A stretch of DNA of 64,000 nt, taken from NCBI GenBank assembly GCA_042569785.1, contig JBHPGW010000005.1:3347-67346 (forward strand), given 5' to 3'. This stretch comes from Planctomycetota bacterium (lineage in GTDB: Bacteria; Planctomycetota; Phycisphaerae; Sedimentisphaerales; Anaerobacaceae). Positions 1 through 64,000 of the stretch are shown one piece after another; positions within the stretch are counted from its first letter, which is position 1, and every line of letters begins with the position of its first letter. The position numbers were made by a program, and so were the translations under genes. The notes under the pieces are model-generated. The model was not told where the DNA came from. It searched no databases and saw only the letters and a program-made list of their open reading frames with translations.

Positions 1-589
1 ATTCGGTTATCTTAACGTATCTGACGGGCTGTGGTGATTTCTTCCTCTGCTTTATTTTTCCAAATGGATTTTGGCCTTCTTGAAGATAGCCACGGGGGTC
101 AATCGCAAGGTTAAAGATTCGTTTTAGCGTGCGGATATCCTTATTGGCTGTCGGAATCGTCACTCCTGATGCCAAGCGGTGGGCTATAAAAGCTTCTGCT
201 TGTCTGGGCCTAATATTTGTAAGAAATGTTGAACCGTCTATGAACTTTTCAAAGAGCTTGAGAGCTCGAATCTGGTCGCAGAGAGTTGCATAAGCTACTT
301 GGCCAGCCATTACCTTTTTGTGCTCTTTTGCGAAGGCACTGAAGGTAATCTTATCCGGCTTGTCGGGCCTTGCCTGGTTGACATCTGTCTGAAGCTTCCT
401 GGCAAAATAATCGGCAAGCTTTCTGGTCTTAAAACTTCTCGAGTACCTTTTGCCCGCATTGCCAAACCATCTAACTGTCCAGGAATGTCTCCGATATTTT
501 GGCCACTCTGACTTTGGTGCTGGCTTTCCATTTACTTTTGGCACCTTTTCAAGCCATCTGCGATAGATCCCTATTTTCTCTGTTGCCAT
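1..589 (-). CDS. Tyrosine recombinase / phage-type integrase, N-terminal part (gene runs off the left edge)
   Basis: Not on the ORF track because it has no in-window stop. My translation of the minus strand from ATG 589-587 stays open to position 1: MATEKIGIYRRWLEKVPKVNGKPAPKSEWPKYRRHSWTVRWFGNAGKRYSRSFKTRKLADYFARKLQTDVNQARPDKPDKITFSAFAKEHKKVMAGQ...IRPRQAEAFIAHRLASGVTIPTANKDIRTLKRIFNLAIDPRGYL. GGAG lies 7 nt upstream of the ATG. A basic arm-like N-terminus followed by core-binding (SAM-like) helices is typical of integrases. The gene sits directly downstream of an excisionase-like gene. The catalytic domain is outside the window. Confidence 0.65.
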   Translation of the reverse strand, partial: MATEKIGIYRRWLEKVPKVNGKPAPKSEWPKYRRHSWTVRWFGNAGKRYSRSFKTRKLADYFARKLQTDVNQARPDKPDKITFSAFAKEHKKVMAGQVAYATLCDQIRALKLFEKFIDGSTFLTNIRPRQAEAFIAHRLASGVTIPTANKDIRTLKRIFNLAIDPRGYLQEGQNPFGKIKQRKKSPQPVRYVKITE

Positions 590-590
590 A

Positions 591-615
591 TGGTAACTCC
601 TTTCCGCAGTTACCA
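591..615 (-). promoter_or_regulatory. Perfect 8-bp inverted repeat overlapping the integrase ribosome-binding site
   Basis: tggtaact (591-598) and agttacca (608-615) are exact reverse complements separated by a 9-nt loop. On the minus-strand mRNA the hairpin contains the GGAG SD and ends 1-2 nt before the ATG. Confidence 0.3.
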
Positions 616-695
616 CTGACGACTGACAGGGGTAATTCTATCAGAAATAGGTTCGGGGCGCAAGTGCTTTTTTTGTAAAGTATATTTTGTCATTG

Positions 696-944
696 TCATG
701 CCGTTTTATTTCTTAAAAAATTCTCAAGCTCAATTTTTAAATACCATACTCTTCTTGCATATTTTGTGGCCTTAAGTTCTCCATGATCTCGCCAGTAATT
801 TAGAGTTCTTTGTGCGGATTTAGGTGTATGGCCAATCTCATTAAGGCGTAAAAACATCGCAGCTTCGACAGGAGTCATTAAATCAGGGAATTTCTGCGGT
901 TTTTTTGGCCATAGAGTTTTTGTATGTGATGATTTGTTATTCAT
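696..944 (-). CDS. Excisionase/AlpA-type helix-turn-helix DNA-binding protein
   Basis: 82 aa. The stretch LMTPVEAAMFLRLNEIGHTPKSAQRTLNYWRDHGELKATKYARRVWYLKIELENFL has the excisionase-family HTH-plus-wing layout. It is co-directional with, and just upstream of, the integrase. Confidence 0.65.
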   Translation of the reverse strand: MNNKSSHTKTLWPKKPQKFPDLMTPVEAAMFLRLNEIGHTPKSAQRTLNYWRDHGELKATKYARRVWYLKIELENFLRNKTA

Positions 945-1146
945 TATTTTTGATTCAACTATTTATTATTTAAGCTATGATTTACTTGTCTAATATCCAA
1001 GCCAATATTAACAGAAAATTTTGCCAAGCTTTTTCTCAAATTCCTTTATTCTACTGAAGCCATTTTTAATTCCCATTTGTCTGTTCAGATGCTATCAGAG
1101 ATTTAGACATCGTTTTATAAGCACATAGGTACCTTTAGTATTAAAG

Positions 1147-1485
1147 TCAACGGATAATAAACTGAATAAAAAGTAATAGTAAACTTAGTGTCACAAATAT
1201 TGCCATCATGTCGCTAATGATGCCAATAATCTTGCCTTCAATTGATGCGCGATACTCTTCTATCAATTCTTTATCAGATAATCGAGCCCTACCATTGTCG
1301 ATAGCAGCCGCTGGCCCTGCTGAATCACTGATCTCATTTGACTGCGAGATTTGCATCGTCCTTTGGGTGGCACAAGTACCACAGCCGCTTTGCTCACCAG
1401 CTTTGACCACACTTACCAGGACGAATGAGAGCAAAATAACGACCAAAAGCTTCTTCCAATAAATCTGAGATAAATAAGTTTTCAT
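1147..1485 (-). CDS. Small exported/membrane-anchored protein, unknown function
   Basis: 112 aa. N-terminal signal-like segment LLVVILLSFVLVSVVKA and C-terminal hydrophobic helix IIGIISDMMAIFVTLSLLLLFIQFII. No family recognised. Confidence 0.4.
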   Translation of the reverse strand: MKTYLSQIYWKKLLVVILLSFVLVSVVKAGEQSGCGTCATQRTMQISQSNEISDSAGPAAAIDNGRARLSDKELIEEYRASIEGKIIGIISDMMAIFVTLSLLLLFIQFIIR

Positions 1486-1529
1486 GATAGTTTCCTTAAA
1501 AATAGGTTAATAATTTTTGGTATAGTCAC

Positions 1530-2471
1530 TTAAAGCCAGACGATTCCAGCGTTATCCTTTTTGATTTCGATAATATCTTTTTCCTTTAATCCTGAGGGGT
1601 ATTGCAAAAATCTCAGTTTGCTGATGTCGTAGTATTTCCGGACACTTCGTTGTACATTTTTGATTAAACGCACTACATAATCTGACCAGTTTTGCCTTGT
1701 GCGAATATTCCTGATAGCAGCAGCTTCTATATGGTAGCCCTCGGCTTCAAGTGCCTGCTGTGTTAGTATCAGACCTCTGCCTCGCGGATTGACGGCTTCG
1801 GCAAAAACTTCTTCGACGCCGCAGTCAACTGCAAATTTAACCAATTCGTCGATTTGGGCAGGTGAGTCCGCGACCGAAGGTAAGATCGGACAGAACATTC
1901 CATAGGTTCGCAATCCTTGTTCGTGGGCTTGCCTAACAGTTTCCATTCGCTCTTCGATGCTGGATGCATTTGGCTCAATTATCTTGATGCGATTGCTCTT
2001 ATCCGGTGTAGCTGTGATGCTTAAGCCAACAAGTACCCGGTCAGCATGTTTTTCGATAAGGTCGAAATCTTTTCTTACGGCGGCGTTTTTGGTTAAGATC
2101 CTAACCGTCCAGTCGGGCTCTGAAAGAATCGCCTCCAGACATTTTCTGCCAAGATCATGTTCCTGTGCTTCAGGTGACCATGCATCTACAGTTGTGCAGA
2201 GTTGAACCATCGCTCTTTTCCTGATCTTGCGGGCATCACGAGCCACCCGTTGAGGGGTGCTGGGATCGACAATTGCGTAGCCATTATCAAATGCCGATAC
2301 GCCTAATTCTTTAAATGCGTGGTGGACTCTGAGCATTGCACCTGTCGAGCAGTATGTGCATGCGTGTCCGCATTTGAGGCCACTATTGACGGCGAATTGA
2401 GCAAGACCTTTTTTCTCGAATTCCTTTGTTCGACTGATACCATTCTTTAATTCCCATTCGTAAGTTTTCAT
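1530..2471 (-). CDS. Radical SAM enzyme, SplB / 'DNA repair photolyase' (COG1533)-like
   Basis: The track ORF is 1530..2516. I prefer the ATG at 2471 (MKTYEWELK), which has AGGAG 8 nt upstream. GLKCGHACTYCS is a CX3CX2C cluster motif near the N-terminus. The overall layout resembles the SplB-like radical SAM group. Confidence 0.7.
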   Translation of the reverse strand: MKTYEWELKNGISRTKEFEKKGLAQFAVNSGLKCGHACTYCSTGAMLRVHHAFKELGVSAFDNGYAIVDPSTPQRVARDARKIRKRAMVQLCTTVDAWSPEAQEHDLGRKCLEAILSEPDWTVRILTKNAAVRKDFDLIEKHADRVLVGLSITATPDKSNRIKIIEPNASSIEERMETVRQAHEQGLRTYGMFCPILPSVADSPAQIDELVKFAVDCGVEEVFAEAVNPRGRGLILTQQALEAEGYHIEAAAIRNIRTRQNWSDYVVRLIKNVQRSVRKYYDISKLRFLQYPSGLKEKDIIEIKKDNAGIVWL

Positions 2472-2554
2472 AATTATACTCCTATGATTTAAATAATTAT
2501 TTGACAACAATTTCATTGTTATTGAGCAGGTTTAACACAGTATTTTTACAATAA

Positions 2555-3016
2555 TTAGACATCTTTTTTGCGCCCGTTAGAAAAATATTTGTATAATTTG
2601 TGGCTGATTATTCCATCGTCGGCATCTGAAGGTATCCCTTCCGGATATATGCTATTGATGGCATCTTTAACCATATCAGGTTTTACCGTCAGCCCCAGTT
2701 GCTTTAAGGCTTGTGTAAACTCCTGACATTTGTGGTATGAAGGGCACTGAATACTTCGGTTTTGTCTTTGTCGTGGGGCGTTGAAGACAACCGGCTCACC
2801 GTCATAGCCGATACCCGTTCTTCGAATTTCGAGGCACTTTTGCTGCATATCGGGAGTATAAAACGGGCGATTAGAACGACCGCAGCGTTCCGGTTTTGGA
2901 AAAACGCCTCTGTTCTGGAGCTGGTAGAATCTTGCCCTGGATAGTTTTAGTCTTGTAACCAGCTCTTTAATAGTACATATCCCTTTGATATTATTGTCTG
3001 ATAAATTTTCCATCAT
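2555..3016 (-). CDS. HTH DNA-binding protein (AlpA/excisionase-like N-terminal HTH)
   Basis: 153 aa. CTIKELVTRLKLSRARFYQLQNRGVFPKPE is an AlpA/MerR-like HTH. Its start codon overlaps the RuvB-like stop by 1 nt (both at 3016). Confidence 0.5.
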   Translation of the reverse strand: MMENLSDNNIKGICTIKELVTRLKLSRARFYQLQNRGVFPKPERCGRSNRPFYTPDMQQKCLEIRRTGIGYDGEPVVFNAPRQRQNRSIQCPSYHKCQEFTQALKQLGLTVKPDMVKDAINSIYPEGIPSDADDGIISHKLYKYFSNGRKKDV

Positions 3017-4017
3017 TATTCTCCATCATTTAAACAAAATTTAGTGTTTTCAATATGCCCTCTGCCTTTTTCCGTAATTTCTCTGACAGAGGATTTGCCC
3101 TTGATGACAAAACCTTCTTTAAGCAAATACGGCTCAATCACTCTCTGTATTGTCAAGGTCGGTAGGGATAATCTTGAACTCAATATGCCTAACGCTGATG
3201 GGCCACAATCATATAATACCTTAAGATAAGCCCTGTCTAAGTACTCCAGCCCCAATTCGTCAATCTGTAAATGGCGAAAAGCTTCATTTACATCGTCGAG
3301 CATAATCATATTACGATCATGGCTTTTGGCTACATGCCAACACATTTGAAGATTCTTATGAAGAGCCTGTCGGGGATTTCCTTTGGCTCTTTGTGCAACA
3401 GTTCGCACAATTTCATCTGATTCGCACTGCCAATTCAATGCTTCTATCCTTTGACGTACGATTCCAACAAGGTCGTCCAACAGATAGTCCTTAAATCTAC
3501 AGTCGATCCTCATCCTACTTCTCAATGCGTCCAGAAGCATATGTTCATGCGTCGTTGCCATTATCAACGTAAAGTTAGCAAGTGGTATTGTATGGTAACG
3601 GTATGGCCCGGCAGGTACGCGCAAAGTTCGCTCAGAAAGAGTTGTTAATAAAACAAGCTGGGTTTTGGAATTCATTCCATGTGCTTCGTCAATAAATATT
3701 GTTGTGTTATCATCAGCACTGAGGAATGTTGAGTATAATTCCGCCTTGGCGTTCATTGTTACACCGTTAGTCTCAATCAGATGCAGATTCCCAAGCTCAG
3801 CGTGAACAGCTTTCGCTGTTATTGTTTTACCCCGTCCACTTGGACCATAAAAAGCAACTGGCCCAAAAGATGGATCAGCATTTTTAGATTCTGATCGACT
3901 ATTGAAATGTGCACTTATATGCACATTCAATTTATTTATAACCTGGGGCTGACCGTGAATATGGGATAAGCTAGTTAATTTAACCTGGTTGACATCCACT
4001 CCAACTTTTTTTTCCAT
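3016..4017 (-). CDS. RuvB-like AAA+ ATPase (stand-alone paralog, no ruvA/ruvC nearby)
   Basis: 333 aa, alignable by eye with E. coli RuvB over its full length. Matches: IHGQPQV (cf. VGQPQV); Walker A GPSGRGKT; Walker B IFIDEAHGM; ATTHEHMLLDALRSRM (cf. ATTRAGSLTSPLRDRF); RAKGNPRQA (cf. RARGTPRIA); C-terminal wing VIEPYLLKEGFVIKGKSSVREITEKG (cf. LEPYLIQQGFLQRTPRGR). Confidence 0.8.
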   Translation of the reverse strand: MEKKVGVDVNQVKLTSLSHIHGQPQVINKLNVHISAHFNSRSESKNADPSFGPVAFYGPSGRGKTITAKAVHAELGNLHLIETNGVTMNAKAELYSTFLSADDNTTIFIDEAHGMNSKTQLVLLTTLSERTLRVPAGPYRYHTIPLANFTLIMATTHEHMLLDALRSRMRIDCRFKDYLLDDLVGIVRQRIEALNWQCESDEIVRTVAQRAKGNPRQALHKNLQMCWHVAKSHDRNMIMLDDVNEAFRHLQIDELGLEYLDRAYLKVLYDCGPSALGILSSRLSLPTLTIQRVIEPYLLKEGFVIKGKSSVREITEKGRGHIENTKFCLNDGE

Positions 4018-4059
4018 TTCAACGCCTTCCTTTCCTTGCCATTAATGATGTTAGCCGGC

Positions 4060-6897
4060 TTAACTTTCGCTACGCCTTTTGTCCAACGGCATTCGTCTGA
4101 TGTATGGCATAAGCGCATCAGCCGTTTCGCGAGTTTTGACAAAAGGCTTTTTACCAAGCTGAACTGAAAGTTCACCGTTAGTAAGAGCATCACCATAGAT
4201 ATAAGCGTCAAGCGATGAGATTAACTGTTGTGGCTCTGCGGCCAGCTTTTTCACAAAAGAACGGTATAATCGCACAAGCAATGGGTAATTGTCGCCAACA
4301 TTGCCGACGATTTCTTCCAGATCTGCCCCAAGATATATGTTGTCAAATGGCTGTCCATTTAGCTCATATCCTCTATGAGTTTTTTTTACACATCCGGATG
4401 CCAATCCCATCGCCACTGCGGCGTGTTTTTCATGTATTGAGCAACTCGCCGGGGGGAGCAAAGCAATGATTGGATCTGCGCCGAGCTTGGCACGAGCTTC
4501 AAAGCTTTGCGGCATGTGCCACAATTTGGAGGTGTCGTTAATTAACCTGTCCATCGAAATCCGACACCGCTGCTGAAAGAATACGATTGCATTGGAATCG
4601 TTTAGTTCGGCAATCTGCCATTCACCGTTTCGAGGGTCAATTTCATTGGCTGTTTTGACTATCCACTCACCCACGGATCTATCTTTGACTGCTATGAACT
4701 TTATTGTTGGTATTATCTCATCTGCCTCGCCGGTAATCCTTAATCTGCCGTTACTCTCACGTAAGCATTGTGCGATCAGGTCTTTCAATTCAGCAGGCGA
4801 TCTGCGGCATTCTTTGAAAACGTCAATAGCATTAAGGGCGGACAAATGCCGGTGAGCCATATCGATACAGTATTCAAGCAGAGTTTCCTTGATGTCATTT
4901 AGATTACGATGGTTAAAGGCGATAAGGTTTTTGTAATGGCCCTGAAATTCACTAAAGACTTTCTCGGATACCTTTTCTTCACCATCCTCATTATCAACTA
5001 CCATTTCAAACTTCTGTATGATAAAGCCGGGAGTTGCCAGTTCCTTGCCTACAGAGACTTTTAATACGGGATTAAGATTCTGAAGCCGGTTTGCTTCGAT
5101 GCCGACATCCCTATCAACAATCATTATATTGCCTGTAAGTTTATGCATCTGAGACAGTTGTTCAGTTAGGAATTCCTGAAGTAATGGATAATACTCATTG
5201 GCCAGGATTACCCTTGCCACAATTTCAAAGCGGTTGCGGACAGCTGATTCCGTGTAAACTGGGAATATTCGCCCTATCTGCTTTTTCATCGAAAAACAGA
5301 AAAACCGCCAAAACCAGAACTTGCCCTTTAATTTGTTTAGAATATCCCTGGCATGACCGAGCATATCATCGATGGATTTTTTCTTGGACTGTACACGTTC
5401 CAGCTTTTTATTATTAGCTTTTTTGAAGGCTTCTGTTTTCTCTATAAAGGTTTCAATAAACTGTGTCGCCTTTGAGAGACCGTCGCGGTCCTGCAGGAGG
5501 ATTAACACTTTGTTGCCAATCGCTTTAGTCGAATCTGTAGAAAACTTCTCAAATTCCCTGTACATTTGCGGTTTAAGACGCTGTGGCATCTCAACATCAA
5601 GCGTATATGAACTTGCATTACCAAGTTCGCAGCAATGATTAAAACCCCAGCCATGACCACAGCGCTGACGAAATACCGCGATGCCATATTCAGAGGCGTT
5701 CGCATTGCCATAGCCACTTAAGCAATGAAGCCGCCTGCAAGCCAAATGCTTGGTTTCCGTCTCAGCTATTGCCAGTTCTGCGGCGACTATGTCAGCTCCT
5801 TTTACAGCCTGCGGCTGTTTTTTGTTTATAAGCAGTTTCTTCAGGAATAGCTCCACCAGCTTATTGGCTACACAACAAATAATGCGAGGCAGGTCCAGAT
5901 GTATGTTTGAATAACCCATCGTTGACACAAAACGCTGGCCGCCCAATTCGTCCTTTATCCAGGCCTCTTCGATATCGACGGCTTTTTCCTGGATTGCTCT
6001 GCCTAACGGTGTATGAAAGAGGTGAAAGATATGCTGCGCCGCCTGTGAAATTAGGTTGTCAAGGTTATCAAAGCCTCCGTGATTATTCGTATCTGATATT
6101 AGAATAAGCGAGTCACAGAGTGGCTGCTGCATTGTGTGCTCTTTGTTAATGTCACTGTATTGACCGACTAAATATGCCTGAAGCTCTCTACAGATCATCT
6201 CCTGGTTCCGAGCTGCTGTTTCCTTATCAATCGGTTCAATGCTGCCCATGCACATTCCTAATACAACGATTCTGACAGGTAGCTTCAGTTCGTTAGCTTC
6301 TTGGCGAATGTTTTTTAACAATTCGATCAATGTGCCGGTGCCAAAACCACCCAGAAGAGACAGGCAAACTGCTGCAGTGATAGGCATATTTACCGCGTTT
6401 TTGTCTTCGGACTTGTCTAAAACCTGGCGCTGTTGCTGGTAATCTCTGCAATTACGCAAAATTTTACGGACTCGTTTGCGTGTTCTGTTTATATTCAATT
6501 TCAATAATCCGTGGCCAGTTCGGCCATTACCGCCGGTACCGTTATTGTCTTTGGATACTCCCGGCTTCCTGAACCAGTTCGCTTCCATTGGCCAAAGCAA
6601 ACCGGCTCGCTCAGCTTTTTCCAGGCTTTCGGCGTCTGGTAAGGTAACAGGCATGAACTCATTTGGCCCTAAAGTCATCTTGTCCATATCACTGTCAGCC
6701 ATTGGGACGAGGAAATTAGGTATTACGCCCTCAGCATCAAAGCCTAACATCTGCAGTTTCTGTTGTGGCGTCAGCATGCCATAGACAGATTCAAGTTTAC
6801 GTACAGCCATTTCTACCTTTTCGCCGGTGCTGCCGGTAAATAAAGCAACACCGACAGATGCGGTTTCGGTTATTGATTCATATAGTTTTGTTTTCAT
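4060..6897 (-). CDS. Large tubulin/FtsZ-superfamily GTPase-like protein (Tubulin_2-type) with long uncharacterised C-terminal region
   Basis: 945 aa. The N-terminal ~300 aa carries GVALFTGSTGEKV, NNGTGGNGRTGHG and the tubulin-signature-like SLLGGFGTGT (nt ~6327-6360), followed by LILISDTNNHGG. The ATG at 6897 has AAGGAG 11 nt upstream and lies 20 nt inside the upstream gene. Confidence 0.6.
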   Translation of the reverse strand: MKTKLYESITETASVGVALFTGSTGEKVEMAVRKLESVYGMLTPQQKLQMLGFDAEGVIPNFLVPMADSDMDKMTLGPNEFMPVTLPDAESLEKAERAGLLWPMEANWFRKPGVSKDNNGTGGNGRTGHGLLKLNINRTRKRVRKILRNCRDYQQQRQVLDKSEDKNAVNMPITAAVCLSLLGGFGTGTLIELLKNIRQEANELKLPVRIVVLGMCMGSIEPIDKETAARNQEMICRELQAYLVGQYSDINKEHTMQQPLCDSLILISDTNNHGGFDNLDNLISQAAQHIFHLFHTPLGRAIQEKAVDIEEAWIKDELGGQRFVSTMGYSNIHLDLPRIICCVANKLVELFLKKLLINKKQPQAVKGADIVAAELAIAETETKHLACRRLHCLSGYGNANASEYGIAVFRQRCGHGWGFNHCCELGNASSYTLDVEMPQRLKPQMYREFEKFSTDSTKAIGNKVLILLQDRDGLSKATQFIETFIEKTEAFKKANNKKLERVQSKKKSIDDMLGHARDILNKLKGKFWFWRFFCFSMKKQIGRIFPVYTESAVRNRFEIVARVILANEYYPLLQEFLTEQLSQMHKLTGNIMIVDRDVGIEANRLQNLNPVLKVSVGKELATPGFIIQKFEMVVDNEDGEEKVSEKVFSEFQGHYKNLIAFNHRNLNDIKETLLEYCIDMAHRHLSALNAIDVFKECRRSPAELKDLIAQCLRESNGRLRITGEADEIIPTIKFIAVKDRSVGEWIVKTANEIDPRNGEWQIAELNDSNAIVFFQQRCRISMDRLINDTSKLWHMPQSFEARAKLGADPIIALLPPASCSIHEKHAAVAMGLASGCVKKTHRGYELNGQPFDNIYLGADLEEIVGNVGDNYPLLVRLYRSFVKKLAAEPQQLISSLDAYIYGDALTNGELSVQLGKKPFVKTRETADALMPYIRRMPLDKRRSES

Positions 6898-8164
6898 CGC
6901 TATTTAACTCCTTATCACTTTCCAAGGGTTCAGATAAAACAGTTATAGTTACCTCATTGACCAACTCTATATCTACCGGCAAATCGAGGACGCTTTTACG
7001 GCGGTGGGTTAATTCGAGACCGTTAATGATAATTGGAGAGCAAGCCAAATTTTGTATTTTAAGCTCTCTCCTGCTTTTGAATATTCTAACGTGTTTATCT
7101 TCTACCGTTTCATCATCAATGTAGATGGTGCTTCCAAGACCGCTGCCAATGAGTATTTCACCGAGAGCATCCAATGACCCAAGATCGTACTTATGGTCGC
7201 CATAAAAAGCGATTAAATGAAACGGCATGTTGTCATCTGTTTGGTCTGTAGCTTTTGAGTTAGTTGCTGATTTTCCTTTTGAAAATACGATTAGAGACAT
7301 AGCACCAAATATCACCAGTATCGCGATAGCAGGCCAAATCATTTTCGAACGTTTCCGAATATTCTTTTTGCCGCCTTCTTTGCTCCGTTCTTTGGCTTTA
7401 AGTTCTTCTGTTTTCGAATTATCGATGTCATGAACAGGTGGTTTAGTAAGCTCGGCTTCATCAAGTTTTTTGTCATCAGACAGCGGCGGCAAAGGTTTTT
7501 GTGTTTTGGAGTCGATAGCCTGTTCGATTGGAACCTGATATGTCCGGAATTTTTCAAACCAGCCGGCAATATCTGAATTTTCAATAATAGCGATATCAAA
7601 CTCATCTCTATCACCGGCAAGCAGCAGATTCGGGTTGGCTGTCTCTGCAACTGTCATAAGAAGGTTAACGCCGCTAAGTTTGCATACTGCTGCCTTATGC
7701 CTGATATCAGCCACTTTCCAGTCACTGTAACGCCCATCTGATATTACGAGGCAATATTTGCTGGTATATGGACGATTATTCAGTTCGCCATAGGCAAGCT
7801 GTAATGCATCAGCGATATTAGCCCGACACCACCATTTGTATTTAAGATCCATAAGTTTTTGATTGAGCCTGGTTCGCTGGGCTGCACTGTCAGGATCAAT
7901 CCGGCAGATTGTTTCGATAACATTTTTATCCTTATGTGCTGAAACAATAATCAGCTCGTCTCCAGCTCCAAGCAATGATATTGCCTGACGGGCAAGGATC
8001 AGTGACTGCCTCCATGTTATATGTCCCACATCGCTGCAGTCGATTATGATGGCTAAAACCAGATGCTCGTCAGTACCAATCGCCCCCTTCCCTGAAGCGT
8101 TAGCAGTAAATGGCACCAAAACCATCATGATTATTATCGATATTTCAAAAAACAGCTTTTTCAT
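6878..8164 (-). CDS. Signal peptide - vWA-like domain - TM helix - FHA-like domain protein
   Basis: The track ORF starts at a TTG (8194). The ATG at 8164 gives MKKLFFEISIIIMMVLVPFTANA, a signal peptide. vWA-like elements are LAIIIDCSDVG (degenerate MIDAS) and YCLVISDGRY. The TM helix is WPAIAILVIFGAMSLIVF. The C-terminal FHA-like stretch is ILIGSGLGSTIYIDDETVEDKHVRIF...SPIIINGLEL. Confidence 0.6.
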   Translation of the reverse strand: MKKLFFEISIIIMMVLVPFTANASGKGAIGTDEHLVLAIIIDCSDVGHITWRQSLILARQAISLLGAGDELIIVSAHKDKNVIETICRIDPDSAAQRTRLNQKLMDLKYKWWCRANIADALQLAYGELNNRPYTSKYCLVISDGRYSDWKVADIRHKAAVCKLSGVNLLMTVAETANPNLLLAGDRDEFDIAIIENSDIAGWFEKFRTYQVPIEQAIDSKTQKPLPPLSDDKKLDEAELTKPPVHDIDNSKTEELKAKERSKEGGKKNIRKRSKMIWPAIAILVIFGAMSLIVFSKGKSATNSKATDQTDDNMPFHLIAFYGDHKYDLGSLDALGEILIGSGLGSTIYIDDETVEDKHVRIFKSRRELKIQNLACSPIIINGLELTHRRKSVLDLPVDIELVNEVTITVLSEPLESDKELNSDENKTI

Positions 8165-8198
8165 AATCTTCCCTTTTCGCCCATTTACGGGCAACTAA

Positions 8199-8411
8199 TT
8201 AGTGTTTGTTTCTTTTGATAATTTTGAAAACTCCGACAACCCCGAGGCATATTACTGCCAAGGAGGCTAAGCCGAATAGGGGGTCATTTTGATGGTATCG
8301 AAGGTTCTCAACACTTTTTGAAATTAATTCAAACAGTTTTGATTTGATTATCAGTATGACGACCATAACTAACAGAAATAGCGGAACTATATTTTCCCAT
8401 CGGATTCTCAT
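8199..8411 (-). CDS. Small two-helix membrane protein
   Basis: 70 aa with two hydrophobic helices (IVPLFLLVMVVILII and LFGLASLAVICLGVVGVF). ATG start with a strong AAGGAGAG SD about 9 nt upstream. Confidence 0.45.
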   Translation of the reverse strand: MRIRWENIVPLFLLVMVVILIIKSKLFELISKSVENLRYHQNDPLFGLASLAVICLGVVGVFKIIKRNKH

Positions 8412-8844
8412 CTTTAGTTCTCTCCTTTTGAATTTTTTGATGTGACAATATCATTTTTTTCTTTGGCAGTCTTTTCAACCGACTATATGTTTCAAGCTCG
8501 CTTTGAAGCTGCCCCAAAAGCAGGATTTTGATAGGTTCACCACCTGGGCTTAGCTGCAGCGGTTTTAGTTTACGTGTGATCTCATTTTTCACTTTTTTAG
8601 TAGGGACAACGACCCATAATGGCACATTTACTAACACCGCCTTTCTTGCGTTGTCCGTGGCATGTCGTAATGTGGTTTCAACCTCAAATCCCAAACTAAC
8701 GTGGTCTTGTTGCGCAAATACATCAAAAAAGGTAGTTACACCGTTTTGGACAAAGCTGTATTCAGTGTCAGCAAAAGCAAAGAACCTGCTCGCGGTCATT
8801 TTGACGTCCATCGCTATAGAATTATGTAGAGTATCTCCTCGCAT
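8329..8844 (-). CDS. Hypothetical protein; possible PD-(D/E)xK-like nuclease fold (weak)
   Basis: 171 aa, starting 6 nt after the HerA-like stop. FFDVFAQQDHVSLGFEVETT gives a D-x12-E-x-E pattern, followed by VNVPLWVVVP. The last ~27 codons overlap the next gene. The fold assignment is a guess. Confidence 0.35.
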   Translation of the reverse strand: MRGDTLHNSIAMDVKMTASRFFAFADTEYSFVQNGVTTFFDVFAQQDHVSLGFEVETTLRHATDNARKAVLVNVPLWVVVPTKKVKNEITRKLKPLQLSPGGEPIKILLLGQLQSELETYSRLKRLPKKKMILSHQKIQKERTKDENPMGKYSSAISVSYGRHTDNQIKTV

Positions 8845-8850
8845 ATTTGT

Positions 8851-10545
8851 TCATTCCTTATGGTCAGCAACTATTTTTATCGCTGATTCAAGTGGTTCAA
8901 TTAATATCGTGCTTCGCCCGCGGCTGCCGGATTCTATTTTGTGTTCCCTGATCAAACCTTTCTCAATAAGGCCGGGACGAGCTCGCTGAACTGTATTAGG
9001 GCTTATGCCAGCGAGTTTGGCGTATTCACTGGAGGGATGCATTGGATGTTCGACTACTGCCAGGATGAATTTGAATTCACTCTGGCTCAAATCACCGTAC
9101 TTTTTACCAAGTGATTCACTCCTTAGTTCAATATTTTCAATCCCGGACCAGTTTGAAAATTCAGTTGCAGGTATAACCTTTAGAGATTCCAGTGGCTTTA
9201 GACTGTCATCGGCATCTTTGTCTGTTACGGGCTGTAGCTGGTCTCGTTTAAGTTCTGGTACCTCGAACAAAAACGGGTATCGCCAATTACCTTCACCAAC
9301 CTGTCCGGCAAAAAGTCCCGGCTTAAGATGGTGTGTACACCAGATAATCTGTTCCTGCGTCAACCCTATAAAACCACCGGCGGCTTTGTAGTCCGGGACA
9401 GAACCACATCGTCCGACTATCTTTGTTGATGTTATGCTTGGTAGGCGAACCGAAAGATTGTCAGGACCCAGGACAGATATACTAAAGCCAATACCTGCGC
9501 CTCTGACAAGGCCAGCCATATCTGTAATGGCGTTACCATGATAGCCGGAGGTTTCTTTTTTCTGGGAAAAAGTCCGTTGACCTTCATCAAAGCTTATCCA
9601 TAAATCCATCCCCTGGTTCGATACACCTCTGGCTATCCGTGAACAAAACTCCGATGCTACAGGGTAATTTTGGAGCAGGTCCTGGACAGTTTCAGGCAAA
9701 CCCGCCAGTTCAAAGACTAAATGCGATTTAGCCAATTTATCAATATCCCAACCTTTATGATAGGCGAGTACTTGCGGTCCAAGTGTTAGCAGCACCGCTT
9801 CGAGATTGTCGATGATAGCCTGGCGTGCTTGGGGATTAGCATGCCTGTTGTAGCGAATAGCCTCAAACAAGTGGAAAAGAGTGGGATACATTTCACCGCC
9901 GTTGAATACACCATGCTTTTTGTAGAGCTTTATGATCGTACTTTTTAGTAAAACAGATGCCCTTGGAGGCAGGTTTAAAACATTGACCAAAAGATCGGCA
10001 GCGACTGAGGCATACTCGTTTGGATCTACACCAAAAGGTACCTGTAGTGGATTTACTTTAAACCGTCTCCCTCTGATTATTATCAGGTCAATGTCTTGTT
10101 TTGCTAAGTGCTTTCTGAGAAATCGAAATTCTCTCTTCCTCAAATCAACCAGCCACATACCGCGGACGTGAGGGGCGATCTGGATTGCATAAAAGATAGT
10201 CAACGTAGTTTTTCCCGAACCAGTATTAGCTATGATTAGCGTGCCCGCATTCAAGTACTGAATGAATGCCTTTATCGGGTTTCCATATTCATCGGCGCCG
10301 ATAATAAAATCGCCTTTACGAAGCTTGGACGGTAGGAAAGGGGAACCACTCCGAGCGATCCTTCTCTGTGCATTAGTAACCCTTTTTACAATTTGGCTGA
10401 TAATGAATTTGTCCTGTATCCCATGGCCAAAGCATCTAAGAAGCTGCCTACCGGCAAAATCCTCAAATACACCAAGTTGCTTACCTATTTCTATCTTTTT
10501 TTCTAACTCAGTTAAGGCGTCATCATTTTTCATTTGTTTTTCCAT
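8851..10545 (-). CDS. HerA/FtsK-superfamily P-loop ATPase with C-terminal winged-helix DNA-binding domain
   Basis: The track ORF (to 10887) has a 114-aa N-terminal extension that overlaps the Cys-rich gene in another frame. The ATG at 10545 (MEKQMKNDD) gives a 23-nt overlap. Motifs: Walker A IIANTGSGKTT; VNPL; Walker B-like LWISFDEGQ; C-terminal wHTH SEYAKLAGISPNTVQRARPGLIEKGLIRE. Confidence 0.7.
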   Translation of the reverse strand: MEKQMKNDDALTELEKKIEIGKQLGVFEDFAGRQLLRCFGHGIQDKFIISQIVKRVTNAQRRIARSGSPFLPSKLRKGDFIIGADEYGNPIKAFIQYLNAGTLIIANTGSGKTTLTIFYAIQIAPHVRGMWLVDLRKREFRFLRKHLAKQDIDLIIIRGRRFKVNPLQVPFGVDPNEYASVAADLLVNVLNLPPRASVLLKSTIIKLYKKHGVFNGGEMYPTLFHLFEAIRYNRHANPQARQAIIDNLEAVLLTLGPQVLAYHKGWDIDKLAKSHLVFELAGLPETVQDLLQNYPVASEFCSRIARGVSNQGMDLWISFDEGQRTFSQKKETSGYHGNAITDMAGLVRGAGIGFSISVLGPDNLSVRLPSITSTKIVGRCGSVPDYKAAGGFIGLTQEQIIWCTHHLKPGLFAGQVGEGNWRYPFLFEVPELKRDQLQPVTDKDADDSLKPLESLKVIPATEFSNWSGIENIELRSESLGKKYGDLSQSEFKFILAVVEHPMHPSSEYAKLAGISPNTVQRARPGLIEKGLIREHKIESGSRGRSTILIEPLESAIKIVADHKE

Positions 10546-10966
10546 CTTCCTCGACAAACGGTAAAAACAGTGTTTTTCCTGTGGCAATCCAGAGGCTCTT
10601 ACGAACGATATTGCCATGACAACTTCTGCAGAAAGGAATAGTTCGCCCGTCAGGCAATTGAAGGTAATGGGCATGAGCCCTACATAAGGGACTGCCACAG
10701 CCTGAGGGATGGGGATTCTCTGTTCCACCACAATGCTTGTGGCATTTGATACAACTGATGGCCCCGCATTCGCGACACCGGCCACCAACAGAAGAAGTAA
10801 TGCAGCCACAATGGAGGCTTGGAATTTCTTCAAGTTCATAGCTTTCAACACCACCGTCTTCTTCAGATAATTTATGATACTCATCATTAACTCCCAAGAT
10901 ATCTATTTCATCGCTTTGAGGGTTCTTGCTGAATCTTCGACGAAAAATTTTTCTTAAAAATGACAT
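10523..10966 (-). CDS. Cys/His-rich putative zinc-binding protein
   Basis: The track start (10990) is a TTG. The ATG at 10966 (MSFLRKIF) has GGAG 7 nt upstream. The core is CGCITSSVGGRCRECGAISCIKCHKHCGG...GCGSPLCRAHAH...FCRSCH, with several CxxC pairs. Confidence 0.5.
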   Translation of the reverse strand: MSFLRKIFRRRFSKNPQSDEIDILGVNDEYHKLSEEDGGVESYELEEIPSLHCGCITSSVGGRCRECGAISCIKCHKHCGGTENPHPSGCGSPLCRAHAHYLQLPDGRTIPFCRSCHGNIVRKSLWIATGKTLFLPFVEEDGKTNEK

Positions 10967-10983
10967 GTAATTGCTCCGATCTA

Positions 10984-11160
10984 TTACCAAGGAGAATCAA
11001 ATATCACCCGGTTTAACCAGCCGGATAGTCGATATACAAATTTAGCAATAAACCATAAGCTAAATACACTCAGCAATATCAAGTCAAACGCCAGAAATGC
11101 ATACCCAATAAACCTCAAGATATCACCGGCATTGTCAGTAAATTTCTTTTTCCAACTCAT
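10984..11160 (-). CDS. Small single-pass membrane protein (below the ORF-track size cut-off)
   Basis: My own translation: MSWKKKFTDNAGDILRFIGYAFLAFDLILLSVFSLWFIAKFVYRLSGWLNRVIFDSPW (58 aa). ATG at 11160 is preceded by AAGGACAGGAA. It fills the gap between two operon genes. Confidence 0.35.
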   Translation of the reverse strand: MSWKKKFTDNAGDILRFIGYAFLAFDLILLSVFSLWFIAKFVYRLSGWLNRVIFDSPW

Positions 11161-11184
11161 TTCCTGTCCTTAAAAAATAAAGGT

Positions 11185-11583
11185 TTAAATATGTGCCGGT
11201 TGAAAATGTCTTTTCCGCTTTCCAAAAGCTATCGTATGGCTCATATATTTTTTACACGTGTTACTGACAAACGCCCATACCTTTGAAGCTGTGTTTTGGG
11301 TAGGAAGAGCAGCGGCTTTAACGGCATCAACAGATGCTTTTGTAATGTCAGGATTGTTCTGCGTCTGTGGTACCACGACGTTGGGTTCGACGTTTATTGC
11401 GACCAGTAACTCTGCGGCCTTATTAGCGCAAGGCTTGTTGAACCTGTTAAGTGAGCTTCTCTGGAGATTTCGTACGATTCGTTTTCGAATCTTGTTAGGG
11501 CATGATACTGCCGATTGTACTTTGGTTTTGTTAATATGTCTTTTTCGTTTCATAGTATCTGCCTTTCCTTTCCCAAATTCCAA
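11185..11583 (-). CDS. Basic hypothetical protein
   Basis: 132 aa with a Lys/Arg-rich N-terminus (MKRKRHINKTK...IRKRIVRNLQR). It is the first gene of the minus-strand operon. No family recognised. Confidence 0.3.
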   Translation of the reverse strand: MEFGKGKADTMKRKRHINKTKVQSAVSCPNKIRKRIVRNLQRSSLNRFNKPCANKAAELLVAINVEPNVVVPQTQNNPDITKASVDAVKAAALPTQNTASKVWAFVSNTCKKYMSHTIAFGKRKRHFQPAHI

Positions 11584-11794
11584 ATGTGTAATTGACTTAT
11601 TCGTTTATCCCTTTTAAACTGTTGGTTAACTGAATAACTTTACAACCGGAAATTACCATAAATGTCTGTGTTGTTCAAGTTGAAATTTGCATAAATACCG
11701 ACACAGCAAGCACTTACATTGCTATGCTGGAAAAATAGATGAAGTGACAATATGGAGTTAGAGCAATCTTCCGGATTTTGCGGAAAATCGAAAA

Positions 11795-14287
11795 ATGAAT
11801 GAAAAGTGGCCAAAATTTAAGATATATGCTGTCATAGATGGAAACAGTTCAGGGCTGTTTGCAAAAAGACAAATGTCTAAACATGCTCACTGGGAAGAAG
11901 CTTACTTTTATCTGACAGGAGGATTGGAACCAACTGAGGAGATTAAAAACGCGTGTAAAGGCAATTGGAGTTTATTAGACAGAGGAGATTATAATGAGGA
12001 TCGGCTTTTAAGGGAGTTGGTAGAATATGCAAAAGCTGCCGACAAAGCCAGTGATATGAAAATGAGTTGCGAGGTTACAGAAAAACATCATGCAGAAAAA
12101 GGCTATCAGGAGACCGTGAATCGTTATTTCGAAAACCCGAAAGGGGATGCGGAAAAACTACCTTTTAAAAAGTTCTTTATTGATGCTCCAGTTTTTAAGA
12201 TGAGTGTTCTAAAAAACGTGCGGGGACAGCATGAAAAAGTTCAGGGAATGGCGGAAGAGTTTGGTGTATTATCTCCACACAACATCGTAGTACGAGATAA
12301 TTTCAAGTATTTACGGCCGATAGAAGATGTGCTGAGAATCAAAGGTAATGAAAAATCAAAGTGGTTTCGAAAAACAGGCCCTTTAGCGGTAGATTTTGAT
12401 ACTGACAAGGTGTATTGTCGCAGAGAACTGCTTGATAAGCTTAAGAGTATGATCCTGAGCAACTCGCTTTCAATTCTTGAGGGTGTTGCTGCAGTAGGAA
12501 AAACAGTGCTTATTCGTCAACTTGCCTATGAACTCTTTCAAGAAAATGAGTTGGAAGTATATTATTTTGATTGTGATTTGAATAGAGGATTTGATCAGGC
12601 TGAGCTTACAAATGAAATCAACACACTGTGCGGTGTATTTATACTGGAAAACATTCATCTTGAAATACGTAAGATTCAGCGGTTATTGGAACAAATCAAA
12701 GAAGATTCAAAAAAACATGTTCTTTTTACAACTAGACCTTCATTCAGGGAGTTTCAATATACAAAAGATAATAGTCTAAATAACCTGGACTTTATAAGGC
12801 TAAAACCTTTTTGTCAGGCAGATGAGATTATAGACCATTTCATGTCGGTTCATCCCAGTGGTTTTTTACCTTCGGAAGTCGTGCAATCCATAAAGGATAT
12901 TGCAAAGGGCAGTTTTTGGCTTATGGCATATGCACTTGAAGGCTATATCAAAAAGTGTGATACTGATGAACCGCGAGCCTGGTTGGTTGAAGGGATAAAG
13001 GAAGACATGGAAGATCTTGAAAAGTTAAACCATGGTTTCCCTGAAGTTTTGGTTGCACTTTCTCCTCTTTATCAAATCGAGATATTGACTGAAGAAGGTT
13101 TCTTAACGAACACCCTGGGCTTTGACTTGAACTTGTTGAATGAACTGGTCAGAAGAGGTGAAATAACGAGACAGGTGAATTTGGATCAGTATGTATTATA
13201 TGGGCTGCCACATTCAGCCTTAGCTAAAGTTTACTGGGAACATGGTAAAAAATACCGTCGGCGAAGAAAACTGCAAAAACCCATTGATTTTATTTACGAG
13301 TATGCTGTATCAGGGGTTCCTAACGGACTGGAAGCGATCGTATTTAAGAATGAAGATGTACGGAATCAACTGTACATGCGAGTTAATGCTGCTGGGAAAA
13401 TGACAGAGGTTATAGAAAATGAGCTGTCCATGAAAGCAGTTAACTTTTGGATTAAAGATTGTGGTTCTTGTTCTATCAATAACCAATTATTGGTGATTCT
13501 AACTAATAAAATTTCGACACATGATGACATCCGTAATGCGGGATATTGTTTTCGTGATTTATATAAAGTTAATCCTAAAGCGGGGCAAAAACTATTTGAC
13601 CACATAGACCTCAAAAAATTGGCGAGTAGATTTAGTAAATCTACACATGTCATGGAGACATCTTCTTTTATTGATTGTTTTAATACCTCTGATCATAATA
13701 TGGCTATAGAGTTTTGTAATCTTCTTGATATAAAGAAACTAGCAAACGTACTGCCAGAAGTGAAGGTCTTCGGATGTATTTGTGCACCAATTTCTATACT
13801 ATTTATGGTGAATGATAGCATGGGATGGGAGTTTTGGAATCTCTTGGATTGGAAAAAACTCATATCAAAGTCAAAACAAATGAAGTACATTGCAATGACT
13901 TGCTGGGGTATTGGGATGGTGTTTTCCTATCAGAAATCTGCAGGTGAAAAACTTTGGAAAATGTTGGATGTTCAAGAGCTGGCAGATGTAGTGGTTAAGC
14001 ATAAAAATCCTCTTCGTATACAGAAGTGCTTTTTTTTCCTAAATTCAATAAAAAATCCCAAACCTATGCGAGAGTTTTTGAATTTACTGGATATTAGCAC
14101 GTTGGCGAATAATTTGAAAAAGTCAAAAAACGAAAATGAAAAAAAAGACTGTGTTTCCTATATCTGCAAAGTAGATAGAAATATTGGCGAAAAGCTTAAA
14201 TCACTGTTAAGTGGTAATTATCAGTTGCCCTATATGCTAGAACACAAGAAAAAGGTGGCAGAGAGAAAGAAAGAAAGACCGGATTGA
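11795..14287 (+). CDS. STAND/NACHT-like P-loop NTPase with C-terminal ~40-aa tandem helical repeats
   Basis: 830 aa. P-loop LEGVAAVGKTVLIRQLAYEL and Walker B-like CGVFILENIH. At least 5 tandem repeats occupy nt ~13589-14215: KLFDHIDLKKLASRF / EFCNLLDIKKLANVL / EFWNLLDWKKLISKS / KLWKMLDVQELADVV / EFLNLLDISTLANNL. The N-terminal ~220 aa matches no family I recognise. Confidence 0.6.
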   Translation: MNEKWPKFKIYAVIDGNSSGLFAKRQMSKHAHWEEAYFYLTGGLEPTEEIKNACKGNWSLLDRGDYNEDRLLRELVEYAKAADKASDMKMSCEVTEKHHAEKGYQETVNRYFENPKGDAEKLPFKKFFIDAPVFKMSVLKNVRGQHEKVQGMAEEFGVLSPHNIVVRDNFKYLRPIEDVLRIKGNEKSKWFRKTGPLAVDFDTDKVYCRRELLDKLKSMILSNSLSILEGVAAVGKTVLIRQLAYELFQENELEVYYFDCDLNRGFDQAELTNEINTLCGVFILENIHLEIRKIQRLLEQIKEDSKKHVLFTTRPSFREFQYTKDNSLNNLDFIRLKPFCQADEIIDHFMSVHPSGFLPSEVVQSIKDIAKGSFWLMAYALEGYIKKCDTDEPRAWLVEGIKEDMEDLEKLNHGFPEVLVALSPLYQIEILTEEGFLTNTLGFDLNLLNELVRRGEITRQVNLDQYVLYGLPHSALAKVYWEHGKKYRRRRKLQKPIDFIYEYAVSGVPNGLEAIVFKNEDVRNQLYMRVNAAGKMTEVIENELSMKAVNFWIKDCGSCSINNQLLVILTNKISTHDDIRNAGYCFRDLYKVNPKAGQKLFDHIDLKKLASRFSKSTHVMETSSFIDCFNTSDHNMAIEFCNLLDIKKLANVLPEVKVFGCICAPISILFMVNDSMGWEFWNLLDWKKLISKSKQMKYIAMTCWGIGMVFSYQKSAGEKLWKMLDVQELADVVVKHKNPLRIQKCFFFLNSIKNPKPMREFLNLLDISTLANNLKKSKNENEKKDCVSYICKVDRNIGEKLKSLLSGNYQLPYMLEHKKKVAERKKERPD

Positions 14288-14583
14288 TTCCGGCCTTTAA
14301 AAAAATCAAGGAATTCTTATAGGCACTTCAAAAACATCTTCTTCGCTTTCTTTCTAACGGATTTTTGATGTTATCAATCAGCTTTAATGCCTGACGCTTG
14401 GTTATTTTTTCAGGTATCTCTGCTCCAAGCCTTTTCAAGTATGCGGTCTGGTTTTCTGTTGCTGGGTAACTGAGCAAGCAAAGTGCCTTTTATGGCTTTG
14501 AGGGCCGAGACATTTTTTTAACAAAATCACAAAGTTTATAAACCCCACTTTCTTATTATTACCACTGGAGAGTTACAGTACAA

Positions 14584-15144
14584 ATGTTTCCAAATAAAAC
14601 ATACGAGCTTCGAAAATTGTATTTTGAGCAGAGTAAGTACTCTGCAAAACCAATTAAGCCTGAGTATCCGCTATTATTACAGTGGCCTGAAAAAGGTTAT
14701 TTTAAAAAATTAAAGCCCGATGTTGATCTGCTGCAGAGGGCATTGAAACCTGACAAAAATATCGAGGAAAAAAGTATATCGGAACAAATATTTGGTAATG
14801 AGATAAAACAGCAATCTATTGACCTTCATCATATAGCGAATTTATTTTACGAGCGTTGCAGGCTTCACAAAAACCATATCTCAGAAATCGATAGAAGGCA
14901 TATTGAGGCCCAGGAAAAACTGTTTGGAGTTCAAATTAATAATGCATCAGATAAAGGCAAACGTCTTTCAACTCTGGAAGGCCAGTTGTCACAGCTTGAT
15001 CAACAGAGAAGAGAAGAAGAACTTGCGTTTTGGAAGGATACTGTAGAGCTAAGAGGAACGTTATTTGAAAACTCTGGTGACTACAGAGCCGCTAAGCAAA
15101 GAGAATTTATTTTCTCTGATGTGGAGGCTGGCTATGGCAGATAA
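14584..15144 (+). CDS. Coiled-coil hypothetical protein, partner of the second HerA-like ATPase
   Basis: 186 aa. Heptad-like region LSTLEGQLSQLDQQRREEELAFWKD. GGAG lies upstream of the ATG. Its stop overlaps the next gene's start (ATGGCAGATAA). Confidence 0.45.
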   Translation: MFPNKTYELRKLYFEQSKYSAKPIKPEYPLLLQWPEKGYFKKLKPDVDLLQRALKPDKNIEEKSISEQIFGNEIKQQSIDLHHIANLFYERCRLHKNHISEIDRRHIEAQEKLFGVQINNASDKGKRLSTLEGQLSQLDQQRREEELAFWKDTVELRGTLFENSGDYRAAKQREFIFSDVEAGYGR

Positions 15145-16801
15145 TACCGGTTCTGCAGGCGTGCGGCAGCTCTGTTTAAAATTAAAACCAGTACTTGGCT
15201 CTAAGATTGACAAAATCTATACCGCTTATATGGCTGAGGATGATAAAGGCAGAGACCAGATCGAACATTATTTACAACAATTAACAGCTAAATATCTGCC
15301 CACTAAACTAAGTGAAACCGGCACAGCCCTTATTCCACCATCGGAAGAGCAAGCTACAGGCGAATATCCAATTGGCAAAGTTCAATATGCTGGAAAAGAT
15401 TTTTATGACTTTAGCTTAAGAGAAGATGATTGGATCCAGCACATGGCAATACTTGGAAGGAGCGGAGCAGGTAAGACTAATGTAGGGTTTTTGATTATCG
15501 ATCAACTTAAAAAACATAACAAGCCATTCCTGCTGTTTGACTGGAAGCGTAATTACAGGGATTTGCTTTCTATCCCAGGATTTGAAGATGTGGAAGTTTA
15601 TACTATAGGAAGGAACATTGCACCATTTACGTTTAATCCGTTAATACCGCCAGCAGGTACCAATCCAAAGACATGGCTGAAAAAGCTAAATGAAGTGCTT
15701 GCTCATTCATATTGCCTAGGAAATGGATGTTTATTTTTACTTCAGCAGGCTGTCGATGCTGTGTATGAAAAGGCGGGCGTATATGAGGGCACTGTCGAAA
15801 AGTGGCCAACCTTTAATGATGTCATGCGCGAAGCTAGGAGCATGGACACACGAGGTAGGGAATCTGGCTGGTTGTCTTCAACATTAAGGGCTTTATCAAC
15901 ACTTTGCTTCGGTGATATGGATAAACTGGTAAATTCAAATAACAACAAAAGCATTGACCATATACTTGATAAAAATGTTATCCTCGAACTCGATGCCCTT
16001 ACTCAATCAGATAAAACCTTTTTTATTCAGTCAGCTTTGCTTTATTTGCATCATAAGCGTATGGCAGAAGAAAGAAGAGAAGATTTCAAACATGCAATCA
16101 TAATTGAGGAGGCACATCATATATTGTCAGACGAAAGAAGATCTTTAACCGGGGGGCAAAGTGTTATGGATATTGTCTTCAGAGAAATTCGTGAGTTTGG
16201 CGAAAGTCTGATACTATTGGATCAGCATCCGAGTAAAATATCACTTTACGCTCTCGGAAATACTTATTGTACGATCTGCATGAACTTAAAACACAAGACA
16301 GATATTAATGCCATGGCTCAGTGTATGCTGTTGGATCGAGATAGAGATATTTTAGGTTCGCTCGAAGTTGGCCAGGCTGTAGTGAAACTGCAGGGAAGGA
16401 TCGCGAGACCTTTTCAGATTCAAATGCCGCTGTTTGAAATACAAAAAGGGTCGGTTCGCGATAGTGATGTTAAAAAACATATGCAAGATATTGCTCCACC
16501 TATAGTCGTAGAAGATTTTCGGTTACCTGTCCAGGTATCTGAAAGTATCGCCATAGTGGAAACAAATCCAACTGATAAACTAAAAATTGCTTTTCTCAAA
16601 GATGTTGACGAGTATCCTGACAGTGGCATTGCCAACCGATATAAACGGCTTGACATTTCCGTACGTCAAGGCCAGAAAATTAAGGCACAGGCAGTTGGGG
16701 AAGATTTAATTGAAGAAGCGATCAAAGCTACAAGTTCAGGAAGATTAAACACCCTTAAGCTGACAGTGAAGGCTGAAATCTTGCTGTCTGACTCAAAATA
16801 A
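15134..16801 (+). CDS. HerA/FtsK-superfamily P-loop ATPase with C-terminal HTH-like region (second copy of the architecture)
   Basis: Preferred start is the ATG at 15134 (MADNTGSAG), which overlaps the upstream stop. Motifs: Walker A ILGRSGAGKTN; LLFDWKRNY; FNPL; Walker B AIIIEEAHHIL; LLDQHPS. C-terminal region: SGIANRYKRLDISVRQGQKIKAQAVGEDLIEE. Confidence 0.7.
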   Translation: MADNTGSAGVRQLCLKLKPVLGSKIDKIYTAYMAEDDKGRDQIEHYLQQLTAKYLPTKLSETGTALIPPSEEQATGEYPIGKVQYAGKDFYDFSLREDDWIQHMAILGRSGAGKTNVGFLIIDQLKKHNKPFLLFDWKRNYRDLLSIPGFEDVEVYTIGRNIAPFTFNPLIPPAGTNPKTWLKKLNEVLAHSYCLGNGCLFLLQQAVDAVYEKAGVYEGTVEKWPTFNDVMREARSMDTRGRESGWLSSTLRALSTLCFGDMDKLVNSNNNKSIDHILDKNVILELDALTQSDKTFFIQSALLYLHHKRMAEERREDFKHAIIIEEAHHILSDERRSLTGGQSVMDIVFREIREFGESLILLDQHPSKISLYALGNTYCTICMNLKHKTDINAMAQCMLLDRDRDILGSLEVGQAVVKLQGRIARPFQIQMPLFEIQKGSVRDSDVKKHMQDIAPPIVVEDFRLPVQVSESIAIVETNPTDKLKIAFLKDVDEYPDSGIANRYKRLDISVRQGQKIKAQAVGEDLIEEAIKATSSGRLNTLKLTVKAEILLSDSK

Positions 16802-16987
16802 GCTCATTTTTCAATGGTTTTTTGCTTCCGAAATTACCCTCATAAAATTATTTGCTTTAGGGTCGTATTAACAAGGACTTATGAATTACTTATCATTGTT
16901 TATCGTGGCGAATAGATAGAAGGATAAATAATAAATAAATCAAAAAAGGCGTTCTGTCCTTCAAAATGAAAGCTAAGAGAGAGTAGG

Positions 16988-17186
16988 GTTTATGCGTCAA
17001 GTCTATTGTTATAGGCTATCGCAGTATTCTATTTATTCAGTATATTTCACTGCCAGCTATGTCCAACCTATTCGCTTTCACCGGCTATAAAAAGCAAATG
17101 GCTTTTATAAATGTTTCTTACCACTCTGAGGTGAAAAGGAAATCACTCCTTCAAAAACATGAAGGAATTTGGCTCACGCATAAACT
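16988..17186. repeat. Iteron-like motif copies downstream of the orc1/cdc6-like gene, next to an AT-rich stretch
   Basis: acgcataaact at 17176-17186. An inverted copy, gtttatgcgt, at 16988-16997. An AT-rich run aatagatagaaggataaataataaataaatcaaaaaa at ~16911-16947. The 10-mer tccttcaaaa is repeated at 16957 and 17147. Confidence 0.45.
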
Positions 17187-17197
17187 GCACACTCTCT

Positions 17198-18337
17198 CTA
17201 CCCAAACCTTGTTTGCCAGATAGTGGCGAGAATACTTGGGTCGAAAGTCAATTGGATTCTGTTTGTGTATGTTCTGCTGATCTTGGTGGAAATCAGCAGG
17301 ATCAGGCCGAGGGACTGCAGGTATGATAGATTGGAATAGAAATGGACATAGCTAAAAGGCTCTTCGTTGAATTGGGTACTGATCATTCGATAGGATTGAT
17401 ATATGTCTTTTACGTAACCATCTCGCTGCGAAAGGGCTGCTTTTAGGATGAGCAGGTTCTTGTCGTTTAAGTCCCTAACTACATCGAACATTATATCCCG
17501 CCTGGCTTTTTCAAAATGTTCTTTCAGGGGCACCTTAGGTTCCAGGGCCCAGAGATATAAGGTTTTAATCGCTACCCTGACATCGGAATTTGTGTTGCCG
17601 ACGGTCATAGCGGCGATTGCATTGATAGTTCCGGTAGGATTTGATTTTAAACCCATTCGAGCTCGTTCTGTAAGGATTTTTTGCATTTCAATGGCATCGT
17701 AACTGCTGAAGTGAATTATTTCCGGCTGAAGCGTGCTGTTTATACTTTCATCAAGTGAATTGAGGAATTTGGGGTTATTGCTGAGAAGAATGGTCATATA
17801 ATTGTTTGGTGACCGGCTGACAAGGTAGAGAATATCTTTGTGCCTGTCTTTGTCGCTCATCAGGTCGATTTCATCCAGGATGAAAACGGTTTTGTTTTTG
17901 TTTCCTATTTCGAATCTTTGCCATAATTCATCCAGGCTGACACCTCTTGGCCTAACATCAAGTATATGAGCTATGATTTTGAAACTGGTATTATGCTGCC
18001 TGCAGTTGACGTAGATGAAATTGATATCTGTTTGCTGAGCTAATACGTGCATAAGATATTTAGCAGAGAGGCTTTTGCCGCAGCCCCTGGCACCGAGAAT
18101 TATGACATTGTTGGCGATGCTTGTTTGATTGTAACGCAGCAATGAGTCGATCAGTGGTTTGACTTCCTCACGCATCAAAGGCTTATCGGGTATATAGTTG
18201 AAGTCAAAGATTTTGAAATTCTGTATTCTGTCAGAGTTCTTTTTTAAATCCTGCTGTTTAGTTTTAAGGTATTCAGTGATGTCCATTTTACGCGTAAACT
18301 TTACCCAACGTATAAACTCACGGGGCTTTATAAACAT
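17198..18337 (-). CDS. Orc1/Cdc6-type AAA+ replication-initiator-like protein with C-terminal winged helix
   Basis: Orc1/Cdc6 layout throughout. Motifs: FDFNYIPDKPLMREEVKPLIDSLLRY; Walker A ILGARGCGKS; IYVNCRQHNTSFKI; Walker B VFILDEIDLM; ILYLVSR; LLSNNPKFLNSLDESINSTLQPEIIHFSSYDAIEMQKILTERA; GNTNSDVRVAIKTLY. C-terminal wH: YSNLSYLQSLGLILLISTKISRTYTNRIQL. The true start may be Met18 (ATG at 18286), because the first 17 codons overlie two iteron-like repeats. Confidence 0.8.
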   Translation of the reverse strand: MFIKPREFIRWVKFTRKMDITEYLKTKQQDLKKNSDRIQNFKIFDFNYIPDKPLMREEVKPLIDSLLRYNQTSIANNVIILGARGCGKSLSAKYLMHVLAQQTDINFIYVNCRQHNTSFKIIAHILDVRPRGVSLDELWQRFEIGNKNKTVFILDEIDLMSDKDRHKDILYLVSRSPNNYMTILLSNNPKFLNSLDESINSTLQPEIIHFSSYDAIEMQKILTERARMGLKSNPTGTINAIAAMTVGNTNSDVRVAIKTLYLWALEPKVPLKEHFEKARRDIMFDVVRDLNDKNLLILKAALSQRDGYVKDIYQSYRMISTQFNEEPFSYVHFYSNLSYLQSLGLILLISTKISRTYTNRIQLTFDPSILATIWQTRFG

Positions 18338-18392
18338 TATGGTTTTATTTCGAGAAATGCCTTACGCATAAACTAAAGCGAACGCTTAAACT
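18290..18392. repeat. Four direct 11-bp iteron-like repeats ACG[C/T][A/G/T]TAAACT at the 5' end of the orc1/cdc6-like gene
   Basis: acgcgtaaact 18290-18300; acgtataaact 18308-18318; acgcataaact 18364-18374; acgcttaaact 18382-18392. They form two pairs with an 18-nt pitch, 56 nt apart. The same 11-mer recurs at 17176. Confidence 0.55.
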
Positions 18393-18683
18393 GAAGGGTA
18401 TTTCAATTATTCAAATTTAGGCCCCCTACTGACACAGCATGCAGGTTATTCGGTGTACCGAAAACAAGAACGGTCTATTATAATTATGACTCAAGCGTAT
18501 GTTTTGTGTCGGTAAGTATGTCTATAAATACAGCTACTCCATAGGGGAAGATAACTATTAAGGCATAAATATCAATCTTCACTTTTCCCATATCCATGGG
18601 AATTACCATAATAACACAGAAAGATTCACTCTCTGTCAAACGCAATCAATCGACTAAACGATGTAATTAGTCGTTTGATCCGA

Positions 18684-19292
18684 CTAATTTGTGTTGAGAT
18701 AATTTTCAATTTTCAGGCCTTCACAAAGCTTAAACCGATTCCGATTATCTCTGTCCACAGCTTTGCTGAATAAATTAGCTTTTGAGTTGATCTGCCGCAT
18801 TTGGTTTTTGATGGTATTTGGGGACTTGTTTAAAGCTCTGGCAATATCAGCATACGAAAGAGCCATATCCCGATTCTGGAAAAATACGCTTAAAATATTT
18901 TTTTCTTTGGCTGAGAACGTGTCAATATCAAGGCCCTGATTCAAGGGTTTTTGTGGCAATATAGGTAACTGCTGGGCTGGCAAAGGCATGATTGATCGAT
19001 TAGTCGGTTCGATTTGCTCTTTGATCGGGGTAATTGCTGGTTGAGCGACTAATTGCTCCAGGCTTTTCAGCTGATTGGAATTCTTTTTGATTATGATCGT
19101 ATGTTCTGTAATCTCCTGGTCATGCTTTTGCAGAATTATATTTAAAGTGCCGATTTGAGAGTTAAGGTTCCTGATCTCGGACTTTAGTCTTGTGAGTTTC
19201 TGGGTGGATTCAGGAACTGATCTATTAGATCGCCTTTTTCTGGCCTTGCGTTTTTTCTTCCTTTTGAATATGCCAAATAATCCCATTTTCAA
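18684..19292 (-). CDS. Coiled-coil protein with C-terminal LuxR/GerE-type HTH
   Basis: 202 aa. Basic N-terminus KRKKKRKARKRR, coiled-coil middle, and C-terminus FSAKEKNILSVFFQNRDMALSYADIARALNKSPNTIKNQMRQINSK. Its start overlaps the upstream stop. Confidence 0.5.
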   Translation of the reverse strand: MKMGLFGIFKRKKKRKARKRRSNRSVPESTQKLTRLKSEIRNLNSQIGTLNIILQKHDQEITEHTIIIKKNSNQLKSLEQLVAQPAITPIKEQIEPTNRSIMPLPAQQLPILPQKPLNQGLDIDTFSAKEKNILSVFFQNRDMALSYADIARALNKSPNTIKNQMRQINSKANLFSKAVDRDNRNRFKLCEGLKIENYLNTN

Positions 19293-19609
19293 TAAACTCT
19301 TATAGGCGAACCCAGATAATAGGTTTGAGCTTCAATTAATTCGAGCTGTTTTTTTATTCGCCTATACTGAGAATCGGTAAGCCTGGCATTGCTGTCATCA
19401 AGGGCTTGATGTATCTGCATAGCCAGAGATAGAAAAGATGAATATTTGTCCATTAAATCTTTGCTGGCGGTATTATTGAATCTGATAAAAGAAGATGGCC
19501 CTTGCCTTGCCTCATGGGATTTTAGCTTCTGCCAGGCTAATAAAGCTTTCATATCTTCCAGAATATGCCGGAGAGTTTGCAGCCCGGCTACCAGTTCTGT
19601 CTCTGTCAT
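19289..19609 (-). CDS. Hypothetical helical protein
   Basis: 106 aa. 4-nt overlap with the downstream HTH gene. No family recognised. Confidence 0.3.
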   Translation of the reverse strand: MTETELVAGLQTLRHILEDMKALLAWQKLKSHEARQGPSSFIRFNNTASKDLMDKYSSFLSLAMQIHQALDDSNARLTDSQYRRIKKQLELIEAQTYYLGSPIRVY

Positions 19610-19646
19610 AAAGGATTAAAGCTGGCCTAGTATAAAAACCTTTTGC

Positions 19647-19853
19647 TTACAGGTACATATCGTCATAATCGTTCATGTCTTCCCAGCTCAATTCATCGGG
19701 GTCATGATAACCAGAATCATCTTCATGGTGTTCATGCAAATGGTCCAGTATCCTGTTTGAGACCCTACGGATAGCCATAGTATGCTCACAGATCTCTTCA
19801 AGAAGCTGAGTATGCTTCTCTTGTTCGGTTGGTGTGTTTTTTTTTGCTGTCAT
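19647..19853 (-). CDS. Small highly acidic protein
   Basis: 68 aa. The C-terminal half is rich in D/E/H (HLHEHHEDDSGYHDPDELSWEDMNDYDDMYL). Confidence 0.3.
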   Translation of the reverse strand: MTAKKNTPTEQEKHTQLLEEICEHTMAIRRVSNRILDHLHEHHEDDSGYHDPDELSWEDMNDYDDMYL

Positions 19854-19950
19854 TGTAAAATGGTAACGAGGAAAGAGTTTTTAAGCTTTTCGGTGATTAA
19901 ATATGCGTTTAAATTATGGATGATTCAATAGAGCTGTCGCTAAATGGTTG

Positions 19951-19981
19951 TAAAAACCGCGGCCAGAATATGCGGCCGCGG
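19951..19981 (-). terminator. Intrinsic terminator closing the Ubl-E2-JAB-E1 operon
   Basis: The minus-strand RNA reads CCGCGGCC-GCAUAUUCU-GGCCGCGG-UUUUUA: an 8-bp all-GC stem (19957-19964 / 19974-19981), a 9-nt loop and a U5 tail. It begins 10 nt after the E1 stop. Confidence 0.7.
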
Positions 19982-19991
19982 AAAAAGAAAA

Positions 19992-20651
19992 TCACCCCAC
20001 GTCACTAACATTTAACTCCGAAGCCAGAAGATTTAATTGGATATCTGGATCAATTGGTAATAGGCGTAAGTACTTTGTGAATTGAGCAAGCATGAAGCCG
20101 GCTGCTATGTTGGCACAGTATATGGTTGTTTTGGCAGTACAAGGGCCCGTGTGAGCTTGCTGGGCGGTGAATAGGGTCTGAGGGTAGTGTTGGCGGCTTG
20201 GTTCATCACAGGCGGTTATAACTCGCAAAACTTCTGCTGACATTCTACCATCTACGAAGAAGTTGGCCTTATCTTTCACAGCATCCCATATGTGCTTTCT
20301 AGCGACAATTGAATCCACACAGCAAAATACCGTATTGCCCAGAGGTATTGACCGTTTGAATTTATCCAGCACGATCTCAACTTGCAGCTCGTGATTGATC
20401 TCTCGGCAGAACTCGGCTGTTACGTCAACCTTGGGGCGTTTTAGGTCTTTGTGCATATAACCTTGTGTTGCCAGGTTACTGATATCCACGTGATCAAAGT
20501 CGATAAGTTGTAAAACAGGTATGCCGATTGCGGTTAGTTGGATTGCAACCTGTCTGCCAATGGCTCCTATGCCAATCACTGTAGCCTTGCAATCTAGTAT
20601 TCGCTGTCTTGGTACAATATCAGCTTGTCTTGAGTATCTTTCACTGCTCAT
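19992..20651 (-). CDS. ThiF/MoeB-family E1-like adenylyltransferase (minimal, adenylation domain only)
   Basis: RYSRQ...ATVIGIGAIGRQVAIQL (GxGxxG), LIDFDHVDISNLATQGY, LKRPKVDV. Preferred start is the ATG at 20651 (MSSERYSRQ), which has GAGG 6 nt upstream and an 11-nt overlap with the JAB stop. Confidence 0.8.
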   Translation of the reverse strand: MSSERYSRQADIVPRQRILDCKATVIGIGAIGRQVAIQLTAIGIPVLQLIDFDHVDISNLATQGYMHKDLKRPKVDVTAEFCREINHELQVEIVLDKFKRSIPLGNTVFCCVDSIVARKHIWDAVKDKANFFVDGRMSAEVLRVITACDEPSRQHYPQTLFTAQQAHTGPCTAKTTIYCANIAAGFMLAQFTKYLRLLPIDPDIQLNLLASELNVSDVG

Positions 20652-21393
20652 ATGACACCTCGCTTTCATCCCAGAAATCACTTCTTATTGACAGTTCTTC
20701 CATGAAATACTCTCGTTCCATAGGGTCCATAGAATCGATCTCAGAGAGTAAATCCTGATCTGTTAAGCTACCAAAATCTTCAAAGCCATCACTTCCAAAA
20801 ACATCGGCTTCTTCAGTTTGCTTAATCCTTTTTGATTTGCCGGTGAGGTTGAAGATCGTATCTTCGGTGACATTAGCCATGTATTGTTGCTGCCAAACCT
20901 CGAAGTCAGCGGCATCGAATTCGCAACTGTAATCGACACAGATGGGAATCTTTGCTTCTCCGCCTGGACCTGCGTTGAAACGCAGCCTTGCGAATGTGCT
21001 TCCTTCCTGGGCGACGATAGCCATGATAGACCAGTCGCATGAGCCGAACACTCGCTGGAATGTTGATTCGTCGGTACAACTTGGCTGTGGTGAATCGCCG
21101 GGATGTGTGTGGAGCCAAATGCGGGCGAATTGTTCAGGTTGCCGTCCTGCTTCTACCTGGTCTTCGAAAAAGTCCGCAACCGCTTCATCATCAAATGAGA
21201 CTGAGACGGCTGTTACTTTTTGTTTTACCAGGACAAAATCCGTTACAAGTAACAGATCATCAGCTTCGGTGATTCCAAAACCGCCAACTTCGTTATCGGT
21301 TATGTCACGCAGGAATACGAGTTTGGCCCAGGCTGTCGGGCTGAACCGCAGGCTTGGTTTCTGATGTTGTTGTGTCTTCTTCAAGTTCTTCAT
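20641..21393 (-). CDS. JAB/MPN (JAMM) metallopeptidase with acidic C-terminal tail
   Basis: The track ORF (to 21819) has a 142-aa N-terminal extension that is an alternate frame of the E2 Cys-rich tail. The ATG at 21393 gives MKNLKKTQQ. JAMM elements are DNEVGGFGI (Glu) and WLHTHPGDSPQPSCTDESTF (HxH-x7-S-xx-D). Confidence 0.8.
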   Translation of the reverse strand: MKNLKKTQQHQKPSLRFSPTAWAKLVFLRDITDNEVGGFGITEADDLLLVTDFVLVKQKVTAVSVSFDDEAVADFFEDQVEAGRQPEQFARIWLHTHPGDSPQPSCTDESTFQRVFGSCDWSIMAIVAQEGSTFARLRFNAGPGGEAKIPICVDYSCEFDAADFEVWQQQYMANVTEDTIFNLTGKSKRIKQTEEADVFGSDGFEDFGSLTDQDLLSEIDSMDPMEREYFMEELSIRSDFWDESEVSYEQ

Positions 21394-22360
21394 TTTCTTG
21401 TTCCTCTCTCTGCTCTTGGCAGCTATTACATAAACCATCTTCATTAATACAATCTTTACAGAGCGTTTCTTCGCATTCTGTACATACCGCTGTACAGCTA
21501 TTGCAAACAGGTTGATTGCAAGCTGGGCATTCATAGCTGCAACCCAGGCAAATCGTTGTGTCGCAAATCTGGCAATAGGTACTGCAACTGGAGCAGTAAT
21601 CACGCTCGCAATCTTCACAATAGTAGCAATCATCGCCTGCAACCGTGTATCCACAGTCATAGCAGGAAATACCTTCCCAGTCATCCAGTGATACATAAGG
21701 GCTGTCTGGATTGTAGGTTTGCAGAATCTGAACGATGATCGTAAAAAAATCGTTAAGCCTGCCTTGTTGAATTGCCTTGCGGATCGCAATGTAGCCATCG
21801 CCTTCACATAGCTTTTCATGGCTGACGTGTGGATGAGTTACATCGCAATCGCTGCCTGCCGGGTTTGGCTCAAGGGCTATGATCTTGTATGGGCTTTCAG
21901 TTGTGAGCTTTTTTATCTCGTTTAGAAATAGTCGAATTTCAAATGCTCCAAGCGTAATATCATCGAGCACTATTGATTCTGTTATTACCGAGATGGACTT
22001 TGCTTTGAGATCAAATTTTAGTTCGCCGAATTCCTGTTCAATCTGCAACAGTTCTGCAACCACATCGCCTAACTTGGGCAGTTTTATCTCGTCAGTATTG
22101 ATGGTACTCTTGAACTGCTCAAGGTGGTGTGAAAAGTCGTTGAGATTTCTACTGATCCTTGATCGTATCTTTTCAGCAGCTGGATACCAACACCTGTCAA
22201 TGGCTCTTTGGAAGATGGGAGAGTTTTTGGTTACGTCAGAGCACTTGCAGCTGAAGTCTTCAAGCCGATGTTGTATCTTTAGTAGCCTTTCATGTTTAAG
22301 ACTGTTTAGAGCCTGCAAGAGCAGGTTTGCCGCTCTTATATGTTTTTTGTACTTTTTCAT
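21305..22360 (-). CDS. E2 (UBC)-like protein with N-terminal helical extension and C-terminal 21-Cys CxxC-repeat domain
   Basis: A beta-meander-like stretch ITLGAFEIRLFL is followed by THPHVSHEKLCEGDG (HPH-x6-Cys, as in prokaryotic E2s). Residues 233-314 (nt 21419-21664) hold 21 Cys in 10-11 CxxC pairs. Confidence 0.6.
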   Translation of the reverse strand: MKKYKKHIRAANLLLQALNSLKHERLLKIQHRLEDFSCKCSDVTKNSPIFQRAIDRCWYPAAEKIRSRISRNLNDFSHHLEQFKSTINTDEIKLPKLGDVVAELLQIEQEFGELKFDLKAKSISVITESIVLDDITLGAFEIRLFLNEIKKLTTESPYKIIALEPNPAGSDCDVTHPHVSHEKLCEGDGYIAIRKAIQQGRLNDFFTIIVQILQTYNPDSPYVSLDDWEGISCYDCGYTVAGDDCYYCEDCERDYCSSCSTYCQICDTTICLGCSYECPACNQPVCNSCTAVCTECEETLCKDCINEDGLCNSCQEQREEQENEELEEDTTTSETKPAVQPDSLGQTRIPA

Positions 22361-22444
22361 AGATACTCCTTAATGAAAAAAAGGCCTCTGCCTATAATTG
22401 AAAATAAGCAGAAGCCTTATGGTTAATGTTTACGAGCAAACAGC

Positions 22445-22669
22445 TCAGTAAGCCGCTCCATCTATCTTGGTTGGCGTTACTGTTACCCTGTCGTTTTCCT
22501 TTAGCACATAGTCCTTCGGGACTGGCTGGCGATTTACACGGATCAAATAATCTGCCGCTTCATCGTGAGGCATCTTTTGCTTGAAAAGCTTTTCGATACT
22601 TGTGCCCTCTTCGACGTTAATAAAATCTGCAAATCCGCCACCATTGTTATTTATGTACATTATTTTCAT
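22445..22669 (-). CDS. ThiS/MoaD-like beta-grasp ubiquitin-like protein
   Basis: 74 aa. LIRVNRQPVPKDYVLKENDRVTVTPTKIDGAAY parallels the ThiS C-terminal half (INQQIVPREQW...DGDQILLFQVIAGG). It is the first gene of the E2-JAB-E1 operon. Confidence 0.6.
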   Translation of the reverse strand: MKIMYINNNGGGFADFINVEEGTSIEKLFKQKMPHDEAADYLIRVNRQPVPKDYVLKENDRVTVTPTKIDGAAY

Positions 22670-22819
22670 GTTTTTTCCTTTCGGTAAAGTGTTAATATTT
22701 TGAAATTTACTTGTGACTACAATCTACTGATTCTTTTATCAAGGTGGACTGCGCGCAGCGGTACCACTATAATTTTGCATGGGTTTTCCTTTCTGAATTG
22801 AATATTGAAGTGTGTTTAG

Positions 22820-23128
22820 TTAATCTTTAAACATTTCCGGTACTATCTCTTGGAGCATTTTCGGGCTCCAATATAAGTCACGCTCAATGGGCAGTCCCAT
22901 CATTCCTCTTACACTTTGGAGTTCTCTCAGGCTGAAATAGCCCAGTTCTTTTTCATGACCTTCTACCAGGCCAAAGAATGTATCATCGCCATCGAATTCT
23001 GTAGCGTACCATGTCCAGTTGGCGTCTGGGGTGAAGAATTTTACATGTGCGATTGCTTTGCCACCTTTGTCTTCCTGAGAATATAATGGCGGCAGTTTTG
23101 TTTTGACTTCTTTGGTTACAAGTTTCAT
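22820..23128 (-). CDS. DUF2958-family protein
   Basis: KLPPLYSQEDKG...VKFFTPDANWTWYATEFDGDDTFFGLVEGHEKELGYFSLRELQSVRG..LPIERDLYWSP matches the conserved DUF2958 signature I recall from plasmid/ICE proteins. Confidence 0.75.
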   Translation of the reverse strand: MKLVTKEVKTKLPPLYSQEDKGGKAIAHVKFFTPDANWTWYATEFDGDDTFFGLVEGHEKELGYFSLRELQSVRGMMGLPIERDLYWSPKMLQEIVPEMFKD

Positions 23129-23205
23129 GATTGTTACCTACCTTTCGTTAAATGTGATGGAAAAATACCATCGTGGGTTAAATAAAAAAACAATTAGAAA
23201 TGGTT

Positions 23206-23481
23206 TCAGCCGTAAATATCACTCACTGATGAGCTTTCTGGTTGACTTGGGTCCTTACGCTCGGTCAGGTGTTCAAATGCCTTCTGAAGAGCTAATATGG
23301 CTTTAGGGATGTCGTTTATACTCAGGCTGTTGGTGCCCTGCCATTGACCTGTCTTATCTTTGTACCTGACTTCAATTACAACTTTTGGCAATTGAATCGA
23401 CTGACCGTTCTTTTGTATGGTGTTTCTAAATACAGCTGCTCTTACAGCACCTATCTTGAAAACAGTTTCTGGTTTTGACAT
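23206..23481 (-). CDS. Small hypothetical protein; possibly PC4/YdbC-like ssDNA-binding fold (tentative)
   Basis: 91 aa. IGAVRAAVFRNTIQKNGQSIQLPKVVIEVRYKDKTGQWQGTNSLSINDIPKAILALQKA. AGGAGGAA SD upstream. The fold guess rests on the pattern only. Confidence 0.3.
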   Translation of the reverse strand: MSKPETVFKIGAVRAAVFRNTIQKNGQSIQLPKVVIEVRYKDKTGQWQGTNSLSINDIPKAILALQKAFEHLTERKDPSQPESSSVSDIYG

Positions 23482-23502
23482 TTTCCGCTTATTCCTCCTA
23501 TC

Positions 23503-23532
23503 GATTGGTAAATACCAATCAGTACGATCGTA
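23503..23532. promoter_or_regulatory. Two adjacent perfect palindromes upstream of the 23481 gene start (candidate operators)
   Basis: gattggta-aa-taccaatc at 23503-23520 and tacgatcgta at 23523-23532. They sit immediately 5' of the SD of the minus-strand gene 23206..23481. Confidence 0.3.
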
Positions 23533-24096
23533 AAGTCGATAGACTTAATAAGCATTTTGCTTGTGCAGTATATATAAGGCCGAGAGGAGGCGTTTTAAAA
23601 ACGCGCCTGTAGTAAGCGTGTATTCAAACAACGTCGAAATCGAGGCCGAGTATTATAATCTGCATAAAGCAAAAAAACCGTTGCTGTCAGCTAGGTTTAT
23701 ATCTGCTGGAACATAACGGCAGAAGAATATAGTGGTAGAATACGATATGAGTTGATCGCCAGTAATGGCGGAAGTGATAAAGCGATAGCTAAGAAAGATA
23801 TATTTGTGTTTTGGGGTATTTCGGGTGAAATACCTGTTCTCCAGCCCGGAAAAGGCTAAATTAAAGATCTTCGGAAATTCAGGTTTTTCAAAGCTATTGT
23901 GTTTCCTGGATAAGCTTTTGTGGTTGTGCAAGCTTTTTGTCAGGATGTATTAGTTTTGATGTTTTGAATTTTACTAATCTTCAAGTTCTATAAGTTTCGT
24001 AAGTTTATAAAGCTTTCTATCGGTTCGAAGGTCTCACTTTTCATGCTTCAATCGACAGGTTTAAAAAGTCTGCTGATTTCACATTAGGGCACGAAT

Positions 24097-24822
24097 GTGA
24101 AGAAAATGAGGCAAAACAACAACTTCTCCCGTATAAGAAAGTCGCCAAAAAAGGTAAAATCTTCAAATGTGAAATTATTGAAAAAATACCACAATTTCGG
24201 CGAGACTATACGGTATCTAACAATAAATGAATTAAAACAACTCTTCGATTGTATTGACAATTATCACCATAAGCTGATGTTCCAGGTTGTCTATGAACTC
24301 GGCTGTAGAGTTGGCGAATTCGTAAGGATTCAGATCAAACATTTGAACTTTTCAAGAAGTACTGTTTTCTTCCCTGCTGAAAATACCAAAACCAAATATC
24401 CACGGACCAGCTATTTGCCAAAGGGTCTGATGAATGAGATCAAAAGCATTTTAAAACAAAAACAGATAATCAGTAAAAGAGAGGAAAATATTAGAAAGTC
24501 AGGAGCTTATCTGTTTCATCCTGGTCAAAGATGGAATCAGAGATATACAGAAAATCGTATCCGACAGATATTTCAGCATTACGCAAAGATAGCGAAATTA
24601 CAGACAGTATATGGAAAAGATACATGCGGGAGAAATCTGAAGATGTTTACCGTTCACTCCCTCAGGCATAGCCATGTAATGCATTATACCATTGATTACA
24701 AATTACCATTGCCGATTGTTCAAAAACAAGTTGGGCACAGAAGCCTGAAAACAACTTCGATTTATTTGAAACCATCAACTGAAAAAATTGCAGAAGCATA
24801 TGAAAAAGCAGTATTAGAATAG
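24097..24822 (+). CDS. Short tyrosine recombinase (phage integrase family, Xer-like catalytic domain)
   Basis: 241 aa with a GTG start. ELGCRVGEFVRIQIKHL (box I Arg), HSLRHSHV (HxxR) and VQKQVGHRSLKTTSIYLK (His and the catalytic Tyr). Confidence 0.8.
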   Translation: MKKMRQNNNFSRIRKSPKKVKSSNVKLLKKYHNFGETIRYLTINELKQLFDCIDNYHHKLMFQVVYELGCRVGEFVRIQIKHLNFSRSTVFFPAENTKTKYPRTSYLPKGLMNEIKSILKQKQIISKREENIRKSGAYLFHPGQRWNQRYTENRIRQIFQHYAKIAKLQTVYGKDTCGRNLKMFTVHSLRHSHVMHYTIDYKLPLPIVQKQVGHRSLKTTSIYLKPSTEKIAEAYEKAVLE

Positions 24823-24994
24823 ATGGCAAGGATGTTGCATAATATGACAGCTCTCACCCCCGATTCAAGTTGTGCATATCACGTTAAATAATAGTTTAAT
24901 CCGACATGTTGATTCAACTCAGATTTTTCTTGTAAATAAGGTGACCGGATATTATCTTGAGATTATCAAATTTTATTAATAGAGGCCGTCCATA

Positions 24995-26524
24995 ATGATA
25001 ATTAGATTAGAAGGCAATTTAAGGAAGTATGAGGAAGATTTTGTACATGTTGCTATTTTGATGGGTATTGCCCTTGCAATAGGGATATACTTAATCACCA
25101 CAACAGTCCTGATAGCGAAGGATGGAATCTTTTTTATTGAACAAGCTCGGCAGTTATCAACTAATCCATCCAGAGTCATAAGAATACATCCGCCAGGCTA
25201 TCCTTTTCTTATATTTGCAGCGCACAAATTTATTAGTTTGTTCGGGGCCAGTTCATCGTCACAAACATGGGCTTACATTGGCCAAAGTGTAAGTCTTTTG
25301 TGCAGAGTTCTTTCATTAATTCCATTATATTTTATTGGGAAGTTGCTTGTTGGAGCAAGAAATAGTTTTTGTGGGGTATTAATTTTAGTTATTTTGCCTT
25401 ATCCTGCAGAGTTTGGAAGCGATGTTCTTCGTGATTGGCCTTACATTTTGTTTTTGAGCACATCGCTTTTATTTTTGTTTTTGGGCATCCGCTCGGGAAG
25501 GTGGTGGATGTTTGGACTTGCGGGGTTGGTATCAGGGGCTGGGCTTACAATCCGGATGGAATGTGGACAGGTAGCTATCTATGCAATTTTGTGGCTGGTA
25601 ATCAGTTTATTCTTGCCAAAGAAAAATTTGAGTAGGCTTAAATCTGTATGCCTAACGCTACTTCTTTTGATCTGTTTTGCAAGTCCTTCAATATCTTATA
25701 TAAAGGCTAAGGGGAAGGTTTTGTCGCCTAAGCTCGAAAAGGTTCTTAATTATAATATGGTAAGACAAACCGTTGAGGCCGAAAGCAATAGTTTGGGTGG
25801 TACTGAATCTGCGTCGGGTATGCCCTACCGAGTATTGCAAGGTTTTGTACGTCTCGGGCAGGAATTATGCGAGAACCTGATGTATTTTTTTGTATGGCCT
25901 TTGATAATTGGTCTTTATTGTAGCTTTCGTCATGTACGAAAGGTAGTCTCTACTGAAAGGCTTTTTATAGTTTTTCTAATAGTGCTGTATTTATTAATGC
26001 TGTTGTTGCTGTATATTAATTATGGTTATATCAGTAGAAGACATTGTATGCCGATGGTCGTGTTTACGATCTTCTATATTCCGGTTGGCCTGAGGGTAAT
26101 GGCTCGCGGATTAAGCAAGAAGCTATGCAAAAATAAATTGCTCGCTTACCGTAATAGAAGACGCTTGTTTTTTGCGCTTGCTGGAATTGGGTTGGTTCTC
26201 TGCATTGGGAAATTTTCCAGGATAACTCCTTTGCGTCTGGATAAGCTTGGGTATAAAGAGACAGCGGCATGGCTGAAAGCAAATACGACAGCTACGGACA
26301 TTGTAGCGGTGCCTAAAGAGCGTATAGCTTTTTACGCGGATAGGAAGTGGGTGAAATCTGATGGGGATGTTATCAACAAAGATGTTAAGTACATAGTTCG
26401 TATAGTAGAAGTAGAAGAAGAAGGGGAAGGCTTGGAATTTGAGGCGGGGGTAGAAAAAGAGTATTCTGTATGGGTAGATAAAAGGCGTAAGAAGAAAAAG
26501 CTTGTGGTTTACAAGATGATGTGA
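24995..26524 (+). CDS. Polytopic GT-C-type glycosyltransferase (ArnT/PMT, GT39/83-like)
   Basis: 509 aa with about 11-12 hydrophobic helices. An AKDGIFFIEQAR loop follows TM1. The C-terminal ~100 aa is soluble. Confidence 0.5.
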   Translation: MIIRLEGNLRKYEEDFVHVAILMGIALAIGIYLITTTVLIAKDGIFFIEQARQLSTNPSRVIRIHPPGYPFLIFAAHKFISLFGASSSSQTWAYIGQSVSLLCRVLSLIPLYFIGKLLVGARNSFCGVLILVILPYPAEFGSDVLRDWPYILFLSTSLLFLFLGIRSGRWWMFGLAGLVSGAGLTIRMECGQVAIYAILWLVISLFLPKKNLSRLKSVCLTLLLLICFASPSISYIKAKGKVLSPKLEKVLNYNMVRQTVEAESNSLGGTESASGMPYRVLQGFVRLGQELCENLMYFFVWPLIIGLYCSFRHVRKVVSTERLFIVFLIVLYLLMLLLLYINYGYISRRHCMPMVVFTIFYIPVGLRVMARGLSKKLCKNKLLAYRNRRRLFFALAGIGLVLCIGKFSRITPLRLDKLGYKETAAWLKANTTATDIVAVPKERIAFYADRKWVKSDGDVINKDVKYIVRIVEVEEEGEGLEFEAGVEKEYSVWVDKRRKKKKLVVYKMM

Positions 26525-26543
26525 TCAAAAAAACCGGGCAAAG

Positions 26544-27821
26544 TTAAGTTCCCTTTTTAAACAAAACAACCGGAACAGTTTTTAAAAGTATATATAAGTT
26601 CAACTGCAAAGATCTTCTCTGTATATACAGGTAATCGTATCGTATTTTATGCCTTGGATGTAAATCGTAATAACTTTGTACTTGTGCAAGACCTGTGAGC
26701 CCGGGTTTGATGGCGAGCCTTAGGCCTTGTAAAGCTTTATGGGCATCAACACGAGGAAGATTTTCCGGTCTGGGGCCCACTAAACTCATTTCACCTTTCA
26801 AGATATTTATTAGCTGAGGAAACTCATCAAATCTTAAACTTCTTAATAATTTTCCGACTTTTGTAACACGAGGATCGTCTTCAATAGCTGGCATCATTCC
26901 TGATGTTTTTTCCGCATCTTCTACCATTGTTCTGAACTTGTACAGCGTGAATACTTTTCCATCTTTGCCAACCCTTTTCTGCTTATAGAAAACTGGGCCT
27001 GGAGATGATAGTCTTACAAGTATCGCTATCAGAAACAGCAAAGGAGAAATAACAATAAGCATAACAAGGCATACAACTGTATCCATAATTTTGATTAGAG
27101 ACTCCTCTGTTTCTGTTTTTTTTCCGAGACAAGTAGCAAGAAAATGAACTGTACTATTTTTGTCATTTAGACTTTTAGAAAGAATCTCTCCGTAAATGTC
27201 CGGCACAAAAAAAATCTCCGTTCGCAGCTTTTGCAGGAGGTATATCAGCAAATTAAAATTCTTATCATCATGAATTCGCTTACATATTATTATCTCGTCA
27301 ATGTCCTTAAGCCTAATTAAGTCTTCAACATTTTCCACTTGGATTTTTTCTACGTATTTACTGTGATTCAAAAAAACATCGTGGCTTTCTTTTCCAATGA
27401 AGACAACTTTTCTCTTAACTATGCCTGCAAATCGTAAAGTCAGAGCGGTAACTGAAAAAATCATCAATAAAGCTATAGGAAAAGCTATGGCAAAAATGCT
27501 GGTAGGGAAATCTGACCATTTGATTCTGAAAACATAAACAAGAGCAATCGCTAAAAGCGTCCCCACAAGTAAGCCATTGAATATTTTTTGAAATACTTCC
27601 CAATATGAACAAAATCTTTTCTTGAATACCTGCATGAAGACAAGAGATGACATATAGATAAAAGTAATGAATGGGAAATTATCTTTATACGGCTGGAAAT
27701 TCAGTTCTGGTATATCGAAGCCATATCTAATTGCAAAAGACAGGAGAAATGCCAGGTTTATCAAGAAGGCGTCGGCAACTAGAAGGAAAATTTTGAAAAT
27801 TATTCTTTTACAAACTGTCAT
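26544..27821 (-). CDS. Polyprenyl-phosphate sugar phosphotransferase (WbaP/CapM-type 'bacterial sugar transferase')
   Basis: SPGPVFYKQKRVGKDGKVFTLYKFRTM...DPRVTKVGKLLRSLRFDEFPQLINILKGEMSLVGPRP is the family signature. N-terminal TM helices. Confidence 0.85.
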   Translation of the reverse strand: MTVCKRIIFKIFLLVADAFLINLAFLLSFAIRYGFDIPELNFQPYKDNFPFITFIYMSSLVFMQVFKKRFCSYWEVFQKIFNGLLVGTLLAIALVYVFRIKWSDFPTSIFAIAFPIALLMIFSVTALTLRFAGIVKRKVVFIGKESHDVFLNHSKYVEKIQVENVEDLIRLKDIDEIIICKRIHDDKNFNLLIYLLQKLRTEIFFVPDIYGEILSKSLNDKNSTVHFLATCLGKKTETEESLIKIMDTVVCLVMLIVISPLLFLIAILVRLSSPGPVFYKQKRVGKDGKVFTLYKFRTMVEDAEKTSGMMPAIEDDPRVTKVGKLLRSLRFDEFPQLINILKGEMSLVGPRPENLPRVDAHKALQGLRLAIKPGLTGLAQVQSYYDLHPRHKIRYDYLYIQRRSLQLNLYILLKTVPVVLFKKGT

Positions 27822-27968
27822 CTTCTTTAATTACCTGACAAAGTTAGTATAACCCAAGAAACAAATATCGTATTTGAAACAATTAGTTTATAACATGAGA
27901 GTAAACAATGCAAGCCGAATATACGTCCTCATTTGGCTGAGCTTTTCCGGGCGATTGTAATTAAATAG

Positions 27969-29186
27969 CTATCGGTTGTTTTTAAGTTTATCTGCATACA
28001 GTTCCTCGTGGGAGAGTATTTGCGCTGCGGCACGGGTGACATTGAAAGTTTTTTCCAGTAATCCTCTTGCATTGTTGCCCATTTCCAGTCGTATATTTGA
28101 CCTTTTCGCTAGCAACTCGGCATGAGCAAAAAAACGATCGTGCTCGCCATTTAAAGATACAAGGCCTGATTTTGATTCTTCAATTAATTGTTTTAAATCG
28201 TTTCCATAATTAATGCTGGCTAGAATTGGCATAGAAAAGTACATATAAGCAAGCATTTTGCCTGGAAAGTTATGGCTCTTTAGTTTTTTATTCAAAGAGA
28301 TTAAGCCCACGTCAAATTGTGAGAGCATGCCAAGATACTTTTCCTGTGGTACAGCGGAATGAATTGAAATGTTAGTCATTTTCTCCTTGCTAATTTTGGC
28401 TTTTAGTCGTGATACTTCAGACCCTTGGCCCACAAGAAGGAAGTATACTTCCGGCAGATCGCGCATGTTTTGAGCCAGACGGAGGATGTTGTCCATGTCT
28501 TGTGCAACACCAATATTACCGCCATAAAAAAATACGATTTTATTCTCAAGACCCAGTTTTTTACGATCATTACTAACTGGAACATTTTTTTCCTTAAGTG
28601 TCACCCAGTTATATAATACTTCAATCTGTTTTTTTTTGTCCAGGCCAAGGCTCGAGAAATAGTCTAAATAGCCATAAGATTCTACTGCAATTATGTCAAC
28701 AGCATTATAGTGTTGCAACTCCTTGCGTCTGAAGAACCAGTACACGGGTCCTTTTTTGATTATGCCTGCGTCAAGTGCCCATTTGGGGAAGATGTCACGC
28801 TGGATCAAGTAACACTTGCATTTCCATAGTTTTTTTAGTTTTTTGACAAGCGAAGCGAAGAATATGGTTGGTGCATATAGGACAATGAGGTCGCATTGAT
28901 TTGATTTAAAGAAGTTTTTTCCGGCTCTGAAAACAGTTGATGACAGCCGCATTTCATTAAATGCTCTGACTATTTTTCCGGCACCTTTTATTTTTCCGGT
29001 ACGAACCCTAAAGATGGTCACTCCATCCTCGACGGTAATTTGTGTTGGAGTTGTTATAGAGTTATCAGGGGCAGCAACTATCACTTCGTGTTCCTGGCAA
29101 ACAAATTCAACCGCTAAATCGTGAACAAGCTTTGCGCCGGATTTTGTGCTTGGCAAATAACAGTCGACAAGTATTAATATTCGCAT
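27969..29186 (-). CDS. GT4 glycosyltransferase, WbuB/CapL-like (likely L-FucNAc transferase)
   Basis: 405 aa. MRILILVDCYLPSTKSGAKLVHDLA is a GT4 N-terminus. It lies directly downstream of fnlA-fnlB-fnlC, as wbuB does in O-antigen loci. Confidence 0.6.
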   Translation of the reverse strand: MRILILVDCYLPSTKSGAKLVHDLAVEFVCQEHEVIVAAPDNSITTPTQITVEDGVTIFRVRTGKIKGAGKIVRAFNEMRLSSTVFRAGKNFFKSNQCDLIVLYAPTIFFASLVKKLKKLWKCKCYLIQRDIFPKWALDAGIIKKGPVYWFFRRKELQHYNAVDIIAVESYGYLDYFSSLGLDKKKQIEVLYNWVTLKEKNVPVSNDRKKLGLENKIVFFYGGNIGVAQDMDNILRLAQNMRDLPEVYFLLVGQGSEVSRLKAKISKEKMTNISIHSAVPQEKYLGMLSQFDVGLISLNKKLKSHNFPGKMLAYMYFSMPILASINYGNDLKQLIEESKSGLVSLNGEHDRFFAHAELLAKRSNIRLEMGNNARGLLEKTFNVTRAAAQILSHEELYADKLKNNR

Positions 29187-29218
29187 AGGAAATGATCAAG
29201 AATAATACAGCAGTTTCG

Positions 29219-30346
29219 TTAACTTTTGTACCAGACGGTTCTGTTGACATAGTCAACATAGCTGGCGATAACCCGAACAACCTTTTCGGAAACATTTTCG
29301 CATTGATAGTCATTAACGATGTGGTGACATTTTTGTTCTTCGTAAAACTGGGTTGTTACTATTTCAATGGATTCTAAAACCCGCTCACTTTTGAGTCCAC
29401 ACATAATGAGTACGCCGCTATCCATGCCTTCGGGGCGTTCATGAGCCTGTCTGATGGTAACAGCTGGGAAATTTAAAATAGCAGATTCCTCGGTAAGAGT
29501 TCCGCTGTCGCTAATAACACAAAAAGCCTTAGTCTGAAGATAAACGTAATCAAGGAAGCCCAGCGGTTTTAGGAAATTTATTCGTTTGTCCAGTTTTAGA
29601 GAATCATTTAAAGATTCCAAACGCTTTCGTGTTCTCGGGTGGGCTGAAACAATTACGGGCATCTCATAATGAAGGGCAATTTTGTTGAGGGAATCTAAGA
29701 GGTCGTGGAAATTAGTATCCGCCTCCACATTTTCTTCGCGATGCGCACTTACAAGCAGATACTTTCTTTCTTCTAATTTCAACTGCTCAAGTGCCCTGGA
29801 GTTCTCAATATCTTTTTTGTAATGGCTAAGCACTTCGGGCATGGGTGAGCCGGTGACAATTATTGTGTCAGAACTGATGCCTTCGGCGATCAAGTGCCTT
29901 CGGGCATGTTCGGTGTATGGCATGTTGATGTCGCTGGTGTGGTCCACGATCTTGCGGTTAGTCTCTTCGGGTACTCGCTGATCGAAGCATCGGTTACCCG
30001 CTTCCATGTGAAAGATCGGTATTTTTCTTCTCTTGGCTGGAATGACGGCAAGACAACTATTTGTATCGCCCAGGACAAGCATGGCATCGGGTTTTTCTTT
30101 AGCTAAGACGACATCGCAGGCGCTTATCACGTTGCCGATGGTTTCAGCAGCGGTTTTGCCGGCAGAGTCTAAAAAGTAATCTGGTTTGCGAATATCAAGC
30201 TGCTCAAAAAATATCTCATTCAGTTCGTAATCATAATTTTGGCCGGTATGAACTATCTTATGCTCAAAATGTTTGTCCAATGCGGCCATCACACGCGAGA
30301 GCCGAATGATCTCCGGCCTTGTTCCTATGACAGTTAAAATCTTCAT
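29219..30346 (-). CDS. fnlC: UDP-N-acetylglucosamine 2-epimerase (non-hydrolysing), FnlC/CapG/WbjD type
   Basis: Preferred start is the ATG at 30346 (MKILTVIGTRPEIIRLSRV). Motifs HTGQNYDYELNEIFF, LGDTNS and HMEAGNRCFD. Confidence 0.85.
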   Translation of the reverse strand: MKILTVIGTRPEIIRLSRVMAALDKHFEHKIVHTGQNYDYELNEIFFEQLDIRKPDYFLDSAGKTAAETIGNVISACDVVLAKEKPDAMLVLGDTNSCLAVIPAKRRKIPIFHMEAGNRCFDQRVPEETNRKIVDHTSDINMPYTEHARRHLIAEGISSDTIIVTGSPMPEVLSHYKKDIENSRALEQLKLEERKYLLVSAHREENVEADTNFHDLLDSLNKIALHYEMPVIVSAHPRTRKRLESLNDSLKLDKRINFLKPLGFLDYVYLQTKAFCVISDSGTLTEESAILNFPAVTIRQAHERPEGMDSGVLIMCGLKSERVLESIEIVTTQFYEEQKCHHIVNDYQCENVSEKVVRVIASYVDYVNRTVWYKS

Positions 30347-30371
30347 TTTTAGATAAATGTCCCTTCTTCTA

Positions 30372-31490
30372 TTATACTTGTTCATAAAACGTATCTGGAT
30401 CATTAGGGTCGAACAGTTCATTTGTCCAGAACAGGGTCAGCAAGTCACTATTTCCCACATTTTCTATGTTATGAGTATATAAGACAGGCATCTCAATGCT
30501 CACAGGTTTTTTGTCGGAGACGTTATATTCTATTATCTGATCAGTTCCTATCCTTCGCAGACGTATCACTGCCTGTCCCTGGACAACACAGAATTTTTCC
30601 ATTTTCCTGGTATGGTAGTGATTGCCTCTGACAACTCCCGGTTTGGTCACAGAAAAGAATATCTGTCCGGAGTCCTCCTGTTTAACGACCTCAAAAAGAC
30701 TGCCACGCTGATCCAGATGCAGTACTGGCTCGTGTTGGTAATCGTCATCTTCCATATAACTCAAGTATGTATTGTAAAGATTTCGCTCAAAGTCATTTTT
30801 CAATGAAGGGACTATTCTCTTTTTATAATAACAGTCCTTAAAATTCTCCAGCAAGGCCAATAATTGCGAAACCTTTATTTGGGCGGTTGGTTCAATAGTC
30901 AGCGTTTCTATCTGAGTTGGGGGATTGTTTATTCGCTCGTAAATGATCTGTGTCAATTCATTAATATAAATCAGATTCACCTGGTTATCGACAAGAATAT
31001 TGGGCTCTTGATCGTGTGTTAGTTGATGGCAGAAAGTGGCAACAACGGAATTATAACAAGGCCTGGCCCGGTCACCGAAAACATTCGGTGCGATCATGAT
31101 GCTAAGCGGTGCTTTAGTTTTATCTGCCCACTCGCTTAAAATTTGTTCGCCCCGCATTTTAGCTTTTCCGTATGGATTGTCCTGATCTCGCTGGGTAGAT
31201 GAAGAAAATATCACATGCGGTTTAACTGTGGCTGTCTCCATGCCATTAACAAGCTTGTTGGTGAGTTCGATATTCTTATCCAATACCATATCGGGCTCAT
31301 CGCGAATCACAGCGGCAAGATGAACAACAACATCACATCGCGATAAAAATTCTTTTAGCCTCTCTGGATCGTCGAAATAGTTTTTCTCGAATGCAACGAC
31401 TGAAATATTTTCTTCTCTACTTAAGCGGTCACGAAGATGTGCCCCGATAAAGCCAGCCATACCAGTGATACCAACATTTATTACGCCCAT
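30372..31490 (-). CDS. fnlB: FnlB/CapF/WbjC-type reductase-epimerase (SDR plus C-terminal cupin)
   Basis: 372 aa, aligning by eye with S. aureus CapF. Matches: QRDQDNPYGKAKMRGEQ; PCYNSVVATFCHQL; ERNLYNTYLSYM; DQRGSLFE...KPGVVRGNHYH; YTHNIENVG; MFDPNDPDTF. Confidence 0.85.
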   Translation of the reverse strand: MGVINVGITGMAGFIGAHLRDRLSREENISVVAFEKNYFDDPERLKEFLSRCDVVVHLAAVIRDEPDMVLDKNIELTNKLVNGMETATVKPHVIFSSSTQRDQDNPYGKAKMRGEQILSEWADKTKAPLSIMIAPNVFGDRARPCYNSVVATFCHQLTHDQEPNILVDNQVNLIYINELTQIIYERINNPPTQIETLTIEPTAQIKVSQLLALLENFKDCYYKKRIVPSLKNDFERNLYNTYLSYMEDDDYQHEPVLHLDQRGSLFEVVKQEDSGQIFFSVTKPGVVRGNHYHTRKMEKFCVVQGQAVIRLRRIGTDQIIEYNVSDKKPVSIEMPVLYTHNIENVGNSDLLTLFWTNELFDPNDPDTFYEQV

Positions 31491-31542
31491 AAACTTTTCC
31501 TTTATAGTTTCCGCCGAAACACTTTACGTGAATCCGTAAAGA

Positions 31543-32568
31543 TCAGCTATTGAGTTCGGCTCTTACCTCCGGCAGAGTCAACAGCAGTTCTTCTATTCCT
31601 TTTACATTAAGCCTTTCGGTATTGTGTGAAGTATAATCTTTAATTGACTCTTCTTCCAGATTTCCCTCAGTGAAATATTTATCATAATTCGAATGTCCCA
31701 GATCCATTTCTTCGGGCTTGATGCGATAATAATCGCCCATATCCTCTGATCTGAGCAATTCCTCACGAGTTGCAAGGGTTTCGTATATTTTTTCTCCGTG
31801 CCTCATTCCAATGATCTGCTCGGGAACGTTTGAATTAAATATGTTTTTAACCGCCTTTGCCAGATCCGCAATGGTCGAGGCAGGGGCTTTTTTAATAAAT
31901 AAATCGCCTGTCGAAGCATTTTGAAAAGCAAAAAGAACCAGATCGACGGCATCTTTTAGAGGAAGTAAAAAACGGGTCATTCCGGGAACAGTAATTGTAA
32001 GAGGTTTGTTCTGCTTAATTTGTTTGATAAACAGAGGGATCACCGAACCTCTCGAACACATCACATTTCCATAACGAACACATGAAATGGTCGTAGGAGA
32101 ATCTGGCTTCATCCGTGTAGACGAGAGGGCGACCTTTTCCATCAGTGCTTTGGTCATGCCCATAGCATTAACCGGATAAGCAGCTTTGTCAGTACTGAGG
32201 CAAATCACGGCCTGAACGCGATGTTGTATTGCAGATGTAATAACATTATGACTGCCTAAAATATTTGTCTTCACTGCCTGTATAGGGAAGAACTCACACG
32301 ATGGAACCTGTTTCAAGGCAGCAGCATGAAAAACCAGGTCAACCCCACCCATTGCCTCATCGACTGCATCTTTATCTCTTACATCTCCAATATAAAACTT
32401 CAGCTTGGTGTTGGCATATTTGATGCGCATCATCTCCTGCTTAAGTTCATCTCTGCTGAAAATACGTATCTCCCTGCAATCGCCTTTCAAAAGTCTGTCT
32501 ACTACCACGGTTCCGAAAGATCCTGTTCCTCCGGGAATTAAAATGGTTTTATTCGTTAAACTTTCCAC
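31543..32568 (-). CDS. fnlA: UDP-GlcNAc 4,6-dehydratase/5-epimerase, FnlA/CapE/WbjB type
   Basis: 341 aa, near-colinear with S. aureus CapE. Matches: GGTGSFG; EIRIFSRDE; KLKFYIGDVRD; FHAAALKQVPSCEFFP; AVKTNI; VICLSTDKAAYPVNAMGMTKALMEKV; RYGNVMCSRGSVIPLFI; PLTITVPGMTRF; IGMRHGEK; DMGDYYRI. Confidence 0.9.
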   Translation of the reverse strand: MESLTNKTILIPGGTGSFGTVVVDRLLKGDCREIRIFSRDELKQEMMRIKYANTKLKFYIGDVRDKDAVDEAMGGVDLVFHAAALKQVPSCEFFPIQAVKTNILGSHNVITSAIQHRVQAVICLSTDKAAYPVNAMGMTKALMEKVALSSTRMKPDSPTTISCVRYGNVMCSRGSVIPLFIKQIKQNKPLTITVPGMTRFLLPLKDAVDLVLFAFQNASTGDLFIKKAPASTIADLAKAVKNIFNSNVPEQIIGMRHGEKIYETLATREELLRSEDMGDYYRIKPEEMDLGHSNYDKYFTEGNLEEESIKDYTSHNTERLNVKGIEELLLTLPEVRAELNS

Positions 32569-32627
32569 AGCAACATCTCCTTTTTATTGTTAGGTATATT
32601 TTCATTATCCTAAAGTATTCGAACCAT

Positions 32628-34010
32628 TTATCGGAGTTTTTTTGGCACCATAGAACGAAATACAGAAAGAGCGGGGTATTTATAATATAGCCTCTTGAGC
32701 AGAAATTGAAATTTTGGTAGGATACCTGGCTTTTTCATGGCAATTCCGATCATTAAACGTTTAGTAAGTGATCTAAGTTCCGCAAGTGAATGTTCCTGAA
32801 GATTGAAAGGTATGTTATCATGGTCGAGCCAATATTTTTCATCGATAAAATCATTTTTGACAGCACTTTCGTATACATCGGTGCCCGGCAACAACCACAG
32901 AATAGAGGCACCAACCGAAGAATGCGGCTTAATGCGGCCAATAAGGTCTATTGTTTCATCGATCGTTGAAATGTCTTCGCCAGGAGAACCTACCATCAGA
33001 TATGCCCTTGGTAAAATTCCAGACTCGTGAACCATTGCAAAGGTCTTTTCGATATCGGCTCGTGTTTGACATTTATTAATATTCTTAAGTATCTTGTCAC
33101 TTCCACTTTCCACTCCAAAATCGATCGCAACACATCCGCTGGCTTTCATTGCTTTCAACAATTGAGGGTTCATCATTTTAACGTGACTGCAACAGGCCCA
33201 TTTTATGTTCCAGTGGTTTTTGATAATTCCTTCACAGATGGAAACTGCTCGTTCTTTATTGACAGGAAAGTTGTCGTCGAAAAAGTATACAGATTTAATT
33301 TTGTGTTTTTCAATCAGCCATGCAATTTCGTCAAGGACACTTTGTGCGGACCGAAATCGCCAGTTTCGCCCCCAAAACCGAGTTGAAGAACAATAGGTGC
33401 AATCGTAAACACAACCTCTGGATGAAATAACAGCAGCTGTCGGTGACGGTAGTGCAGGAAAGCCGGCATAATTCGCAAAATTGAAATTTTCAAAACCCTC
33501 GTAATATGGCAAGGGTATTGAATTGATATCCTCAACGAGTTGGCGTTGTGGTGTATAGAATGGTTTTCCGTCCTCGGCTCGCAGGACAAGGCCTTTAACA
33601 TTTTTTAGATCGCTGCCAGTCTCCAGAGCTGTAATTAATTCATGGAACGTCTTTTCTCCTTCGCCAATAACTACCGCTGACGCATGAGTTTTCTTGAAGA
33701 TATGTTCCGGAAAAATGGTGGCGTGCGGCCCGCCTAAGACCAGAAAGGCATCAGGTGCTGCTTGTTTTATACTATCGCACAGTTTCCATACCATGCCTCG
33801 GTCGATCGTCCAGCAGGTCAGTCCGATCAGATCAGGGGCAGATTGACTGATACTTTTGGTGATTTGAGAGAGGGATCTCAAGCCGCCATCAATTAAAGAT
33901 ATATTGTGGCCAGCCTTGTGCGCTATGGCGCCGAGGTATGCAATTCCCGGCGGAGGAAAATTCGGTTTTTGCTTGTGTGTTACTGGATTACTGATTAGTA
34001 CTATTTTCAA
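32628..34010 (-). CDS. B12-binding-domain radical SAM enzyme
   Basis: The N-terminal cobalamin-binding-like domain has LIGLTCWT and LVLGGPHAT. The radical SAM core has SSRGCVYDCTYCS (CX3CX2C). Confidence 0.75.
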   Translation of the reverse strand: MKIVLISNPVTHKQKPNFPPPGIAYLGAIAHKAGHNISLIDGGLRSLSQITKSISQSAPDLIGLTCWTIDRGMVWKLCDSIKQAAPDAFLVLGGPHATIFPEHIFKKTHASAVVIGEGEKTFHELITALETGSDLKNVKGLVLRAEDGKPFYTPQRQLVEDINSIPLPYYEGFENFNFANYAGFPALPSPTAAVISSRGCVYDCTYCSSTRFWGRNWRFRSAQSVLDEIAWLIEKHKIKSVYFFDDNFPVNKERAVSICEGIIKNHWNIKWACCSHVKMMNPQLLKAMKASGCVAIDFGVESGSDKILKNINKCQTRADIEKTFAMVHESGILPRAYLMVGSPGEDISTIDETIDLIGRIKPHSSVGASILWLLPGTDVYESAVKNDFIDEKYWLDHDNIPFNLQEHSLAELRSLTKRLMIGIAMKKPGILPKFQFLLKRLYYKYPALSVFRSMVPKKLR

Positions 34011-34038
34011 ATGCTCACCTTATTACTGTGATTATTTT

Positions 34039-35175
34039 TCAGGCCTCGGCTAAAATTTCCCTATATAATTCTATGTATTTGTTAACGATTGCATCCCACG
34101 TAAAATGGTTTGAGACGTGTTTTTTGAGACTCTTTCCCATAGCGTTTAAGTCGGCAGTATTGCCAAGCATTTTAGCCAGGCCTTTTTGCAAATCAATTAC
34201 AGATGCTGGCACTACCAAGCCTCCATTAAAATCCTCAACTTCATTAAAGCCACATTCATTTGTAATCAGTACGGGTGTTTCTGTCATGGCTGCTTCAAGG
34301 ACAACTATAGACATTGCCTCCTGTCTGGAGGGAATCGCAAGTAACTCAGATTCATAATACGCAGCAACTTTGTCATCATTGCCTAAATAGCCCAGGAAAT
34401 GCACATCATCCTGAAGTCCCGCATTGATAACGATATCTTTTAATTCAGTTAGCATTCCTTCATCGGGGCCGGCAAAGACAAGGTGGAGTGCTGGGATTTT
34501 ATTCTTAATTTCGCAAAAGGCTCGTAAAAGAAGGTCAGGGCCCTTGATGTGATTTAATCGCCCAACAAAAAGTATGAACGGATAATTCTTCAGGTTATAC
34601 TTTTCTCTAAAATGGACATTGTCATTTCTCTTGAAATCATCGCTATTAATCCCATTTGCTATAACGGAAATTTTTTCAGGTTCGGCACCGTAAGATTCAA
34701 ACTGCGGAATTTCATTAACACTTATCGCAATACATCTATTTGCGTTTCGAACGATGCTTTTGCCGATGACAAAATTGTAAATTCTCTTTAAAATTTTGGA
34801 TCTGCCATATATCGCAAGTGAACCGGCCGGACATATCACATACGGTTTTTTTAGACGTCTGGCAATAATATAAACCAATGCGTTGAGAAAGGTCCAATGA
34901 TTGATCAAATGGATAACATCAGCGTTATTTACAATCTCTTTAATTGCCTTGTATGAAAACAGAGGCATCCGAAACCGTTTAATCAGGCCAGGCAAAGCTA
35001 TAAGATTTACTCCCTTTAATTTTTTTATCTGCTGATGGTCTAAATCTATATCAAGTGTAAGTACTGTACTCTCGACACCAAACTTAGCTAAAAGTCTGCT
35101 CGTCTGGAACGTTCTTTCGACAGAACCTCCACCTAAAACAGGATCGAACCTTGCATTGACATCCAGTATCTTCAT
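34039..35175 (-). CDS. GT4 glycosyltransferase
   Basis: 378 aa. GGGSVERTF N-terminus, FVGRLNHIKG, and the EAMSIVVLEAAMTETPVL (E-x7-E) region. Confidence 0.75.
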   Translation of the reverse strand: MKILDVNARFDPVLGGGSVERTFQTSRLLAKFGVESTVLTLDIDLDHQQIKKLKGVNLIALPGLIKRFRMPLFSYKAIKEIVNNADVIHLINHWTFLNALVYIIARRLKKPYVICPAGSLAIYGRSKILKRIYNFVIGKSIVRNANRCIAISVNEIPQFESYGAEPEKISVIANGINSDDFKRNDNVHFREKYNLKNYPFILFVGRLNHIKGPDLLLRAFCEIKNKIPALHLVFAGPDEGMLTELKDIVINAGLQDDVHFLGYLGNDDKVAAYYESELLAIPSRQEAMSIVVLEAAMTETPVLITNECGFNEVEDFNGGLVVPASVIDLQKGLAKMLGNTADLNAMGKSLKKHVSNHFTWDAIVNKYIELYREILAEA

Positions 35176-35230
35176 AGATTAATTGTACCTCATTGACATA
35201 AAACATCAATCCAATTCACAGTTGATGATT

Positions 35231-36523
35231 TCATACCAGAAGTTTTTCATAAGAATCGGCAATTGAATCGACATGAAACAAAGCAAGCCATTGCTGCAGT
35301 GCCACAGGTTCGATCTGCGGGGGCGCCTTGATAAATTGGTTCAATTTTTCAACCCGCTCTGAAAACACATTATTATCGTCTACGAGATTTAAAATTGCTG
35401 GATAAGGCTTGAAGAAATCTACCGAACTATCCTCAAACGTTTTTACGATATTTAATATCGGTCTGCCTGAATGAGCGTATTCGACAACTTTGCTGGGCAA
35501 CTGATAAAGTGTATCGTTACCGATATTTACAAGCACTTTCGCCTCATTCATAATCTGAGGGATCTTCTCGTGGCCCACGGTGCCATGTAGAAATATTTTA
35601 TTGTTAAGCAGTCCCTGGTATTTGTCAAAACAATCTCCACACTCAGAAGTATTTCCCCAGAAATGAAGTTCCAGATTTTCCTCAGGTTGTTTTTGCAAGA
35701 GGCTGACAAATAATTTTAATAAAAAATCAGGGTTTCGTATGCTTTTATATAATGTCCCAATAAATACAAGTTTGTTTTTTATATCGTCTGAAAGAACAGA
35801 TCGTTCTATGTTTTGGTTTGTCGATGAGATCATTGGAGGGATCACATGATTTTTTTGTTGGCTATCGGAAAAGATCTTAGAATATTCGTCCCGAGTCGAC
35901 CCAGTAGTTACTACGATCTGATCGGCAAGGTTAAAGATCTTTTGTTCGACGGAGTAATTAAGTTTCCTGAATAAATTACGATTGTTTGGCGATGTCCGAT
36001 CAAGAAAGCAGAATGGGTCTCCTATATCTACAAGCCATTTCATTTCCGGATATCGTTTCTTCAAAGCTAATCCAATTAAGTGCCCGGTAAAAGGGTGAGA
36101 TACGCTTATCAAGGCATCGTAATTTTGATTTTTCAGCAGTTGCTTTGCTTTTCTGGTTGCAGGAAAATACCATAAACACGCAAAATCAGGCCAATAGATT
36201 TTTTTCCATGTGTGGTCGTAGATTTGTTTTATTAAAGGTCTTAACCGCATGAAAAAGCTTGAATTACCAGATTTCTCGGAAGGCATCTCAGGGATAGCAT
36301 ACGAGCCATTCATGCGATTTTTCAGTACTTGCATGAGGGATGGGCCAACTCTGTAAACTCTGATGTTTCCATAATCCTGCTTCTTAGTGAGCCCTGGCCT
36401 CCACGCACAAACAACATCGATGTTATGGGCTTTTTCGGCCCAGTGCTTTGCAATAGAAGACCAACGAAAAGCACGTGGGGAAATAATCGGCTCATAGTCA
36501 TAAGTGATTAATAGCAGCTTCAT
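35231..36523 (-). CDS. Putative glycosyltransferase (GT-B-like)
   Basis: Preferred start is the ATG at 36523 (MKLLLITYDYEPIISPRAFRWSSIAKHW), abutting the upstream stop. The C-terminal half has VFIGTLY and PSKVVEYAHSGRPIL. Confidence 0.45.
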   Translation of the reverse strand: MKLLLITYDYEPIISPRAFRWSSIAKHWAEKAHNIDVVCAWRPGLTKKQDYGNIRVYRVGPSLMQVLKNRMNGSYAIPEMPSEKSGNSSFFMRLRPLIKQIYDHTWKKIYWPDFACLWYFPATRKAKQLLKNQNYDALISVSHPFTGHLIGLALKKRYPEMKWLVDIGDPFCFLDRTSPNNRNLFRKLNYSVEQKIFNLADQIVVTTGSTRDEYSKIFSDSQQKNHVIPPMISSTNQNIERSVLSDDIKNKLVFIGTLYKSIRNPDFLLKLFVSLLQKQPEENLELHFWGNTSECGDCFDKYQGLLNNKIFLHGTVGHEKIPQIMNEAKVLVNIGNDTLYQLPSKVVEYAHSGRPILNIVKTFEDSSVDFFKPYPAILNLVDDNNVFSERVEKLNQFIKAPPQIEPVALQQWLALFHVDSIADSYEKLLV

Positions 36524-37908
36524 ATTTGAGCGTCCTGGCAAACTGACAAGATATGGGGGCGATCCTGTTGAATGCTTTTGCTTAATATTGCGACAACTCC
36601 ACCTAAGAACCAAAAGATGAAAGCTGATAAAAATGCCTCTCCGCTTGCCACAAATATAGCACTTATTGCAAATACGACATAATACATAATTATACCTGCT
36701 GTCAAGCCCTTGAAAAATCTGTCATTAAGATTTTTGTATAAATTGAGACTTTGCTTTAAGAATGTTAGAAATATCCAAGCATAGAGTATTAATCCAACTA
36801 TTCCTGTTTGCAGTAATAAGTACAGATAATAGCTGTGCGGCTGCAAAGCGTCTTGGCTAACTGCACCGACTTTTCCCATACCAATTCCAAAAACAGGATT
36901 GCTCAATGCCAAACGCAATTGTTCAGGGTAGAAACCGGCTCTTATTCCTATAGCCTCTTTATAATGTACGGAGGTGAAAAATCTCTCATACATTGTGGAT
37001 GGAGCCAGAAAAAAAGCTCCTAAATATAACAACAGTAGAACTAACAATATCTTCTTATTTGTTTTTAGTGCCCAGAGACTAACAGCAACAGTTAAAGCAA
37101 GCAAGCCACCTTTACTATAAGTCAAAAGCAATGAGGTGACAAGAATGCAAGTGGATATGATAAGCCAACACTTTACTTTCCTGGAGCGAATAAAAAGGAA
37201 CAATCCAATGGAAATGCATATAAGGGTGTCTAAATAGTAGGCGTAGTTGTTGGCGCCTAAAAAATCATAGGCAAGGAATTTGCTGCCGCTATGATAGGGT
37301 TGGTGTAGAATTTTATCTACCATTACTGGGTTGGACAGGTAGTGAATCGTGTTTGTCAAGGCGATCAGTGTCCCGGCAGTTAGAAAAAAGAAAATATATT
37401 TCTTCAGATGTTCTCTTTTGGGTATTACAGCGACGGTTAAGAAATAAACCATGATGTATTGTAACAGGTTTCGCAAGCCCATAATGTTAGCTTTAAAATC
37501 CCCTATATTTATACATAGAAGGGCAATGCAGTATACTATAAATACAATAATTGGGATGTTGGCCTTGGATTTAGGAAAAACAAGGCGTTTTTTGATCAGC
37601 CCCTTAATCAACCAGGACAAAAAAATCATTACAAGAACGGCCTCTTTCCACTGACCGGGAAAGAATGCTTTTTTTCCCAAAATAACGTGAAGAGGCATCA
37701 GGACAATAAAAAGCAACAGGCCTTTTTCAGGAGATAAGAAGATTACCAGGGCAATAAGACTACCCAACAGGATATTAAAAGCTATCGTGCCTGGAGTAAT
37801 GAGTAAACTTAAACAGCAAATCACTGCTATCGCAAAGAAATTCCCGTATTTGTCCAAAAAACTGAGCCACTTTTTATCTGTGGTTAACATATTTTCAATT
37901 TTATTCAT
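36520..37908 (-). CDS. O-antigen ligase/polymerase-like (Wzy_C) polytopic membrane protein
   Basis: 462 aa with more than 10 helices. TYSKGGLLALTVAVSLWAL matches the Wzy_C core. Confidence 0.6.
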   Translation of the reverse strand: MNKIENMLTTDKKWLSFLDKYGNFFAIAVICCLSLLITPGTIAFNILLGSLIALVIFLSPEKGLLLFIVLMPLHVILGKKAFFPGQWKEAVLVMIFLSWLIKGLIKKRLVFPKSKANIPIIVFIVYCIALLCINIGDFKANIMGLRNLLQYIMVYFLTVAVIPKREHLKKYIFFFLTAGTLIALTNTIHYLSNPVMVDKILHQPYHSGSKFLAYDFLGANNYAYYLDTLICISIGLFLFIRSRKVKCWLIISTCILVTSLLLTYSKGGLLALTVAVSLWALKTNKKILLVLLLLYLGAFFLAPSTMYERFFTSVHYKEAIGIRAGFYPEQLRLALSNPVFGIGMGKVGAVSQDALQPHSYYLYLLLQTGIVGLILYAWIFLTFLKQSLNLYKNLNDRFFKGLTAGIIMYYVVFAISAIFVASGEAFLSAFIFWFLGGVVAILSKSIQQDRPHILSVCQDAQI

Positions 37909-37944
37909 GCTGTTAATTATTCCGGGGATTCTTTTTACAACTGA

Positions 37945-40161
37945 TTACGACAGGGTCTTAATTTCAAATTCCAGTTGGAATGGAAGGCTACGCTTATATT
38001 CTATGCTTAAAGTTTTATTCCTGACTTTTGTTCCATATTGCGGTGAAAACCAACTGTCATCAATAGTCAAATTACCCTCAAGTAAATCTCGGATTTTAAA
38101 ACTTATGTTTTTTTTGTCACATTGGAGCAAAAGTTCATTTGATGCGGTTTTGTTTATTATAATTTGTGGCGCAAAATGGAAGTACCAGTTAAGTGTATGG
38201 TCGGGACAATGATTTTTTGCGGCAGATGTATAATACAACTCATCTTTGATCGTCCATTCAAGATTCTTTTTAATAAAACGAACACTTCTTTTGTGAGCAA
38301 TTTGTTTTTCAGAGGAACTATTTATATATTCGCCAATTAGAAGATCTTCTCTGTCATTGCTTTGCCAGTTCAAAAATCTTTGTTCCAAGTCGCCTTTCAT
38401 TTCAAATAACAATAGTTCATCAAAACTATTCTGCTCTCTGGCATCGACAGCTACAGTGTTATGATAAGCCGTTGATCGAAAGAGGTTTCTCATTACTGGC
38501 TCGGAGGTATAAACATAAGTGCCAGAGTCAACAATAACATCACTGCCCTCAATATTCAGTTCAAAGCTTAATTTATCATTATGACAGTGTCCTGTTCGAT
38601 TGCGATTTAGACCCTCTGTACCACATGAAATGAACATATAGTTCATATCTTCTCGTAATATATACCAGCCCGCATCAGAAAATGTTCGACTTCTGATATT
38701 CTCAAGGCTGTTCTCTTCTAAATTTCGCCAATTTTCATAGGCTTTCTCGCCGAGCCCCCACAGCCCCTTAAGGCTGAAGTTATATTGCTTGATCTTGAAA
38801 CGGGGTTCTTTGAAGAATACGGCACCGGCTGTAAGCAAATACCGCATATCGAGGATTTCTCGTTTCATAACGGCAGCTGCAGCGTTATTTGAATTGAATG
38901 GATCAAAGGTGCAAAGTACGCCATTGTCATTGTCTCCGATCTGGGGCATTTGTCCGTCAGGTTTCAGGGAATAAAGAATGACTTCAAACATCTTATAGAG
39001 CCTATCTGCATACTTTTGGCCGAACAGGCGATCTGCAACCTCTCTGTGATTTTCACCGTTAAAATCATTGTTATTAATCACTACTAACAAGGTTGGCAGA
39101 AAAAACAACTCTAAAGCTAATCGATGATAACACGTTGATCCCTCAAAGTTGGTCCCATCAGAATTAACCTGTTTTTGCATTTGTTTTTTGAGCTGGTCAA
39201 TGCCAAGGCATTTCCACTTTTTAGCATCATCGAATTCAGGAAACATTGTGCCCAGGTAAATTAGTCCGGCTAAATTAGAAAGATAATGATTGTTGACCAC
39301 ACGATCATTGTTTTCCAAATTGTGCGTGATGTGTTGGCCATGAGCCCAGAGGCTGCAAAGAAACTTTTTTAGAAAAGCATCTATTATCCTGCTGGAATCT
39401 TTGAAGAAATAGTAGCCGGCAATCCAATTAACCGCTCGGATTGCGACATCCATTGTGCACGACCAGTTCACCCCTGCTTGAACCGGATTATTCTCGATCC
39501 AATCATCGATCTGATTAACAAACTCCTGGGCATATTTTTCGTTTTCGGTTAACCAATATGCTTGCCCCAAACCGATTAAATGCTGGAATCGGGATAGTTC
39601 CCAGGGGACTTTAATATCTGCCATGCCAAGGGGAATCTCGATATTTTTATAGTGCTTACTGCAGTCCCATCGATAACCGGTATTAAAATCTATGTGCCAA
39701 TCAATTAGGCTATATTGTTTTATATTTTCCGCATGAGATTTTGTAGATTGTGCTTGATGAACACAGTCTGATTTTGAGTTCACGTCGTATACTTGGCCAA
39801 AAAGATCGAAGTTGTGTTCACATATCCTATCGGCATATTTGATTATATGATCCCGTGCAGTTGAGTCATTTTTATGAATAAATGAAAGGAAAAATTCTTT
39901 GAACTTGTGATCGAAGAGAAACTCTGGTTTTGTTCTTTGGGTCAAATAATCTTTTAGTGTAGCCCCGGATAGAAATTCTTCATTATGATCTCTGAACTGG
40001 TTTATGAGTTCTCCCTCTTTTATAGTCGCCCCAAATATACGAAAGTAGGTCCTGGTAGCAATATCGCAGGCTGTATTTTTGATCTTAAACCAGATGAGTT
40101 CACCTATTTCTTTGGGAGATGAACTTTTGCATCTTCTCAAATATCTTACTAATGTATTCAT
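37945..40161 (-). CDS. Heparinase II/III-like (alginate-lyase-superfamily) protein
   Basis: 738 aa. WELSRFQHL, NNHYLSNLAGLIYLG, YHRLALELF and HCHNDKLSFEL resemble the heparinase II/III N- and C-domain signatures. Confidence 0.55.
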   Translation of the reverse strand: MNTLVRYLRRCKSSSPKEIGELIWFKIKNTACDIATRTYFRIFGATIKEGELINQFRDHNEEFLSGATLKDYLTQRTKPEFLFDHKFKEFFLSFIHKNDSTARDHIIKYADRICEHNFDLFGQVYDVNSKSDCVHQAQSTKSHAENIKQYSLIDWHIDFNTGYRWDCSKHYKNIEIPLGMADIKVPWELSRFQHLIGLGQAYWLTENEKYAQEFVNQIDDWIENNPVQAGVNWSCTMDVAIRAVNWIAGYYFFKDSSRIIDAFLKKFLCSLWAHGQHITHNLENNDRVVNNHYLSNLAGLIYLGTMFPEFDDAKKWKCLGIDQLKKQMQKQVNSDGTNFEGSTCYHRLALELFFLPTLLVVINNNDFNGENHREVADRLFGQKYADRLYKMFEVILYSLKPDGQMPQIGDNDNGVLCTFDPFNSNNAAAAVMKREILDMRYLLTAGAVFFKEPRFKIKQYNFSLKGLWGLGEKAYENWRNLEENSLENIRSRTFSDAGWYILREDMNYMFISCGTEGLNRNRTGHCHNDKLSFELNIEGSDVIVDSGTYVYTSEPVMRNLFRSTAYHNTVAVDAREQNSFDELLLFEMKGDLEQRFLNWQSNDREDLLIGEYINSSSEKQIAHKRSVRFIKKNLEWTIKDELYYTSAAKNHCPDHTLNWYFHFAPQIIINKTASNELLLQCDKKNISFKIRDLLEGNLTIDDSWFSPQYGTKVRNKTLSIEYKRSLPFQLEFEIKTLS

Positions 40162-40221
40162 TGATATTTTTAAAGGGAGGGGTATATATTTAAGATAGAT
40201 AAAACGATTTGAACGAGGGTT

Positions 40222-42120
40222 CTATATTTCGTTGTCTGACGTCATAAACATACGATGCCACATCACCAAAACCATCATGCCCCAAAGTTCAAAGCCAAAT
40301 TGTTTACGTTTCTGTAAATGCATATTTAGAATTTCATGAACTCTTTGAGGTTGAAGAAAGCCTAATCTGTCAACACTTTGAGGCGAAAGCAGCTCATCGG
40401 CCATCGGCTTAAGTGGGCCTCTTATCCAGTCATGAACAGGTATACTGAACCCCTGCTTTGAACGATTTGCGATCCTAGAGGGAAATTTTTTTGCTGCATA
40501 CCGTTTCAATAGGTATTTTGTACACTTGCCCTTTCTTAATTTCAACTCCGGGGAAAGTTTTGCTGCCCACTCCACAAGGCGATGATCGAGCCATGGCGAT
40601 CTTACTTCGAGCCCATTGGCCATGCTCATTCTGTCGACTTTAGTTAAAATATCTTTAACCATATATTCTGAGATGTCCACCGTTTGTAGTGACGCCAAGG
40701 CAGGTTTGGCTTTTTCGACTGCATATCTGGAATTCAGATATTCGTAAGTTCCTTTAATATCAGGATTGGCCGCAAAGAAATCCTGCGAGAAAAGTTCTTT
40801 TTTTTCGGTTTCAGCCCATGTTCCGTTCCAAAAGAAATGCGCCAAGCCTGGAGGCATGGACAATCCGCGAGCAAACCGTTTAAGTTTATATTCAAAAGAA
40901 ACTTTTCTATCAGATAACGGAAGGAGATTAGCCGTAAAATCGGCCAATCTAATAAGATTATTTGGCAGATATTTTTTGATCTTAGCTGCTAACCTTGTGG
41001 CTGGATAAGTGAGGTAGCCTGCAAAAAGTTCGTCAGCTCCATCGCCTCCGAGAACTACCTTGACATTTTCGGCGGTCATCTGGCTTAATTGATAAAAAGG
41101 AAAGCAGGATGAATCAGCTAAAGGGTCATCAGCATGGCGGACCAGGGTCTCGAATAGATTTGGGTTGGGGTCTATTTCAAAAACTTTAAGCTCCATGTCA
41201 AGGATTTTGGCAACTTCTTTGGCAAAAGGCTCCTCACTGAAATTGCCGTCTTTGAAAATCGCGGTATAGGCTGTGACATTTGCTCCGAGCTCTTTTACCT
41301 TGGATGCGATTAAAGATGAATCCACTCCGCCGGATAAAAATATTCCGACAGGGACATCACTCCTAAGCCTGAGCCTTACAGAATCCTCTAATAAAACGTC
41401 CAACTGCTCAAGGGCGGCTTCTTCATCATTTATTTCTTCTTTTCCAAAAAAAGAAGAAACATCCCAATATTTTCCAGATCTCTGATTATCCTCCGAAAAG
41501 ATCATCCAGCCACCCGGGCAAACGGATAAAATGTTTTTAAGTAATGTTCTGTTGCCGGGGATATAGTTTAATGAGAAATAATCATATGCAGCTACCTGGT
41601 CCAATTGTCCTGGAACATCCGGGTGTTTAATTAGTGATTTAAGTTCCGATGCGAAAATGACCCAATCGTCATTGACGTAATAAAACAATGGCTTTTGCCC
41701 GAGACGATCTCTTCCAAGAACAAGCTTCCTTTGATTAAGGTCAGCGATCGCAATTGCGAACATTCCATTGAGCCTAGAAAACATTTCTATTCCGTATTCT
41801 TCATACAAATGAAGAATAACCTCTGTGTCAGAGTTGGATTTAAATATGTGTTTTTTCGAAAGCTCCTGCCTCAATTCAATGTAATTGTAGATCTCGCCAT
41901 TAAAGACGATAACGAGAGAGCCATCTTCATTTGCCATTGGCTGAGCCCCGCCGTCTATGTCAATGATCGAGAGCCTTGTGTGTCCTAAGCCAAATGATCC
42001 ATCAAGAAATATCCCCTGGCCATCAGGGCCTCGGTGCTTTAGAAGCTCTGTCATATCTCCAAGCAGATCTCTTGATATAGGCTTGTTGTTTTTTGAAAAA
42101 ATACCTGTAATACCGCACAT
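40222..42120 (-). CDS. asnB: Asparagine synthase (glutamine-hydrolysing) family amidotransferase
   Basis: MCGITGIF N-terminal nucleophile, GHTRLSIID, FNGEIYNY and the SGGVDSS PP-loop. Confidence 0.9.
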   Translation of the reverse strand: MCGITGIFSKNNKPISRDLLGDMTELLKHRGPDGQGIFLDGSFGLGHTRLSIIDIDGGAQPMANEDGSLVIVFNGEIYNYIELRQELSKKHIFKSNSDTEVILHLYEEYGIEMFSRLNGMFAIAIADLNQRKLVLGRDRLGQKPLFYYVNDDWVIFASELKSLIKHPDVPGQLDQVAAYDYFSLNYIPGNRTLLKNILSVCPGGWMIFSEDNQRSGKYWDVSSFFGKEEINDEEAALEQLDVLLEDSVRLRLRSDVPVGIFLSGGVDSSLIASKVKELGANVTAYTAIFKDGNFSEEPFAKEVAKILDMELKVFEIDPNPNLFETLVRHADDPLADSSCFPFYQLSQMTAENVKVVLGGDGADELFAGYLTYPATRLAAKIKKYLPNNLIRLADFTANLLPLSDRKVSFEYKLKRFARGLSMPPGLAHFFWNGTWAETEKKELFSQDFFAANPDIKGTYEYLNSRYAVEKAKPALASLQTVDISEYMVKDILTKVDRMSMANGLEVRSPWLDHRLVEWAAKLSPELKLRKGKCTKYLLKRYAAKKFPSRIANRSKQGFSIPVHDWIRGPLKPMADELLSPQSVDRLGFLQPQRVHEILNMHLQKRKQFGFELWGMMVLVMWHRMFMTSDNEI

Positions 42121-42132
42121 AAAATGAATCCG

Positions 42133-42897
42133 CTATTTTCTCAATATTGTCAAGGTGGCAAACGAGAGTTTACGTCCGATGAAATTTCTATAAAACATTT
42201 TTTCCATGTTGAATAAAAGCCTCACGCACTTTTTACCGCCAGTATAAAAAAAGGAAAACGCTTCCGGGTTATAATAAAGCACATAAGATAGCAGGCCCGG
42301 ATAAAGCTGATCGACCACATTAAACCCGCAGGACGAATAAATATCATTTAATATATTTAGATCAAAACCTTCTTCAGTATCGGCGTCGAACATTGGGTTT
42401 TTTTTGTAGATGTTCGTTCTTATTATTTTTGTAAAATAGTTGTTTTGTGTCGGCTCAAAATTTATAAAATGTCCGCCATCATTAAGCGCACTATAAACTG
42501 TAGAGACGAACTCTTCGGCGGTATTATAAATATGATGCAGGCCACCTATCAGCAGAACGATATCGTATTTTTTTGTAGGCTTGAATGTGGTAGCATCTGC
42601 CTTGAAAATATTAATGCCGGTTTCTTTTTTTGCGATATCCAAAAAGGTATCGCTGATATCAAAACCATCGTATTCAACATCAACATTGAGGTGATCTTCA
42701 AGAATGCTTTTGCCGTCGGCAAAACCGCACATAGGCTCCAGCACCAACAGATTGTTTTTCTTCAGAAAATCCTTATCTTTCAAAAAATAGCCCCAGAGCA
42801 GTTCTTTGAGTAAAAGATGATTTTTCAACTGTCTGCATTTATAATACTTTTCCGCAACGTTTTCGTAATGACGGTACTGTTTTTCTGTGCTATCCAT
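42133..42897 (-). CDS. Class I SAM-dependent methyltransferase
   Basis: Preferred start is the ATG at 42897 (MDSTEKQ), which avoids overlap with the upstream gene. Motif I is VLEPMCGFADG; DIVLLIGGLHH follows. Confidence 0.55.
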   Translation of the reverse strand: MDSTEKQYRHYENVAEKYYKCRQLKNHLLLKELLWGYFLKDKDFLKKNNLLVLEPMCGFADGKSILEDHLNVDVEYDGFDISDTFLDIAKKETGINIFKADATTFKPTKKYDIVLLIGGLHHIYNTAEEFVSTVYSALNDGGHFINFEPTQNNYFTKIIRTNIYKKNPMFDADTEEGFDLNILNDIYSSCGFNVVDQLYPGLLSYVLYYNPEAFSFFYTGGKKCVRLLFNMEKMFYRNFIGRKLSFATLTILRK

Positions 42898-42904
42898 GAT
42901 ACTT

Positions 42905-43819
42905 TCAATGCCTGGGTGTTTTTTGTAATGTAACGACAAAGGCGCCGGTTTTTTTGAACATTAATTGGAGCATACAAAAAGGGATGAAAGCTAATAATAA
43001 ATATTTGTAGTACCAGGCTCTGCCATTTTTTATGGAACAGCGAAATCTTTTCGTACTTTGCAGATAGTTCTGCACAGATAGAGCCCAATTGTCAGTGCTC
43101 AATAAATACTTGGTGCTGACAATCTTAAAGCCGCTTTTTTCTGCCAGGAGCTCGGCAGATGACGGTGAAAAGAGATATGTGTGACGAGGTACATGTAAAC
43201 TGCCCCAATATTTTCTAACAATGGCTATATCCCAGCACTTTGTATTTGGTGTTTCCAAAAGTATATAACCGCCTGGTCTCAAGATGGCATTGGCTTTTCT
43301 CATTTCTTCAACAGGATCAACTACATGCTCGATCAAATTATTCATGATAACCAAATCGTAGGATTTAGTTTCTTCGATGTCAGCGATTGTTCCTGTAATT
43401 AGGTCCCTTCCTTTTTTTCTGCCTTTTTCAGCAATTTCATCTTTGAATTCAATGCCGGTCAATTTCAATTGTGGGTATTTTTCTTTCAGCAAGTCAAAAT
43501 ATGGTGCATCGGCACATCCAATGTCGAGGATTCGGCCATTGGCACCGGCCAACTTCTTATATTCTCGAAATCTGAAAAAATAAATAATACGATATAAAAA
43601 TGAAATTAATCCTCTGCTTGAGATATGGTATCCGTGGTAGTCAGGTGGGTAATGTGATTTTAAGTCTTCAAGTGTCGGCGGAGGCCAGAGCATCAAAAGG
43701 CCGCAATTATTACATTTTTTGAATGAGAATCTGCCTTGGATACCATATTCATGATCAATCAACTCTTCGAATTTGGTCTCTAACTCAACACTAGAGCATA
43801 GCGTACATTTAGATATCAT
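42905..43819 (-). CDS. Class I SAM-dependent methyltransferase with N-terminal zinc ribbon
   Basis: CTLCSS...CNNCG, then ILDIGCADAPYF (motif I) and DLVIMNNLIEHV. Confidence 0.65.
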   Translation of the reverse strand: MISKCTLCSSVELETKFEELIDHEYGIQGRFSFKKCNNCGLLMLWPPPTLEDLKSHYPPDYHGYHISSRGLISFLYRIIYFFRFREYKKLAGANGRILDIGCADAPYFDLLKEKYPQLKLTGIEFKDEIAEKGRKKGRDLITGTIADIEETKSYDLVIMNNLIEHVVDPVEEMRKANAILRPGGYILLETPNTKCWDIAIVRKYWGSLHVPRHTYLFSPSSAELLAEKSGFKIVSTKYLLSTDNWALSVQNYLQSTKRFRCSIKNGRAWYYKYLLLAFIPFCMLQLMFKKTGAFVVTLQKTPRH

Positions 43820-44922
43820 TTATCGACCAAATACTCCTTGATAAAAGACTCCGACATTGCGGGCAAACAGCCCTGAGTTTTCTTTAAGTTGTAATAAGGA
43901 TTCTTAACCATGTCAGCCTGAATATCAGCTAACGATTTTTCGCGTATATTGCCATATGTAATTTGGATAAGAGGACAGGAAACAATGTCACCGTATGGCT
44001 GCAATCCAATTTTTTCTCTGGCTGCGGGACACTTGATAGTAGTTAGCCCCGAATACATATCCGTTCGGCTTTTCCATGTTTTAGATAATAGCCAGAAAAA
44101 GTACAGCTTGGTTTCTTCGGTCAGCATCAGGTCAAGACGATTTTTAAATGCTCCAGTTAGACAGCACGGAGTAATCTGAAGCAAACAGCCTAATTTTTTT
44201 GCCAGGAAAAGGGTGTAGATGATATCATCCTGTTGAACCTTGTCGTTAGATAAAATAGTATTTAATGAAACGTGAATATTATGTTTTTTGCAATTGCGAA
44301 TATTTTCAAGGATCTTGTCATAGCTTCCACTTCGCCTGTTATCATCATGAACCTGCTCAAAGGCAGAATCGAGCCCCATTTCAATTCCATCTAAGCCGCA
44401 TTCTTTTAACTTTATGAGCTTCTGCTCGTCCAACAAGGTTCCATTAGTACAGATCATGACAAAACGCTTATGATGCTTTTTTATATATCGCGTCAATTCA
44501 AAAACGGTTTCTTCTTCGAGCATAGGCTCGCCGCCATTTAACGAAAATTGAAAAGCTCCGAGTTCTACCGCCTGGTCAACCGCGTTTTTAAATTCATCAA
44601 TAGTCAGTCGTTCCTTTTTTTCCCTATCTCTGTCGTAAGCAAGTCTACACGAACATTGTTCACATGCCGAATTGCATTTATAGGTGATTGCCAATTCCAG
44701 GGATCGCAGACACACTTTCCCCTGACTCGCTCTTAGAAACCCACTTATCACATAACGCCATATAAAAGGATTTGATAGGATAATTTGCGCACTTTGAAGA
44801 GTTCTGTTGAGATGCATCCTCAGAAACATGAGCTTTTGCAGGAGTCTGCTTGATTTAACACGTTCAAACTCTTTATGATATTTTTGAATTTTCTCTTTTG
44901 AAACTATTTGGTCCAATTGCAT
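43816..44922 (-). CDS. Radical SAM enzyme with SPASM/twitch-like C-terminal Cys cluster
   Basis: ITYKCNSACEQCS (CX3CX2C). The C-terminal region is KCPAAREKIGLQPYGDIVSCP...GCLP. Confidence 0.7.
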   Translation of the reverse strand: MQLDQIVSKEKIQKYHKEFERVKSSRLLQKLMFLRMHLNRTLQSAQIILSNPFIWRYVISGFLRASQGKVCLRSLELAITYKCNSACEQCSCRLAYDRDREKKERLTIDEFKNAVDQAVELGAFQFSLNGGEPMLEEETVFELTRYIKKHHKRFVMICTNGTLLDEQKLIKLKECGLDGIEMGLDSAFEQVHDDNRRSGSYDKILENIRNCKKHNIHVSLNTILSNDKVQQDDIIYTLFLAKKLGCLLQITPCCLTGAFKNRLDLMLTEETKLYFFWLLSKTWKSRTDMYSGLTTIKCPAAREKIGLQPYGDIVSCPLIQITYGNIREKSLADIQADMVKNPYYNLKKTQGCLPAMSESFIKEYLVDK

Positions 44923-44946
44923 GATATGTGGCCTATATTTACGAAG

Positions 44947-45852
44947 TTAACTGTTTGCGATTTCTTTTTTACGTGCGCATATTCCAAGCACATCGTGTAA
45001 TGAAAAATAAAATCGTTTATTTTCAACAAACTTGAACACTTTCCTGATGGAAGCAGCAGCTCTATGGGAGTAGCTGGTTGGGCTCAAATAAAAGTTGGTC
45101 AAGCGGTCAAAAACGTAAGAGAGACTATAGTATCTCCCCCAGTACTGTATACCCAGAATCTCAAAGCCAAAACTATTTAAGATTTTAATTATATTTGTCT
45201 TGTTAAAAATATGCAGATGCTGAATAGGATGTAAATGATACCAATGTTTGCCTAATAAGCGAGCCGTCATGCTTGACAGATCAGGTGTGGTTAGCAAAAA
45301 TAGTCCTCCGGGCTTTAATGCATCAGTGACATTTTTTAGGGCAATCTCCCATGAGGGTAAATGTTCGATGACATCCCACATTGTTATCACATCATATTGT
45401 CCCTTATAGGTATCCGGCAGATCCTCTATTGACGCCACAGTATTATTTACAGAGAGATTTCTTTTTGACCATTCGACAGCATAAGGACTGATCTCGATTC
45501 CCTGAGATTCAAATTTTTCTTCTGCAACTTTGAGAAAGTATCCAGAGTTTGCGCCTATATCAAGAAGTTTCCCTTTTCTGTGATAGCTGTTTATCCAATC
45601 TAATTTCAAACGCATCGATTTAATATTACAATCATCAGTATAATATTTTTCATTCCCTTCGATGCGAAAAAATGTTCCATTAACATAATTGCCTCTTGTT
45701 GTCTCTAATATTGTGTTGTTCAGTAACACATATACATGCCGGCACAAGCTACATCGATAGTAGGTCCTTTCAAACTTACTTAACCATGGAGATGCCGATG
45801 AATTATGGCAAACAGGGCAGAAGCTTTTTGCTGTTTTGTCTTTTGTTCTCAT
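44947..45852 (-). CDS. Class I SAM-dependent methyltransferase with N-terminal zinc ribbon
   Basis: CPVCHN...CSLCRH, then LLDIGANSGYFL and DVITMWDVIEHL. Confidence 0.65.
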   Translation of the reverse strand: MRTKDKTAKSFCPVCHNSSASPWLSKFERTYYRCSLCRHVYVLLNNTILETTRGNYVNGTFFRIEGNEKYYTDDCNIKSMRLKLDWINSYHRKGKLLDIGANSGYFLKVAEEKFESQGIEISPYAVEWSKRNLSVNNTVASIEDLPDTYKGQYDVITMWDVIEHLPSWEIALKNVTDALKPGGLFLLTTPDLSSMTARLLGKHWYHLHPIQHLHIFNKTNIIKILNSFGFEILGIQYWGRYYSLSYVFDRLTNFYLSPTSYSHRAAASIRKVFKFVENKRFYFSLHDVLGICARKKEIANS

Positions 45853-45928
45853 TTAGAGCAACTGTGTGCAAATTACAATTTATGTCCAACGAAACTTCGG
45901 AAAACCACTTTTTCTGCTGAATTAAGGT

Positions 45929-46915
45929 TCATCGATAGATATTGCGAATATAATAGATTTTATGTTCGGTCGAATGGTGGTAAATTCGACTCAATATTTC
46001 ACCAATGATGCCAAAGCAAAGAAATATTACTCCCATTAGCATTAATAGTACCGAAAAAAGCAGGATGTTCTGGTGTCCCTGAAAACTTTCCATTCTACCT
46101 GCAAAAAACATCACTAACATCACTGATGGTATAGCTGCTCCTGCTGTGATCAAGAAAAAAGCCATAAAGCCAAATAAAAACATAGGGCGAGCCAGGTATG
46201 CTATAAAAAAGTGCAGGAAAATAATGTCAGCAAGAACCCTGAGCACTCTGCCTAAACCGTAGTGAGATTTTCCTGTCAAGCGAGGCGGATTTTCTATTGG
46301 AACCTCACAAACGCGGGCTCCAACTTTCGATGCCAGAACCGGTATAAAACGGTGGTTTTCGCCGAACATTTCGATGTTATTAAGCAATTCCCTGCGATAT
46401 GCTTTGAATGTCGTACCAAAATCGTGAATTGGTAAACCACAAATTAATTTTAACAACCAATTAGCTACCTTTGAGGGTATTCTTCGCACCCAAAAGTTGT
46501 CACTTCGACTAACTCGCCAACCGCTTACTAAGTCATATCCGTCATCGATCTTTTTCAGGAACTCCGGGATTTTTTCCGGACAGTGCTGCAGGTCCCCGTC
46601 CATCGTTATAATAATATCACCTTCTGCAGTATCTATCCCTGCCTTTAAGGCAGGTGTCTGGCCAAAGTTTTTTCTTAGTTCGACAACAATTACCATATCA
46701 TCGTCGGCTTGTATCTTTTTGGCAAGACTTAAAGTATTGTCAATGCTGCCATCATCGACAAATATAATTTGATAAGTTCGATTAGAGTCATTCATAACCG
46801 CCTTCAAGCGGCCATAAATCTCATCTACACTGGATTGTTCATTGTGAAAGGGAACTACAATAGAAACATCACATTTTGTATTCGTATCGATCTTCTGCAT
46901 AATTAACCATTTCAA
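45929..46915 (-). CDS. GT2 polyprenyl-phosphate glycosyltransferase (ArnC/GtrB/DPM1-like) with C-terminal TM helices
   Basis: VSIVVPFHNEQSSV, FVDDGSIDNT and ITMDGDLQH, plus two C-terminal helices. The track start is a TTG; an alternative ATG is at 46900. Confidence 0.8.
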   Translation of the reverse strand: MKWLIMQKIDTNTKCDVSIVVPFHNEQSSVDEIYGRLKAVMNDSNRTYQIIFVDDGSIDNTLSLAKKIQADDDMVIVVELRKNFGQTPALKAGIDTAEGDIIITMDGDLQHCPEKIPEFLKKIDDGYDLVSGWRVSRSDNFWVRRIPSKVANWLLKLICGLPIHDFGTTFKAYRRELLNNIEMFGENHRFIPVLASKVGARVCEVPIENPPRLTGKSHYGLGRVLRVLADIIFLHFFIAYLARPMFLFGFMAFFLITAGAAIPSVMLVMFFAGRMESFQGHQNILLFSVLLMLMGVIFLCFGIIGEILSRIYHHSTEHKIYYIRNIYR

Positions 46916-46992
46916 TCCGTTAAAAAATACAAGCTATACTTGAATCTTGTCATTGCCCCTATTAACAGGAAATCGGCCTATGGCTAAACTGT

Positions 46993-48489
46993 TTAAAGTG
47001 ACATATCCTGACTGGTCCTCAATCTGGGGAATCTATCCATGACCATCTGAAATACAAAAGATGCGAGAAAGGCCAACGGCATATAATAGAGTACTAAGGC
47101 GCCAAAGTAATATCGCATGCCGGCTGCGGTTGTAATAAACAGGCCTGTAAAAATAGCGGGAATAAAGAAAAGGTACATTTTTAACTCCCTATATTTTCTA
47201 AAACGGATAGCGACCGCTATAAAAACAAACAATGAAATCCTGAAAACAAACCGTAACAACGAATTTATTGCACCTGAGTCAGACTGAAAGATAGAATTAT
47301 TTATGTAGTTGCATTCCCAGAACAATCGTTTAATTCTTAGCAAAAGTATTTTTGCGTACCAGAAAGGATGTTTGCAAATTGTAAGCAATGCTTTGTTTCG
47401 CAGGATGGCATCATATCCCTCATCGGTCGTTTTAATTCCCGGTTTTACAGAATCAGCATATTGTATTGCATTTGAATCAAGCCATTTGAAACCTTTGTCC
47501 TGACCGAAGTCACCCAGTCCGCAATATACTCCATGCCAGGGCAAATGGTAAGCACCTTCGTAATTTTCTGGTGTGTCAGGCTTTTGGTATTTAGCATGAT
47601 AATGATTGCGAAGGTGCAGAACAGCTTTGCCGAAAACAAAATATGGTACTATCAAAATGAGCAAGGTCAACCCAGTACGGATCAGCCTTTTGCGTTTTGG
47701 GACATCGCCATAAATTAAAACAAAAGCCAATATAGATAACGACATGAAAATTATACTGGATCGGACAGTCAAAAAAATGAAAAATACGATCCCTGCAGAA
47801 ATAACCCTGAACCAAAACTCTTTCTCAGAGATAGGGGTGTTGATTATTATTGGCATAAGGGGGCAAAAGATCAAAATCGAGCCTATTAAAGGATAGCCCC
47901 ATCCTGTAAATGAAAAATAGTACAAATGTCCCATAAACCGCGTACATCCGGCGAGAAGTATACTTAGTAGTAGTCCGGTTATAAACATTTTCCTTTGGGC
48001 AAAACAATGGAACAGAAGCAGTAACGCAAACAGGAATATCCCTGTATTCAGTAATCTCACCCCTATCGGGAAAAAGTGGCCATGCAATATCGAGACGAAC
48101 CAAATTATAAATACCATTCCCAAATCACAGAAAGCGGGCCAAATAGAATAGTCTTCGTTTGTATAACTTCCAGCGTTCTTTTTTGCCTCATCGGCATGGT
48201 ATGGACTATCTTTGGTCGGGAACACGTAGTCCGCATCTTGCTCACAATGATCTAATATCGGTTTTATTTGTATGGGAAAGATTCCGTAATAGTATAAGGA
48301 GTAGGCTAATGAGATATTGTATGATTGCAGAAATGGGTCTTTATATTCCTGCGGATATAAATGCCTGATCGAAATTGATGTAGTTTTATTAACAGTTGCA
48401 AACAATACACAGGCAATAATGCACAGGCAAAATAGGTATTTAAATTTAGTCAGTGAACACTTCTGATGGTTTGCGGAGGCAGTTGGCAT
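46993..48489 (-). CDS. Polytopic membrane protein, possible GT-C-like glycosyltransferase/polymerase
   Basis: 498 aa with many hydrophobic helices. It is adjacent to the GT2 polyprenyl-P glycosyltransferase. No specific motif recognised. Confidence 0.4.
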   Translation of the reverse strand: MPTASANHQKCSLTKFKYLFCLCIIACVLFATVNKTTSISIRHLYPQEYKDPFLQSYNISLAYSLYYYGIFPIQIKPILDHCEQDADYVFPTKDSPYHADEAKKNAGSYTNEDYSIWPAFCDLGMVFIIWFVSILHGHFFPIGVRLLNTGIFLFALLLLFHCFAQRKMFITGLLLSILLAGCTRFMGHLYYFSFTGWGYPLIGSILIFCPLMPIIINTPISEKEFWFRVISAGIVFFIFLTVRSSIIFMSLSILAFVLIYGDVPKRKRLIRTGLTLLILIVPYFVFGKAVLHLRNHYHAKYQKPDTPENYEGAYHLPWHGVYCGLGDFGQDKGFKWLDSNAIQYADSVKPGIKTTDEGYDAILRNKALLTICKHPFWYAKILLLRIKRLFWECNYINNSIFQSDSGAINSLLRFVFRISLFVFIAVAIRFRKYRELKMYLFFIPAIFTGLFITTAAGMRYYFGALVLYYMPLAFLASFVFQMVMDRFPRLRTSQDMSL

Positions 48490-48573
48490 AGTGAACTCCC
48501 ATTTAATAATTATTGTGCAAATATTTTTTTGTTATTCCCACCAAGGCTGATATCAGGTTTTTTGCTGCAGAAA

Positions 48574-49554
48574 CTATTCAGGTTCCAGATGAATTCTCCA
48601 CGAATTATTTGTTCGCATTGTCAACTCTACCAGTTTACACTGTGAATCGTTTACCCATTTCATTACATCATCATGTGATGCATAAAAGGCTAAATTGGGA
48701 GCAAGCTGGTCATAAACAACATTGACAAGGTCCACAAAACGCAATTTTCGGATGATACCAAGATACTCTAACAGAGGCAATTTCCAATTCAGCTTTTTAA
48801 AAATGGGATTGGTGATGCAGGCATGTAAATATACAGGGACAGCTAACAGGTAAGAAATTACAAGTAAAACACTGTGTGGCAATAACGGACATATTTTTCG
48901 CAAAGGCTTAACCAAACGCAAATACAACTCATTGCCTTCCTTTGAATAAATCCATATTGTCATACGGCCACCAGTTTTTACCGTTTTAATCCCTGTTGTT
49001 ATTCCCTTGGCCGGTTCAGGTAAATGATGTATTACTCCAAGGCTCGCCGTCAAATCAAAAACTCTTTTTACTGGAGGTTTAAGAATATCGGCTTGTATGA
49101 TCTCAACATTTTTATATTTCCGAGTGCGATTGACGGCCTGTTCTACACTGGTGGAAAGGTCTATTCCAACGACCAATTCGGCACCGCATTCGGCAAAGCG
49201 TTCAAGCCACCGGCCTCCCCCGCAACCCAATTCAATAACTTTTTTTCCTTTTATGGTCTCCTCATTCACAGGATGCATAAATTCAAAAAGCAATTCTTTT
49301 GAGTTTATGTGTTTCTTGAAATCATCGAAATGCTCCCATTCTTTACCGAAAGCCCGAACTGTCTGGCTTTTGTTGCTTACTTCAGATGATTTTGTAAACC
49401 GCGGCACTCCATTTGTAATCGGGTACTCATTGCCAGCGGGACTTCTGAGAGTCCCCTCTAAGATGTCACCTGTCTCATCCTGAGTCTTAATTTCCAGAGT
49501 TAAGTCTTCTCCTGTTTCAGGGCAGCAAAGTATTGGCAATAGTATTTTTCGCAT
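48574..49554 (-). CDS. Trm112-like zinc-ribbon N-terminus fused to class I SAM methyltransferase
   Basis: LLPILCCPETGEDL...YPITNGVPRF (Trm112-like), then VIELGCGGGRW and DLTASLGVIHHL. Confidence 0.65.
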   Translation of the reverse strand: MRKILLPILCCPETGEDLTLEIKTQDETGDILEGTLRSPAGNEYPITNGVPRFTKSSEVSNKSQTVRAFGKEWEHFDDFKKHINSKELLFEFMHPVNEETIKGKKVIELGCGGGRWLERFAECGAELVVGIDLSTSVEQAVNRTRKYKNVEIIQADILKPPVKRVFDLTASLGVIHHLPEPAKGITTGIKTVKTGGRMTIWIYSKEGNELYLRLVKPLRKICPLLPHSVLLVISYLLAVPVYLHACITNPIFKKLNWKLPLLEYLGIIRKLRFVDLVNVVYDQLAPNLAFYASHDDVMKWVNDSQCKLVELTMRTNNSWRIHLEPE

Positions 49555-49614
49555 ATTATCCTAACGCTTCATTCAAAACAATAGAGTTTTCGGTGCGAGA
49601 ATTTAGTACAAAAT

Positions 49615-50781
49615 TTAATCATATCTGGCGGCTAACTCTGTCATATCTTTTTTGCTCTTTTTGATTATTTCCACCTTAGCGATGCTTTGTTTTTTTCGTA
49701 TAGTAACATCTTCAAAGACTTGCTTAAATTCTTTTTTGGCTTTTTGATATTCGGATTGGCTGCCTATGTCAAGCCAGTATTCTCTCAAGGGAAATCCACG
49801 AACTGCGATATTTCTTTTTACTAACTCTTCGATCAGGTCTGTCATACTGTACTTTTGATTTTTTGGGATATATTTTGAAATACAAGGATCCATAACATAT
49901 ATTCCAGCATTTACAAAAAACTTTTTCACTGGTTTTTCATTAATTCCTATAATTTTACAATCATTTATGCCAACAACTCCATATGGAACCTGGAAATCAT
50001 ATTTATACAAACTGGTAGTTAACTTATCGCCATGGTTTAGATGATAATTAATCAGATTTGCAAAGCTGACCTTTGTCAGTACGTCTCCATTAAGAATCAA
50101 ACAAGGTTCCGCGATTTTTTCTATCAATGCGATTGGTCCTGCAGTGCCAAGCTTTATGGGCTCTTCTATATATTTGATATTTAGACCAAAATTACTACCA
50201 TCACCAAAATGTTCCTTTATTTGATCTCCTCGGTAGTTCAATGATATGTAAATATTTCTAAAGCCCTGGGATCGTAACCGCCTTACAGTAATTTCGAGCA
50301 GCGGTCGGCCATTGATATAAACCATCGGTTTCGGTGTTGACTTGGTGGTGGGCATGAGCCTTTTGCCCATTCCGCCTGCCAGGATTATCACAGGATTCGA
50401 ATAAATCGTACCTGCCAATCTTGTCTTTTCTATCGTGACGATATGGCCGCCATCATCGAGAACAGGTATTATTTGTTTGGCGAAATGCTTCTTCTTTATT
50501 GCCAAGATTTCCTGCTCTGTTGAGTGGATGGATATTGTGATCGGTTTCTTGTTCATGAAATGCTCTATTGTTCGGTTCATCAGCCCAATGTTTAAAAGGG
50601 CATCTCTAAGGTCAATATCATTAAAAACCCCAATGAGCCTTTCCTCGTCATCTATTATGAACAATATGCTAAGGCCACCATCGTCCATTACTTCCAGCGC
50701 ATCGACCAACATGCAGTTTTTTTTTACTGAAACATGTCTAAAGCAGCCACTCATATTGATCTCCGCGGTAAATGTATACAA
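49615..50781 (-). CDS. CBS-domain pair plus sugar-phosphate nucleotidyltransferase
   Basis: N-terminal CBS-like repeats are followed by PVIILAGGMGKRLMPTTKSTPKPMVYINGRPLLE (the G-x-G-t-R-L signature). Confidence 0.75.
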   Translation of the reverse strand: MYTFTAEINMSGCFRHVSVKKNCMLVDALEVMDDGGLSILFIIDDEERLIGVFNDIDLRDALLNIGLMNRTIEHFMNKKPITISIHSTEQEILAIKKKHFAKQIIPVLDDGGHIVTIEKTRLAGTIYSNPVIILAGGMGKRLMPTTKSTPKPMVYINGRPLLEITVRRLRSQGFRNIYISLNYRGDQIKEHFGDGSNFGLNIKYIEEPIKLGTAGPIALIEKIAEPCLILNGDVLTKVSFANLINYHLNHGDKLTTSLYKYDFQVPYGVVGINDCKIIGINEKPVKKFFVNAGIYVMDPCISKYIPKNQKYSMTDLIEELVKRNIAVRGFPLREYWLDIGSQSEYQKAKKEFKQVFEDVTIRKKQSIAKVEIIKKSKKDMTELAARYD

Positions 50782-50855
50782 GCCATCTTGATTGCTATCA
50801 CCTTATTTAGGGTTGTTGCCATATAATATTTATTCTGAACTAGTTCGGAAGTATA

Positions 50856-51488
50856 TCATAATGCTGTCATCCTAACAACCTCAAAAGCTTCGGCCCATCG
50901 AACCGAACATTGAAGTCCGTATAAGCTATTGGTGGATTCGATGAAGCGTATCCAATCCTGCCCTCGTCTGGAAAATTCGCCCTCATACGCCTTAAGGGCC
51001 TTTATCTTTAATTCAAAAGTCCTGCTGATGTCCCTGTAATAAGCCGGATTGAACGCAATGGTCCCCTTGTACCAATTGCTTTGATATGTCAAAATACTCG
51101 GTACATGCCTGCAAGCTGCAATAGTTGCTCTTGCGACATTGCAGTGATCCAAATGAGCATCCCCACCCCAATGGGAATATACCAAATCAGGCTCAAAGTT
51201 ATCTATTATTTTCCTGATCCCAAGAACAAGAGATTCGTCAAAGGTAACGTCGTTTGTTTTGAAGCCAAGAGTAGTGGTTTTTTCCACTCCAAGAATTGTT
51301 GCGGCAACTTCGTTTTCCTCTTTGGCTTTACTCGATGAGCGGACTTCTTGGCCGTCACTGCCGCAAAAACCTGATTCGCTGACAATGACCGTATGCACCG
51401 AGTCATTATTTTGCGAATGTACCAAGAGAGAACCGCCACAGCCGGTTTCGATGTCATCATGATGAGCACCTATAGCGAGAACTTTCAT
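50856..51488 (-). CDS. PIG-L/LmbE-family N-deacetylase
   Basis: MKVLAIGAHHDDIETGCGGSL and HLDHCNVA (the zinc-binding H-x-D-H pattern). Confidence 0.8.
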   Translation of the reverse strand: MKVLAIGAHHDDIETGCGGSLLVHSQNNDSVHTVIVSESGFCGSDGQEVRSSSKAKEENEVAATILGVEKTTTLGFKTNDVTFDESLVLGIRKIIDNFEPDLVYSHWGGDAHLDHCNVARATIAACRHVPSILTYQSNWYKGTIAFNPAYYRDISRTFELKIKALKAYEGEFSRRGQDWIRFIESTNSLYGLQCSVRWAEAFEVVRMTAL

Positions 51489-51558
51489 AATAAAATACCT
51501 TTATCAATTATAAAATCAGTAATATTCCATATAATGTTATTCGTCACAACGACTGAAT

Positions 51559-53229
51559 TTACCAAGATTCAGGTATTTTATCCTTCATGATGCAGTCGCA
51601 CAAGTGGTCTAAATAATAATTTTTCCCGGGCAGAAGATCGTCTAAAGAATCGATATTGTATTTTTCAAAGTTTGCATTCGAATGAACCGTGTCAGTAATG
51701 TTAAAGGGGATGCATCTTTTTATAAAATAATAATAGCAGAAAAGCTCAAAATTGTCCTTGTCATGTATAGTATCACAATTAACATTTTTCAATATTTGCT
51801 TATACTCTTCAACAGTAGACGGCTCATAACAGAAATTCAACCCGCTGTACTGGCTTTTTCCTACCACTGCTACCGGAATATCCTGAGATAACAGTTCCAC
51901 GCCGAGTGTGCTGTTGAAAACAATGCCGATATCTATATATGGAAAGAGCTTATATGTATGAACTTTCATTTCAGGAGGTATCGGAATAATGTTTTCAGGC
52001 AGGACAGGATACTGTTCATATACATAATCCAAGAGGCCTTTAGCTGAAGGATTGCCGAATTTTTCAACAAAATGGGGTTTTATATATAACACGCAGTTGG
52101 GGTCGTTTTTTATCAAGTCTATTGTTGACAGCACCCAGTCTATAGTATTTGCAAACAAAGACCCGGTTTTATTCAATCCTGCGTCCCAGAATAAATTGGA
52201 AAACAGGAATATGTTGTGTTTTTTTATGTTGATATTAAGTTTCTTTGCCAAATTCCCCTCGTCATCAAAACAATTATGAATTTTATGGAAATCGTGGTTA
52301 CATTTAAACCTTTCGTCAAGCCATTTTTGTAATTCATTTTTTTCTTCTTCATTTAATAATTTTTTTTCTCTTGTTCTTGCATAATTGTGGAATCGGTCAT
52401 TTGAAAAATATGTGTCACTCTCATTTATCAAAAATGCCTTATAGTTATGCCCTGTCAGATTAAGTGTAATTTGCTTGCACGAATCAATCTTCTCGAAATA
52501 TCTGTAAAATGGGCCACCGATCGAGTAAACATACATTTGACCAAGCACAATATCTGGTTCATAAATTTGCTGTAGCCGCATGGCAGTTTCCGTACATATC
52601 AGAGCCGTTTCTAAATGTTGCCTCCTTAGTATATTCAGTTCCTCTTGGGTCTGTGGTTCACCGCCTAAACAGTGCCTGGTTATCGATTCATCTACGATAA
52701 AAATCAACTCTACTCCATTGTAAAAATATGATTTCGGATAATTTGTCGCAATGTCACAAGCGAGTTCACCTAATTTTTTAATTCTGTCATCACTTACAAG
52801 CTCTCTTATTTCAACCGTTTCCATATCAAACAGGGGTATAAAGTCATTGCTGGTGAGCGAACATTCTCTGCAAACATTAGCTTTACAGCGTGCTTTGAGC
52901 AGGTTGGCCCGGTTGCGAATATTATGGCGTTCGCAGGCATTTAAAGTTCCGTTGCAATACAGAAAAATCACCCTGGCACCTCTGAGTTCCAGTGCCTTGG
53001 CAACTATTAAAATCGTATACAGCGTATAGTGTTCTGTTTCGACCCAGGGGATTAATATGGTGGGCCCCGATGCATGAGTCTTTGGTTTAGAACTTAGAGC
53101 TAATTGTTTTCTTACGTTGCGGGCAACCTCATGAATATTTCTTTTTCTTCGAAGGTAATGATAATAAGGAATCAGATTGTCATTAGCGATTTCAACCTTC
53201 TTTATCGCATCTTTGATCTTACGAATCAT
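51559..53229 (-). CDS. Hypothetical protein; possibly capsule-biosynthesis (KpsS/KpsC-like) family (tentative)
   Basis: 556 aa. IFLFSNLFWDAGL...CVLYIKPHFVEKF loosely recalls Capsule_synth proteins. Weak. Confidence 0.3.
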   Translation of the reverse strand: MIRKIKDAIKKVEIANDNLIPYYHYLRRKRNIHEVARNVRKQLALSSKPKTHASGPTILIPWVETEHYTLYTILIVAKALELRGARVIFLYCNGTLNACERHNIRNRANLLKARCKANVCRECSLTSNDFIPLFDMETVEIRELVSDDRIKKLGELACDIATNYPKSYFYNGVELIFIVDESITRHCLGGEPQTQEELNILRRQHLETALICTETAMRLQQIYEPDIVLGQMYVYSIGGPFYRYFEKIDSCKQITLNLTGHNYKAFLINESDTYFSNDRFHNYARTREKKLLNEEEKNELQKWLDERFKCNHDFHKIHNCFDDEGNLAKKLNINIKKHNIFLFSNLFWDAGLNKTGSLFANTIDWVLSTIDLIKNDPNCVLYIKPHFVEKFGNPSAKGLLDYVYEQYPVLPENIIPIPPEMKVHTYKLFPYIDIGIVFNSTLGVELLSQDIPVAVVGKSQYSGLNFCYEPSTVEEYKQILKNVNCDTIHDKDNFELFCYYYFIKRCIPFNITDTVHSNANFEKYNIDSLDDLLPGKNYYLDHLCDCIMKDKIPESW

Positions 53230-53256
53230 TTTTGAGAGTCCGGTTATGATGGATAA

Positions 53257-54240
53257 CTATTTAATATTTATGTGGTCATAATACTGGTAGCACGTTGAAC
53301 ATCTCGTTAGACTGCCATGCATATTATAGTCCAATAGTGTTCTTATAGACTTGAGCTTTTCGCTGTTATCCCATATATCTTTCAGGGAAGAGCTTTCTAT
53401 ATGGCCTACCGTAAGTTGGGCATCGTAATCACCGCAACAACAGCTTATCTTGCCATCCCAATCAACAGAAAGTTTTCTGTAAATTTCGCCGCAGGGTCGG
53501 TAATGTTTTATTAGAGTTTCCTTTTTTTGGAGGGCTTTTATTTTTTCTTTGGCTTGGGATGATTTGACCTTGTCTAAGGAAAACATAGATAAGTTGGTTT
53601 TTCCGATCCCGACAGAATCAACTATGTTGCTCCAGTAATTTGCAAACGAATCGATTTGTTCCTTAGTTTCATCTGTCATTGTGCTTGATATATGGATATA
53701 TGGCTTTTCTTTATTACCACGTACTTCGATCAGTTTTAAAATGTTTTCACTTAACCTGTCATAATCGGGATTATTACGCATCTCCTGATATCGCTCTTTC
53801 GTTGCTCCTTGAAACGAAAATTTTATTGAATCAAGCTGCATATCCACCATCGAATCAATATCCGATTGTTTAAGAAGCAAGCCATTTGTAGTCACATGAC
53901 ATATCAGTCCCTTGGATTTAATATAAGAGCAAAAATCGATTATGTTTTTGTGCAAGAACGGCTCACCCCATCTAATTAGCCGAATGGCTGCATTATATTC
54001 ACAGCATTCATCGATTACCTTTTTAAAATGTTCTTCGGAGAGATATCCTTTCTGTCGTGTCATGACTGACTGTCCACAGAAAGAACATTGAAGATTGCAA
54101 TAATTGGTCAGTTCAATATCAACGAGCAATGGGAAAGAGAGGCCTTTTTCTTTGTAATCTGAGGCATTGACATATTCATCGCAATCGTAAACATTACGAA
54201 AGACATTGTGGCGTTTTGAATTGGGATTATTAAAGTTCAT
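53257..54240 (-). CDS. Radical SAM enzyme with SPASM/twitch-like C-terminal domain
   Basis: LTNYCNLQCSFCG (CX3CX2C). The C-terminal region is CGEIYRKLSVDWDGKISCCCGD...RCSTC. Confidence 0.7.
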   Translation of the reverse strand: MNFNNPNSKRHNVFRNVYDCDEYVNASDYKEKGLSFPLLVDIELTNYCNLQCSFCGQSVMTRQKGYLSEEHFKKVIDECCEYNAAIRLIRWGEPFLHKNIIDFCSYIKSKGLICHVTTNGLLLKQSDIDSMVDMQLDSIKFSFQGATKERYQEMRNNPDYDRLSENILKLIEVRGNKEKPYIHISSTMTDETKEQIDSFANYWSNIVDSVGIGKTNLSMFSLDKVKSSQAKEKIKALQKKETLIKHYRPCGEIYRKLSVDWDGKISCCCGDYDAQLTVGHIESSSLKDIWDNSEKLKSIRTLLDYNMHGSLTRCSTCYQYYDHINIK

Positions 54241-54264
54241 ATAATTGTTATCTCAAATAGCAGA

Positions 54265-55284
54265 TTAAGTAAGGCCATAAGAGTTTATCATACATTTTTT
54301 ACAGCCGGGTATTTTGTCTAAATCCCCTTGTTTGAGAGTCGACCGCAGATCTTTCATTTTATGTGAATTCCACATTTCATAAATAGACGACTTAGACACA
54401 TTGCCTATTTTGGGACCATACACCATTGAGCAGCAGGCGTGCACATCTCCATTGCCTCTGATATAAACACGTTCGAATGGTTGACTGCATTTTATATTCT
54501 CGATAGAACTTTTGCCCGCTCCCATCTTTTCCCAGGATCGTTCTTGGGTAAATTCATGAGGCTTATATCTTTGGATTGATACATAATCAGCCACAGTTTT
54601 CCAGAAACCCACAAATTCTTTCAGTTCACTGTCATTTGCCGACAGGTGCACACAGCTGACTCGAACGATAGGGAATTGGGATTTCATTTTGTCTCGAAGT
54701 TTGATGAAATTAATGATATTCTCTTTTACTTTCTCGTAGCGGGCACCTATCCTGATGCTCTCGTAAGTTTTTGCAGTTGCTCCATCAAAACCTATTCGCA
54801 GCCTGGTTAAACCAGTCTCAATCAAATTTCTTGACGTTTCTTCGGTCAACAGAGTTGCGTTGGTATTTATCATGGTATCAACAAAGCCGGATTTATCTGC
54901 AATGTCAATCATATCTGCAATACGAGTATCAAGAAGTGGTTCACTCGTACCTCCAACGGTCAGAGAGGGGCAACTATATTTAGAACCTTCAGCAATAATC
55001 TCCTTAAATTTATCTAAACCGAGCACTCCATCGTAACCATATTTAGTCTTGCCTGGAGCCGAATGGATGCACATAATACATTTCAGGTTGCACCTGAACA
55101 TTGTCTCAAAAACAAGAAAAAGCGGAAAGTCAATATCCTTCTGCATAGTTGAGGCTTGAGCCCATCGCTTGCGATAAGCTTTGAATGCATCGCCTTTAAG
55201 CGACCCGATATAATCGTTAATATCTCCGTAGCGGCTATAGTCCTGAACTTTCGCTTCATCACTGGTTATTATTTTATCCATCAT
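54265..55284 (-). CDS. Radical SAM enzyme with SPASM/twitch-like C-terminal domain
   Basis: FRCNLKCIMCIH (CX3CX2C). The C-terminal region is KCSQPFERVYIRGNGDVHACCS...GCKKC. Confidence 0.7.
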   Translation of the reverse strand: MMDKIITSDEAKVQDYSRYGDINDYIGSLKGDAFKAYRKRWAQASTMQKDIDFPLFLVFETMFRCNLKCIMCIHSAPGKTKYGYDGVLGLDKFKEIIAEGSKYSCPSLTVGGTSEPLLDTRIADMIDIADKSGFVDTMINTNATLLTEETSRNLIETGLTRLRIGFDGATAKTYESIRIGARYEKVKENIINFIKLRDKMKSQFPIVRVSCVHLSANDSELKEFVGFWKTVADYVSIQRYKPHEFTQERSWEKMGAGKSSIENIKCSQPFERVYIRGNGDVHACCSMVYGPKIGNVSKSSIYEMWNSHKMKDLRSTLKQGDLDKIPGCKKCMINSYGLT

Positions 55285-55330
55285 TAAGCTGTCTCTATAT
55301 TTAGGATTAGCTTCAAATTATTGGCTTAAC

Positions 55331-56710
55331 CTACCGCACACCTCTAAAGTCGTATTCGCCCTCAAACAGCAGCTTGTGCAATCCACCAATATGTGATTCA
55401 GCCTTTCTTTTATGATATTCACGTATCAATTCGCTGTTTGCATTGAAAAGCATTTTATAAGCTTCGTCATCTGATACGTTGCTGAAATTAACAGTTAACC
55501 TGTCTGAATTGACATGCTTTTTGTAAAAATCATCAGCATCCTTTATCAGGCCCTTCTCTATTGCATAGTCGTACAAAGGTGTACCCGGAAAAGGAGTCAC
55601 TGGTTTTATCGTTCGATTCTGACAAAAAGTATCATACTGTTTCAATAATGTAAAGCTTTTTTCAAAAGACTCATGAGTATCCCCGATATTGCCAAACAGT
55701 ATATTAACACCAGGCTCAATACCTGCTTCTATTGTGATCTGCAGGCCTCTGTGGATTTGTTCTAAATCCAATTTTTTATTCATCAGTCGCAGAACTTCTT
55801 CATCAGCGGATTCAATTCCATAATTTATGAATCGGCATCCAACTTCTTTTAATCTCTTCAGCATGGCTTTATTAACAATATTGAGCCGACCATTTAAATA
55901 AAATTCTATTTTAAAGTTGTTTTTTTCTATTCCGTCACATATTTCAAAAATCCGTTTCTCATTCACCATGCACAGCTCATCCTGGAACTGAAAATAGTTT
56001 ATGTTATAACGGTCCATCAACATGGCCATTTCTTCCATAACTTTATCAACGCTGCGTAGCCGAATGCTTTTTTCCATTCGATAGCAAAAGTTGCAGGTAT
56101 AAGGGCATCCTCGACTTGAGAATATATTGCCGAATCTATCTGTAGGCTTACTTGGCTCGGCATGATTGCTTATGTAAGATTCCATTGGAAAAAGGTCCCA
56201 CGCCGGAAACGGTATGGTGTCAAGGTCCTGAACAGGCTCAGACTTTTCGTTCAAGTAGACAGAATCCTCAATTCGATACCCAAAGCCCGGCACCTCGCTA
56301 TAGGACTTCTTATTGGCAATAGCCTCAAGCAGGATCGGTAAGGTAAGCTCCGCTTCGCCCAAAGATACAAAATCCGCTTCTAACTTCCTTAGGAAATACT
56401 CCGGTTCAGGAGCAGGCCCATGTCCGCCAAGAATAATAGGCGGCCTGTCCTTAATTGTATTCAACGCCTCACAAACCCTTACTACTTGTTTATAAGAATA
56501 ATACCCACAAATGAAACCTATCCCAATGGCATCAAAATGATTGTTCTTATAAAAATCAACCATCTCCTCAATAGTATAATGGTACACTGCCATATTGTAA
56601 ATGTGAATATCATGTCCTTTTTCTCTGAGAACAGCTGCCAGATAGGCCGGGCCCATCGGAAATGAATTTCGATTTTGATGGTAATCGTGAATAATAAAAG
56701 ACATCTTCAT
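55331..56710 (-). CDS. B12-binding-domain radical SAM enzyme
   Basis: The N-terminal domain has AIGIGFICGY and ILGGHGP. The core has SSRGCPYTCNFCY. Confidence 0.75.
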   Translation of the reverse strand: MKMSFIIHDYHQNRNSFPMGPAYLAAVLREKGHDIHIYNMAVYHYTIEEMVDFYKNNHFDAIGIGFICGYYSYKQVVRVCEALNTIKDRPPIILGGHGPAPEPEYFLRKLEADFVSLGEAELTLPILLEAIANKKSYSEVPGFGYRIEDSVYLNEKSEPVQDLDTIPFPAWDLFPMESYISNHAEPSKPTDRFGNIFSSRGCPYTCNFCYRMEKSIRLRSVDKVMEEMAMLMDRYNINYFQFQDELCMVNEKRIFEICDGIEKNNFKIEFYLNGRLNIVNKAMLKRLKEVGCRFINYGIESADEEVLRLMNKKLDLEQIHRGLQITIEAGIEPGVNILFGNIGDTHESFEKSFTLLKQYDTFCQNRTIKPVTPFPGTPLYDYAIEKGLIKDADDFYKKHVNSDRLTVNFSNVSDDEAYKMLFNANSELIREYHKRKAESHIGGLHKLLFEGEYDFRGVR

Positions 56711-56744
56711 TTTATTTTCCTTCTTAAGTATTTGGTTGAAATAA

Positions 56745-57137
56745 TTACTGACCAGCTATCAAAATAGATGTACGCTCTAAGGCCGCCTCACCTGCCGCCT
56801 TGATAAAATCTTTCGCGGTATCAATATATTCACCTTCGGGAAAGACAGAAGCGTACCATTCGAATCCTATTTTACCAGCTGCTAAAATATCTAAAGGTAT
56901 CTTAACCTGAAAAAGCTTCTCAGCAGCTTTGGAATCAGAATTACAAATCTCTTTATATTTTTCGCGATACATAGCGGTCAAAGGTTTAACAAAATCATCC
57001 ATGAACGATTTAAGAAAATCTTTTCCACTCTGATCGGCTAAGAATTCATTTAGTTCATCTAAATAATATGCAGTAGGTCTTTCTGAACGCCACGCAGAAC
57101 CTTCCACATGAAAATAAAGCTCATTCACTGTAAACAA
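56745..57137 (-). CDS. Hypothetical protein
   Basis: 130 aa. 13-nt overlap with the upstream sulfotransferase gene. No family recognised. Confidence 0.3.
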   Translation of the reverse strand: MFTVNELYFHVEGSAWRSERPTAYYLDELNEFLADQSGKDFLKSFMDDFVKPLTAMYREKYKEICNSDSKAAEKLFQVKIPLDILAAGKIGFEWYASVFPEGEYIDTAKDFIKAAGEAALERTSILIAGQ

Positions 57138-58345
57138 CTCCTTTCTGATGCGTCACCTGTCGGGCTTTGGGCCGTTAATGTATCGTGCACTTTTTCGCTG
57201 ATAAAAAAAAGATTCTTGATCTCTGCGTTCAACAGATTTGTTTCATTAAGCAGATAGTCCCTTACCAGTTCAAGCTGGATCTCGTGTTCATTTACAGTAA
57301 GGTTGTATTTCTTAAGCCAGTCGATTATTTCCTCTTCGTTCTCTTTAAAAGAAGCTATCTGCGAAAGCTTTGCTTTGCCTTTTATTGGCTTATAACCCAA
57401 ATAAGACATCTCTGCTTCGCATAGATATTCGATCATTGCAGTTACATCGTCAGGCAGAAGCTCTTTCCACTTTTCAAGTGACTCTCTGGAAAAGCCGCTA
57501 CCCGGAGCATAGCTGGTATTTTGTTTCCAGAGTTCACCGCTTCCGTTCACATATTTTTCAGGATGCATCAGGTTCTCAGAGAACTGAACACCTAAATGAT
57601 CGCAGATCTTTTCAAACCACTCTCTTGGCGAGTTAACCAAATCTTCATATCTAACCATAAGATAATCAGGGTTATCCTTATTCATAATAGAATAGGCCAC
57701 GCTTTTTCGCCAGTGACGAATAAGAAAAAGCAATGGGTATTTGTCTCCATACTTTTGAAGGTTTCTGCCTGCGTTACGTGAAGCAATTATCGCCCTGGGA
57801 TCTCGAATAGCGTGAACACATTTGAATTTTAATTTGTCGAGACTAAACAGCAGAGAAATAAATTCATCACACCATGCCTCGGTAAAGCCACTATAATCGA
57901 CGTCATCACCACCATCACCGCCATAACTCATAGCCAAAATATCGATCAGATCACGCAGAACATCAACTGTCGAGCCAGGCTTTAGGCGGTCAACCAAAGG
58001 TATTATTTCAGGAGCGCGCTCACTGCCTGCTGTTTCCTGTTGCCAGATGGTAAGTTTTTTCAGTTCTTCGATATCAGCTTCGTTGAAACTAAGCCTTGAA
58101 AATTCCCTGGCAAAAAGTCGTTTAGAATCCGACGGCTCACAAAAGCCCGTTCCAATAGGCTGATTTGGATCAAAGCTATTGCCCAAAACGTCCCTGCTAA
58201 ATATATTTCTGCACAATTTAAAGAAAAAGAAGAAAGGTTCCTGCTGAACAGATATCCTGGGGTGCATATTCAACGCTCTCCCTATAAGCGTCTTACCTGA
58301 ACGTATAGGGCCAAATATAATAATATTTTTTGGATTGCTGTTCAT
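57125..58345 (-). CDS. Sulfotransferase (PAPS-dependent family)
   Basis: IIIFGPIRSGKTLIGRAL is a 5'-PSB-like P-loop (cf. PKSGTT). HAIRDPRAIIAS is 3'-PB-like (cf. RDPRD). Confidence 0.6.
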   Translation of the reverse strand: MNSNPKNIIIFGPIRSGKTLIGRALNMHPRISVQQEPFFFFFKLCRNIFSRDVLGNSFDPNQPIGTGFCEPSDSKRLFAREFSRLSFNEADIEELKKLTIWQQETAGSERAPEIIPLVDRLKPGSTVDVLRDLIDILAMSYGGDGGDDVDYSGFTEAWCDEFISLLFSLDKLKFKCVHAIRDPRAIIASRNAGRNLQKYGDKYPLLFLIRHWRKSVAYSIMNKDNPDYLMVRYEDLVNSPREWFEKICDHLGVQFSENLMHPEKYVNGSGELWKQNTSYAPGSGFSRESLEKWKELLPDDVTAMIEYLCEAEMSYLGYKPIKGKAKLSQIASFKENEEEIIDWLKKYNLTVNEHEIQLELVRDYLLNETNLLNAEIKNLFFISEKVHDTLTAQSPTGDASERSCLQ

Positions 58346-58355
58346 TTTGAATTAC

Positions 58356-59405
58356 TTAGATTTTTTCAGGAGCGTCTTTATCCGCCAAGAAACCCGCATC
58401 CCAGTCTTCCCAGTCTTTTTGCAGTTGGCTTTCATAATCGACATCTGTTCTATAACTGCATCTTGAACAGGCAAAGTAGTCACCACTGCTACCTTGAAGG
58501 TGGGCTGATCGCAATTTTTCTATCTCCTCGCCTTTCCACACATCTACAATTTTCTGTTTGTTCACATCGCCAATATACAGCCTTTCTATACTGTTCGAAC
58601 AGGGCTGGACTCGGCCGTCAGAGCCTATAAATAATCTTTCCCACGGGTATTGACAGAGATAATCTTCATGAAATTTAGTTTCTTCTGTTATCCTGTAATC
58701 TTTTACCGGGTTGCTAACGATCTTGTCAGCGATTTGGGTCATTTTATCAAAATATTCTTTCGGGTTTTGTGATATCGCAGGCCATAATCCTGTAACACGG
58801 ATTTGCGGTCTTTTCTTGTTGGCCTTGTCCCTGATAGCTTTTAAAGTTGATATTTTTTTATAAACATCATCAAACTTTAGCGGAGCACGAATATTATCAT
58901 ATACTTCACCAACACCATCGACCGAAAAGGAAATATAATCAAGCCCACAATCAACCAGTTGTTTCGATAATTTATCGTCAAGTTTCAGCCCATTGGTAAG
59001 AAAAGACACATTCGGTATTTTCTTTTTGACCTTTATATACCGAACAAACTCGCCAAACTCCGGATGCGTCAACGACTCGCCACGCCAACTTAAGCGGGCA
59101 GAAAACAAATGATACTCCGAACACTCATCAACTATCTTTTTGAATAGCTCAAAGTCCATATGCCCGTATTCTGAAGTATCTGCGTGACGCCTCGGACACA
59201 TCGGACACGCCAAATCACACACAGATGATACCTCTATATCAACATGCAAAGGAAATTCCGCAACTTTGCCCATACGAGGATAGTAATACCACTGATGGCG
59301 ATTATGTAAATACTTAAGTAGATTCCCCTGCTTTTCTATAAAACCCCACGTCCTGTCTGACGAGTCTATCTCTTTTTGAAACCAGTTTATTTTGACTTCT
59401 CTCAT
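58356..59405 (-). CDS. Radical SAM enzyme with SPASM/twitch-like C-terminal domain
   Basis: EVSSVCDLACPMCPR (CX3CX2C). The C-terminal region is LCQYPWERLFIGSDGRVQPCS...ACSRCS. Confidence 0.7.
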   Translation of the reverse strand: MREVKINWFQKEIDSSDRTWGFIEKQGNLLKYLHNRHQWYYYPRMGKVAEFPLHVDIEVSSVCDLACPMCPRRHADTSEYGHMDFELFKKIVDECSEYHLFSARLSWRGESLTHPEFGEFVRYIKVKKKIPNVSFLTNGLKLDDKLSKQLVDCGLDYISFSVDGVGEVYDNIRAPLKFDDVYKKISTLKAIRDKANKKRPQIRVTGLWPAISQNPKEYFDKMTQIADKIVSNPVKDYRITEETKFHEDYLCQYPWERLFIGSDGRVQPCSNSIERLYIGDVNKQKIVDVWKGEEIEKLRSAHLQGSSGDYFACSRCSYRTDVDYESQLQKDWEDWDAGFLADKDAPEKI

Positions 59406-59449
59406 TCAACACCTAAAAACAAATATTGACACAAATTTTCTTTCTTACC

Positions 59450-60487
59450 TCAATCAGCTATAAGCCTGTAAATTGCTTGCACACATTTATCTGTTCCGCT
59501 TGTTACAGAACTCAGTGCTGAAACTGACAGTTTATTTAATAATTCTCTATCCTGCAAAAGTGCTCTTATTTTCAGCTTCAATTCATTAATATCAAAATGG
59601 TGGACCGATCCTATTGGGATACATGCATCCAATGATGCAAAATAGTCTATTGTACGCTCTTCATGCGGCTCATTGGCAAAAGCTATCGCAGGCAAGCCCA
59701 TCGTGCAAACTTCATATAAAGTAATACCTCCTGCGCAAATAATGATATCCATCGTATCGAGTTCCTTGTGAAAATTCACAGGCGAATGCTGTACCAAGAC
59801 GTCACGATCTATCGAATCTAAAAGTGCAGACAATTCTTCCTGATGCAAAAAGTGAGGTCCTGCAAAAATGTTAAACTTGTACTTATCTGGAGGCATTTCA
59901 CAAACAGCTTTTAGAATTACCACAGTAGAACCGTGGCTGTCACTGCCGCCCATTGTAATGCCAACCGAAAGGCATTTATCTTTCGGGATGCTCCTTGGCT
60001 TTCGATATCTCATCACCTCAGGACTCAGAATGCTATAATCGAAACCTTCCAGAATCTCTGCCTTGACTTCATTTCTTTCATACCCCCCCCAGCTATCGGC
60101 GATTGAGTTGATGACTAAATCCGCTTTTACCAAACCTCCTTCGGTATCATCGAAGCACACAACCTTAATATTTCTTTGCTTTACCAACTCAATCCATTCA
60201 GGCTGCGTGGATAATATATCGAAAATCCAGAGCATCGGCAACTCATCGCTTTGTTTAAGAGATGAGTTTATAATTTCCTGTTCACTCATTGAAATAGGAT
60301 AAGATAAGTACTTAAACGCTTTGTCCTGCAAAATCTCTTCCGCTGCTTGATTGCTTCTGATGATAAAAGTAACCTCAACACCATCTGCGATCAGAATTTC
60401 AGCCAAGATGGACATTCGAAATATATGTCCCATACCACGTGTGTGGTCGGCATCTAATCTTATGTAAACTTTTCGCTGTTCAGGCAT
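59450..60487 (-). CDS. PseG/SpsG-like UDP-sugar hydrolase (GT28-C-like fold)
   Basis: Preferred start is the ATG at 60487. RLDADHTRGMGHIFRMSILAEIL matches the G-x-GH-xxR N-terminal motif of PseG/SpsG. The C-terminal region has ICAGGITLYE. Confidence 0.55.
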   Translation of the reverse strand: MPEQRKVYIRLDADHTRGMGHIFRMSILAEILIADGVEVTFIIRSNQAAEEILQDKAFKYLSYPISMSEQEIINSSLKQSDELPMLWIFDILSTQPEWIELVKQRNIKVVCFDDTEGGLVKADLVINSIADSWGGYERNEVKAEILEGFDYSILSPEVMRYRKPRSIPKDKCLSVGITMGGSDSHGSTVVILKAVCEMPPDKYKFNIFAGPHFLHQEELSALLDSIDRDVLVQHSPVNFHKELDTMDIIICAGGITLYEVCTMGLPAIAFANEPHEERTIDYFASLDACIPIGSVHHFDINELKLKIRALLQDRELLNKLSVSALSSVTSGTDKCVQAIYRLIAD

Positions 60488-61184
60488 TTCGGGAACTGGC
60501 CCACCAATCAATAATATCTTTTGTCGTACAGTCTACCAATGGAATATTGATTTCCCTGCCGATACGTTCTATAAACTCGAAATCTTCTATTGTGTCAACC
60601 GTCAATCTTAGATCAGGGCAGTTATTACGACTCAGGCATGGAAGTTTTTTTACTCTGAACTGACCCGGGTTGTCAAAAACATAATCATTAATATGCTCTC
60701 TATATTCCTGCTTCAGGCCTTTTTGCCGTATCAACTCCAGCGTACTAAAAGTAAACGCCTCAACTCCTGCGCCTATTGGCAATGACTGTCCGTTAACCTG
60801 CTCGAATCCACTGACATAGTCCCATCGCCCGGAGTTTATTTCTTCACCAACTCTTTCTGCTTCTTCAGTATCAACCAAAGGATTGTCGCCCGTAGCCCTG
60901 ATGATCAACTCCACTTCAAACTTAATCGCAGCACCATAAAAACGCTCCAATACATCGTCCTCTGATCCACGAAAACAAAGGACCCTTTCGCTATTGGCCA
61001 GATCCTCAACTCTATCATCTTGTGGTAAAGTCGAGGTTGCTACAATCAGAGGAATTTCTCGGCCGATTTTTTTTAGTCGGCGGATTCCATAACAGAGCAA
61101 AGGTATACCCTGTAATTCTTTCAGAATTTTCTCAGGCAACCTCTGTGATCCCATCCTGGCCTGTAATATGATTGCGATCTTCAT
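60480..61184 (-). CDS. Acylneuraminate-type cytidylyltransferase (SpsF/PseF-like)
   Basis: MKIAIILQARMGSQRLPEKILKEL is the family signature. Start and stop are coupled to the neighbouring genes. Confidence 0.75.
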   Translation of the reverse strand: MKIAIILQARMGSQRLPEKILKELQGIPLLCYGIRRLKKIGREIPLIVATSTLPQDDRVEDLANSERVLCFRGSEDDVLERFYGAAIKFEVELIIRATGDNPLVDTEEAERVGEEINSGRWDYVSGFEQVNGQSLPIGAGVEAFTFSTLELIRQKGLKQEYREHINDYVFDNPGQFRVKKLPCLSRNNCPDLRLTVDTIEDFEFIERIGREINIPLVDCTTKDIIDWWASSRNA

Positions 61185-62218
61185 TATATAAGTTCAAAAC
61201 TCAACAATTCATCCTTTCGGACATTATTTTTGAGCGTTTTGTTGACAAATTGTTCCATATATTTTGGTGCAACTCCGGTACCTGGACGCATTATCTTAAT
61301 ATCCTCTCGTCGAAGGACATCGCCCTTGTTCAAGTTGCGTGATGCTATCAGGCTTTTTCTCGCGTTTCTTCTCCACTTTTCTTCGATGGACGTTACTGTT
61401 TTTTCTTCAACGCCACGCAATACCGGAATCAAACGAATCTCATCGACCATTTGTTTTAACTCTGCTGGATCAAGCGCCACCTGATAATCGGGCCTCTTAA
61501 GACTGCGGTCGAGTGTAAAATGAACTTCAACAACATCTGCCCCCGTAGCCGCCGCCAGCACATTCGGAAATACTCCCTGTACATGATTAGAATAGCCAGC
61601 CACAACACCAAACCTACGCTGTAAAGCAGTGATAACTCTCAAGTTGGCATGCTCTGCCGGACTTGGGTAAGAAACCGTACAATGCAATAATATCAACTGC
61701 TCATTGCCTGTACTCAATACGGTATTTACCGCTTGCTCAACTTCTTCAAGATCAGACATGCCAGTAGAAACGATCATCGGCTTACCTTTTTCAGCGATAT
61801 ATTCCAAAAACGGATAATTCGTAAGATCATCAGAGCCCGTCTTAAAAGCTGGCACACCCAAACTGTCCAGGAAATCCACATCCGAAGCGTCACTCGGAGT
61901 TGAAAAAAAAGTGATCCCTAACTCTTTGGCGTATCCTGCCATCTCAACATGGCAATCTTCGGATATCTCATATTTCTTAAAAAAATCATATTGAGACATC
62001 TTCGTTCCATCGCTAAATTCAAACACCGAATCCCGATGCGCCATCGTTTCCGCTTTATACGTCTGAACCTTCACCGCATCTGCCCCCGCTTCTGCCGAAA
62101 GCCTGATCATTTCTTTCATACCATCGAGGTCTTCATACATCGCTCCAAGTTCAGAAATAATATAACATGAACATCCGGAACCAGTGATTTTTGAACCTAT
62201 TTTCACTTTGTTTTGCAT
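61184..62218 (-). CDS. NeuB-family nonulosonic acid synthase (NeuB/PseI/SpsE) with C-terminal SAF domain
   Basis: YIISELGAMYEDLDG, GADAVKVQTY, FKTGSDDLTN and MIVSTGMS, with the C-terminal SAF region IASRNLNKGDVLRREDIKIMRPG. Confidence 0.85.
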   Translation of the reverse strand: MQNKVKIGSKITGSGCSCYIISELGAMYEDLDGMKEMIRLSAEAGADAVKVQTYKAETMAHRDSVFEFSDGTKMSQYDFFKKYEISEDCHVEMAGYAKELGITFFSTPSDASDVDFLDSLGVPAFKTGSDDLTNYPFLEYIAEKGKPMIVSTGMSDLEEVEQAVNTVLSTGNEQLILLHCTVSYPSPAEHANLRVITALQRRFGVVAGYSNHVQGVFPNVLAAATGADVVEVHFTLDRSLKRPDYQVALDPAELKQMVDEIRLIPVLRGVEEKTVTSIEEKWRRNARKSLIASRNLNKGDVLRREDIKIMRPGTGVAPKYMEQFVNKTLKNNVRKDELLSFELI

Positions 62219-62251
62219 AATACCTTTTTCATTTATTAGCCTTCATCTCAC

Positions 62252-63358
62252 CTACTGAAAAACAATAGTGTCACCTTTTGCACTATAGAGTTCTCTTTGT
62301 AAAAATGCTCTGGAGGCAGTAAATGGTCTTAGTAACTCACTTTGGTCAAGCATTTTAATGAGTATTCTCAAATAAGCTTTTTCTGAGCCATGGAATCCAT
62401 CTGTAACTTCATGGTCATTTGAATCACAGGATGAAAGATTGGGGAAATTAAAAAAATCAAATCCATGTCGCAGAAAAACTGTTTGCATACGATCGGGAAG
62501 TTTTCGTAAATACTCGTGATCACCCTGTTCCATCATATAACTCCACACTGCATCTGCAAAGGGTGGCAAAAACCCCACAACAACGATATCACGTTGTTTG
62601 CAATAAACAAGTAATTTGTCGAGTTCATCCAGTGACTTTTGACTGACCTCTGAGGCATGTTCAAAGGGATTGATTCCATTTTTGATTCTCATACGCGAAT
62701 TATTAAAGCCATAATCAGGAGCTTTTGGACTGCCCTGTCCACCATCATCAATAAATTTTTTGTAATAATAACTACCGTCATACCGAAAGCCGCTACCGTT
62801 CGTAATCGCTTTTATGCCGATGTTTGTCTGTTTCTTTAGCAGTTTACCTGCCTCGATTTTCCCATTTATGATGTCCCAATAAAGTCGCCTCCATGTCTTT
62901 GTAATCATATCCACTGCGTCAATATCCGCCATTTGCGAATCCATAGTATATTCACAGTCAAAATTAGGATTTAAAAAAACATGATTAAATCCGACAATCA
63001 ATAGCTTTGGCGTTGCTTCGTCTGGGATAAGGGACAGAAATCTGCGGTAATCTAATATTTCCTCGACGGCCCCGCCGCAATTATAAAAGGAACTGGTGAA
63101 CATTTGAGAGCGGAACTGCATAACACGAGAAGTGCCAAGGACAAGAATGTCTGGCTTCCGTTTTAAGTATGCTGCAAGTTTCAAATAAGGTTGCCGGTCG
63201 CTGTACGCTGTGCCGTAGACGCACTGAATTGTTTGTTTTTGAACAACACGATCAATTGAGGTGCATTCCCCCCCATGCCATAAAAGAGCAACCGGAATGC
63301 CTATAATGATCGCAAACGGCGTAGCAAAAATCATTAATTTAATTGTAAGTTTCCACAT
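62252..63358 (-). CDS. Membrane-anchored SGNH/DltD-like putative acyl-transfer partner of the MBOAT
   Basis: N-terminal TM helix, ILVLGTSRV (Ser-nucleophile-like) and a C-terminal TDGFHGS (DxxH). It lies directly downstream of the MBOAT gene. Confidence 0.4.
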   Translation of the reverse strand: MWKLTIKLMIFATPFAIIIGIPVALLWHGGECTSIDRVVQKQTIQCVYGTAYSDRQPYLKLAAYLKRKPDILVLGTSRVMQFRSQMFTSSFYNCGGAVEEILDYRRFLSLIPDEATPKLLIVGFNHVFLNPNFDCEYTMDSQMADIDAVDMITKTWRRLYWDIINGKIEAGKLLKKQTNIGIKAITNGSGFRYDGSYYYKKFIDDGGQGSPKAPDYGFNNSRMRIKNGINPFEHASEVSQKSLDELDKLLVYCKQRDIVVVGFLPPFADAVWSYMMEQGDHEYLRKLPDRMQTVFLRHGFDFFNFPNLSSCDSNDHEVTDGFHGSEKAYLRILIKMLDQSELLRPFTASRAFLQRELYSAKGDTIVFQ

Positions 63359-63364
63359 ATTGTA

Positions 63365-64000
63365 TCAAAACTGAAAATAAATAAATTCCTGTTTCCCAAA
63401 AACACCGAAGAACAAAATACCAAAAAATAACATATTATAAACCGCCCAGCGTATAATGAGAGGCTGTTCTCCTACGAGACAAGGCATTGGCCGCTTTCGT
63501 TCCAGAAGGTGAACCACCTCCATAAAGACTATCCCTGAAAGAGCGATTATTAAATACAGTTTAGATACCGGAGCAGCTACTGCTGCCAATGAAGACCCTC
63601 TAAGATCACAGGCACTTCGTATATGTACAATTACATCCTGCAATGATTTTGACCTGAACAATACCCAGGCAAAAACAACTAAATGAAATGTTATGGTCAC
63701 TTGTGCAATTTTGAGCAGTTTCGGAAATCGGTTAAGCTTAGTTAAGTGAACAAGTCCATTTCGTAGCGGCCTTAAATATATTCCCATAATCAAATATATA
63801 CCATGTAATAGCCCCCATGCGAGGAATGTCCAATTTGCTCCATGCCATAATCCACTGAGAAAAAAGACCACAATGATGTTGCGCAACCATTTAGCCTTTG
63901 AACAACGGTTGCCACCGAGAGAAAAATAAACATAGTTCTTGAACCAACTCGATAAAGTTATATGCCACCGCTGCCAAAATTCAGCCAGTGATTTTGAAAA
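63365..64000 (-). CDS. MBOAT-family membrane O-acyltransferase (AlgI/DltB-like), C-terminal part; gene runs off the right edge
   Basis: The track ORF begins at a TTG (63886), but the frame stays open to position 64000. My translation is FSKSLAEFWQRWHITLSSWFKNYVYFSLGGNRCSKAKWLRNIIVVFFLSGLWHGANW, the MBOAT signature including the conserved His. Confidence 0.8.
   Translation of the reverse strand, partial: FSKSLAEFWQRWHITLSSWFKNYVYFSLGGNRCSKAKWLRNIIVVFFLSGLWHGANWTFLAWGLLHGIYLIMGIYLRPLRNGLVHLTKLNRFPKLLKIAQVTITFHLVVFAWVLFRSKSLQDVIVHIRSACDLRGSSLAAVAAPVSKLYLIIALSGIVFMEVVHLLERKRPMPCLVGEQPLIIRWAVYNMLFFGILFFGVFGKQEFIYFQF

Follow-up and report, generated by a model that had tools for sequence, protein, structure and literature searches.

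Orc1/Cdc6 initiators are regarded as a hallmark of archaea and eukaryotes, where their job is to load MCM; bacteria use DnaA and DnaB, and bacterial plasmids use Rep proteins. Iteron replicons (P1, F, R6K, pPS10) carry direct repeats of ~18 bp at a regular pitch before the initiator gene, with a promoter within or beside the repeats, implying autoregulation. The actinomycete integrative conjugative elements pSAM2 and SLP1 combine int, rep, the FtsK-like TraB and clt. In archaea, the Cdc6 protein of pPO1, a plasmid of 12-15 copies, has been proposed as a theta-replication initiator with an adjacent repeat-rich and AT-rich origin, and pTA1 of Thermoplasma has been grouped with the small archaeal Orc1/Cdc6 plasmids (PMC3177234). 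The Sulfolobales paralogue Orc1-2 is a DNA-damage regulator that binds a short promoter motif (PMC6061795), and neighbourhoods coupling Orc/CDC6 to HerA/FtsK for 'capture' have been proposed as defence systems by Aravind's group (PMC10853773). We found no published description of Orc1/Cdc6 elements in Planctomycetes; the nearest is this last, defence-oriented survey, one supplementary file of which does not mention planctomycetes.

Here we analyze an orc1/cdc6 gene in a 64,000-nucleotide stretch of contig JBHPGW010000005.1 (assembly GCA_042569785.1, Planctomycetota), hereafter the window. A preliminary description had pointed to this gene and to repeats around it as a candidate replication origin. 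The features are listed in Table 1.

Table 1. Features of the orc1-bearing element, in window coordinates
Feature	Position	Strand	Remarks
p186	14584..15144	+	Conserved partner upstream of herA; no known family
herA, HerA/FtsK-superfamily (DUF87) ATPase	15065..16801	+	578 aa, start codon uncertain; Pfam DUF87 E 1.1e-9
herA-proximal arm of inverted repeat	16976..16997	.	From segment alignment
Spacer, candidate initiation site	16998..17175	.	178 nt; alignment of 35 non-identical segments
Three ATAGCC boxes	about 17010-17019, 17052-17060, 17083-17090		In spacer
A/T-rich tract	17022-17050		In spacer
Conserved block	17102-17133		Small palindrome and TTTATAAA; within spacer
Terminator-like hairpin for orc1	17145-17168		Within spacer
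orc1-proximal arm of convergent inverted repeat	17176..17197	.	Abuts orc1 stop codon
orc1/cdc6-like gene	17198..18286	-	362 aa from Met18, stop codon included; AAA+ core, lid, C-terminal winged helix
Proximal direct repeat nearest ATG	18290..18300	-	Gene-sense AGTTTACGCGT; core TTnACGCGTnAA dyad-symmetric
Second proximal direct repeat	18308..18318	-	18 nt from first; about -30 from ATG
TTTATAAA box	18327..18334	.	18 nt upstream of repeat 2; retained by nearly every locus
Distal pair of direct repeats	18364..18392 (18364-18374, 18382-18392)	-	18-nt pitch
HTH protein	18684-19292	-	Conserved upstream gene
p106	19289-19609	-	Conserved upstream gene
p68	19647-19853	-	Conserved upstream gene
ThiF-like E1	19992-20681	-	Accessory module (19992..23481)
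JAB	within 20641-21819	-	Accessory module
p351	21305-22360	-	Accessory module
ThiS-like Ubl	22445-22669	-	Accessory module
DUF2958	22820-23128	-	Accessory module
p91	23206-23481	-	Accessory module
Short tyrosine recombinase/integrase (XerA-like)	24097..24822	+	Right element end; Pfam Phage_integrase E 4.9e-22

The Orc1 protein

The gene product is a bona fide Orc1/Cdc6-family protein, built of an AAA+ core with the initiator-specific insert, a lid and a winged helix. It matches NCBIfam TIGR02928 (orc1/cdc6) at E 3.9e-42 and 144.4 bits, under the curated cutoff of 181.3 bits, and the Pfam winged helix Cdc6_C at E 4.4e-5 and 23.8 bits, just under the cutoff of 25.1; the match to Cdc6_lid has an E of 0.01. 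A profile of the family, compared with the PDB, finds Orc1-1 of S. solfataricus (2qby_A, E 3e-32) over query residues 30-353. An AF2 model built from 46 diverse sequences has a pLDDT of 92.5 (an earlier run on 14 sequences at 69-91% identity reached 56 and was discarded). All 50 of the top 50 Foldseek matches of this model in the PDB are Orc1/Cdc6/ORC proteins, the best being DNA-bound SsoOrc1-1 with a TM of 0.67, and superposition on 2qby_A aligned 365 columns. In fold and domain order, the protein resembles the DNA-bound Orc1 of archaeal oriC (2qby, 2v1u).

The Walker A (GARGCGKS, residues 65-72 of the 362-aa protein) and Walker B (FILDEID) motifs both align with those of 2qby_A; G65, G68, G70, K71 and D138 are invariant among the 46 sequences, and E139 is conserved in at least 90%. 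Sensor 1 (LLSNNP) aligns to ITNDVKF of SsoOrc1-1 and the sensor 2/lid segment (SDVRVAIKTLY) to GDARRALDLLR, with D235 of the lid invariant and R237 at least 90% conserved in the same set. In the AF2 model, helices 101-109 and 118-128 lie between strand 89-94 and the Walker B strand 133-138, so that by its topology, rather than by residue contacts, the initiator-specific helical insert is present, and the C-terminal winged helix is formed by helix 313-325 and a beta-hairpin (329-346). The Orc1/Cdc6 layout first read from the translation, winged helix included, is thus upheld by the TIGR02928 and 2qby_A profiles, the model and Foldseek, which agree, and the Orc1/Cdc6 profile and fold matches rule out a generic AAA_22/TniB-type ATPase.

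The longest open reading frame at the locus (17198-18337, minus strand) would encode 379 residues. Of 120 close homologues, nearly all measure 362 residues, and the distance from the TTTATAAA box to the ATG varies among loci (47, 48 or 49 nt) by 1-nt indels, so the 17 'codons' 5' of Met18 are non-coding. Both observations rule out a coding extension upstream and bear out the earlier suggestion that translation starts at Met18 (18286).

At E<=1e-3, the family counts 927 protein clusters. The best match among the 72,556 plasmids of PLSDB is the pPO1 Cdc6 of Picrophilus oshimae (30% identical along the whole length, E 8e-49), and pPO1-type Cdc6 proteins, at 362-363 aa, have the length of the window protein. 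The best 25 of 386 PLSDB records are all archaeal, with no bacterial plasmid relative among them, and every match is below 60% identity. By these comparisons, the window Orc1 is a member of a divergent subfamily whose nearest relatives are plasmid Cdc6 proteins.

An integrative mobile element

The 'island' that holds orc1 in the window proves to be an integrative mobile element of defined extent, and it encodes a tyrosine integrase. The minimal mobile unit, of ~5.2 kb, consists of the integrase, orc1, an inverted-repeat segment, herA and p186; the window element, of ~10 kb, has an added Ubl/E1/JAB module. Two loci (L126 and L018) have a 5.2-kb block in common and unrelated flanks. The integrase, which matches NCBIfam XerA at E 2e-21, stands at the element end in 17 loci, and in the window the host glycosyltransferase genes begin at 24995. 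The herA ATPase gene is present in 55 loci; its product has a weak match to the Pfam TraG P-loop family and partial matches to the NCBIfam CedD, HerA and VirB4-like families. The HTH protein, p106 and p68 (18684..19853) are missing from minimal elements.

Neither the window element nor the minimal element has convincing attachment-site direct repeats at its ends. A phage or provirus identity is rejected: 50,697 phage records and IMG/VR gave no match, and PHROGs gave only generic P-loop matches. As for the bacterial character of the surroundings, which had been noted before, the WbaP-like Bac_transf gene is present, and a RuvB-like AAA+ match is present but weak.

Direct repeats upstream of orc1

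The four direct copies of an 11-bp motif at the 5' end of the gene, in two pairs at an 18-nt pitch, were found as first described. Exact matches to ACGYDTAAACT lie at 17176, 18290, 18308, 18364 and 18382, all on the plus strand; the expected number is 0.16, and none of 100 shuffles gave five. The motif is thus locally enriched, which the preliminary description had put forward as a check, and it is kept at the DNA level in more than 100 related loci, mostly Planctomycetota MAGs and often several to a genome. The usual form of the core TTnACGCGTnAA is GTTTAYRCGT. In the 400 nt upstream of orc1 in 82 non-identical loci, all 161 forward matches fall between -130 and -10, and only three matches are in reverse orientation. 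Most of these loci have the nearest repeat at about -12 from the ATG; two proximal copies occur in nearly all loci, and the distal pair with its 18-nt pitch in 22 of the 82. The TTTATAAA box may be a promoter-like core or a degenerate third repeat unit. Further TTTATAAA boxes precede the p186-herA operon (at 14535) and the integrase gene (at 24004), and one more, at 17104, falls within the inverted-repeat segment.

The leader has a consensus fold of -0.5 kcal/mol and no covarying pairs, and an Rfam search over 8000-26000 gave no match at E<=0.1, so the motif is conserved as DNA; an RNA element in the leader or in the inverted-repeat segment is ruled out on these grounds. The motif is retained in minimal elements that lack the HTH protein and in a herA-less clade, which leaves Orc1, by elimination, as its probable binder.

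Together, the four upstream repeats look mainly like an autoregulatory operator or an iteron array. With iteron replicons, which have three or more evenly spaced direct repeats of 17-22 bp, they share the placement of direct repeats next to the initiator gene, here as four copies in two 18-nt-pitch pairs. Unlike those replicons, the element encodes an AAA+ Orc1/Cdc6 rather than a winged-helix RepA-type initiator, has only two to four repeats, contains no DnaA box (TTWTNCACA) and carries an extra inverted pair elsewhere.

The inverted-repeat segment

Two further copies of the motif, at 17176 and, inverted, at 16988, had been listed but not connected with each other. Both are present, and they are the arms of a conserved inverted repeat. 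The inverted copy (16987-16997, GGTTTATGCGT) departs from the motif pattern at its last base only, and the two 22-nt arms are 82% complementary. The convergent arms span 22-28 nt, and the segment adjoins the HerA/FtsK-like ATPase gene. Loci totalling 1.24 Mb contain 51 convergent motif pairs, 38 of them at a spacing of 180-199 nt, and six divergent pairs, which are scattered; the arm pair is conserved in at least 35 non-identical loci. The AT content of the spacer exceeds that of its flanks by 4.9 points (higher in 31 of 35 non-identical loci, Wilcoxon p 1e-6). The AT-rich run at 16911-16947 that had been offered as part of the origin does exist, but it lies outside the arms and belongs to no conserved structure: a 94%-identical relative (L055) has merely 14 nt between arm and herA.

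In both arrangements of the element, the segment lies the same way round with respect to the 3' end of herA. An invertible promoter switch is excluded by this coupling to herA orientation, and an attP identity by the segment being intact inside integrated copies.

Archaeal oriC, in which inverted ORB elements flank a duplex-unwinding element (DUE) beside orc1/cdc6, has comparable features, namely inverted initiator sites around a spacer beside the initiator gene and shorter 'mini' copies of the site. It differs in that the host here is bacterial, the window spacer is weakly AT-rich, Orc1 scores under the TIGR02928 cutoff and the site bears no likeness to the Sulfolobus/Pyrococcus ORB/mini-ORB consensus: with 3 mismatches allowed, GTTCCAGTGGAAAC has no match within the element or close to it.

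Closer parallels come from the archaeal plasmids, whose convergent arms are 177-183 nt apart (178 in the window) with extra core copies before cdc6, some at an 18-nt pitch. The pPO1 plasmid has 32-nt arms with 183 nt between them, as has a circular pPO1-like contig (L135, 141-nt terminal overlap) in spacing. In another relative (L138), 65-nt arms are 177 nt apart around a very AT-rich spacer, core copies recur at an 18-nt pitch, and an MCM gene lies directly upstream of cdc6. Gene content is also alike, with Cdc6, a DUF87/AAA_10 ATPase and a recombinase together on the same small replicon in pPO1, as in the bacterial element. The differences are that the archaeal plasmids are free circles in hosts with MCM, one relative encoding MCM itself, whereas the bacterial elements are known only integrated; that the archaeal spacer is extremely AT-rich and the bacterial one modestly so; that the archaeal recombinase is a serine enzyme and the bacterial one a tyrosine enzyme; and that the arm sequence GTGTGTGTGTAAAATGCACATGAAAA sets the archaeal plasmids apart. 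Because the arm-spacer-arm geometry recurs in these relatives, the convergent inverted repeat is a better candidate for the origin than the upstream direct repeats. The likeness to ORB and iteron origins drawn in the preliminary description is apt, but the upstream repeats are mainly operator- or iteron-like.

Initiator, motor loader or regulator

Our preferred reading, to which we give somewhat better than an even chance, is that Orc1 is the initiator and autoregulator of the element and the inverted-repeat segment its origin. We infer alike the DNA binding of Orc1, autoregulation, origin firing and the helicase partner. Orc1 would recognize the ~12-bp dyad core TTnACGCGTnAA within sites of 18-28 bp. 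Bound to the two to four direct copies (18-bp pitch) between the TTTATAAA box and the ATG, it would repress its own gene. The Rep proteins of iteron plasmids and DnaA likewise repress their own genes. The two convergent 22-28-bp arms, 178 nt apart, would make up an ORB-spacer-ORB origin (16976-17197). There, once the element has excised, a pair of Orc1 protomers or oligomers in opposite orientations would distort or melt the spacer and bring in a ring helicase. Without MCM in a bacterium, this helicase would be the host DnaB or the HerA-type hexamer of the element.

Several observations count against an origin. The modest AT enrichment of the spacer, unlike that of the archaeal relatives, and the promoter-like box within it mean that the segment could be a regulatory region. 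The segment travels with herA and not with orc1. No circular (excised) contig occurs among about 130 bacterial loci, and contig coverage, where visible in contig names, is chromosome-like. Among the conserved genes of the element there is none for MCM, DnaB, a primase or a polymerase, and an MCM gene is absent from all bacterial loci examined. The TIGR02928 score of Orc1 points the same way, as does the example of Orc1-2 (PMC6061795), which shows that an Orc1/Cdc6 paralogue may serve solely as a transcription factor.

The bond between segment and herA admits another role, in which Orc1 is a loader or positioning factor for a HerA/FtsK-type motor and the segment a transfer or segregation locus, like clt beside traB. 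Orc1 would mark the segment or load the HerA hexamer, excised dsDNA would be pumped into a recipient or daughter cell, and replication would be secondary or host-driven. Whichever the arrangement, the segment invariably borders the 3' end of herA in one orientation, and it is missing where herA is missing; the minimal element holds nothing but the integrase, orc1, the segment, herA and p186; pPO1 likewise pairs Cdc6 with a DUF87/AAA_10 ATPase; and the extra conserved spacer boxes (three ATAGCC, CGATCG) could be sites for a second protein. In pSAM2 and SLP1, too, an integrase, an initiator and a single FtsK/HerA-superfamily ATPase accompany a cis locus that lies where the ATPase gene ends (3'), although their initiator and motor belong to other protein families and their hosts to another phylum. 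We nevertheless regard this role as unlikely: the arm motif is that of the orc1 promoter and is kept without herA, four loci (L042-L045) have the segment without an adjacent herA, one of the archaeal relatives of the same geometry has MCM and not HerA beside cdc6, and no other conjugation genes were found. A motor-loading role is compatible with the origin that we favour.

Orc1 could also act purely as a transcription factor, its initiator function lost as in Sulfolobales Orc1-2. The promoter repeats would then be an operator, and the arms would flank and control an internal TTTATAAA promoter firing antisense toward herA. The repeats do fall in the interval from a promoter-like box to the ATG, a TTTATAAA box stands upstream of each operon as well as inside the segment, the spacer is not strongly AT-rich, and the herA-less clade lacks the segment and retains promoter sites only. 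Orc1-2 sets a precedent for a regulatory paralogue (PMC6061795), although it serves a chromosomal archaeal regulon with a different motif and no inverted-arm segment. Against this, the ATPase motifs are conserved across the family, which a pure repressor would not need, though Orc1-2 keeps them; the 177-183 nt geometry is common to archaeal plasmids in which Cdc6 is the sole candidate initiator; and this type of integrative element would otherwise have no replication gene. We judge a purely regulatory Orc1 decidedly unlikely.

Whichever role it has, bacterial mobile elements of a large and well-conserved family have kept a complete Orc1/Cdc6 that is predicted to be ATPase-competent, together with the arm-spacer-arm and 18-nt-pitch site architecture common to archaeal plasmids. 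If the elements replicate, initiator and origin would be portable across domains, it would become a testable question which helicase Orc1 loads in an MCM-free cell, and Planctomycetota genetics would gain a badly needed replicon or vector backbone. If they do not, they would offer a clean bacterial case of an Orc1 put to use in regulation or in the loading of a HerA motor. More speculatively, and in our estimate rather improbably, Orc1 may have been re-wired in bacteria to a non-MCM ring motor, loading or positioning the HerA/FtsK-type hexamer of the element, or possibly the host DnaB, at the inverted-repeat segment. This would amount to a new initiator-helicase pairing and a self-contained 5-kb unit (integrase, Orc1, origin, HerA, p186) that both replicates and transfers, widespread in Planctomycetota and of common stock with pPO1-type plasmids.

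Neighbouring genes and spread of the elements

In the herA-less clade, no helicase, primase or polymerase is conserved beside orc1, where only cargo is found: type I restriction-modification, SNF2, an E2-like protein and surface proteins. In the window, a STAND NTPase adjoins the element. Such neighbours would suit an anti-invader defence in which Orc/CDC6 localizes a restriction apparatus and HerA captures invading DNA, and the coupling of an Orc/CDC6-clade ATPase to a HerA/FtsK ATPase in mobile neighbourhoods is a described theme (PMC10853773). Unlike the proteins of those neighbourhoods, the window Orc1 lacks the defining inactive REase insert between AAA+ core and winged helix; its 362 residues are colinear with the 386 of SsoOrc1-1, and in the model the winged helix directly follows the lid. 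No active REase was found, p186 has no match in Pfam, PDB or PADLOC, and no nuclease family was recognized in p186, HerA, the HTH protein, p106, p68 or p351 with Pfam, NCBIfam, PADLOC and PHROGs. The PADLOC matches of Orc1 itself are weak (best E 2.4e-6) and concern the P-loop region. The element also has its own integrase and cis sites matching its own promoter, as expected of a selfish replicon and not of a sensor of foreign DNA, and a defence function is in our view highly improbable.

Four MAGs hold two to four copies of the element each, and the GC content of the elements follows host composition, from 43 to 66%.

Identity of the orc1 product

The single long open reading frame of the region (17198–18337, minus strand) encodes 379 residues, and nearly all of the best 120 homologues (68–94% identity) are 362 residues long. 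The 50 nt located 5' of the Met18 ATG (18286) are conserved at the DNA level, and the distance from a TTTATAAA box to this ATG is 47, 48 or 49 nt depending on the locus; because it shifts by single-nucleotide indels, this stretch is read as noncoding. The homologue length and the upstream indels agree with the start at Met18 that the preliminary description had favored.

Judged by profile matches and predicted fold, the product is a true Orc1/Cdc6, as first proposed. The NCBIfam model TIGR02928 (orc1/cdc6) matches residues 40–346 (E 3.9e-42) with 144 bits, under its curated 181-bit cutoff, and Pfam returns generic AAA matches together with the Cdc6 lid and the Cdc6 C-terminal winged helix (E 4.4e-5). 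A 14-member family profile matches 2qby_A, the DNA-bound S. solfataricus Orc1-1 (E 3e-32, query 30–353), with Walker B, sensor 1, and a GDARRA-type sensor 2 aligned, followed in rank by Orc1-3, A. pernix ORC1, and P. aerophilum Cdc6. An AlphaFold model from a shallow alignment (pLDDT 56) was set aside. For the model computed from 46 diverse sequences (pLDDT 92.5, pTM 0.87), a Foldseek search of the PDB gave only Orc1/Cdc6/ORC chains among its 50 best matches, the closest being 2qby_A (E 2e-21, TM 0.67, 365 aligned columns). In the model, two helices are inserted between strand 2 and the strand bearing Walker B, a mark of initiator-clade AAA+ proteins, and the C-terminal region forms a helix and a β-hairpin wing. 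A generic AAA_22/TniB-type ATPase without winged helix, considered at the outset, fails because of these profile, fold, and winged-helix matches.

Distribution and organization of the element

Homologues of orc1 fall into 927 clusters at E ≤ 1e-3, and the few named clusters are 'Cdc6/Cdc18 family protein' of Planctomycetota, Phycisphaerae, and Anaerobaca. A scan of one genome per species yielded 35 loci, mostly in Planctomycetota MAGs (Pirellulales, Phycisphaerales, Sedimentisphaerales, Planctomycetales), with a few Verrucomicrobiota, Nitrospiraceae, Hydrogenedentota, and Ignavibacteriales as minority hosts; four MAGs carry two to four copies each. Metagenomes contributed 80 further loci, while IMG/VR and phage genomes gave no orc1 matches. 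Since orc1 is found on contigs up to 5.6 Mb, the bacterial assignment is no binning artefact.

Mapping the window proteins on all loci revealed a canonical order: int (reversed relative to orc1), p91, (DUF2958), Ubl, p351, JAB, ThiF, p68, p106, HTH, and orc1. Downstream of orc1 lie either p186, herA, and the inverted-repeat segment, all co-directional, or, as in the window, the inverted-repeat segment followed by herA and p186, both reversed relative to orc1. Further family assignments are ThiF E1, JAB, ThiS-like Ubl, and DUF2958; no family match was obtained for p186, p106, p68, p351, or p91. A clade with 54–60% identical Orc1 carries a minimal version: two such loci, L126 and L018, have only a 5.2-kb block in common (int, orc1, inverted-repeat segment, herA, p186), with unrelated flanks. 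A further clade has cargo after int and orc1, for example SNF2 and type I restriction-modification genes. The element's right end lies at ~24.8–25.0 kb, where host glycosyltransferase genes adjoin. The canonical gene order, the integrase, and the shared block with unrelated flanks argue that the island first described on bacterial DNA is indeed an island, better cast as a defined integrative element.

Table. Features of the element in the window
Feature	Position	Remarks
TTTATAAA box	14535	49 nt before p186 ATG
p186, partner gene of herA	14584–15144	
HerA/FtsK-superfamily DUF87 ATPase (herA)	15065–16801	profile matches
Inverted-repeat arms, convergent	16976–16997 and 17176–17197	22 nt, 82% complementary, 178 nt apart
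TTTATAAA box	17104	within inverted-repeat segment
TTTATAAA box	18327	before orc1
TTTATAAA box	24004	before int
Tyrosine recombinase (int)	24097–24822	profile matches

The repeat array upstream of orc1

The 11-bp repeats noted earlier were recovered at the same coordinates and with the same 18-nt pitch in both upstream pairs: ACGYDTAAACT matches exactly at 17176, 18290, 18308, 18364, and 18382, five times in 64 kb, where 0.16 matches would be expected; among 100 shuffles that preserved dinucleotides, none contained five or more. The inverted copy is also present (16987–16997) but departs from the pattern at one end base. The motif core is dyad-symmetric (TTnACGCGTnAA).

Across 114 loci, the sequence before the orc1 ATG reads, with small variations, CG(A/T)TAGA-TTTATAAAC-CCNNGAGAG-TTTATACGT-TCGGTGAGG-TTTATGCGT-N3-4-ATG, a consensus that amounts to three 18-nt units, the first being the TTTATAAA box. 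In the 400 nt upstream of orc1 in 82 non-identical loci, all 161 forward matches to the 8-mer core are located at −130 to −10, with none beyond −130, and only three matches occur in reverse orientation; 22 of the 82 have a second, distal pair at 18-nt pitch like that of the window. For the orc1 leader, folding gave no consensus RNA structure (−0.5 kcal/mol) and no covarying pair.

Minimal elements without HTH, p106, and p68 genes retain the motif, as does a clade devoid of both herA and the inverted-repeat segment; hence Orc1 is, by elimination, its presumed binder. No DNA-binding protein other than Orc1, with its winged helix, is shared by all motif-bearing loci, which were gathered through orc1 itself. 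The integrase, short and XerA-like, has no arm-binding domain.

The TTTATAAA box occurs four times within the window element. Its position ahead of p186, orc1, and int, and within the inverted-repeat segment, suggests that it behaves like the element's promoter core, which in turn argues that the proximal repeats lie in the orc1 promoter or leader region. A purely regulatory Orc1, for which Orc1-2 provides a precedent (PMC6061795), is a quite unlikely account of the whole.

Orc/CDC6-clade ATPases have previously been noted in bacterial conflict systems. An anti-invader defense function of the kind proposed for Orc/CDC6–HerA/FtsK neighborhoods (PMC10853773) fits poorly and is highly improbable here: the defining inactive REase insert is absent from Orc1, no nuclease is detectable in the element proteins examined, and the cis sites match the element's own promoter.

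The box, which is present upstream of each element operon and often has GAAA(A)G ahead, resembles an archaeal BRE/TATA promoter, yet is kept in bacterial hosts; it departs from the −10 rule for sigma-70 that the promoter scan applies. Directly before the integrase start codon lies a palindrome, TTCACATTnGGnnCnnAATGTGAA (window ~24078–24101; L126 ~8540–8565; also L018 and L132), kept in the window and minimal elements and probably an operator controlling the integrase. Another palindrome (18645–18679), with a perfect 13-nt stem (ATCAATCGACTAA / TTAGTCGTTTGAT) and a 9-nt loop, lies between the HTH-gene stop codon and orc1 and could be a terminator or operator.

The inverted-repeat segment

Two motif copies that had appeared stray belong to a convergent inverted repeat, as its two arms. 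In 1.24 Mb of loci, 38 of the 51 convergent core pairs found within 100–400 nt are spaced 180–199 nt start to start, and divergent pairs number only six, with scattered spacing. The arms reach ~28 nt in alignment (AAGAGAGWGTGCAGTTTAYGCGTCAAG), and the spacer contains conserved blocks: CACTTnAAAGTGGTGGGAAAAGTTTATAAAG, three ATAGCC boxes, two CGATCG palindromes, and an A-rich tract. Spacer AT content exceeds that of the flanks by 4.9 points (31 of 35 loci), a consistent yet modest excess. The AT-rich run at 16911–16947, formerly taken as part of an origin, lies outside the arms and is missing in a 94%-identical relative (L055). Rfam has no match for the segment.

Relative to orc1, the segment is found either way round, but its orientation to the herA 3' end is constant; its outer arm is a frequent exact endpoint of homology between related elements. 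An attP site was ruled out because the segment is intact within integrated copies, and an inverton because it never flips independently of herA. This tight linkage to herA suggests that a HerA-type hexamer is the motor acting at the segment. The hexamer might be a replicative helicase or, on the model of traB–clt in actinomycete integrative elements, might pump DNA during transfer or segregation; this HerA-motor reading, though unlikely by itself, overlaps with the main reading of the segment as an origin.

Archaeal plasmid relatives and a possible mechanism

Archaeal replicons that depend on Orc1/Cdc6 are well documented. In a set of 72,556 plasmids, the window protein best matches a 363-aa Cdc6 encoded by pPO1, the 7.6-kb Picrophilus oshimae plasmid (full-length alignment, 30% identity, E 8e-49); the others in the best 25 of 386 plasmid matches are archaeal as well. 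Plasmid pPO1, which also has a DUF87/AAA_10 ATPase and a recombinase, is present at 12–15 copies per chromosome with no single-stranded intermediates found, and its authors proposed that Orc1/Cdc6 initiates theta replication and that the origin is the neighboring intergenic region, which is AT-rich and full of repeats (PMC3177234).

Table. Inverted-repeat geometry in archaeal relatives and in the window
Locus	Arms	Between arms	Remarks
pPO1	32 nt	183 nt	AT-rich spacer
L135 (pPO1-like contig)	31 nt	183 nt	circular, 141-nt terminal overlap
L138 (49% identical to pPO1 Cdc6)	65 nt	177 nt	extremely AT-rich spacer
Window	22 nt	178 nt	18-nt-pitch pairs

In L138, the core (ACGTGTGTAAT) also recurs with an 18-nt pitch and ahead of the ATG. 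Archaeal plasmids and bacterial elements thus have in common an initiator subfamily and the geometry of the presumed sites, and mainly for this reason we favor 16976–17197 as a candidate origin and an autoregulatory or iteron role for 18290–18392. The integrase would excise the element; Orc1 on both convergent arms would then distort or open the spacer and recruit a helicase, while Orc1 on the leader repeats would repress its own promoter. None of the ~130 bacterial loci is on a circular contig, no conserved MCM, DnaB, primase, or polymerase gene was found in the element across the loci mapped, and the spacer of bacterial elements is not strongly AT-rich. In the literature searched, neither a family of integrative elements encoding Orc1/Cdc6 in Planctomycetota nor its conserved site architecture is described. 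The family poses a sharp, testable question about initiator–helicase compatibility across domains.

The archaeal metagenomic locus L138 (943–2994 and 3100–3900) has an MCM gene directly upstream of cdc6 and a candidate origin of textbook appearance, in which inverted arms with G-strings enclose a nearly pure A/T spacer, with at least eight ACGTGTGTAAT copies.

Cargo and neighboring genes

The window element carries a prokaryotic ubiquitin-like cassette (19992–22669, minus strand) of a ThiF-type E1, a JAB peptidase, a 351-aa protein, and a 74-aa ThiS-like Ubl, kept in about 18–32 related loci; in one relative, a UQ_con (E2-like) protein adjoins orc1 instead (L120:11243–12613). In related elements, variable cargo beside orc1 or the segment includes an SNF2 helicase, subunits of type I restriction-modification systems, and a DinB-type polymerase (IMS) and URO-D (L003:11248–14685; L024:2230–4248; L130:3357–6425; L022:1541–4390). 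The junction at the outer arm of the segment looks like a hot spot for cargo insertion.

A second HerA-like P-loop protein (8851–10887, minus strand; 678 aa, C-terminal HTH_36) and an 830-aa STAND NTPase (11795–14287, plus strand) are encoded to the left of the element. The former is also encoded near orc1 in L021, L036, and L115; a weak match in L031 overlaps that locus's own herA. Genes at 3016–8194 (minus strand) form a cluster whose products are a Tubulin_2-like protein (945 aa), one with a VWA domain, and a RuvB-like AAA+ protein. The last had been listed as RuvB, but its RuvB_N match (E 4e-17) is weak for a housekeeping RuvB, and instead of a Holliday-junction helicase the cluster may represent an unrelated system for conflict or segregation.

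What the first reader, a model, noticed from the sequence alone, without database searches (positions are those of the whole stretch)
19951..22669. Ubl - E2 - JAB - E1 operon in Bil/PRTRC-like order but with atypical domain architecture
**The operon.** Four consecutive overlapping genes are closed by a strong intrinsic terminator. They encode:
- a 74-aa ThiS/MoaD-like beta-grasp protein
- an E2-like protein (THPHVSHEKLC)
- a JAMM/JAB peptidase (E..G; HTHP-x7-S-xx-D)
- a ThiF-type E1 (GIGAIG; DFDHVDISNLATQ)

**Known context.** The order equals the BilABCD anti-phage ubiquitin-like conjugation operons. It also resembles the Ubl/E2/JAB/E1 cassettes found by comparative genomics on plasmids and ICEs (for example PRTRC cassettes); DUF2958 next door fits that context.

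**Departures from what I know of those systems.**
- The E2 core sits between a ~130-aa helical N-terminal extension and an 82-aa Cys-rich tail.
- The E1 is minimal (~220 aa, adenylation domain only, no obvious inserted catalytic-Cys domain).
- The JAB carries a ~90-aa acidic tail, and its start overlaps the E2 gene by 89 nt.
- The Ubl is a single small beta-grasp with residues after its last Gly.
Basis: partly seen in the sequence, partly recalled or inferred. Interest (0 to 1): 0.75.

Follow-up and report, generated by a model that had tools for sequence, protein, structure and literature searches.

The report
Planctomycete mobile-element ubiquitin-like conjugation operon
A planctomycete mobile element carries a conserved four-gene set that looks like a complete ubiquitin-style protein-tagging machine, and its parts are built differently from the bacterial versions studied so far.

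Summary
On the minus strand lie a 74-aa ThiS-like Ubl (22445-22669), a 351-aa E2-like protein (21305-22360), a 250-aa JAMM/JAB peptidase (20641-21393) and a 219-aa ThiF-type E1 (19992-20651), closed by a terminator.

Two details need correcting:
- Ubl and E2 do not overlap. They are 84 nt apart, and the gap holds a conserved hairpin plus U-tract.
- The helical N-terminal extension of the E2 is about 95 aa, not about 130.

The cassette keeps this gene order in about 64 of 75 related loci. Nearly all are Planctomycetota, often with several copies per genome, next to DUF2958, integrases and replication genes.

No Pfam, NCBIfam or PADLOC model places it in Bil, PRTRC, Bub or CBASS. A confident AlphaFold model (pLDDT 92.8) of the E2-like protein shows three parts:
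- a hypervariable helical hairpin
- a UBC-like core with invariant HPH-x6-C
- a 20-Cys zinc array resembling B-box/RING-type fingers

Support for the UBC fold is moderate only (Foldseek E 0.08-1).

The E1 has one adenylation domain and an invariant Cys at the position I infer to be the crossover loop. The Ubl ends in an invariant KI[E/D]GA followed by 0-9 variable residues in almost all homologues.

Best reading: an uncharacterised family of bacterial Ubl-conjugation operons carried by mobile elements. Targets and biological role are unknown.

The parts
22445..22669 (-). Ubl gene: 74-aa ThiS-like beta-grasp protein. The C-terminus is an invariant TPTKI[E/D]GA followed by a variable tail (AY in this window).
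   Evidence: ORF. 24 of 25 homologues hit Pfam ThiS, best E 3.4e-5. C-terminal conservation. AAGGA lies 7 nt before the ATG.
22374..22418 (-). Conserved stem-loop plus U-tract between Ubl and E2. It looks like an internal intrinsic terminator or attenuator and is followed by the E2 ribosome-binding site AAGGAG.
   Evidence: 15-pair hairpin followed by TTTTTCAT. All 11 consensus pairs show compensatory changes across 42 loci.
21305..22360 (-). E2-like gene, 351 aa: helical hairpin, UBC-like core, 20-Cys zinc array, acidic disordered tail.
   Evidence: ORF. AlphaFold model with pLDDT 92.8. The family holds 509 hits and 1820 clusters at 50% identity.
22091..22360 (-). E2 aa 1-90: long antiparallel helical hairpin (helices 2-55 and 59-87). 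This is the most variable part of the protein and the proposed target-recognition or oligomerisation module.
   Evidence: Secondary structure. Column entropy is 3.1 bits here against 1.9 in the core.
21665..22072 (-). E2 aa 97-232: UBC-like core. Invariant residues are H176-P177-H178, C185 (proposed catalytic Cys), G187, Y216 (in TYNPDSPY) and W228.
   Evidence: Invariant columns among 99 diverse homologues. Foldseek hits to UbcA1, UBE2H and UbcH5c. hhalign motif alignment.
21806..21838 (-). Active-site motif THPHVSHEKLC (aa 175-185).
   Evidence: Sequence. Conservation.
21419..21664 (-). E2 aa 233-314: ten conserved CxxC pairs, enough Cys for about five Cys4 zinc sites. The array resembles B-box/RING-type fingers.
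   Evidence: Invariant Cys. CxxC positions. Profile hits to MID1 B-box (E 2.5e-3), the TFIIH p44 subunit zinc domain, FYVE and TRIM21. Pfam Siva or B-box hits in 11 and 4 members. Siva-like and LIM-like viral matches.
21305..21393 (-). 89-nt out-of-frame overlap of the E2 3' end with the JAB 5' end. The JAB frame carries the stronger constraint.
   Evidence: Conserved ATG and conserved LRFSPTAWAKL in the JAB frame. The E2 tail is disordered and variable.
20641..21393 (-). JAMM/JAB metallopeptidase gene, 250 aa. Catalytic residues are E35, H95, H97, S105 and D108. Residues 166-250 form an acidic, poorly conserved tail.
   Evidence: Pfam Prok-JAB E 4.3e-4, NCBIfam Cap3 E 5.6e-4 and PADLOC JAB hits. 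Motif conservation in 65 homologues. Tail composition.
19992..20651 (-). Minimal ThiF-type E1 gene, 219 aa: a single adenylation domain with GxGAIG, an RQ motif, DGRM and an invariant Cys171. It has no inactive adenylation domain, no Cys domain, no ubiquitin-fold domain and no CxxC zinc motifs. It overlaps the JAB gene by 11 nt.
   Evidence: Pfam ThiF E 2.5e-22. PDB hits to UBA7, UBA3, ThiF and BubCD. Conservation. Start context.
19950..19981 (-). Intrinsic terminator closing the operon.
   Evidence: 9-bp stem with 8 G-C pairs, followed by TTTTT.
22820..23128 (-). DUF2958 gene upstream of the Ubl. It is the most frequent neighbour of the cassette. This copy is short (102 aa); most loci have about 288 aa.
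   Evidence: Pfam DUF2958 E 5.2e-16. Present upstream in 41-43 loci.
14584..24822 (.). Surrounding mobile-element module. It comprises a tyrosine integrase (24097-24822, +), p91 (23206-23481), DUF2958, the cassette, p68 (19647-19853), p106 (19289-19609), an HTH protein (18684-19292), an Orc1/Cdc6-like AAA+ protein (17198-18337), a HerA-like ATPase (15065-16801, +) and p186 (14584-15144, +).
   Evidence: Pfam, NCBIfam and PADLOC hits. Largely the same gene set recurs in L011, L032, L048, L051, L054, L068 and L043.

Best explanation
The region encodes a self-contained ubiquitin-like protein-conjugation pathway carried by an integrative mobile element of Planctomycetota.

**Proposed cycle (all steps inferred from homology, none shown)**
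1. The 74-aa beta-grasp Ubl is made as a precursor ending ...KI(E/D)GA plus a short variable tail. The JAMM peptidase trims it to expose the reactive C-terminus, most likely Gly71.
2. The minimal ThiF-type E1, probably a homodimer like ThiF, MoeB, UBA5 and BubCD, adenylates that C-terminus.
3. The E1 takes the Ubl onto its invariant Cys171, which I infer lies on the crossover loop. This resembles non-canonical E1s that lack a separate Cys domain.
4. The Ubl passes to Cys185 of the UBC-like E2, next to the HPH motif that stands in for the canonical HPN.
5. The E2 acts as its own specificity factor. Its hypervariable N-terminal helical hairpin and/or its B-box/RING-like zinc array choose the target. 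No separate E3 is encoded.
6. The JAB can reverse the modification.

**Expression**
A conserved attenuator hairpin after the Ubl gene would keep Ubl mRNA in excess over enzyme mRNA.

**Biological role (least certain)**
The system probably serves the mobile element in conflict with phages, other elements or the host. That could mean defence or establishment, by tagging a specific protein.
For: **Conservation of the cassette**
- The four components recur in a fixed order in about 64 of 75 loci.
- Each of the four starts has a Shine-Dalgarno-like motif.

**E1**
- ThiF E 2.5e-22 and E1 adenylation-domain relatives.
- Invariant nucleotide-binding residues and an invariant Cys171.

**JAB**
- All five JAMM residues are conserved in at least 97% of 65 homologues.

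**Ubl**
- ThiS-family hits in 24 of 25 members.
- Invariant K68, G71 and A72 followed by 0-9 variable residues in almost all homologues. Type II BilA has the same design, and there BilC cleaves after the conserved Gly (PMC10557695).

**E2**
- High-confidence model with UBC topology, and eukaryotic E2s as the recurrent compact-domain Foldseek matches.
- Invariant HPH-x6-C among 99 homologues sharing about 31-76% identity with the window protein.

**Specificity role of the E2**
- It evolves fastest: median identity 44%, against Ubl 64%, JAB 57% and E1 67%.
- The variability is concentrated in the N-terminal hairpin.

**Mobile-element context**
- Integrases, an Orc1/Cdc6-like protein, a HerA-like ATPase and DUF2958 lie nearby. 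Several divergent copies occur per genome.

**Attenuator**
- The hairpin shows covariation in all 11 consensus pairs.
Against: - No biochemical step has been shown.
- The E2 assignment has no significant sequence-profile support. There are no Pfam UQ_con or Prok-E2 hits in 99 members, the Foldseek E-values are 0.08-1 and hhalign gives P 0.14.
- The Ala after Gly71 is invariant, so the mature C-terminus could be Gly-Ala rather than Gly.
- The zinc array matches B-box, RING and FYVE fingers only weakly (E at best 2.5e-3), so any E3-like role is speculative.
- No target is known.
- The neighbouring conserved genes have no recognisable function.
- Defence and element-maintenance roles cannot be separated with these data.
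Confidence: 0.68

Rival explanations
1. The cassette is a Bil-like anti-phage defence system riding on the element as cargo. The chemistry is the same as in the best explanation. Its role would be to protect the host cell, and so the element, by tagging a phage structural protein, as BilABCD does.
For: - The gene order is identical to BilABCD, and the Ubl has a processed tail as in Type II Bil (PMC10557695).
- All characterised bacterial Ubl, E2 and E1 operons (CBASS Cap2/3, Bil, Bub) are linked to phage defence or stress (PMC11601596).
- The E2 recognition region is hypervariable.
- Several divergent paralogous cassettes occur per genome.
- A STAND NTPase and a HerA-like ATPase lie nearby.
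Against: - PADLOC Bil models do not match: only BilD at E 2.7e-4, and nothing for BilA, BilB or BilC.
- The E1 lacks the inactive-adenylation plus active-adenylation plus Cys-domain architecture.
- The E2 has HPH upstream of the Cys instead of the conserved downstream His of BilB.
- The cassette sits at a fixed position next to DUF2958 and other conserved element genes, not in a variable cargo slot.
- No defence regulators of the CapH/CapP kind were recognised among the window proteins scanned.
Confidence: 0.3
2. The cassette is a maintenance or establishment module of the element, comparable in setting to the PRTRC (operon class 6d) cassettes that I recall from plasmids and integrative conjugative elements. 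It would modify a host or element protein, such as a replication, partition or restriction factor, to favour the element.
For: - Synteny is constant with DUF2958, p91, a 544-aa protein and 2-3 paralogous proteins of about 126 aa upstream, and with p68, p106, an HTH protein and an Orc1/Cdc6-like protein downstream.
- Association with tyrosine or serine integrases and replication proteins holds across different element backbones.
- Ubl, E2, JAB and E1 clusters on conjugative elements were already noted by Iyer et al. 2006 (PMC1779556).
Against: - NCBIfam PRTRC models are not met.
- The class 6d E2 lacks the HPN-type His and has a His after the Cys, and its JAB has an N-terminal alpha+beta domain (PMC1779556). 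Neither applies here.
- No ParB is present.
- No match was found in 72,556 sequenced plasmids.
- The function of PRTRC itself is not established, to my knowledge.
Confidence: 0.3
3. The cassette is a sulfur-carrier or biosynthetic pathway. The ThiS-like protein would be thiocarboxylated by the ThiF-like enzyme, and the JAB would release a product adduct. I recall this arrangement from CysO/MoeZ/Mec+ in cysteine synthesis and from the JAB-E1 genes of thioquinolobactin synthesis. The so-called E2 would be an unrelated zinc protein.
For: - The Ubl's best profile hit is ThiS and the E1's best named models are ThiF and MoeB.
- The E1 has a single adenylation domain like ThiF and MoeB.
- JAB with ThiS and ThiF occurs in sulfur-transfer operons (Iyer et al. 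2006, PMC1779556).
Against: - No rhodanese, CysM, ThiG, MoaE or other biosynthetic partner was recognised in the window or in the annotated relatives.
- The Ubl ends in Gly-Ala plus a tail, not in a free Gly-Gly.
- The third gene is invariably the E2-like protein with an invariant Cys.
- The mobile-element context and the multiple divergent copies per genome fit a housekeeping pathway poorly.
- All ThiF and MoeB NCBIfam scores fall far below their cut-offs (64.5 bits against 275).
Confidence: 0.05
4. The E2-like protein is not a conjugating enzyme. It could be a scaffold or nucleic-acid-binding zinc protein, or a Cys/His hydrolase. In that case Ubl, JAB and E1 would work without an E2, as I recall for archaeal SAMP/UbaA conjugation.
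For: - No significant profile or structural E-value links it to E2s.
- As I recall, E1-only conjugation exists in archaea (SAMPs) and for TtuB in Thermus.
Against: - The UBC-like order of secondary-structure elements appears in a pLDDT 92.8 model.
- E2s are the only recurrent compact-domain matches among the listed Foldseek hits.
- The invariant HPH-x6-C and the following NPxxP-like motif align with the canonical E2 active site.
- The gene sits between the Ubl and JAB genes in essentially all loci.
Confidence: 0.12

Closest known systems
Type I/II BilABCD (bacterial ISG15-like) anti-phage operons (Chambers et al., PMC10557695)
   Same: - The gene order is Ubl-E2-JAB-E1.
- There is no separate E3.
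- The Ubl has a conserved Gly followed by a short non-conserved tail, which in Bil the JAB removes.
- The E2 is proposed to pick the targets.
   Different: - BilD is a multidomain E1 with inactive adenylation, active adenylation and mobile Cys domains. Here the E1 is 219 aa with one adenylation domain and a conserved Cys that I place on the crossover loop.
- BilB has the catalytic Cys with a conserved downstream His. Here there is an upstream HPH, plus a fused helical hairpin and a 20-Cys zinc array.
- PADLOC Bil models do not match.
- The taxon and context differ: Planctomycetota mobile elements here, mostly Rhizobiaceae defence islands there.
PRTRC / operon class 6d (Ubl, JAB, E1, E2 and an alpha-helical protein on mobile elements; Iyer et al. 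2006, PMC1779556; NCBIfam TIGR03736)
   Same: - It is a mobile-element-borne set of separate Ubl, E2-like, JAB and small ThiF-like proteins. I recall PRTRC from plasmids and integrative conjugative elements.
- The function is unknown.
   Different: - The class 6d E2 lacks the HPN-type His and has a His after the Cys.
- The class 6d JAB has an N-terminal alpha+beta domain.
- As I recall, PRTRC includes a ParB and the PRTRC A-F proteins.
- NCBIfam PRTRC_ThiF scores 22.9 bits against a cut-off of 144.75, and no other PRTRC model matches.
Bub (6E/DUF6527) operons (PMC11601596)
   Same: - The E1 is a homodimer-type single adenylation domain without a Cys domain. The BubCD E1 domain is among the PDB hits (E 9e-7).
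- A JAB processes the Ubl precursor.
- The E2 is a divergent UBC fold.
   Different: - Bub uses Ser and Tyr oxyesters and has no catalytic Cys. Here both the E1 and the E2 have an invariant Cys.
- Bub has Ubl-E2 and JAB-E1 fusions plus the BubE protease. None of these is present here.
Type II CBASS Cap2/Cap3
   Same: - An E1 adenylation domain works together with a UBC-like E2 and a JAB.
- PADLOC E1-E2 models (best E 2.2e-9), PADLOC JAB models (best E 3e-5) and NCBIfam Cap3 (E 5.6e-4) give the best, though weak, defence-model hits.
   Different: - Cap2 is an E2-E1 fusion that conjugates a CD-NTase. It has no Ubl.
- No CD-NTase or effector is present here.
Eukaryote-like Ub/E1/E2/small-RING/Rpn11 operons of Caldiarchaeum and some bacteria (PMC3082918, PMC5654768)
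   Same: - It is a complete cascade with a JAMM protease that processes the modifier.
- The E2 has an HPN-type motif before the Cys.
- A RING-type zinc domain takes part in the pathway.
   Different: - From my recollection, those components match the canonical ubiquitin, UQ_con and RING profiles, and the E3 is a separate small protein.
- Here the E2 matches no profile and the modifier is ThiS-like.
- Here the zinc array is fused to the E2 and holds ten CxxC pairs rather than a C3HC4 RING.

Membership tests
BilABCD (Type I/II) | Gene order Ubl-E2-JAB-E1 | tested here: met
   The order on the minus strand is Ubl, E2, JAB, E1. It is conserved in about 64 loci.
BilABCD (Type I/II) | [quoted passage not shown] | tested here: not met
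   The E1 is 219 aa. One ThiF domain covers aa 25-200. Homologues are 217-218 aa.
BilABCD (Type I/II) | Sequence membership in the BilA, BilB, BilC and BilD profile models | tested here: not met
   PADLOC gives only BilD at E 2.7e-4 (17.8 bits). BilA, BilB and BilC give no hit.
BilABCD (Type I/II) | E2 catalytic Cys with a conserved His downstream (C138/H151 in E. aridi BilB) | tested here: not met
   C185 is invariant but no His is invariant downstream of it. The conserved His residues are H176 and H178, upstream.
BilABCD (Type I/II) | Ubl with a conserved Gly followed by a removable tail | tested here: met
   G71 and A72 are invariant and are followed by 0-9 variable residues in almost all homologues. 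Cleavage itself was not tested.
PRTRC / class 6d | NCBIfam PRTRC models (ThiF, A-F, ParB) | tested here: not met
   PRTRC_ThiF scores 22.9 bits against a cut-off of 144.75. No other PRTRC model matched any of the 10 proteins scanned.
PRTRC / class 6d | E2 lacking the classical His and having a conserved His after the Cys; JAB with an N-terminal alpha+beta domain (PMC1779556) | tested here: not met
   HPH precedes C185. The JAB domain starts at about aa 14 and the extra region is C-terminal.
Bub (6E/DUF6527) | BubE/DUF6527 protease; Ubl-E2 or E2-E1 fusions; Ser/Tyr in place of the catalytic Cys | tested here: not met
   No DUF6527 hit appeared among the window proteins scanned. The genes are separate. 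Cys171 in the E1 and Cys185 in the E2 are invariant.
Type II CBASS (Cap2/Cap3) | E2-E1 fusion, CD-NTase and effector; NCBIfam Cap3 model | tested here: not met
   Cap3 scores 20.2 bits against a cut-off of 200. No CD-NTase was found among the proteins scanned.
UBC/E2 superfamily (fold level) | UBC fold (alpha1, four-stranded meander, active-site loop, crossover helix) with the catalytic Cys after an HPN-like motif | tested here: inconclusive
   The model (pLDDT 92.8) has helix 97-111, strands 114-145, the HPH at 176-178, Cys185 and helices 187-214. Foldseek gives E2 hits with probability up to 0.85 and TM 0.41-0.47, but E 0.08-1. No Pfam UQ_con or Prok-E2 hit occurs in 99 members. hhalign gives P 0.14.
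ThiF/MoeB/E1 adenylation superfamily | Rossmann-type adenylation domain with GxGxxG and the Arg and Asp catalytic residues | tested here: met
   Pfam ThiF scores 79.6 bits against a cut-off of 28.1. GIGAIG, RQ and DGRM are conserved.
JAMM/JAB metallopeptidases | E...HxH-x7-S-xx-D zinc site | tested here: met
   E35, H95, H97, S105 and D108 are conserved in at least 97% of 65 homologues. The Pfam Prok-JAB score is below its cut-off (20.6 against 25).
RING/B-box binuclear treble-clef zinc fingers | Cross-braced binding of two zinc ions by eight ligands; E2-binding or E3 activity | tested here: inconclusive
   Ten conserved CxxC pairs. Weak profile hits to MID1 B-box (E 2.5e-3), the TFIIH p44 subunit zinc domain and TRIM21. 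Siva or B-box Pfam hits in 11 and 4 of 99 members. Zinc ligation topology and activity cannot be tested here.

The most novel reading that the evidence does not exclude
This would be a new, Planctomycetota-wide family of bacterial ubiquitination systems in which the E2 is a natural E2-E3 hybrid. The E2 would combine a hypervariable coiled-coil targeting arm, a UBC core with a eukaryote-like HPx...Cys site, and a fused B-box/RING-like multi-zinc module. It would be served by the smallest known Cys-dependent E1. Integrative mobile elements would use the system to tag specific host or rival-element proteins.
Probability: 0.35. Interest if true: 0.8.

Novelty: new variant of a known kind. Interest (0 to 1): 0.66.

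Why it matters
**What is new**
- Bacterial Ubl-conjugation operons (CBASS Cap2/3, Bil, Bub) have only recently been shown to be real ubiquitination-like pathways.
- This cassette would add a large, unannotated family. The E2 core profile hits 1820 clusters at 50% identity.
- The family is confined almost entirely to Planctomycetota and carried on mobile elements.

**Why the design is unusual**
- A Cys-dependent E1 of only about 219 aa.
- An E2 fused to a zinc-finger array and to a fast-evolving helical arm.
- A modifier more conserved than the E2 and JAB, and about as conserved as the E1.

**What it could offer**
- A compact, possibly re-targetable tagging system.
- A test of how E3-like specificity can be built into an E2.
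- A first functional handle on an otherwise uncharacterised family of planctomycete integrative elements.

Tried and rejected
**Profile searches on the E2**
- Pfam, NCBIfam, PADLOC and PHROGs gave nothing relevant.
- Scanning 99 family members against Pfam at E up to 1 gave no UQ_con or Prok-E2 hit.

**PDB sequence searches on the E2**
- The single sequence and the family profile matched only zinc fingers and coiled coils.

**Structure predictions**
- The first AlphaFold run used 35 close homologues and was too poor at the active site (pLDDT 64.7). Its Foldseek matches were uninformative.
- The run was redone with 99 diverse sequences obtained through the representative search.

**Profile-profile comparison**
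It gave only a motif-level alignment.

**Element borders and carriers**
- A repeat search for attachment sites around the integrase found no convincing flanking direct repeats. The element borders remain undefined.
- The cassette is absent from 72,556 plasmids and 50,697 phage records. It appears on only 2 IMG/VR contigs, whose neighbours are recombinases and a primase rather than virion genes. I therefore rejected a prophage reading.

**Conserved neighbours in other loci**
- The 544-aa protein, the paralogues of about 126 aa and the 219-aa protein gave nothing informative in PHROGs; the 544-aa protein also gave nothing in the PDB, and no Pfam hit is on record apart from DUF2958.

**Literature**
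- Searches found no paper describing this planctomycete family.
- Burroughs et al. 2011 on prokaryotic RING fingers is not held in the library, so I could not check whether it mentions this architecture.

Full report
**Source and anatomy**

The window comes from a Planctomycetota metagenome-assembled genome; the E2-like protein is identical to NCBI ACFL3G_01965. Four genes lie on the minus strand between 19950 and 22669:
- Ubl: 22445-22669, 74 aa
- E2-like: 21305-22360, 351 aa
- JAB: 20641-21393, 250 aa
- E1: 19992-20651, 219 aa from the ATG that follows GAGGTG

Each start has a Shine-Dalgarno-like motif. E2 and JAB overlap by 89 nt, and JAB and E1 overlap by 11 nt. A G+C-rich hairpin with a T-run at 19957-19981 closes the unit.

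Three points need correcting:
- Ubl and E2 do not overlap. An 84-nt spacer contains a 15-bp hairpin plus U-tract (22381-22418).
- The helical N-terminal extension of the E2 is about 95 aa, not about 130.
- The E1 has no Cys domain but does have an invariant Cys.

**Conservation**

- A search of 5.8 billion proteins found 509 relatives of the E2-like protein. All were unannotated and none had a Pfam domain on record.
- A profile of the E2 core found 1820 clusters at 50% identity in 1.84 billion representatives.
- A scan of one genome per species returned 71 loci. Nearly all were Planctomycetota (Phycisphaerae, Sedimentisphaerales, Anaerohalosphaeraceae, Pirellulales, Planctomycetaceae, Gimesia, Fuerstiella). 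A few were Victivallales, and a few were probably mis-binned contigs.
- Many genomes carry two or three loci. This genome alone encodes three paralogues at 64-66% identity.
- ORF calling and profile searches on 75 loci found Ubl in 64-65, JAB in 68-70 and E1 in 63-64, always in the order Ubl-E2-JAB-E1 on one strand.
- The JAB start inside the E2 gene is conserved. The JAB-frame peptide LRFSPTAWAKL within the overlap has seven positions conserved in at least 97% of homologues, whereas the E2 tail in the other frame is disordered and variable.

**E1 (firm)**

- Pfam ThiF scores E 2.5e-22.
- The best solved relatives are the active adenylation domains of UBA7 and UBA3, followed by ThiF and BubCD.
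- GxGAIG, RQ, the DxD motif and DGRM are conserved.
- Cys171 in GPCTAK is invariant. It lies 37 residues after the DGRM Asp, which is where ThiF and MoeB place their crossover-loop Cys. That placement is my inference.
- There is no second adenylation domain, no inserted Cys domain and no CxxC zinc motif.

**JAB (firm at motif level)**

- E35, H95, H97, S105 and D108 are conserved in at least 97% of 65 homologues.
- Prok-JAB, Cap3 and PADLOC JAB hits are weak.
- Residues 166-250 form an acidic, poorly conserved tail.

**Ubl**

- It is a beta-grasp protein. 24 of 25 homologues hit Pfam ThiS, and the other families hit are mostly beta-grasp (TGS, Ub-Mut7C).
- Its C-terminus is an invariant TPTKI[E/D]GA followed by 0-9 variable residues in almost all homologues. 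Two homologues end exactly at GA.

**The E2-like protein**

No sequence library recognises it. With 99 diverse homologues AlphaFold gave a confident model (pLDDT 92.8, pTM 0.79) with these parts:
- a long helical hairpin (helices 2-55 and 59-87)
- helix 97-111, a beta-meander at 114-145 and strand 158-162
- the HPH (176-178) and Cys185 loop
- helices 187-198 and 202-214
- a beta-rich Cys array at 233-314, followed by a helix and a disordered acidic tail

Against the PDB, the recurrent compact-domain matches are eukaryotic E2s: UbcA1, UBE2H, Toxoplasma and Leishmania E2s, UbcH5c, UBE2K and UFC1. Alignments span 131-140 columns, TM is 0.41-0.47 normalised to the target and probability reaches 0.85, but E-values are only 0.08-1.

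It is not significant (P 0.14).

H176, P177, H178, C185, G187, Y216 and W228 are invariant among homologues sharing about 31-76% identity with the window protein.

I therefore treat the UBC fold as supported but not proven.

**The Cys array**

The array has ten conserved CxxC pairs. Its profile weakly resembles B-box, RING, FYVE and ZZ fingers:
- MID1 B-box at E 2.5e-3, plus the TFIIH p44 subunit zinc domain and TRIM21
- Pfam Siva or B-box hits in 11 and 4 of 99 members
- Siva-like and LIM-like proteins in BFVD

**Evolutionary pattern**

Median identity to the window proteins across 51 loci is Ubl 64%, E1 67%, JAB 57% and E2 44%. Within the E2, the N-terminal hairpin is the most variable region: 3.1 bits of column entropy against 1.9 in the core.

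This fits a conserved catalytic chassis with a diversifying recognition arm.

**Regulatory element**

The hairpin between Ubl and E2 is conserved in 42 aligned spacers. All 11 consensus pairs show compensatory changes, and the hairpin is followed by a U-tract and the E2 ribosome-binding site. I interpret it as a partial terminator that keeps the modifier in excess over the enzymes. That is an inference.

**Context**

In the window the cassette is flanked by these genes:
- DUF2958 (22820-23128)
- a 91-aa protein
- a tyrosine integrase (24097-24822)
- two small proteins and an HTH protein
- an Orc1/Cdc6-like AAA+ protein (17198-18337; TIGR02928 E 3.9e-42)
- a HerA-like ATPase with a 186-aa partner
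- a STAND NTPase

Most of this gene set recurs in seven other loci. Many loci instead carry a longer DUF2958 protein, a 544-aa protein and two or three paralogous proteins of about 126 aa upstream. None of these has an informative relative.

Two IMG/VR contigs carry the cassette. One was examined; there it lies beside large serine recombinases, an ATPase and a primase-like protein.

No sequenced plasmid or phage has the cassette. No attachment repeats were found, so the element borders are undefined.

The cassette is thus a stable module of several integrative elements, not a prophage gene.

**Comparison with known systems**

| System | Shared features | Differences |
|---|---|---|
| BilABCD (PMC10557695) | Gene order; tailed Ubl | Multidomain BilD E1; Cys with downstream His in BilB; profile models not met |
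| PRTRC / class 6d (PMC1779556) | Mobile-element setting; small ThiF-like E1 | Different E2 and JAB signatures; NCBIfam PRTRC models not met |
| Bub (PMC11601596) | Single-domain E1 | Cys-free chemistry; gene fusions; BubE protease |
| CBASS Cap2/3 | E1, UBC-like E2 and JAB acting together | No Ubl |
| Eukaryote-like Ub/E1/E2/RING/Rpn11 operons (PMC3082918, PMC5654768) | HPx...Cys logic; zinc-finger involvement | From my recollection, canonical, profile-detectable parts and a separate small RING protein |

Literature searches found no description of this planctomycete family. One potentially relevant paper, Burroughs et al. 2011, could not be read.

**Verdict**

This is a real, strongly conserved and previously unannotated family of Ubl-E2-JAB-E1 operons. 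It is best classed as a new variant of the known bacterial ubiquitination-like systems.

The conjugation mechanism is inferred from homology (confidence about 0.68). The E3-like role of the zinc array, the targets and the biological role (defence or element maintenance) remain open.

Noticed in passing
window 22374-22418 (minus strand): A hairpin plus U-tract sits between the Ubl and E2 genes. It is conserved in sequence and structure in 42 aligned loci, with compensatory changes in all 11 consensus pairs. It is probably an internal attenuator that sets the Ubl-to-enzyme ratio.
   Followed up: yes
window 17198-18337 (minus strand): An Orc1/Cdc6-family AAA+ protein (TIGR02928, E 3.9e-42) sits in a bacterial element. 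It follows a conserved trio of small or HTH proteins (18684-19853) and is probably the element's replication initiator. Most of this module recurs in seven other loci.
   Followed up: partly
window 14584-16801 (plus strand): A HerA/FtsK-like ATPase (DUF87, weak TraG P-loop and PADLOC HerA hits) overlaps a 186-aa partner of unknown function. In the window the pair is inverted relative to the cassette, but it runs in the same direction in L011, L032 and L048.
   Followed up: partly
window 11795-14287 (plus strand): An 830-aa STAND-type NTPase (weak nSTAND5 and nSTAND3 hits) lies beside the element. It is possibly a defence gene and is not conserved in the related loci.
   Followed up: no
L003 4869-9524 and the equivalent stretch in about 30-40 loci: Many relatives carry extra conserved genes of unknown function between the integrase and the Ubl. 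These are a 544-aa protein (29 loci), a DUF2958 protein of about 288 aa (41 loci) and two or three paralogous proteins of about 126 aa per locus (36 loci). No informative Pfam, PHROG or PDB relative was found beyond DUF2958; the PDB search covered only the 544-aa protein. They are candidate partners or substrates of the Ubl system.
   Followed up: partly
window 24995-64000: A long, mostly minus-strand cluster of polysaccharide or glycan biosynthesis genes (PMT_2, Bac_transf, glycosyltransferases) borders the element. L003 and L004 have the same kind of flank, which suggests a preferred insertion neighbourhood.
   Followed up: no
window 18519-18539 and 23421-23441: A 21-nt motif, TGTCTATAAATACAGCTACTC, occurs upstream of the Orc1/Cdc6-like gene and again at 86% identity inside the 5' end of the 91-aa gene. 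It could be a regulator or replication-protein binding site, or chance.
   Followed up: no
P0177 (783 aa, from the representative search): One distant family member has GYF and trypsin-like peptidase domains N-terminal to the E2-like core. This is either a real fusion or a gene-calling merge.
   Followed up: no
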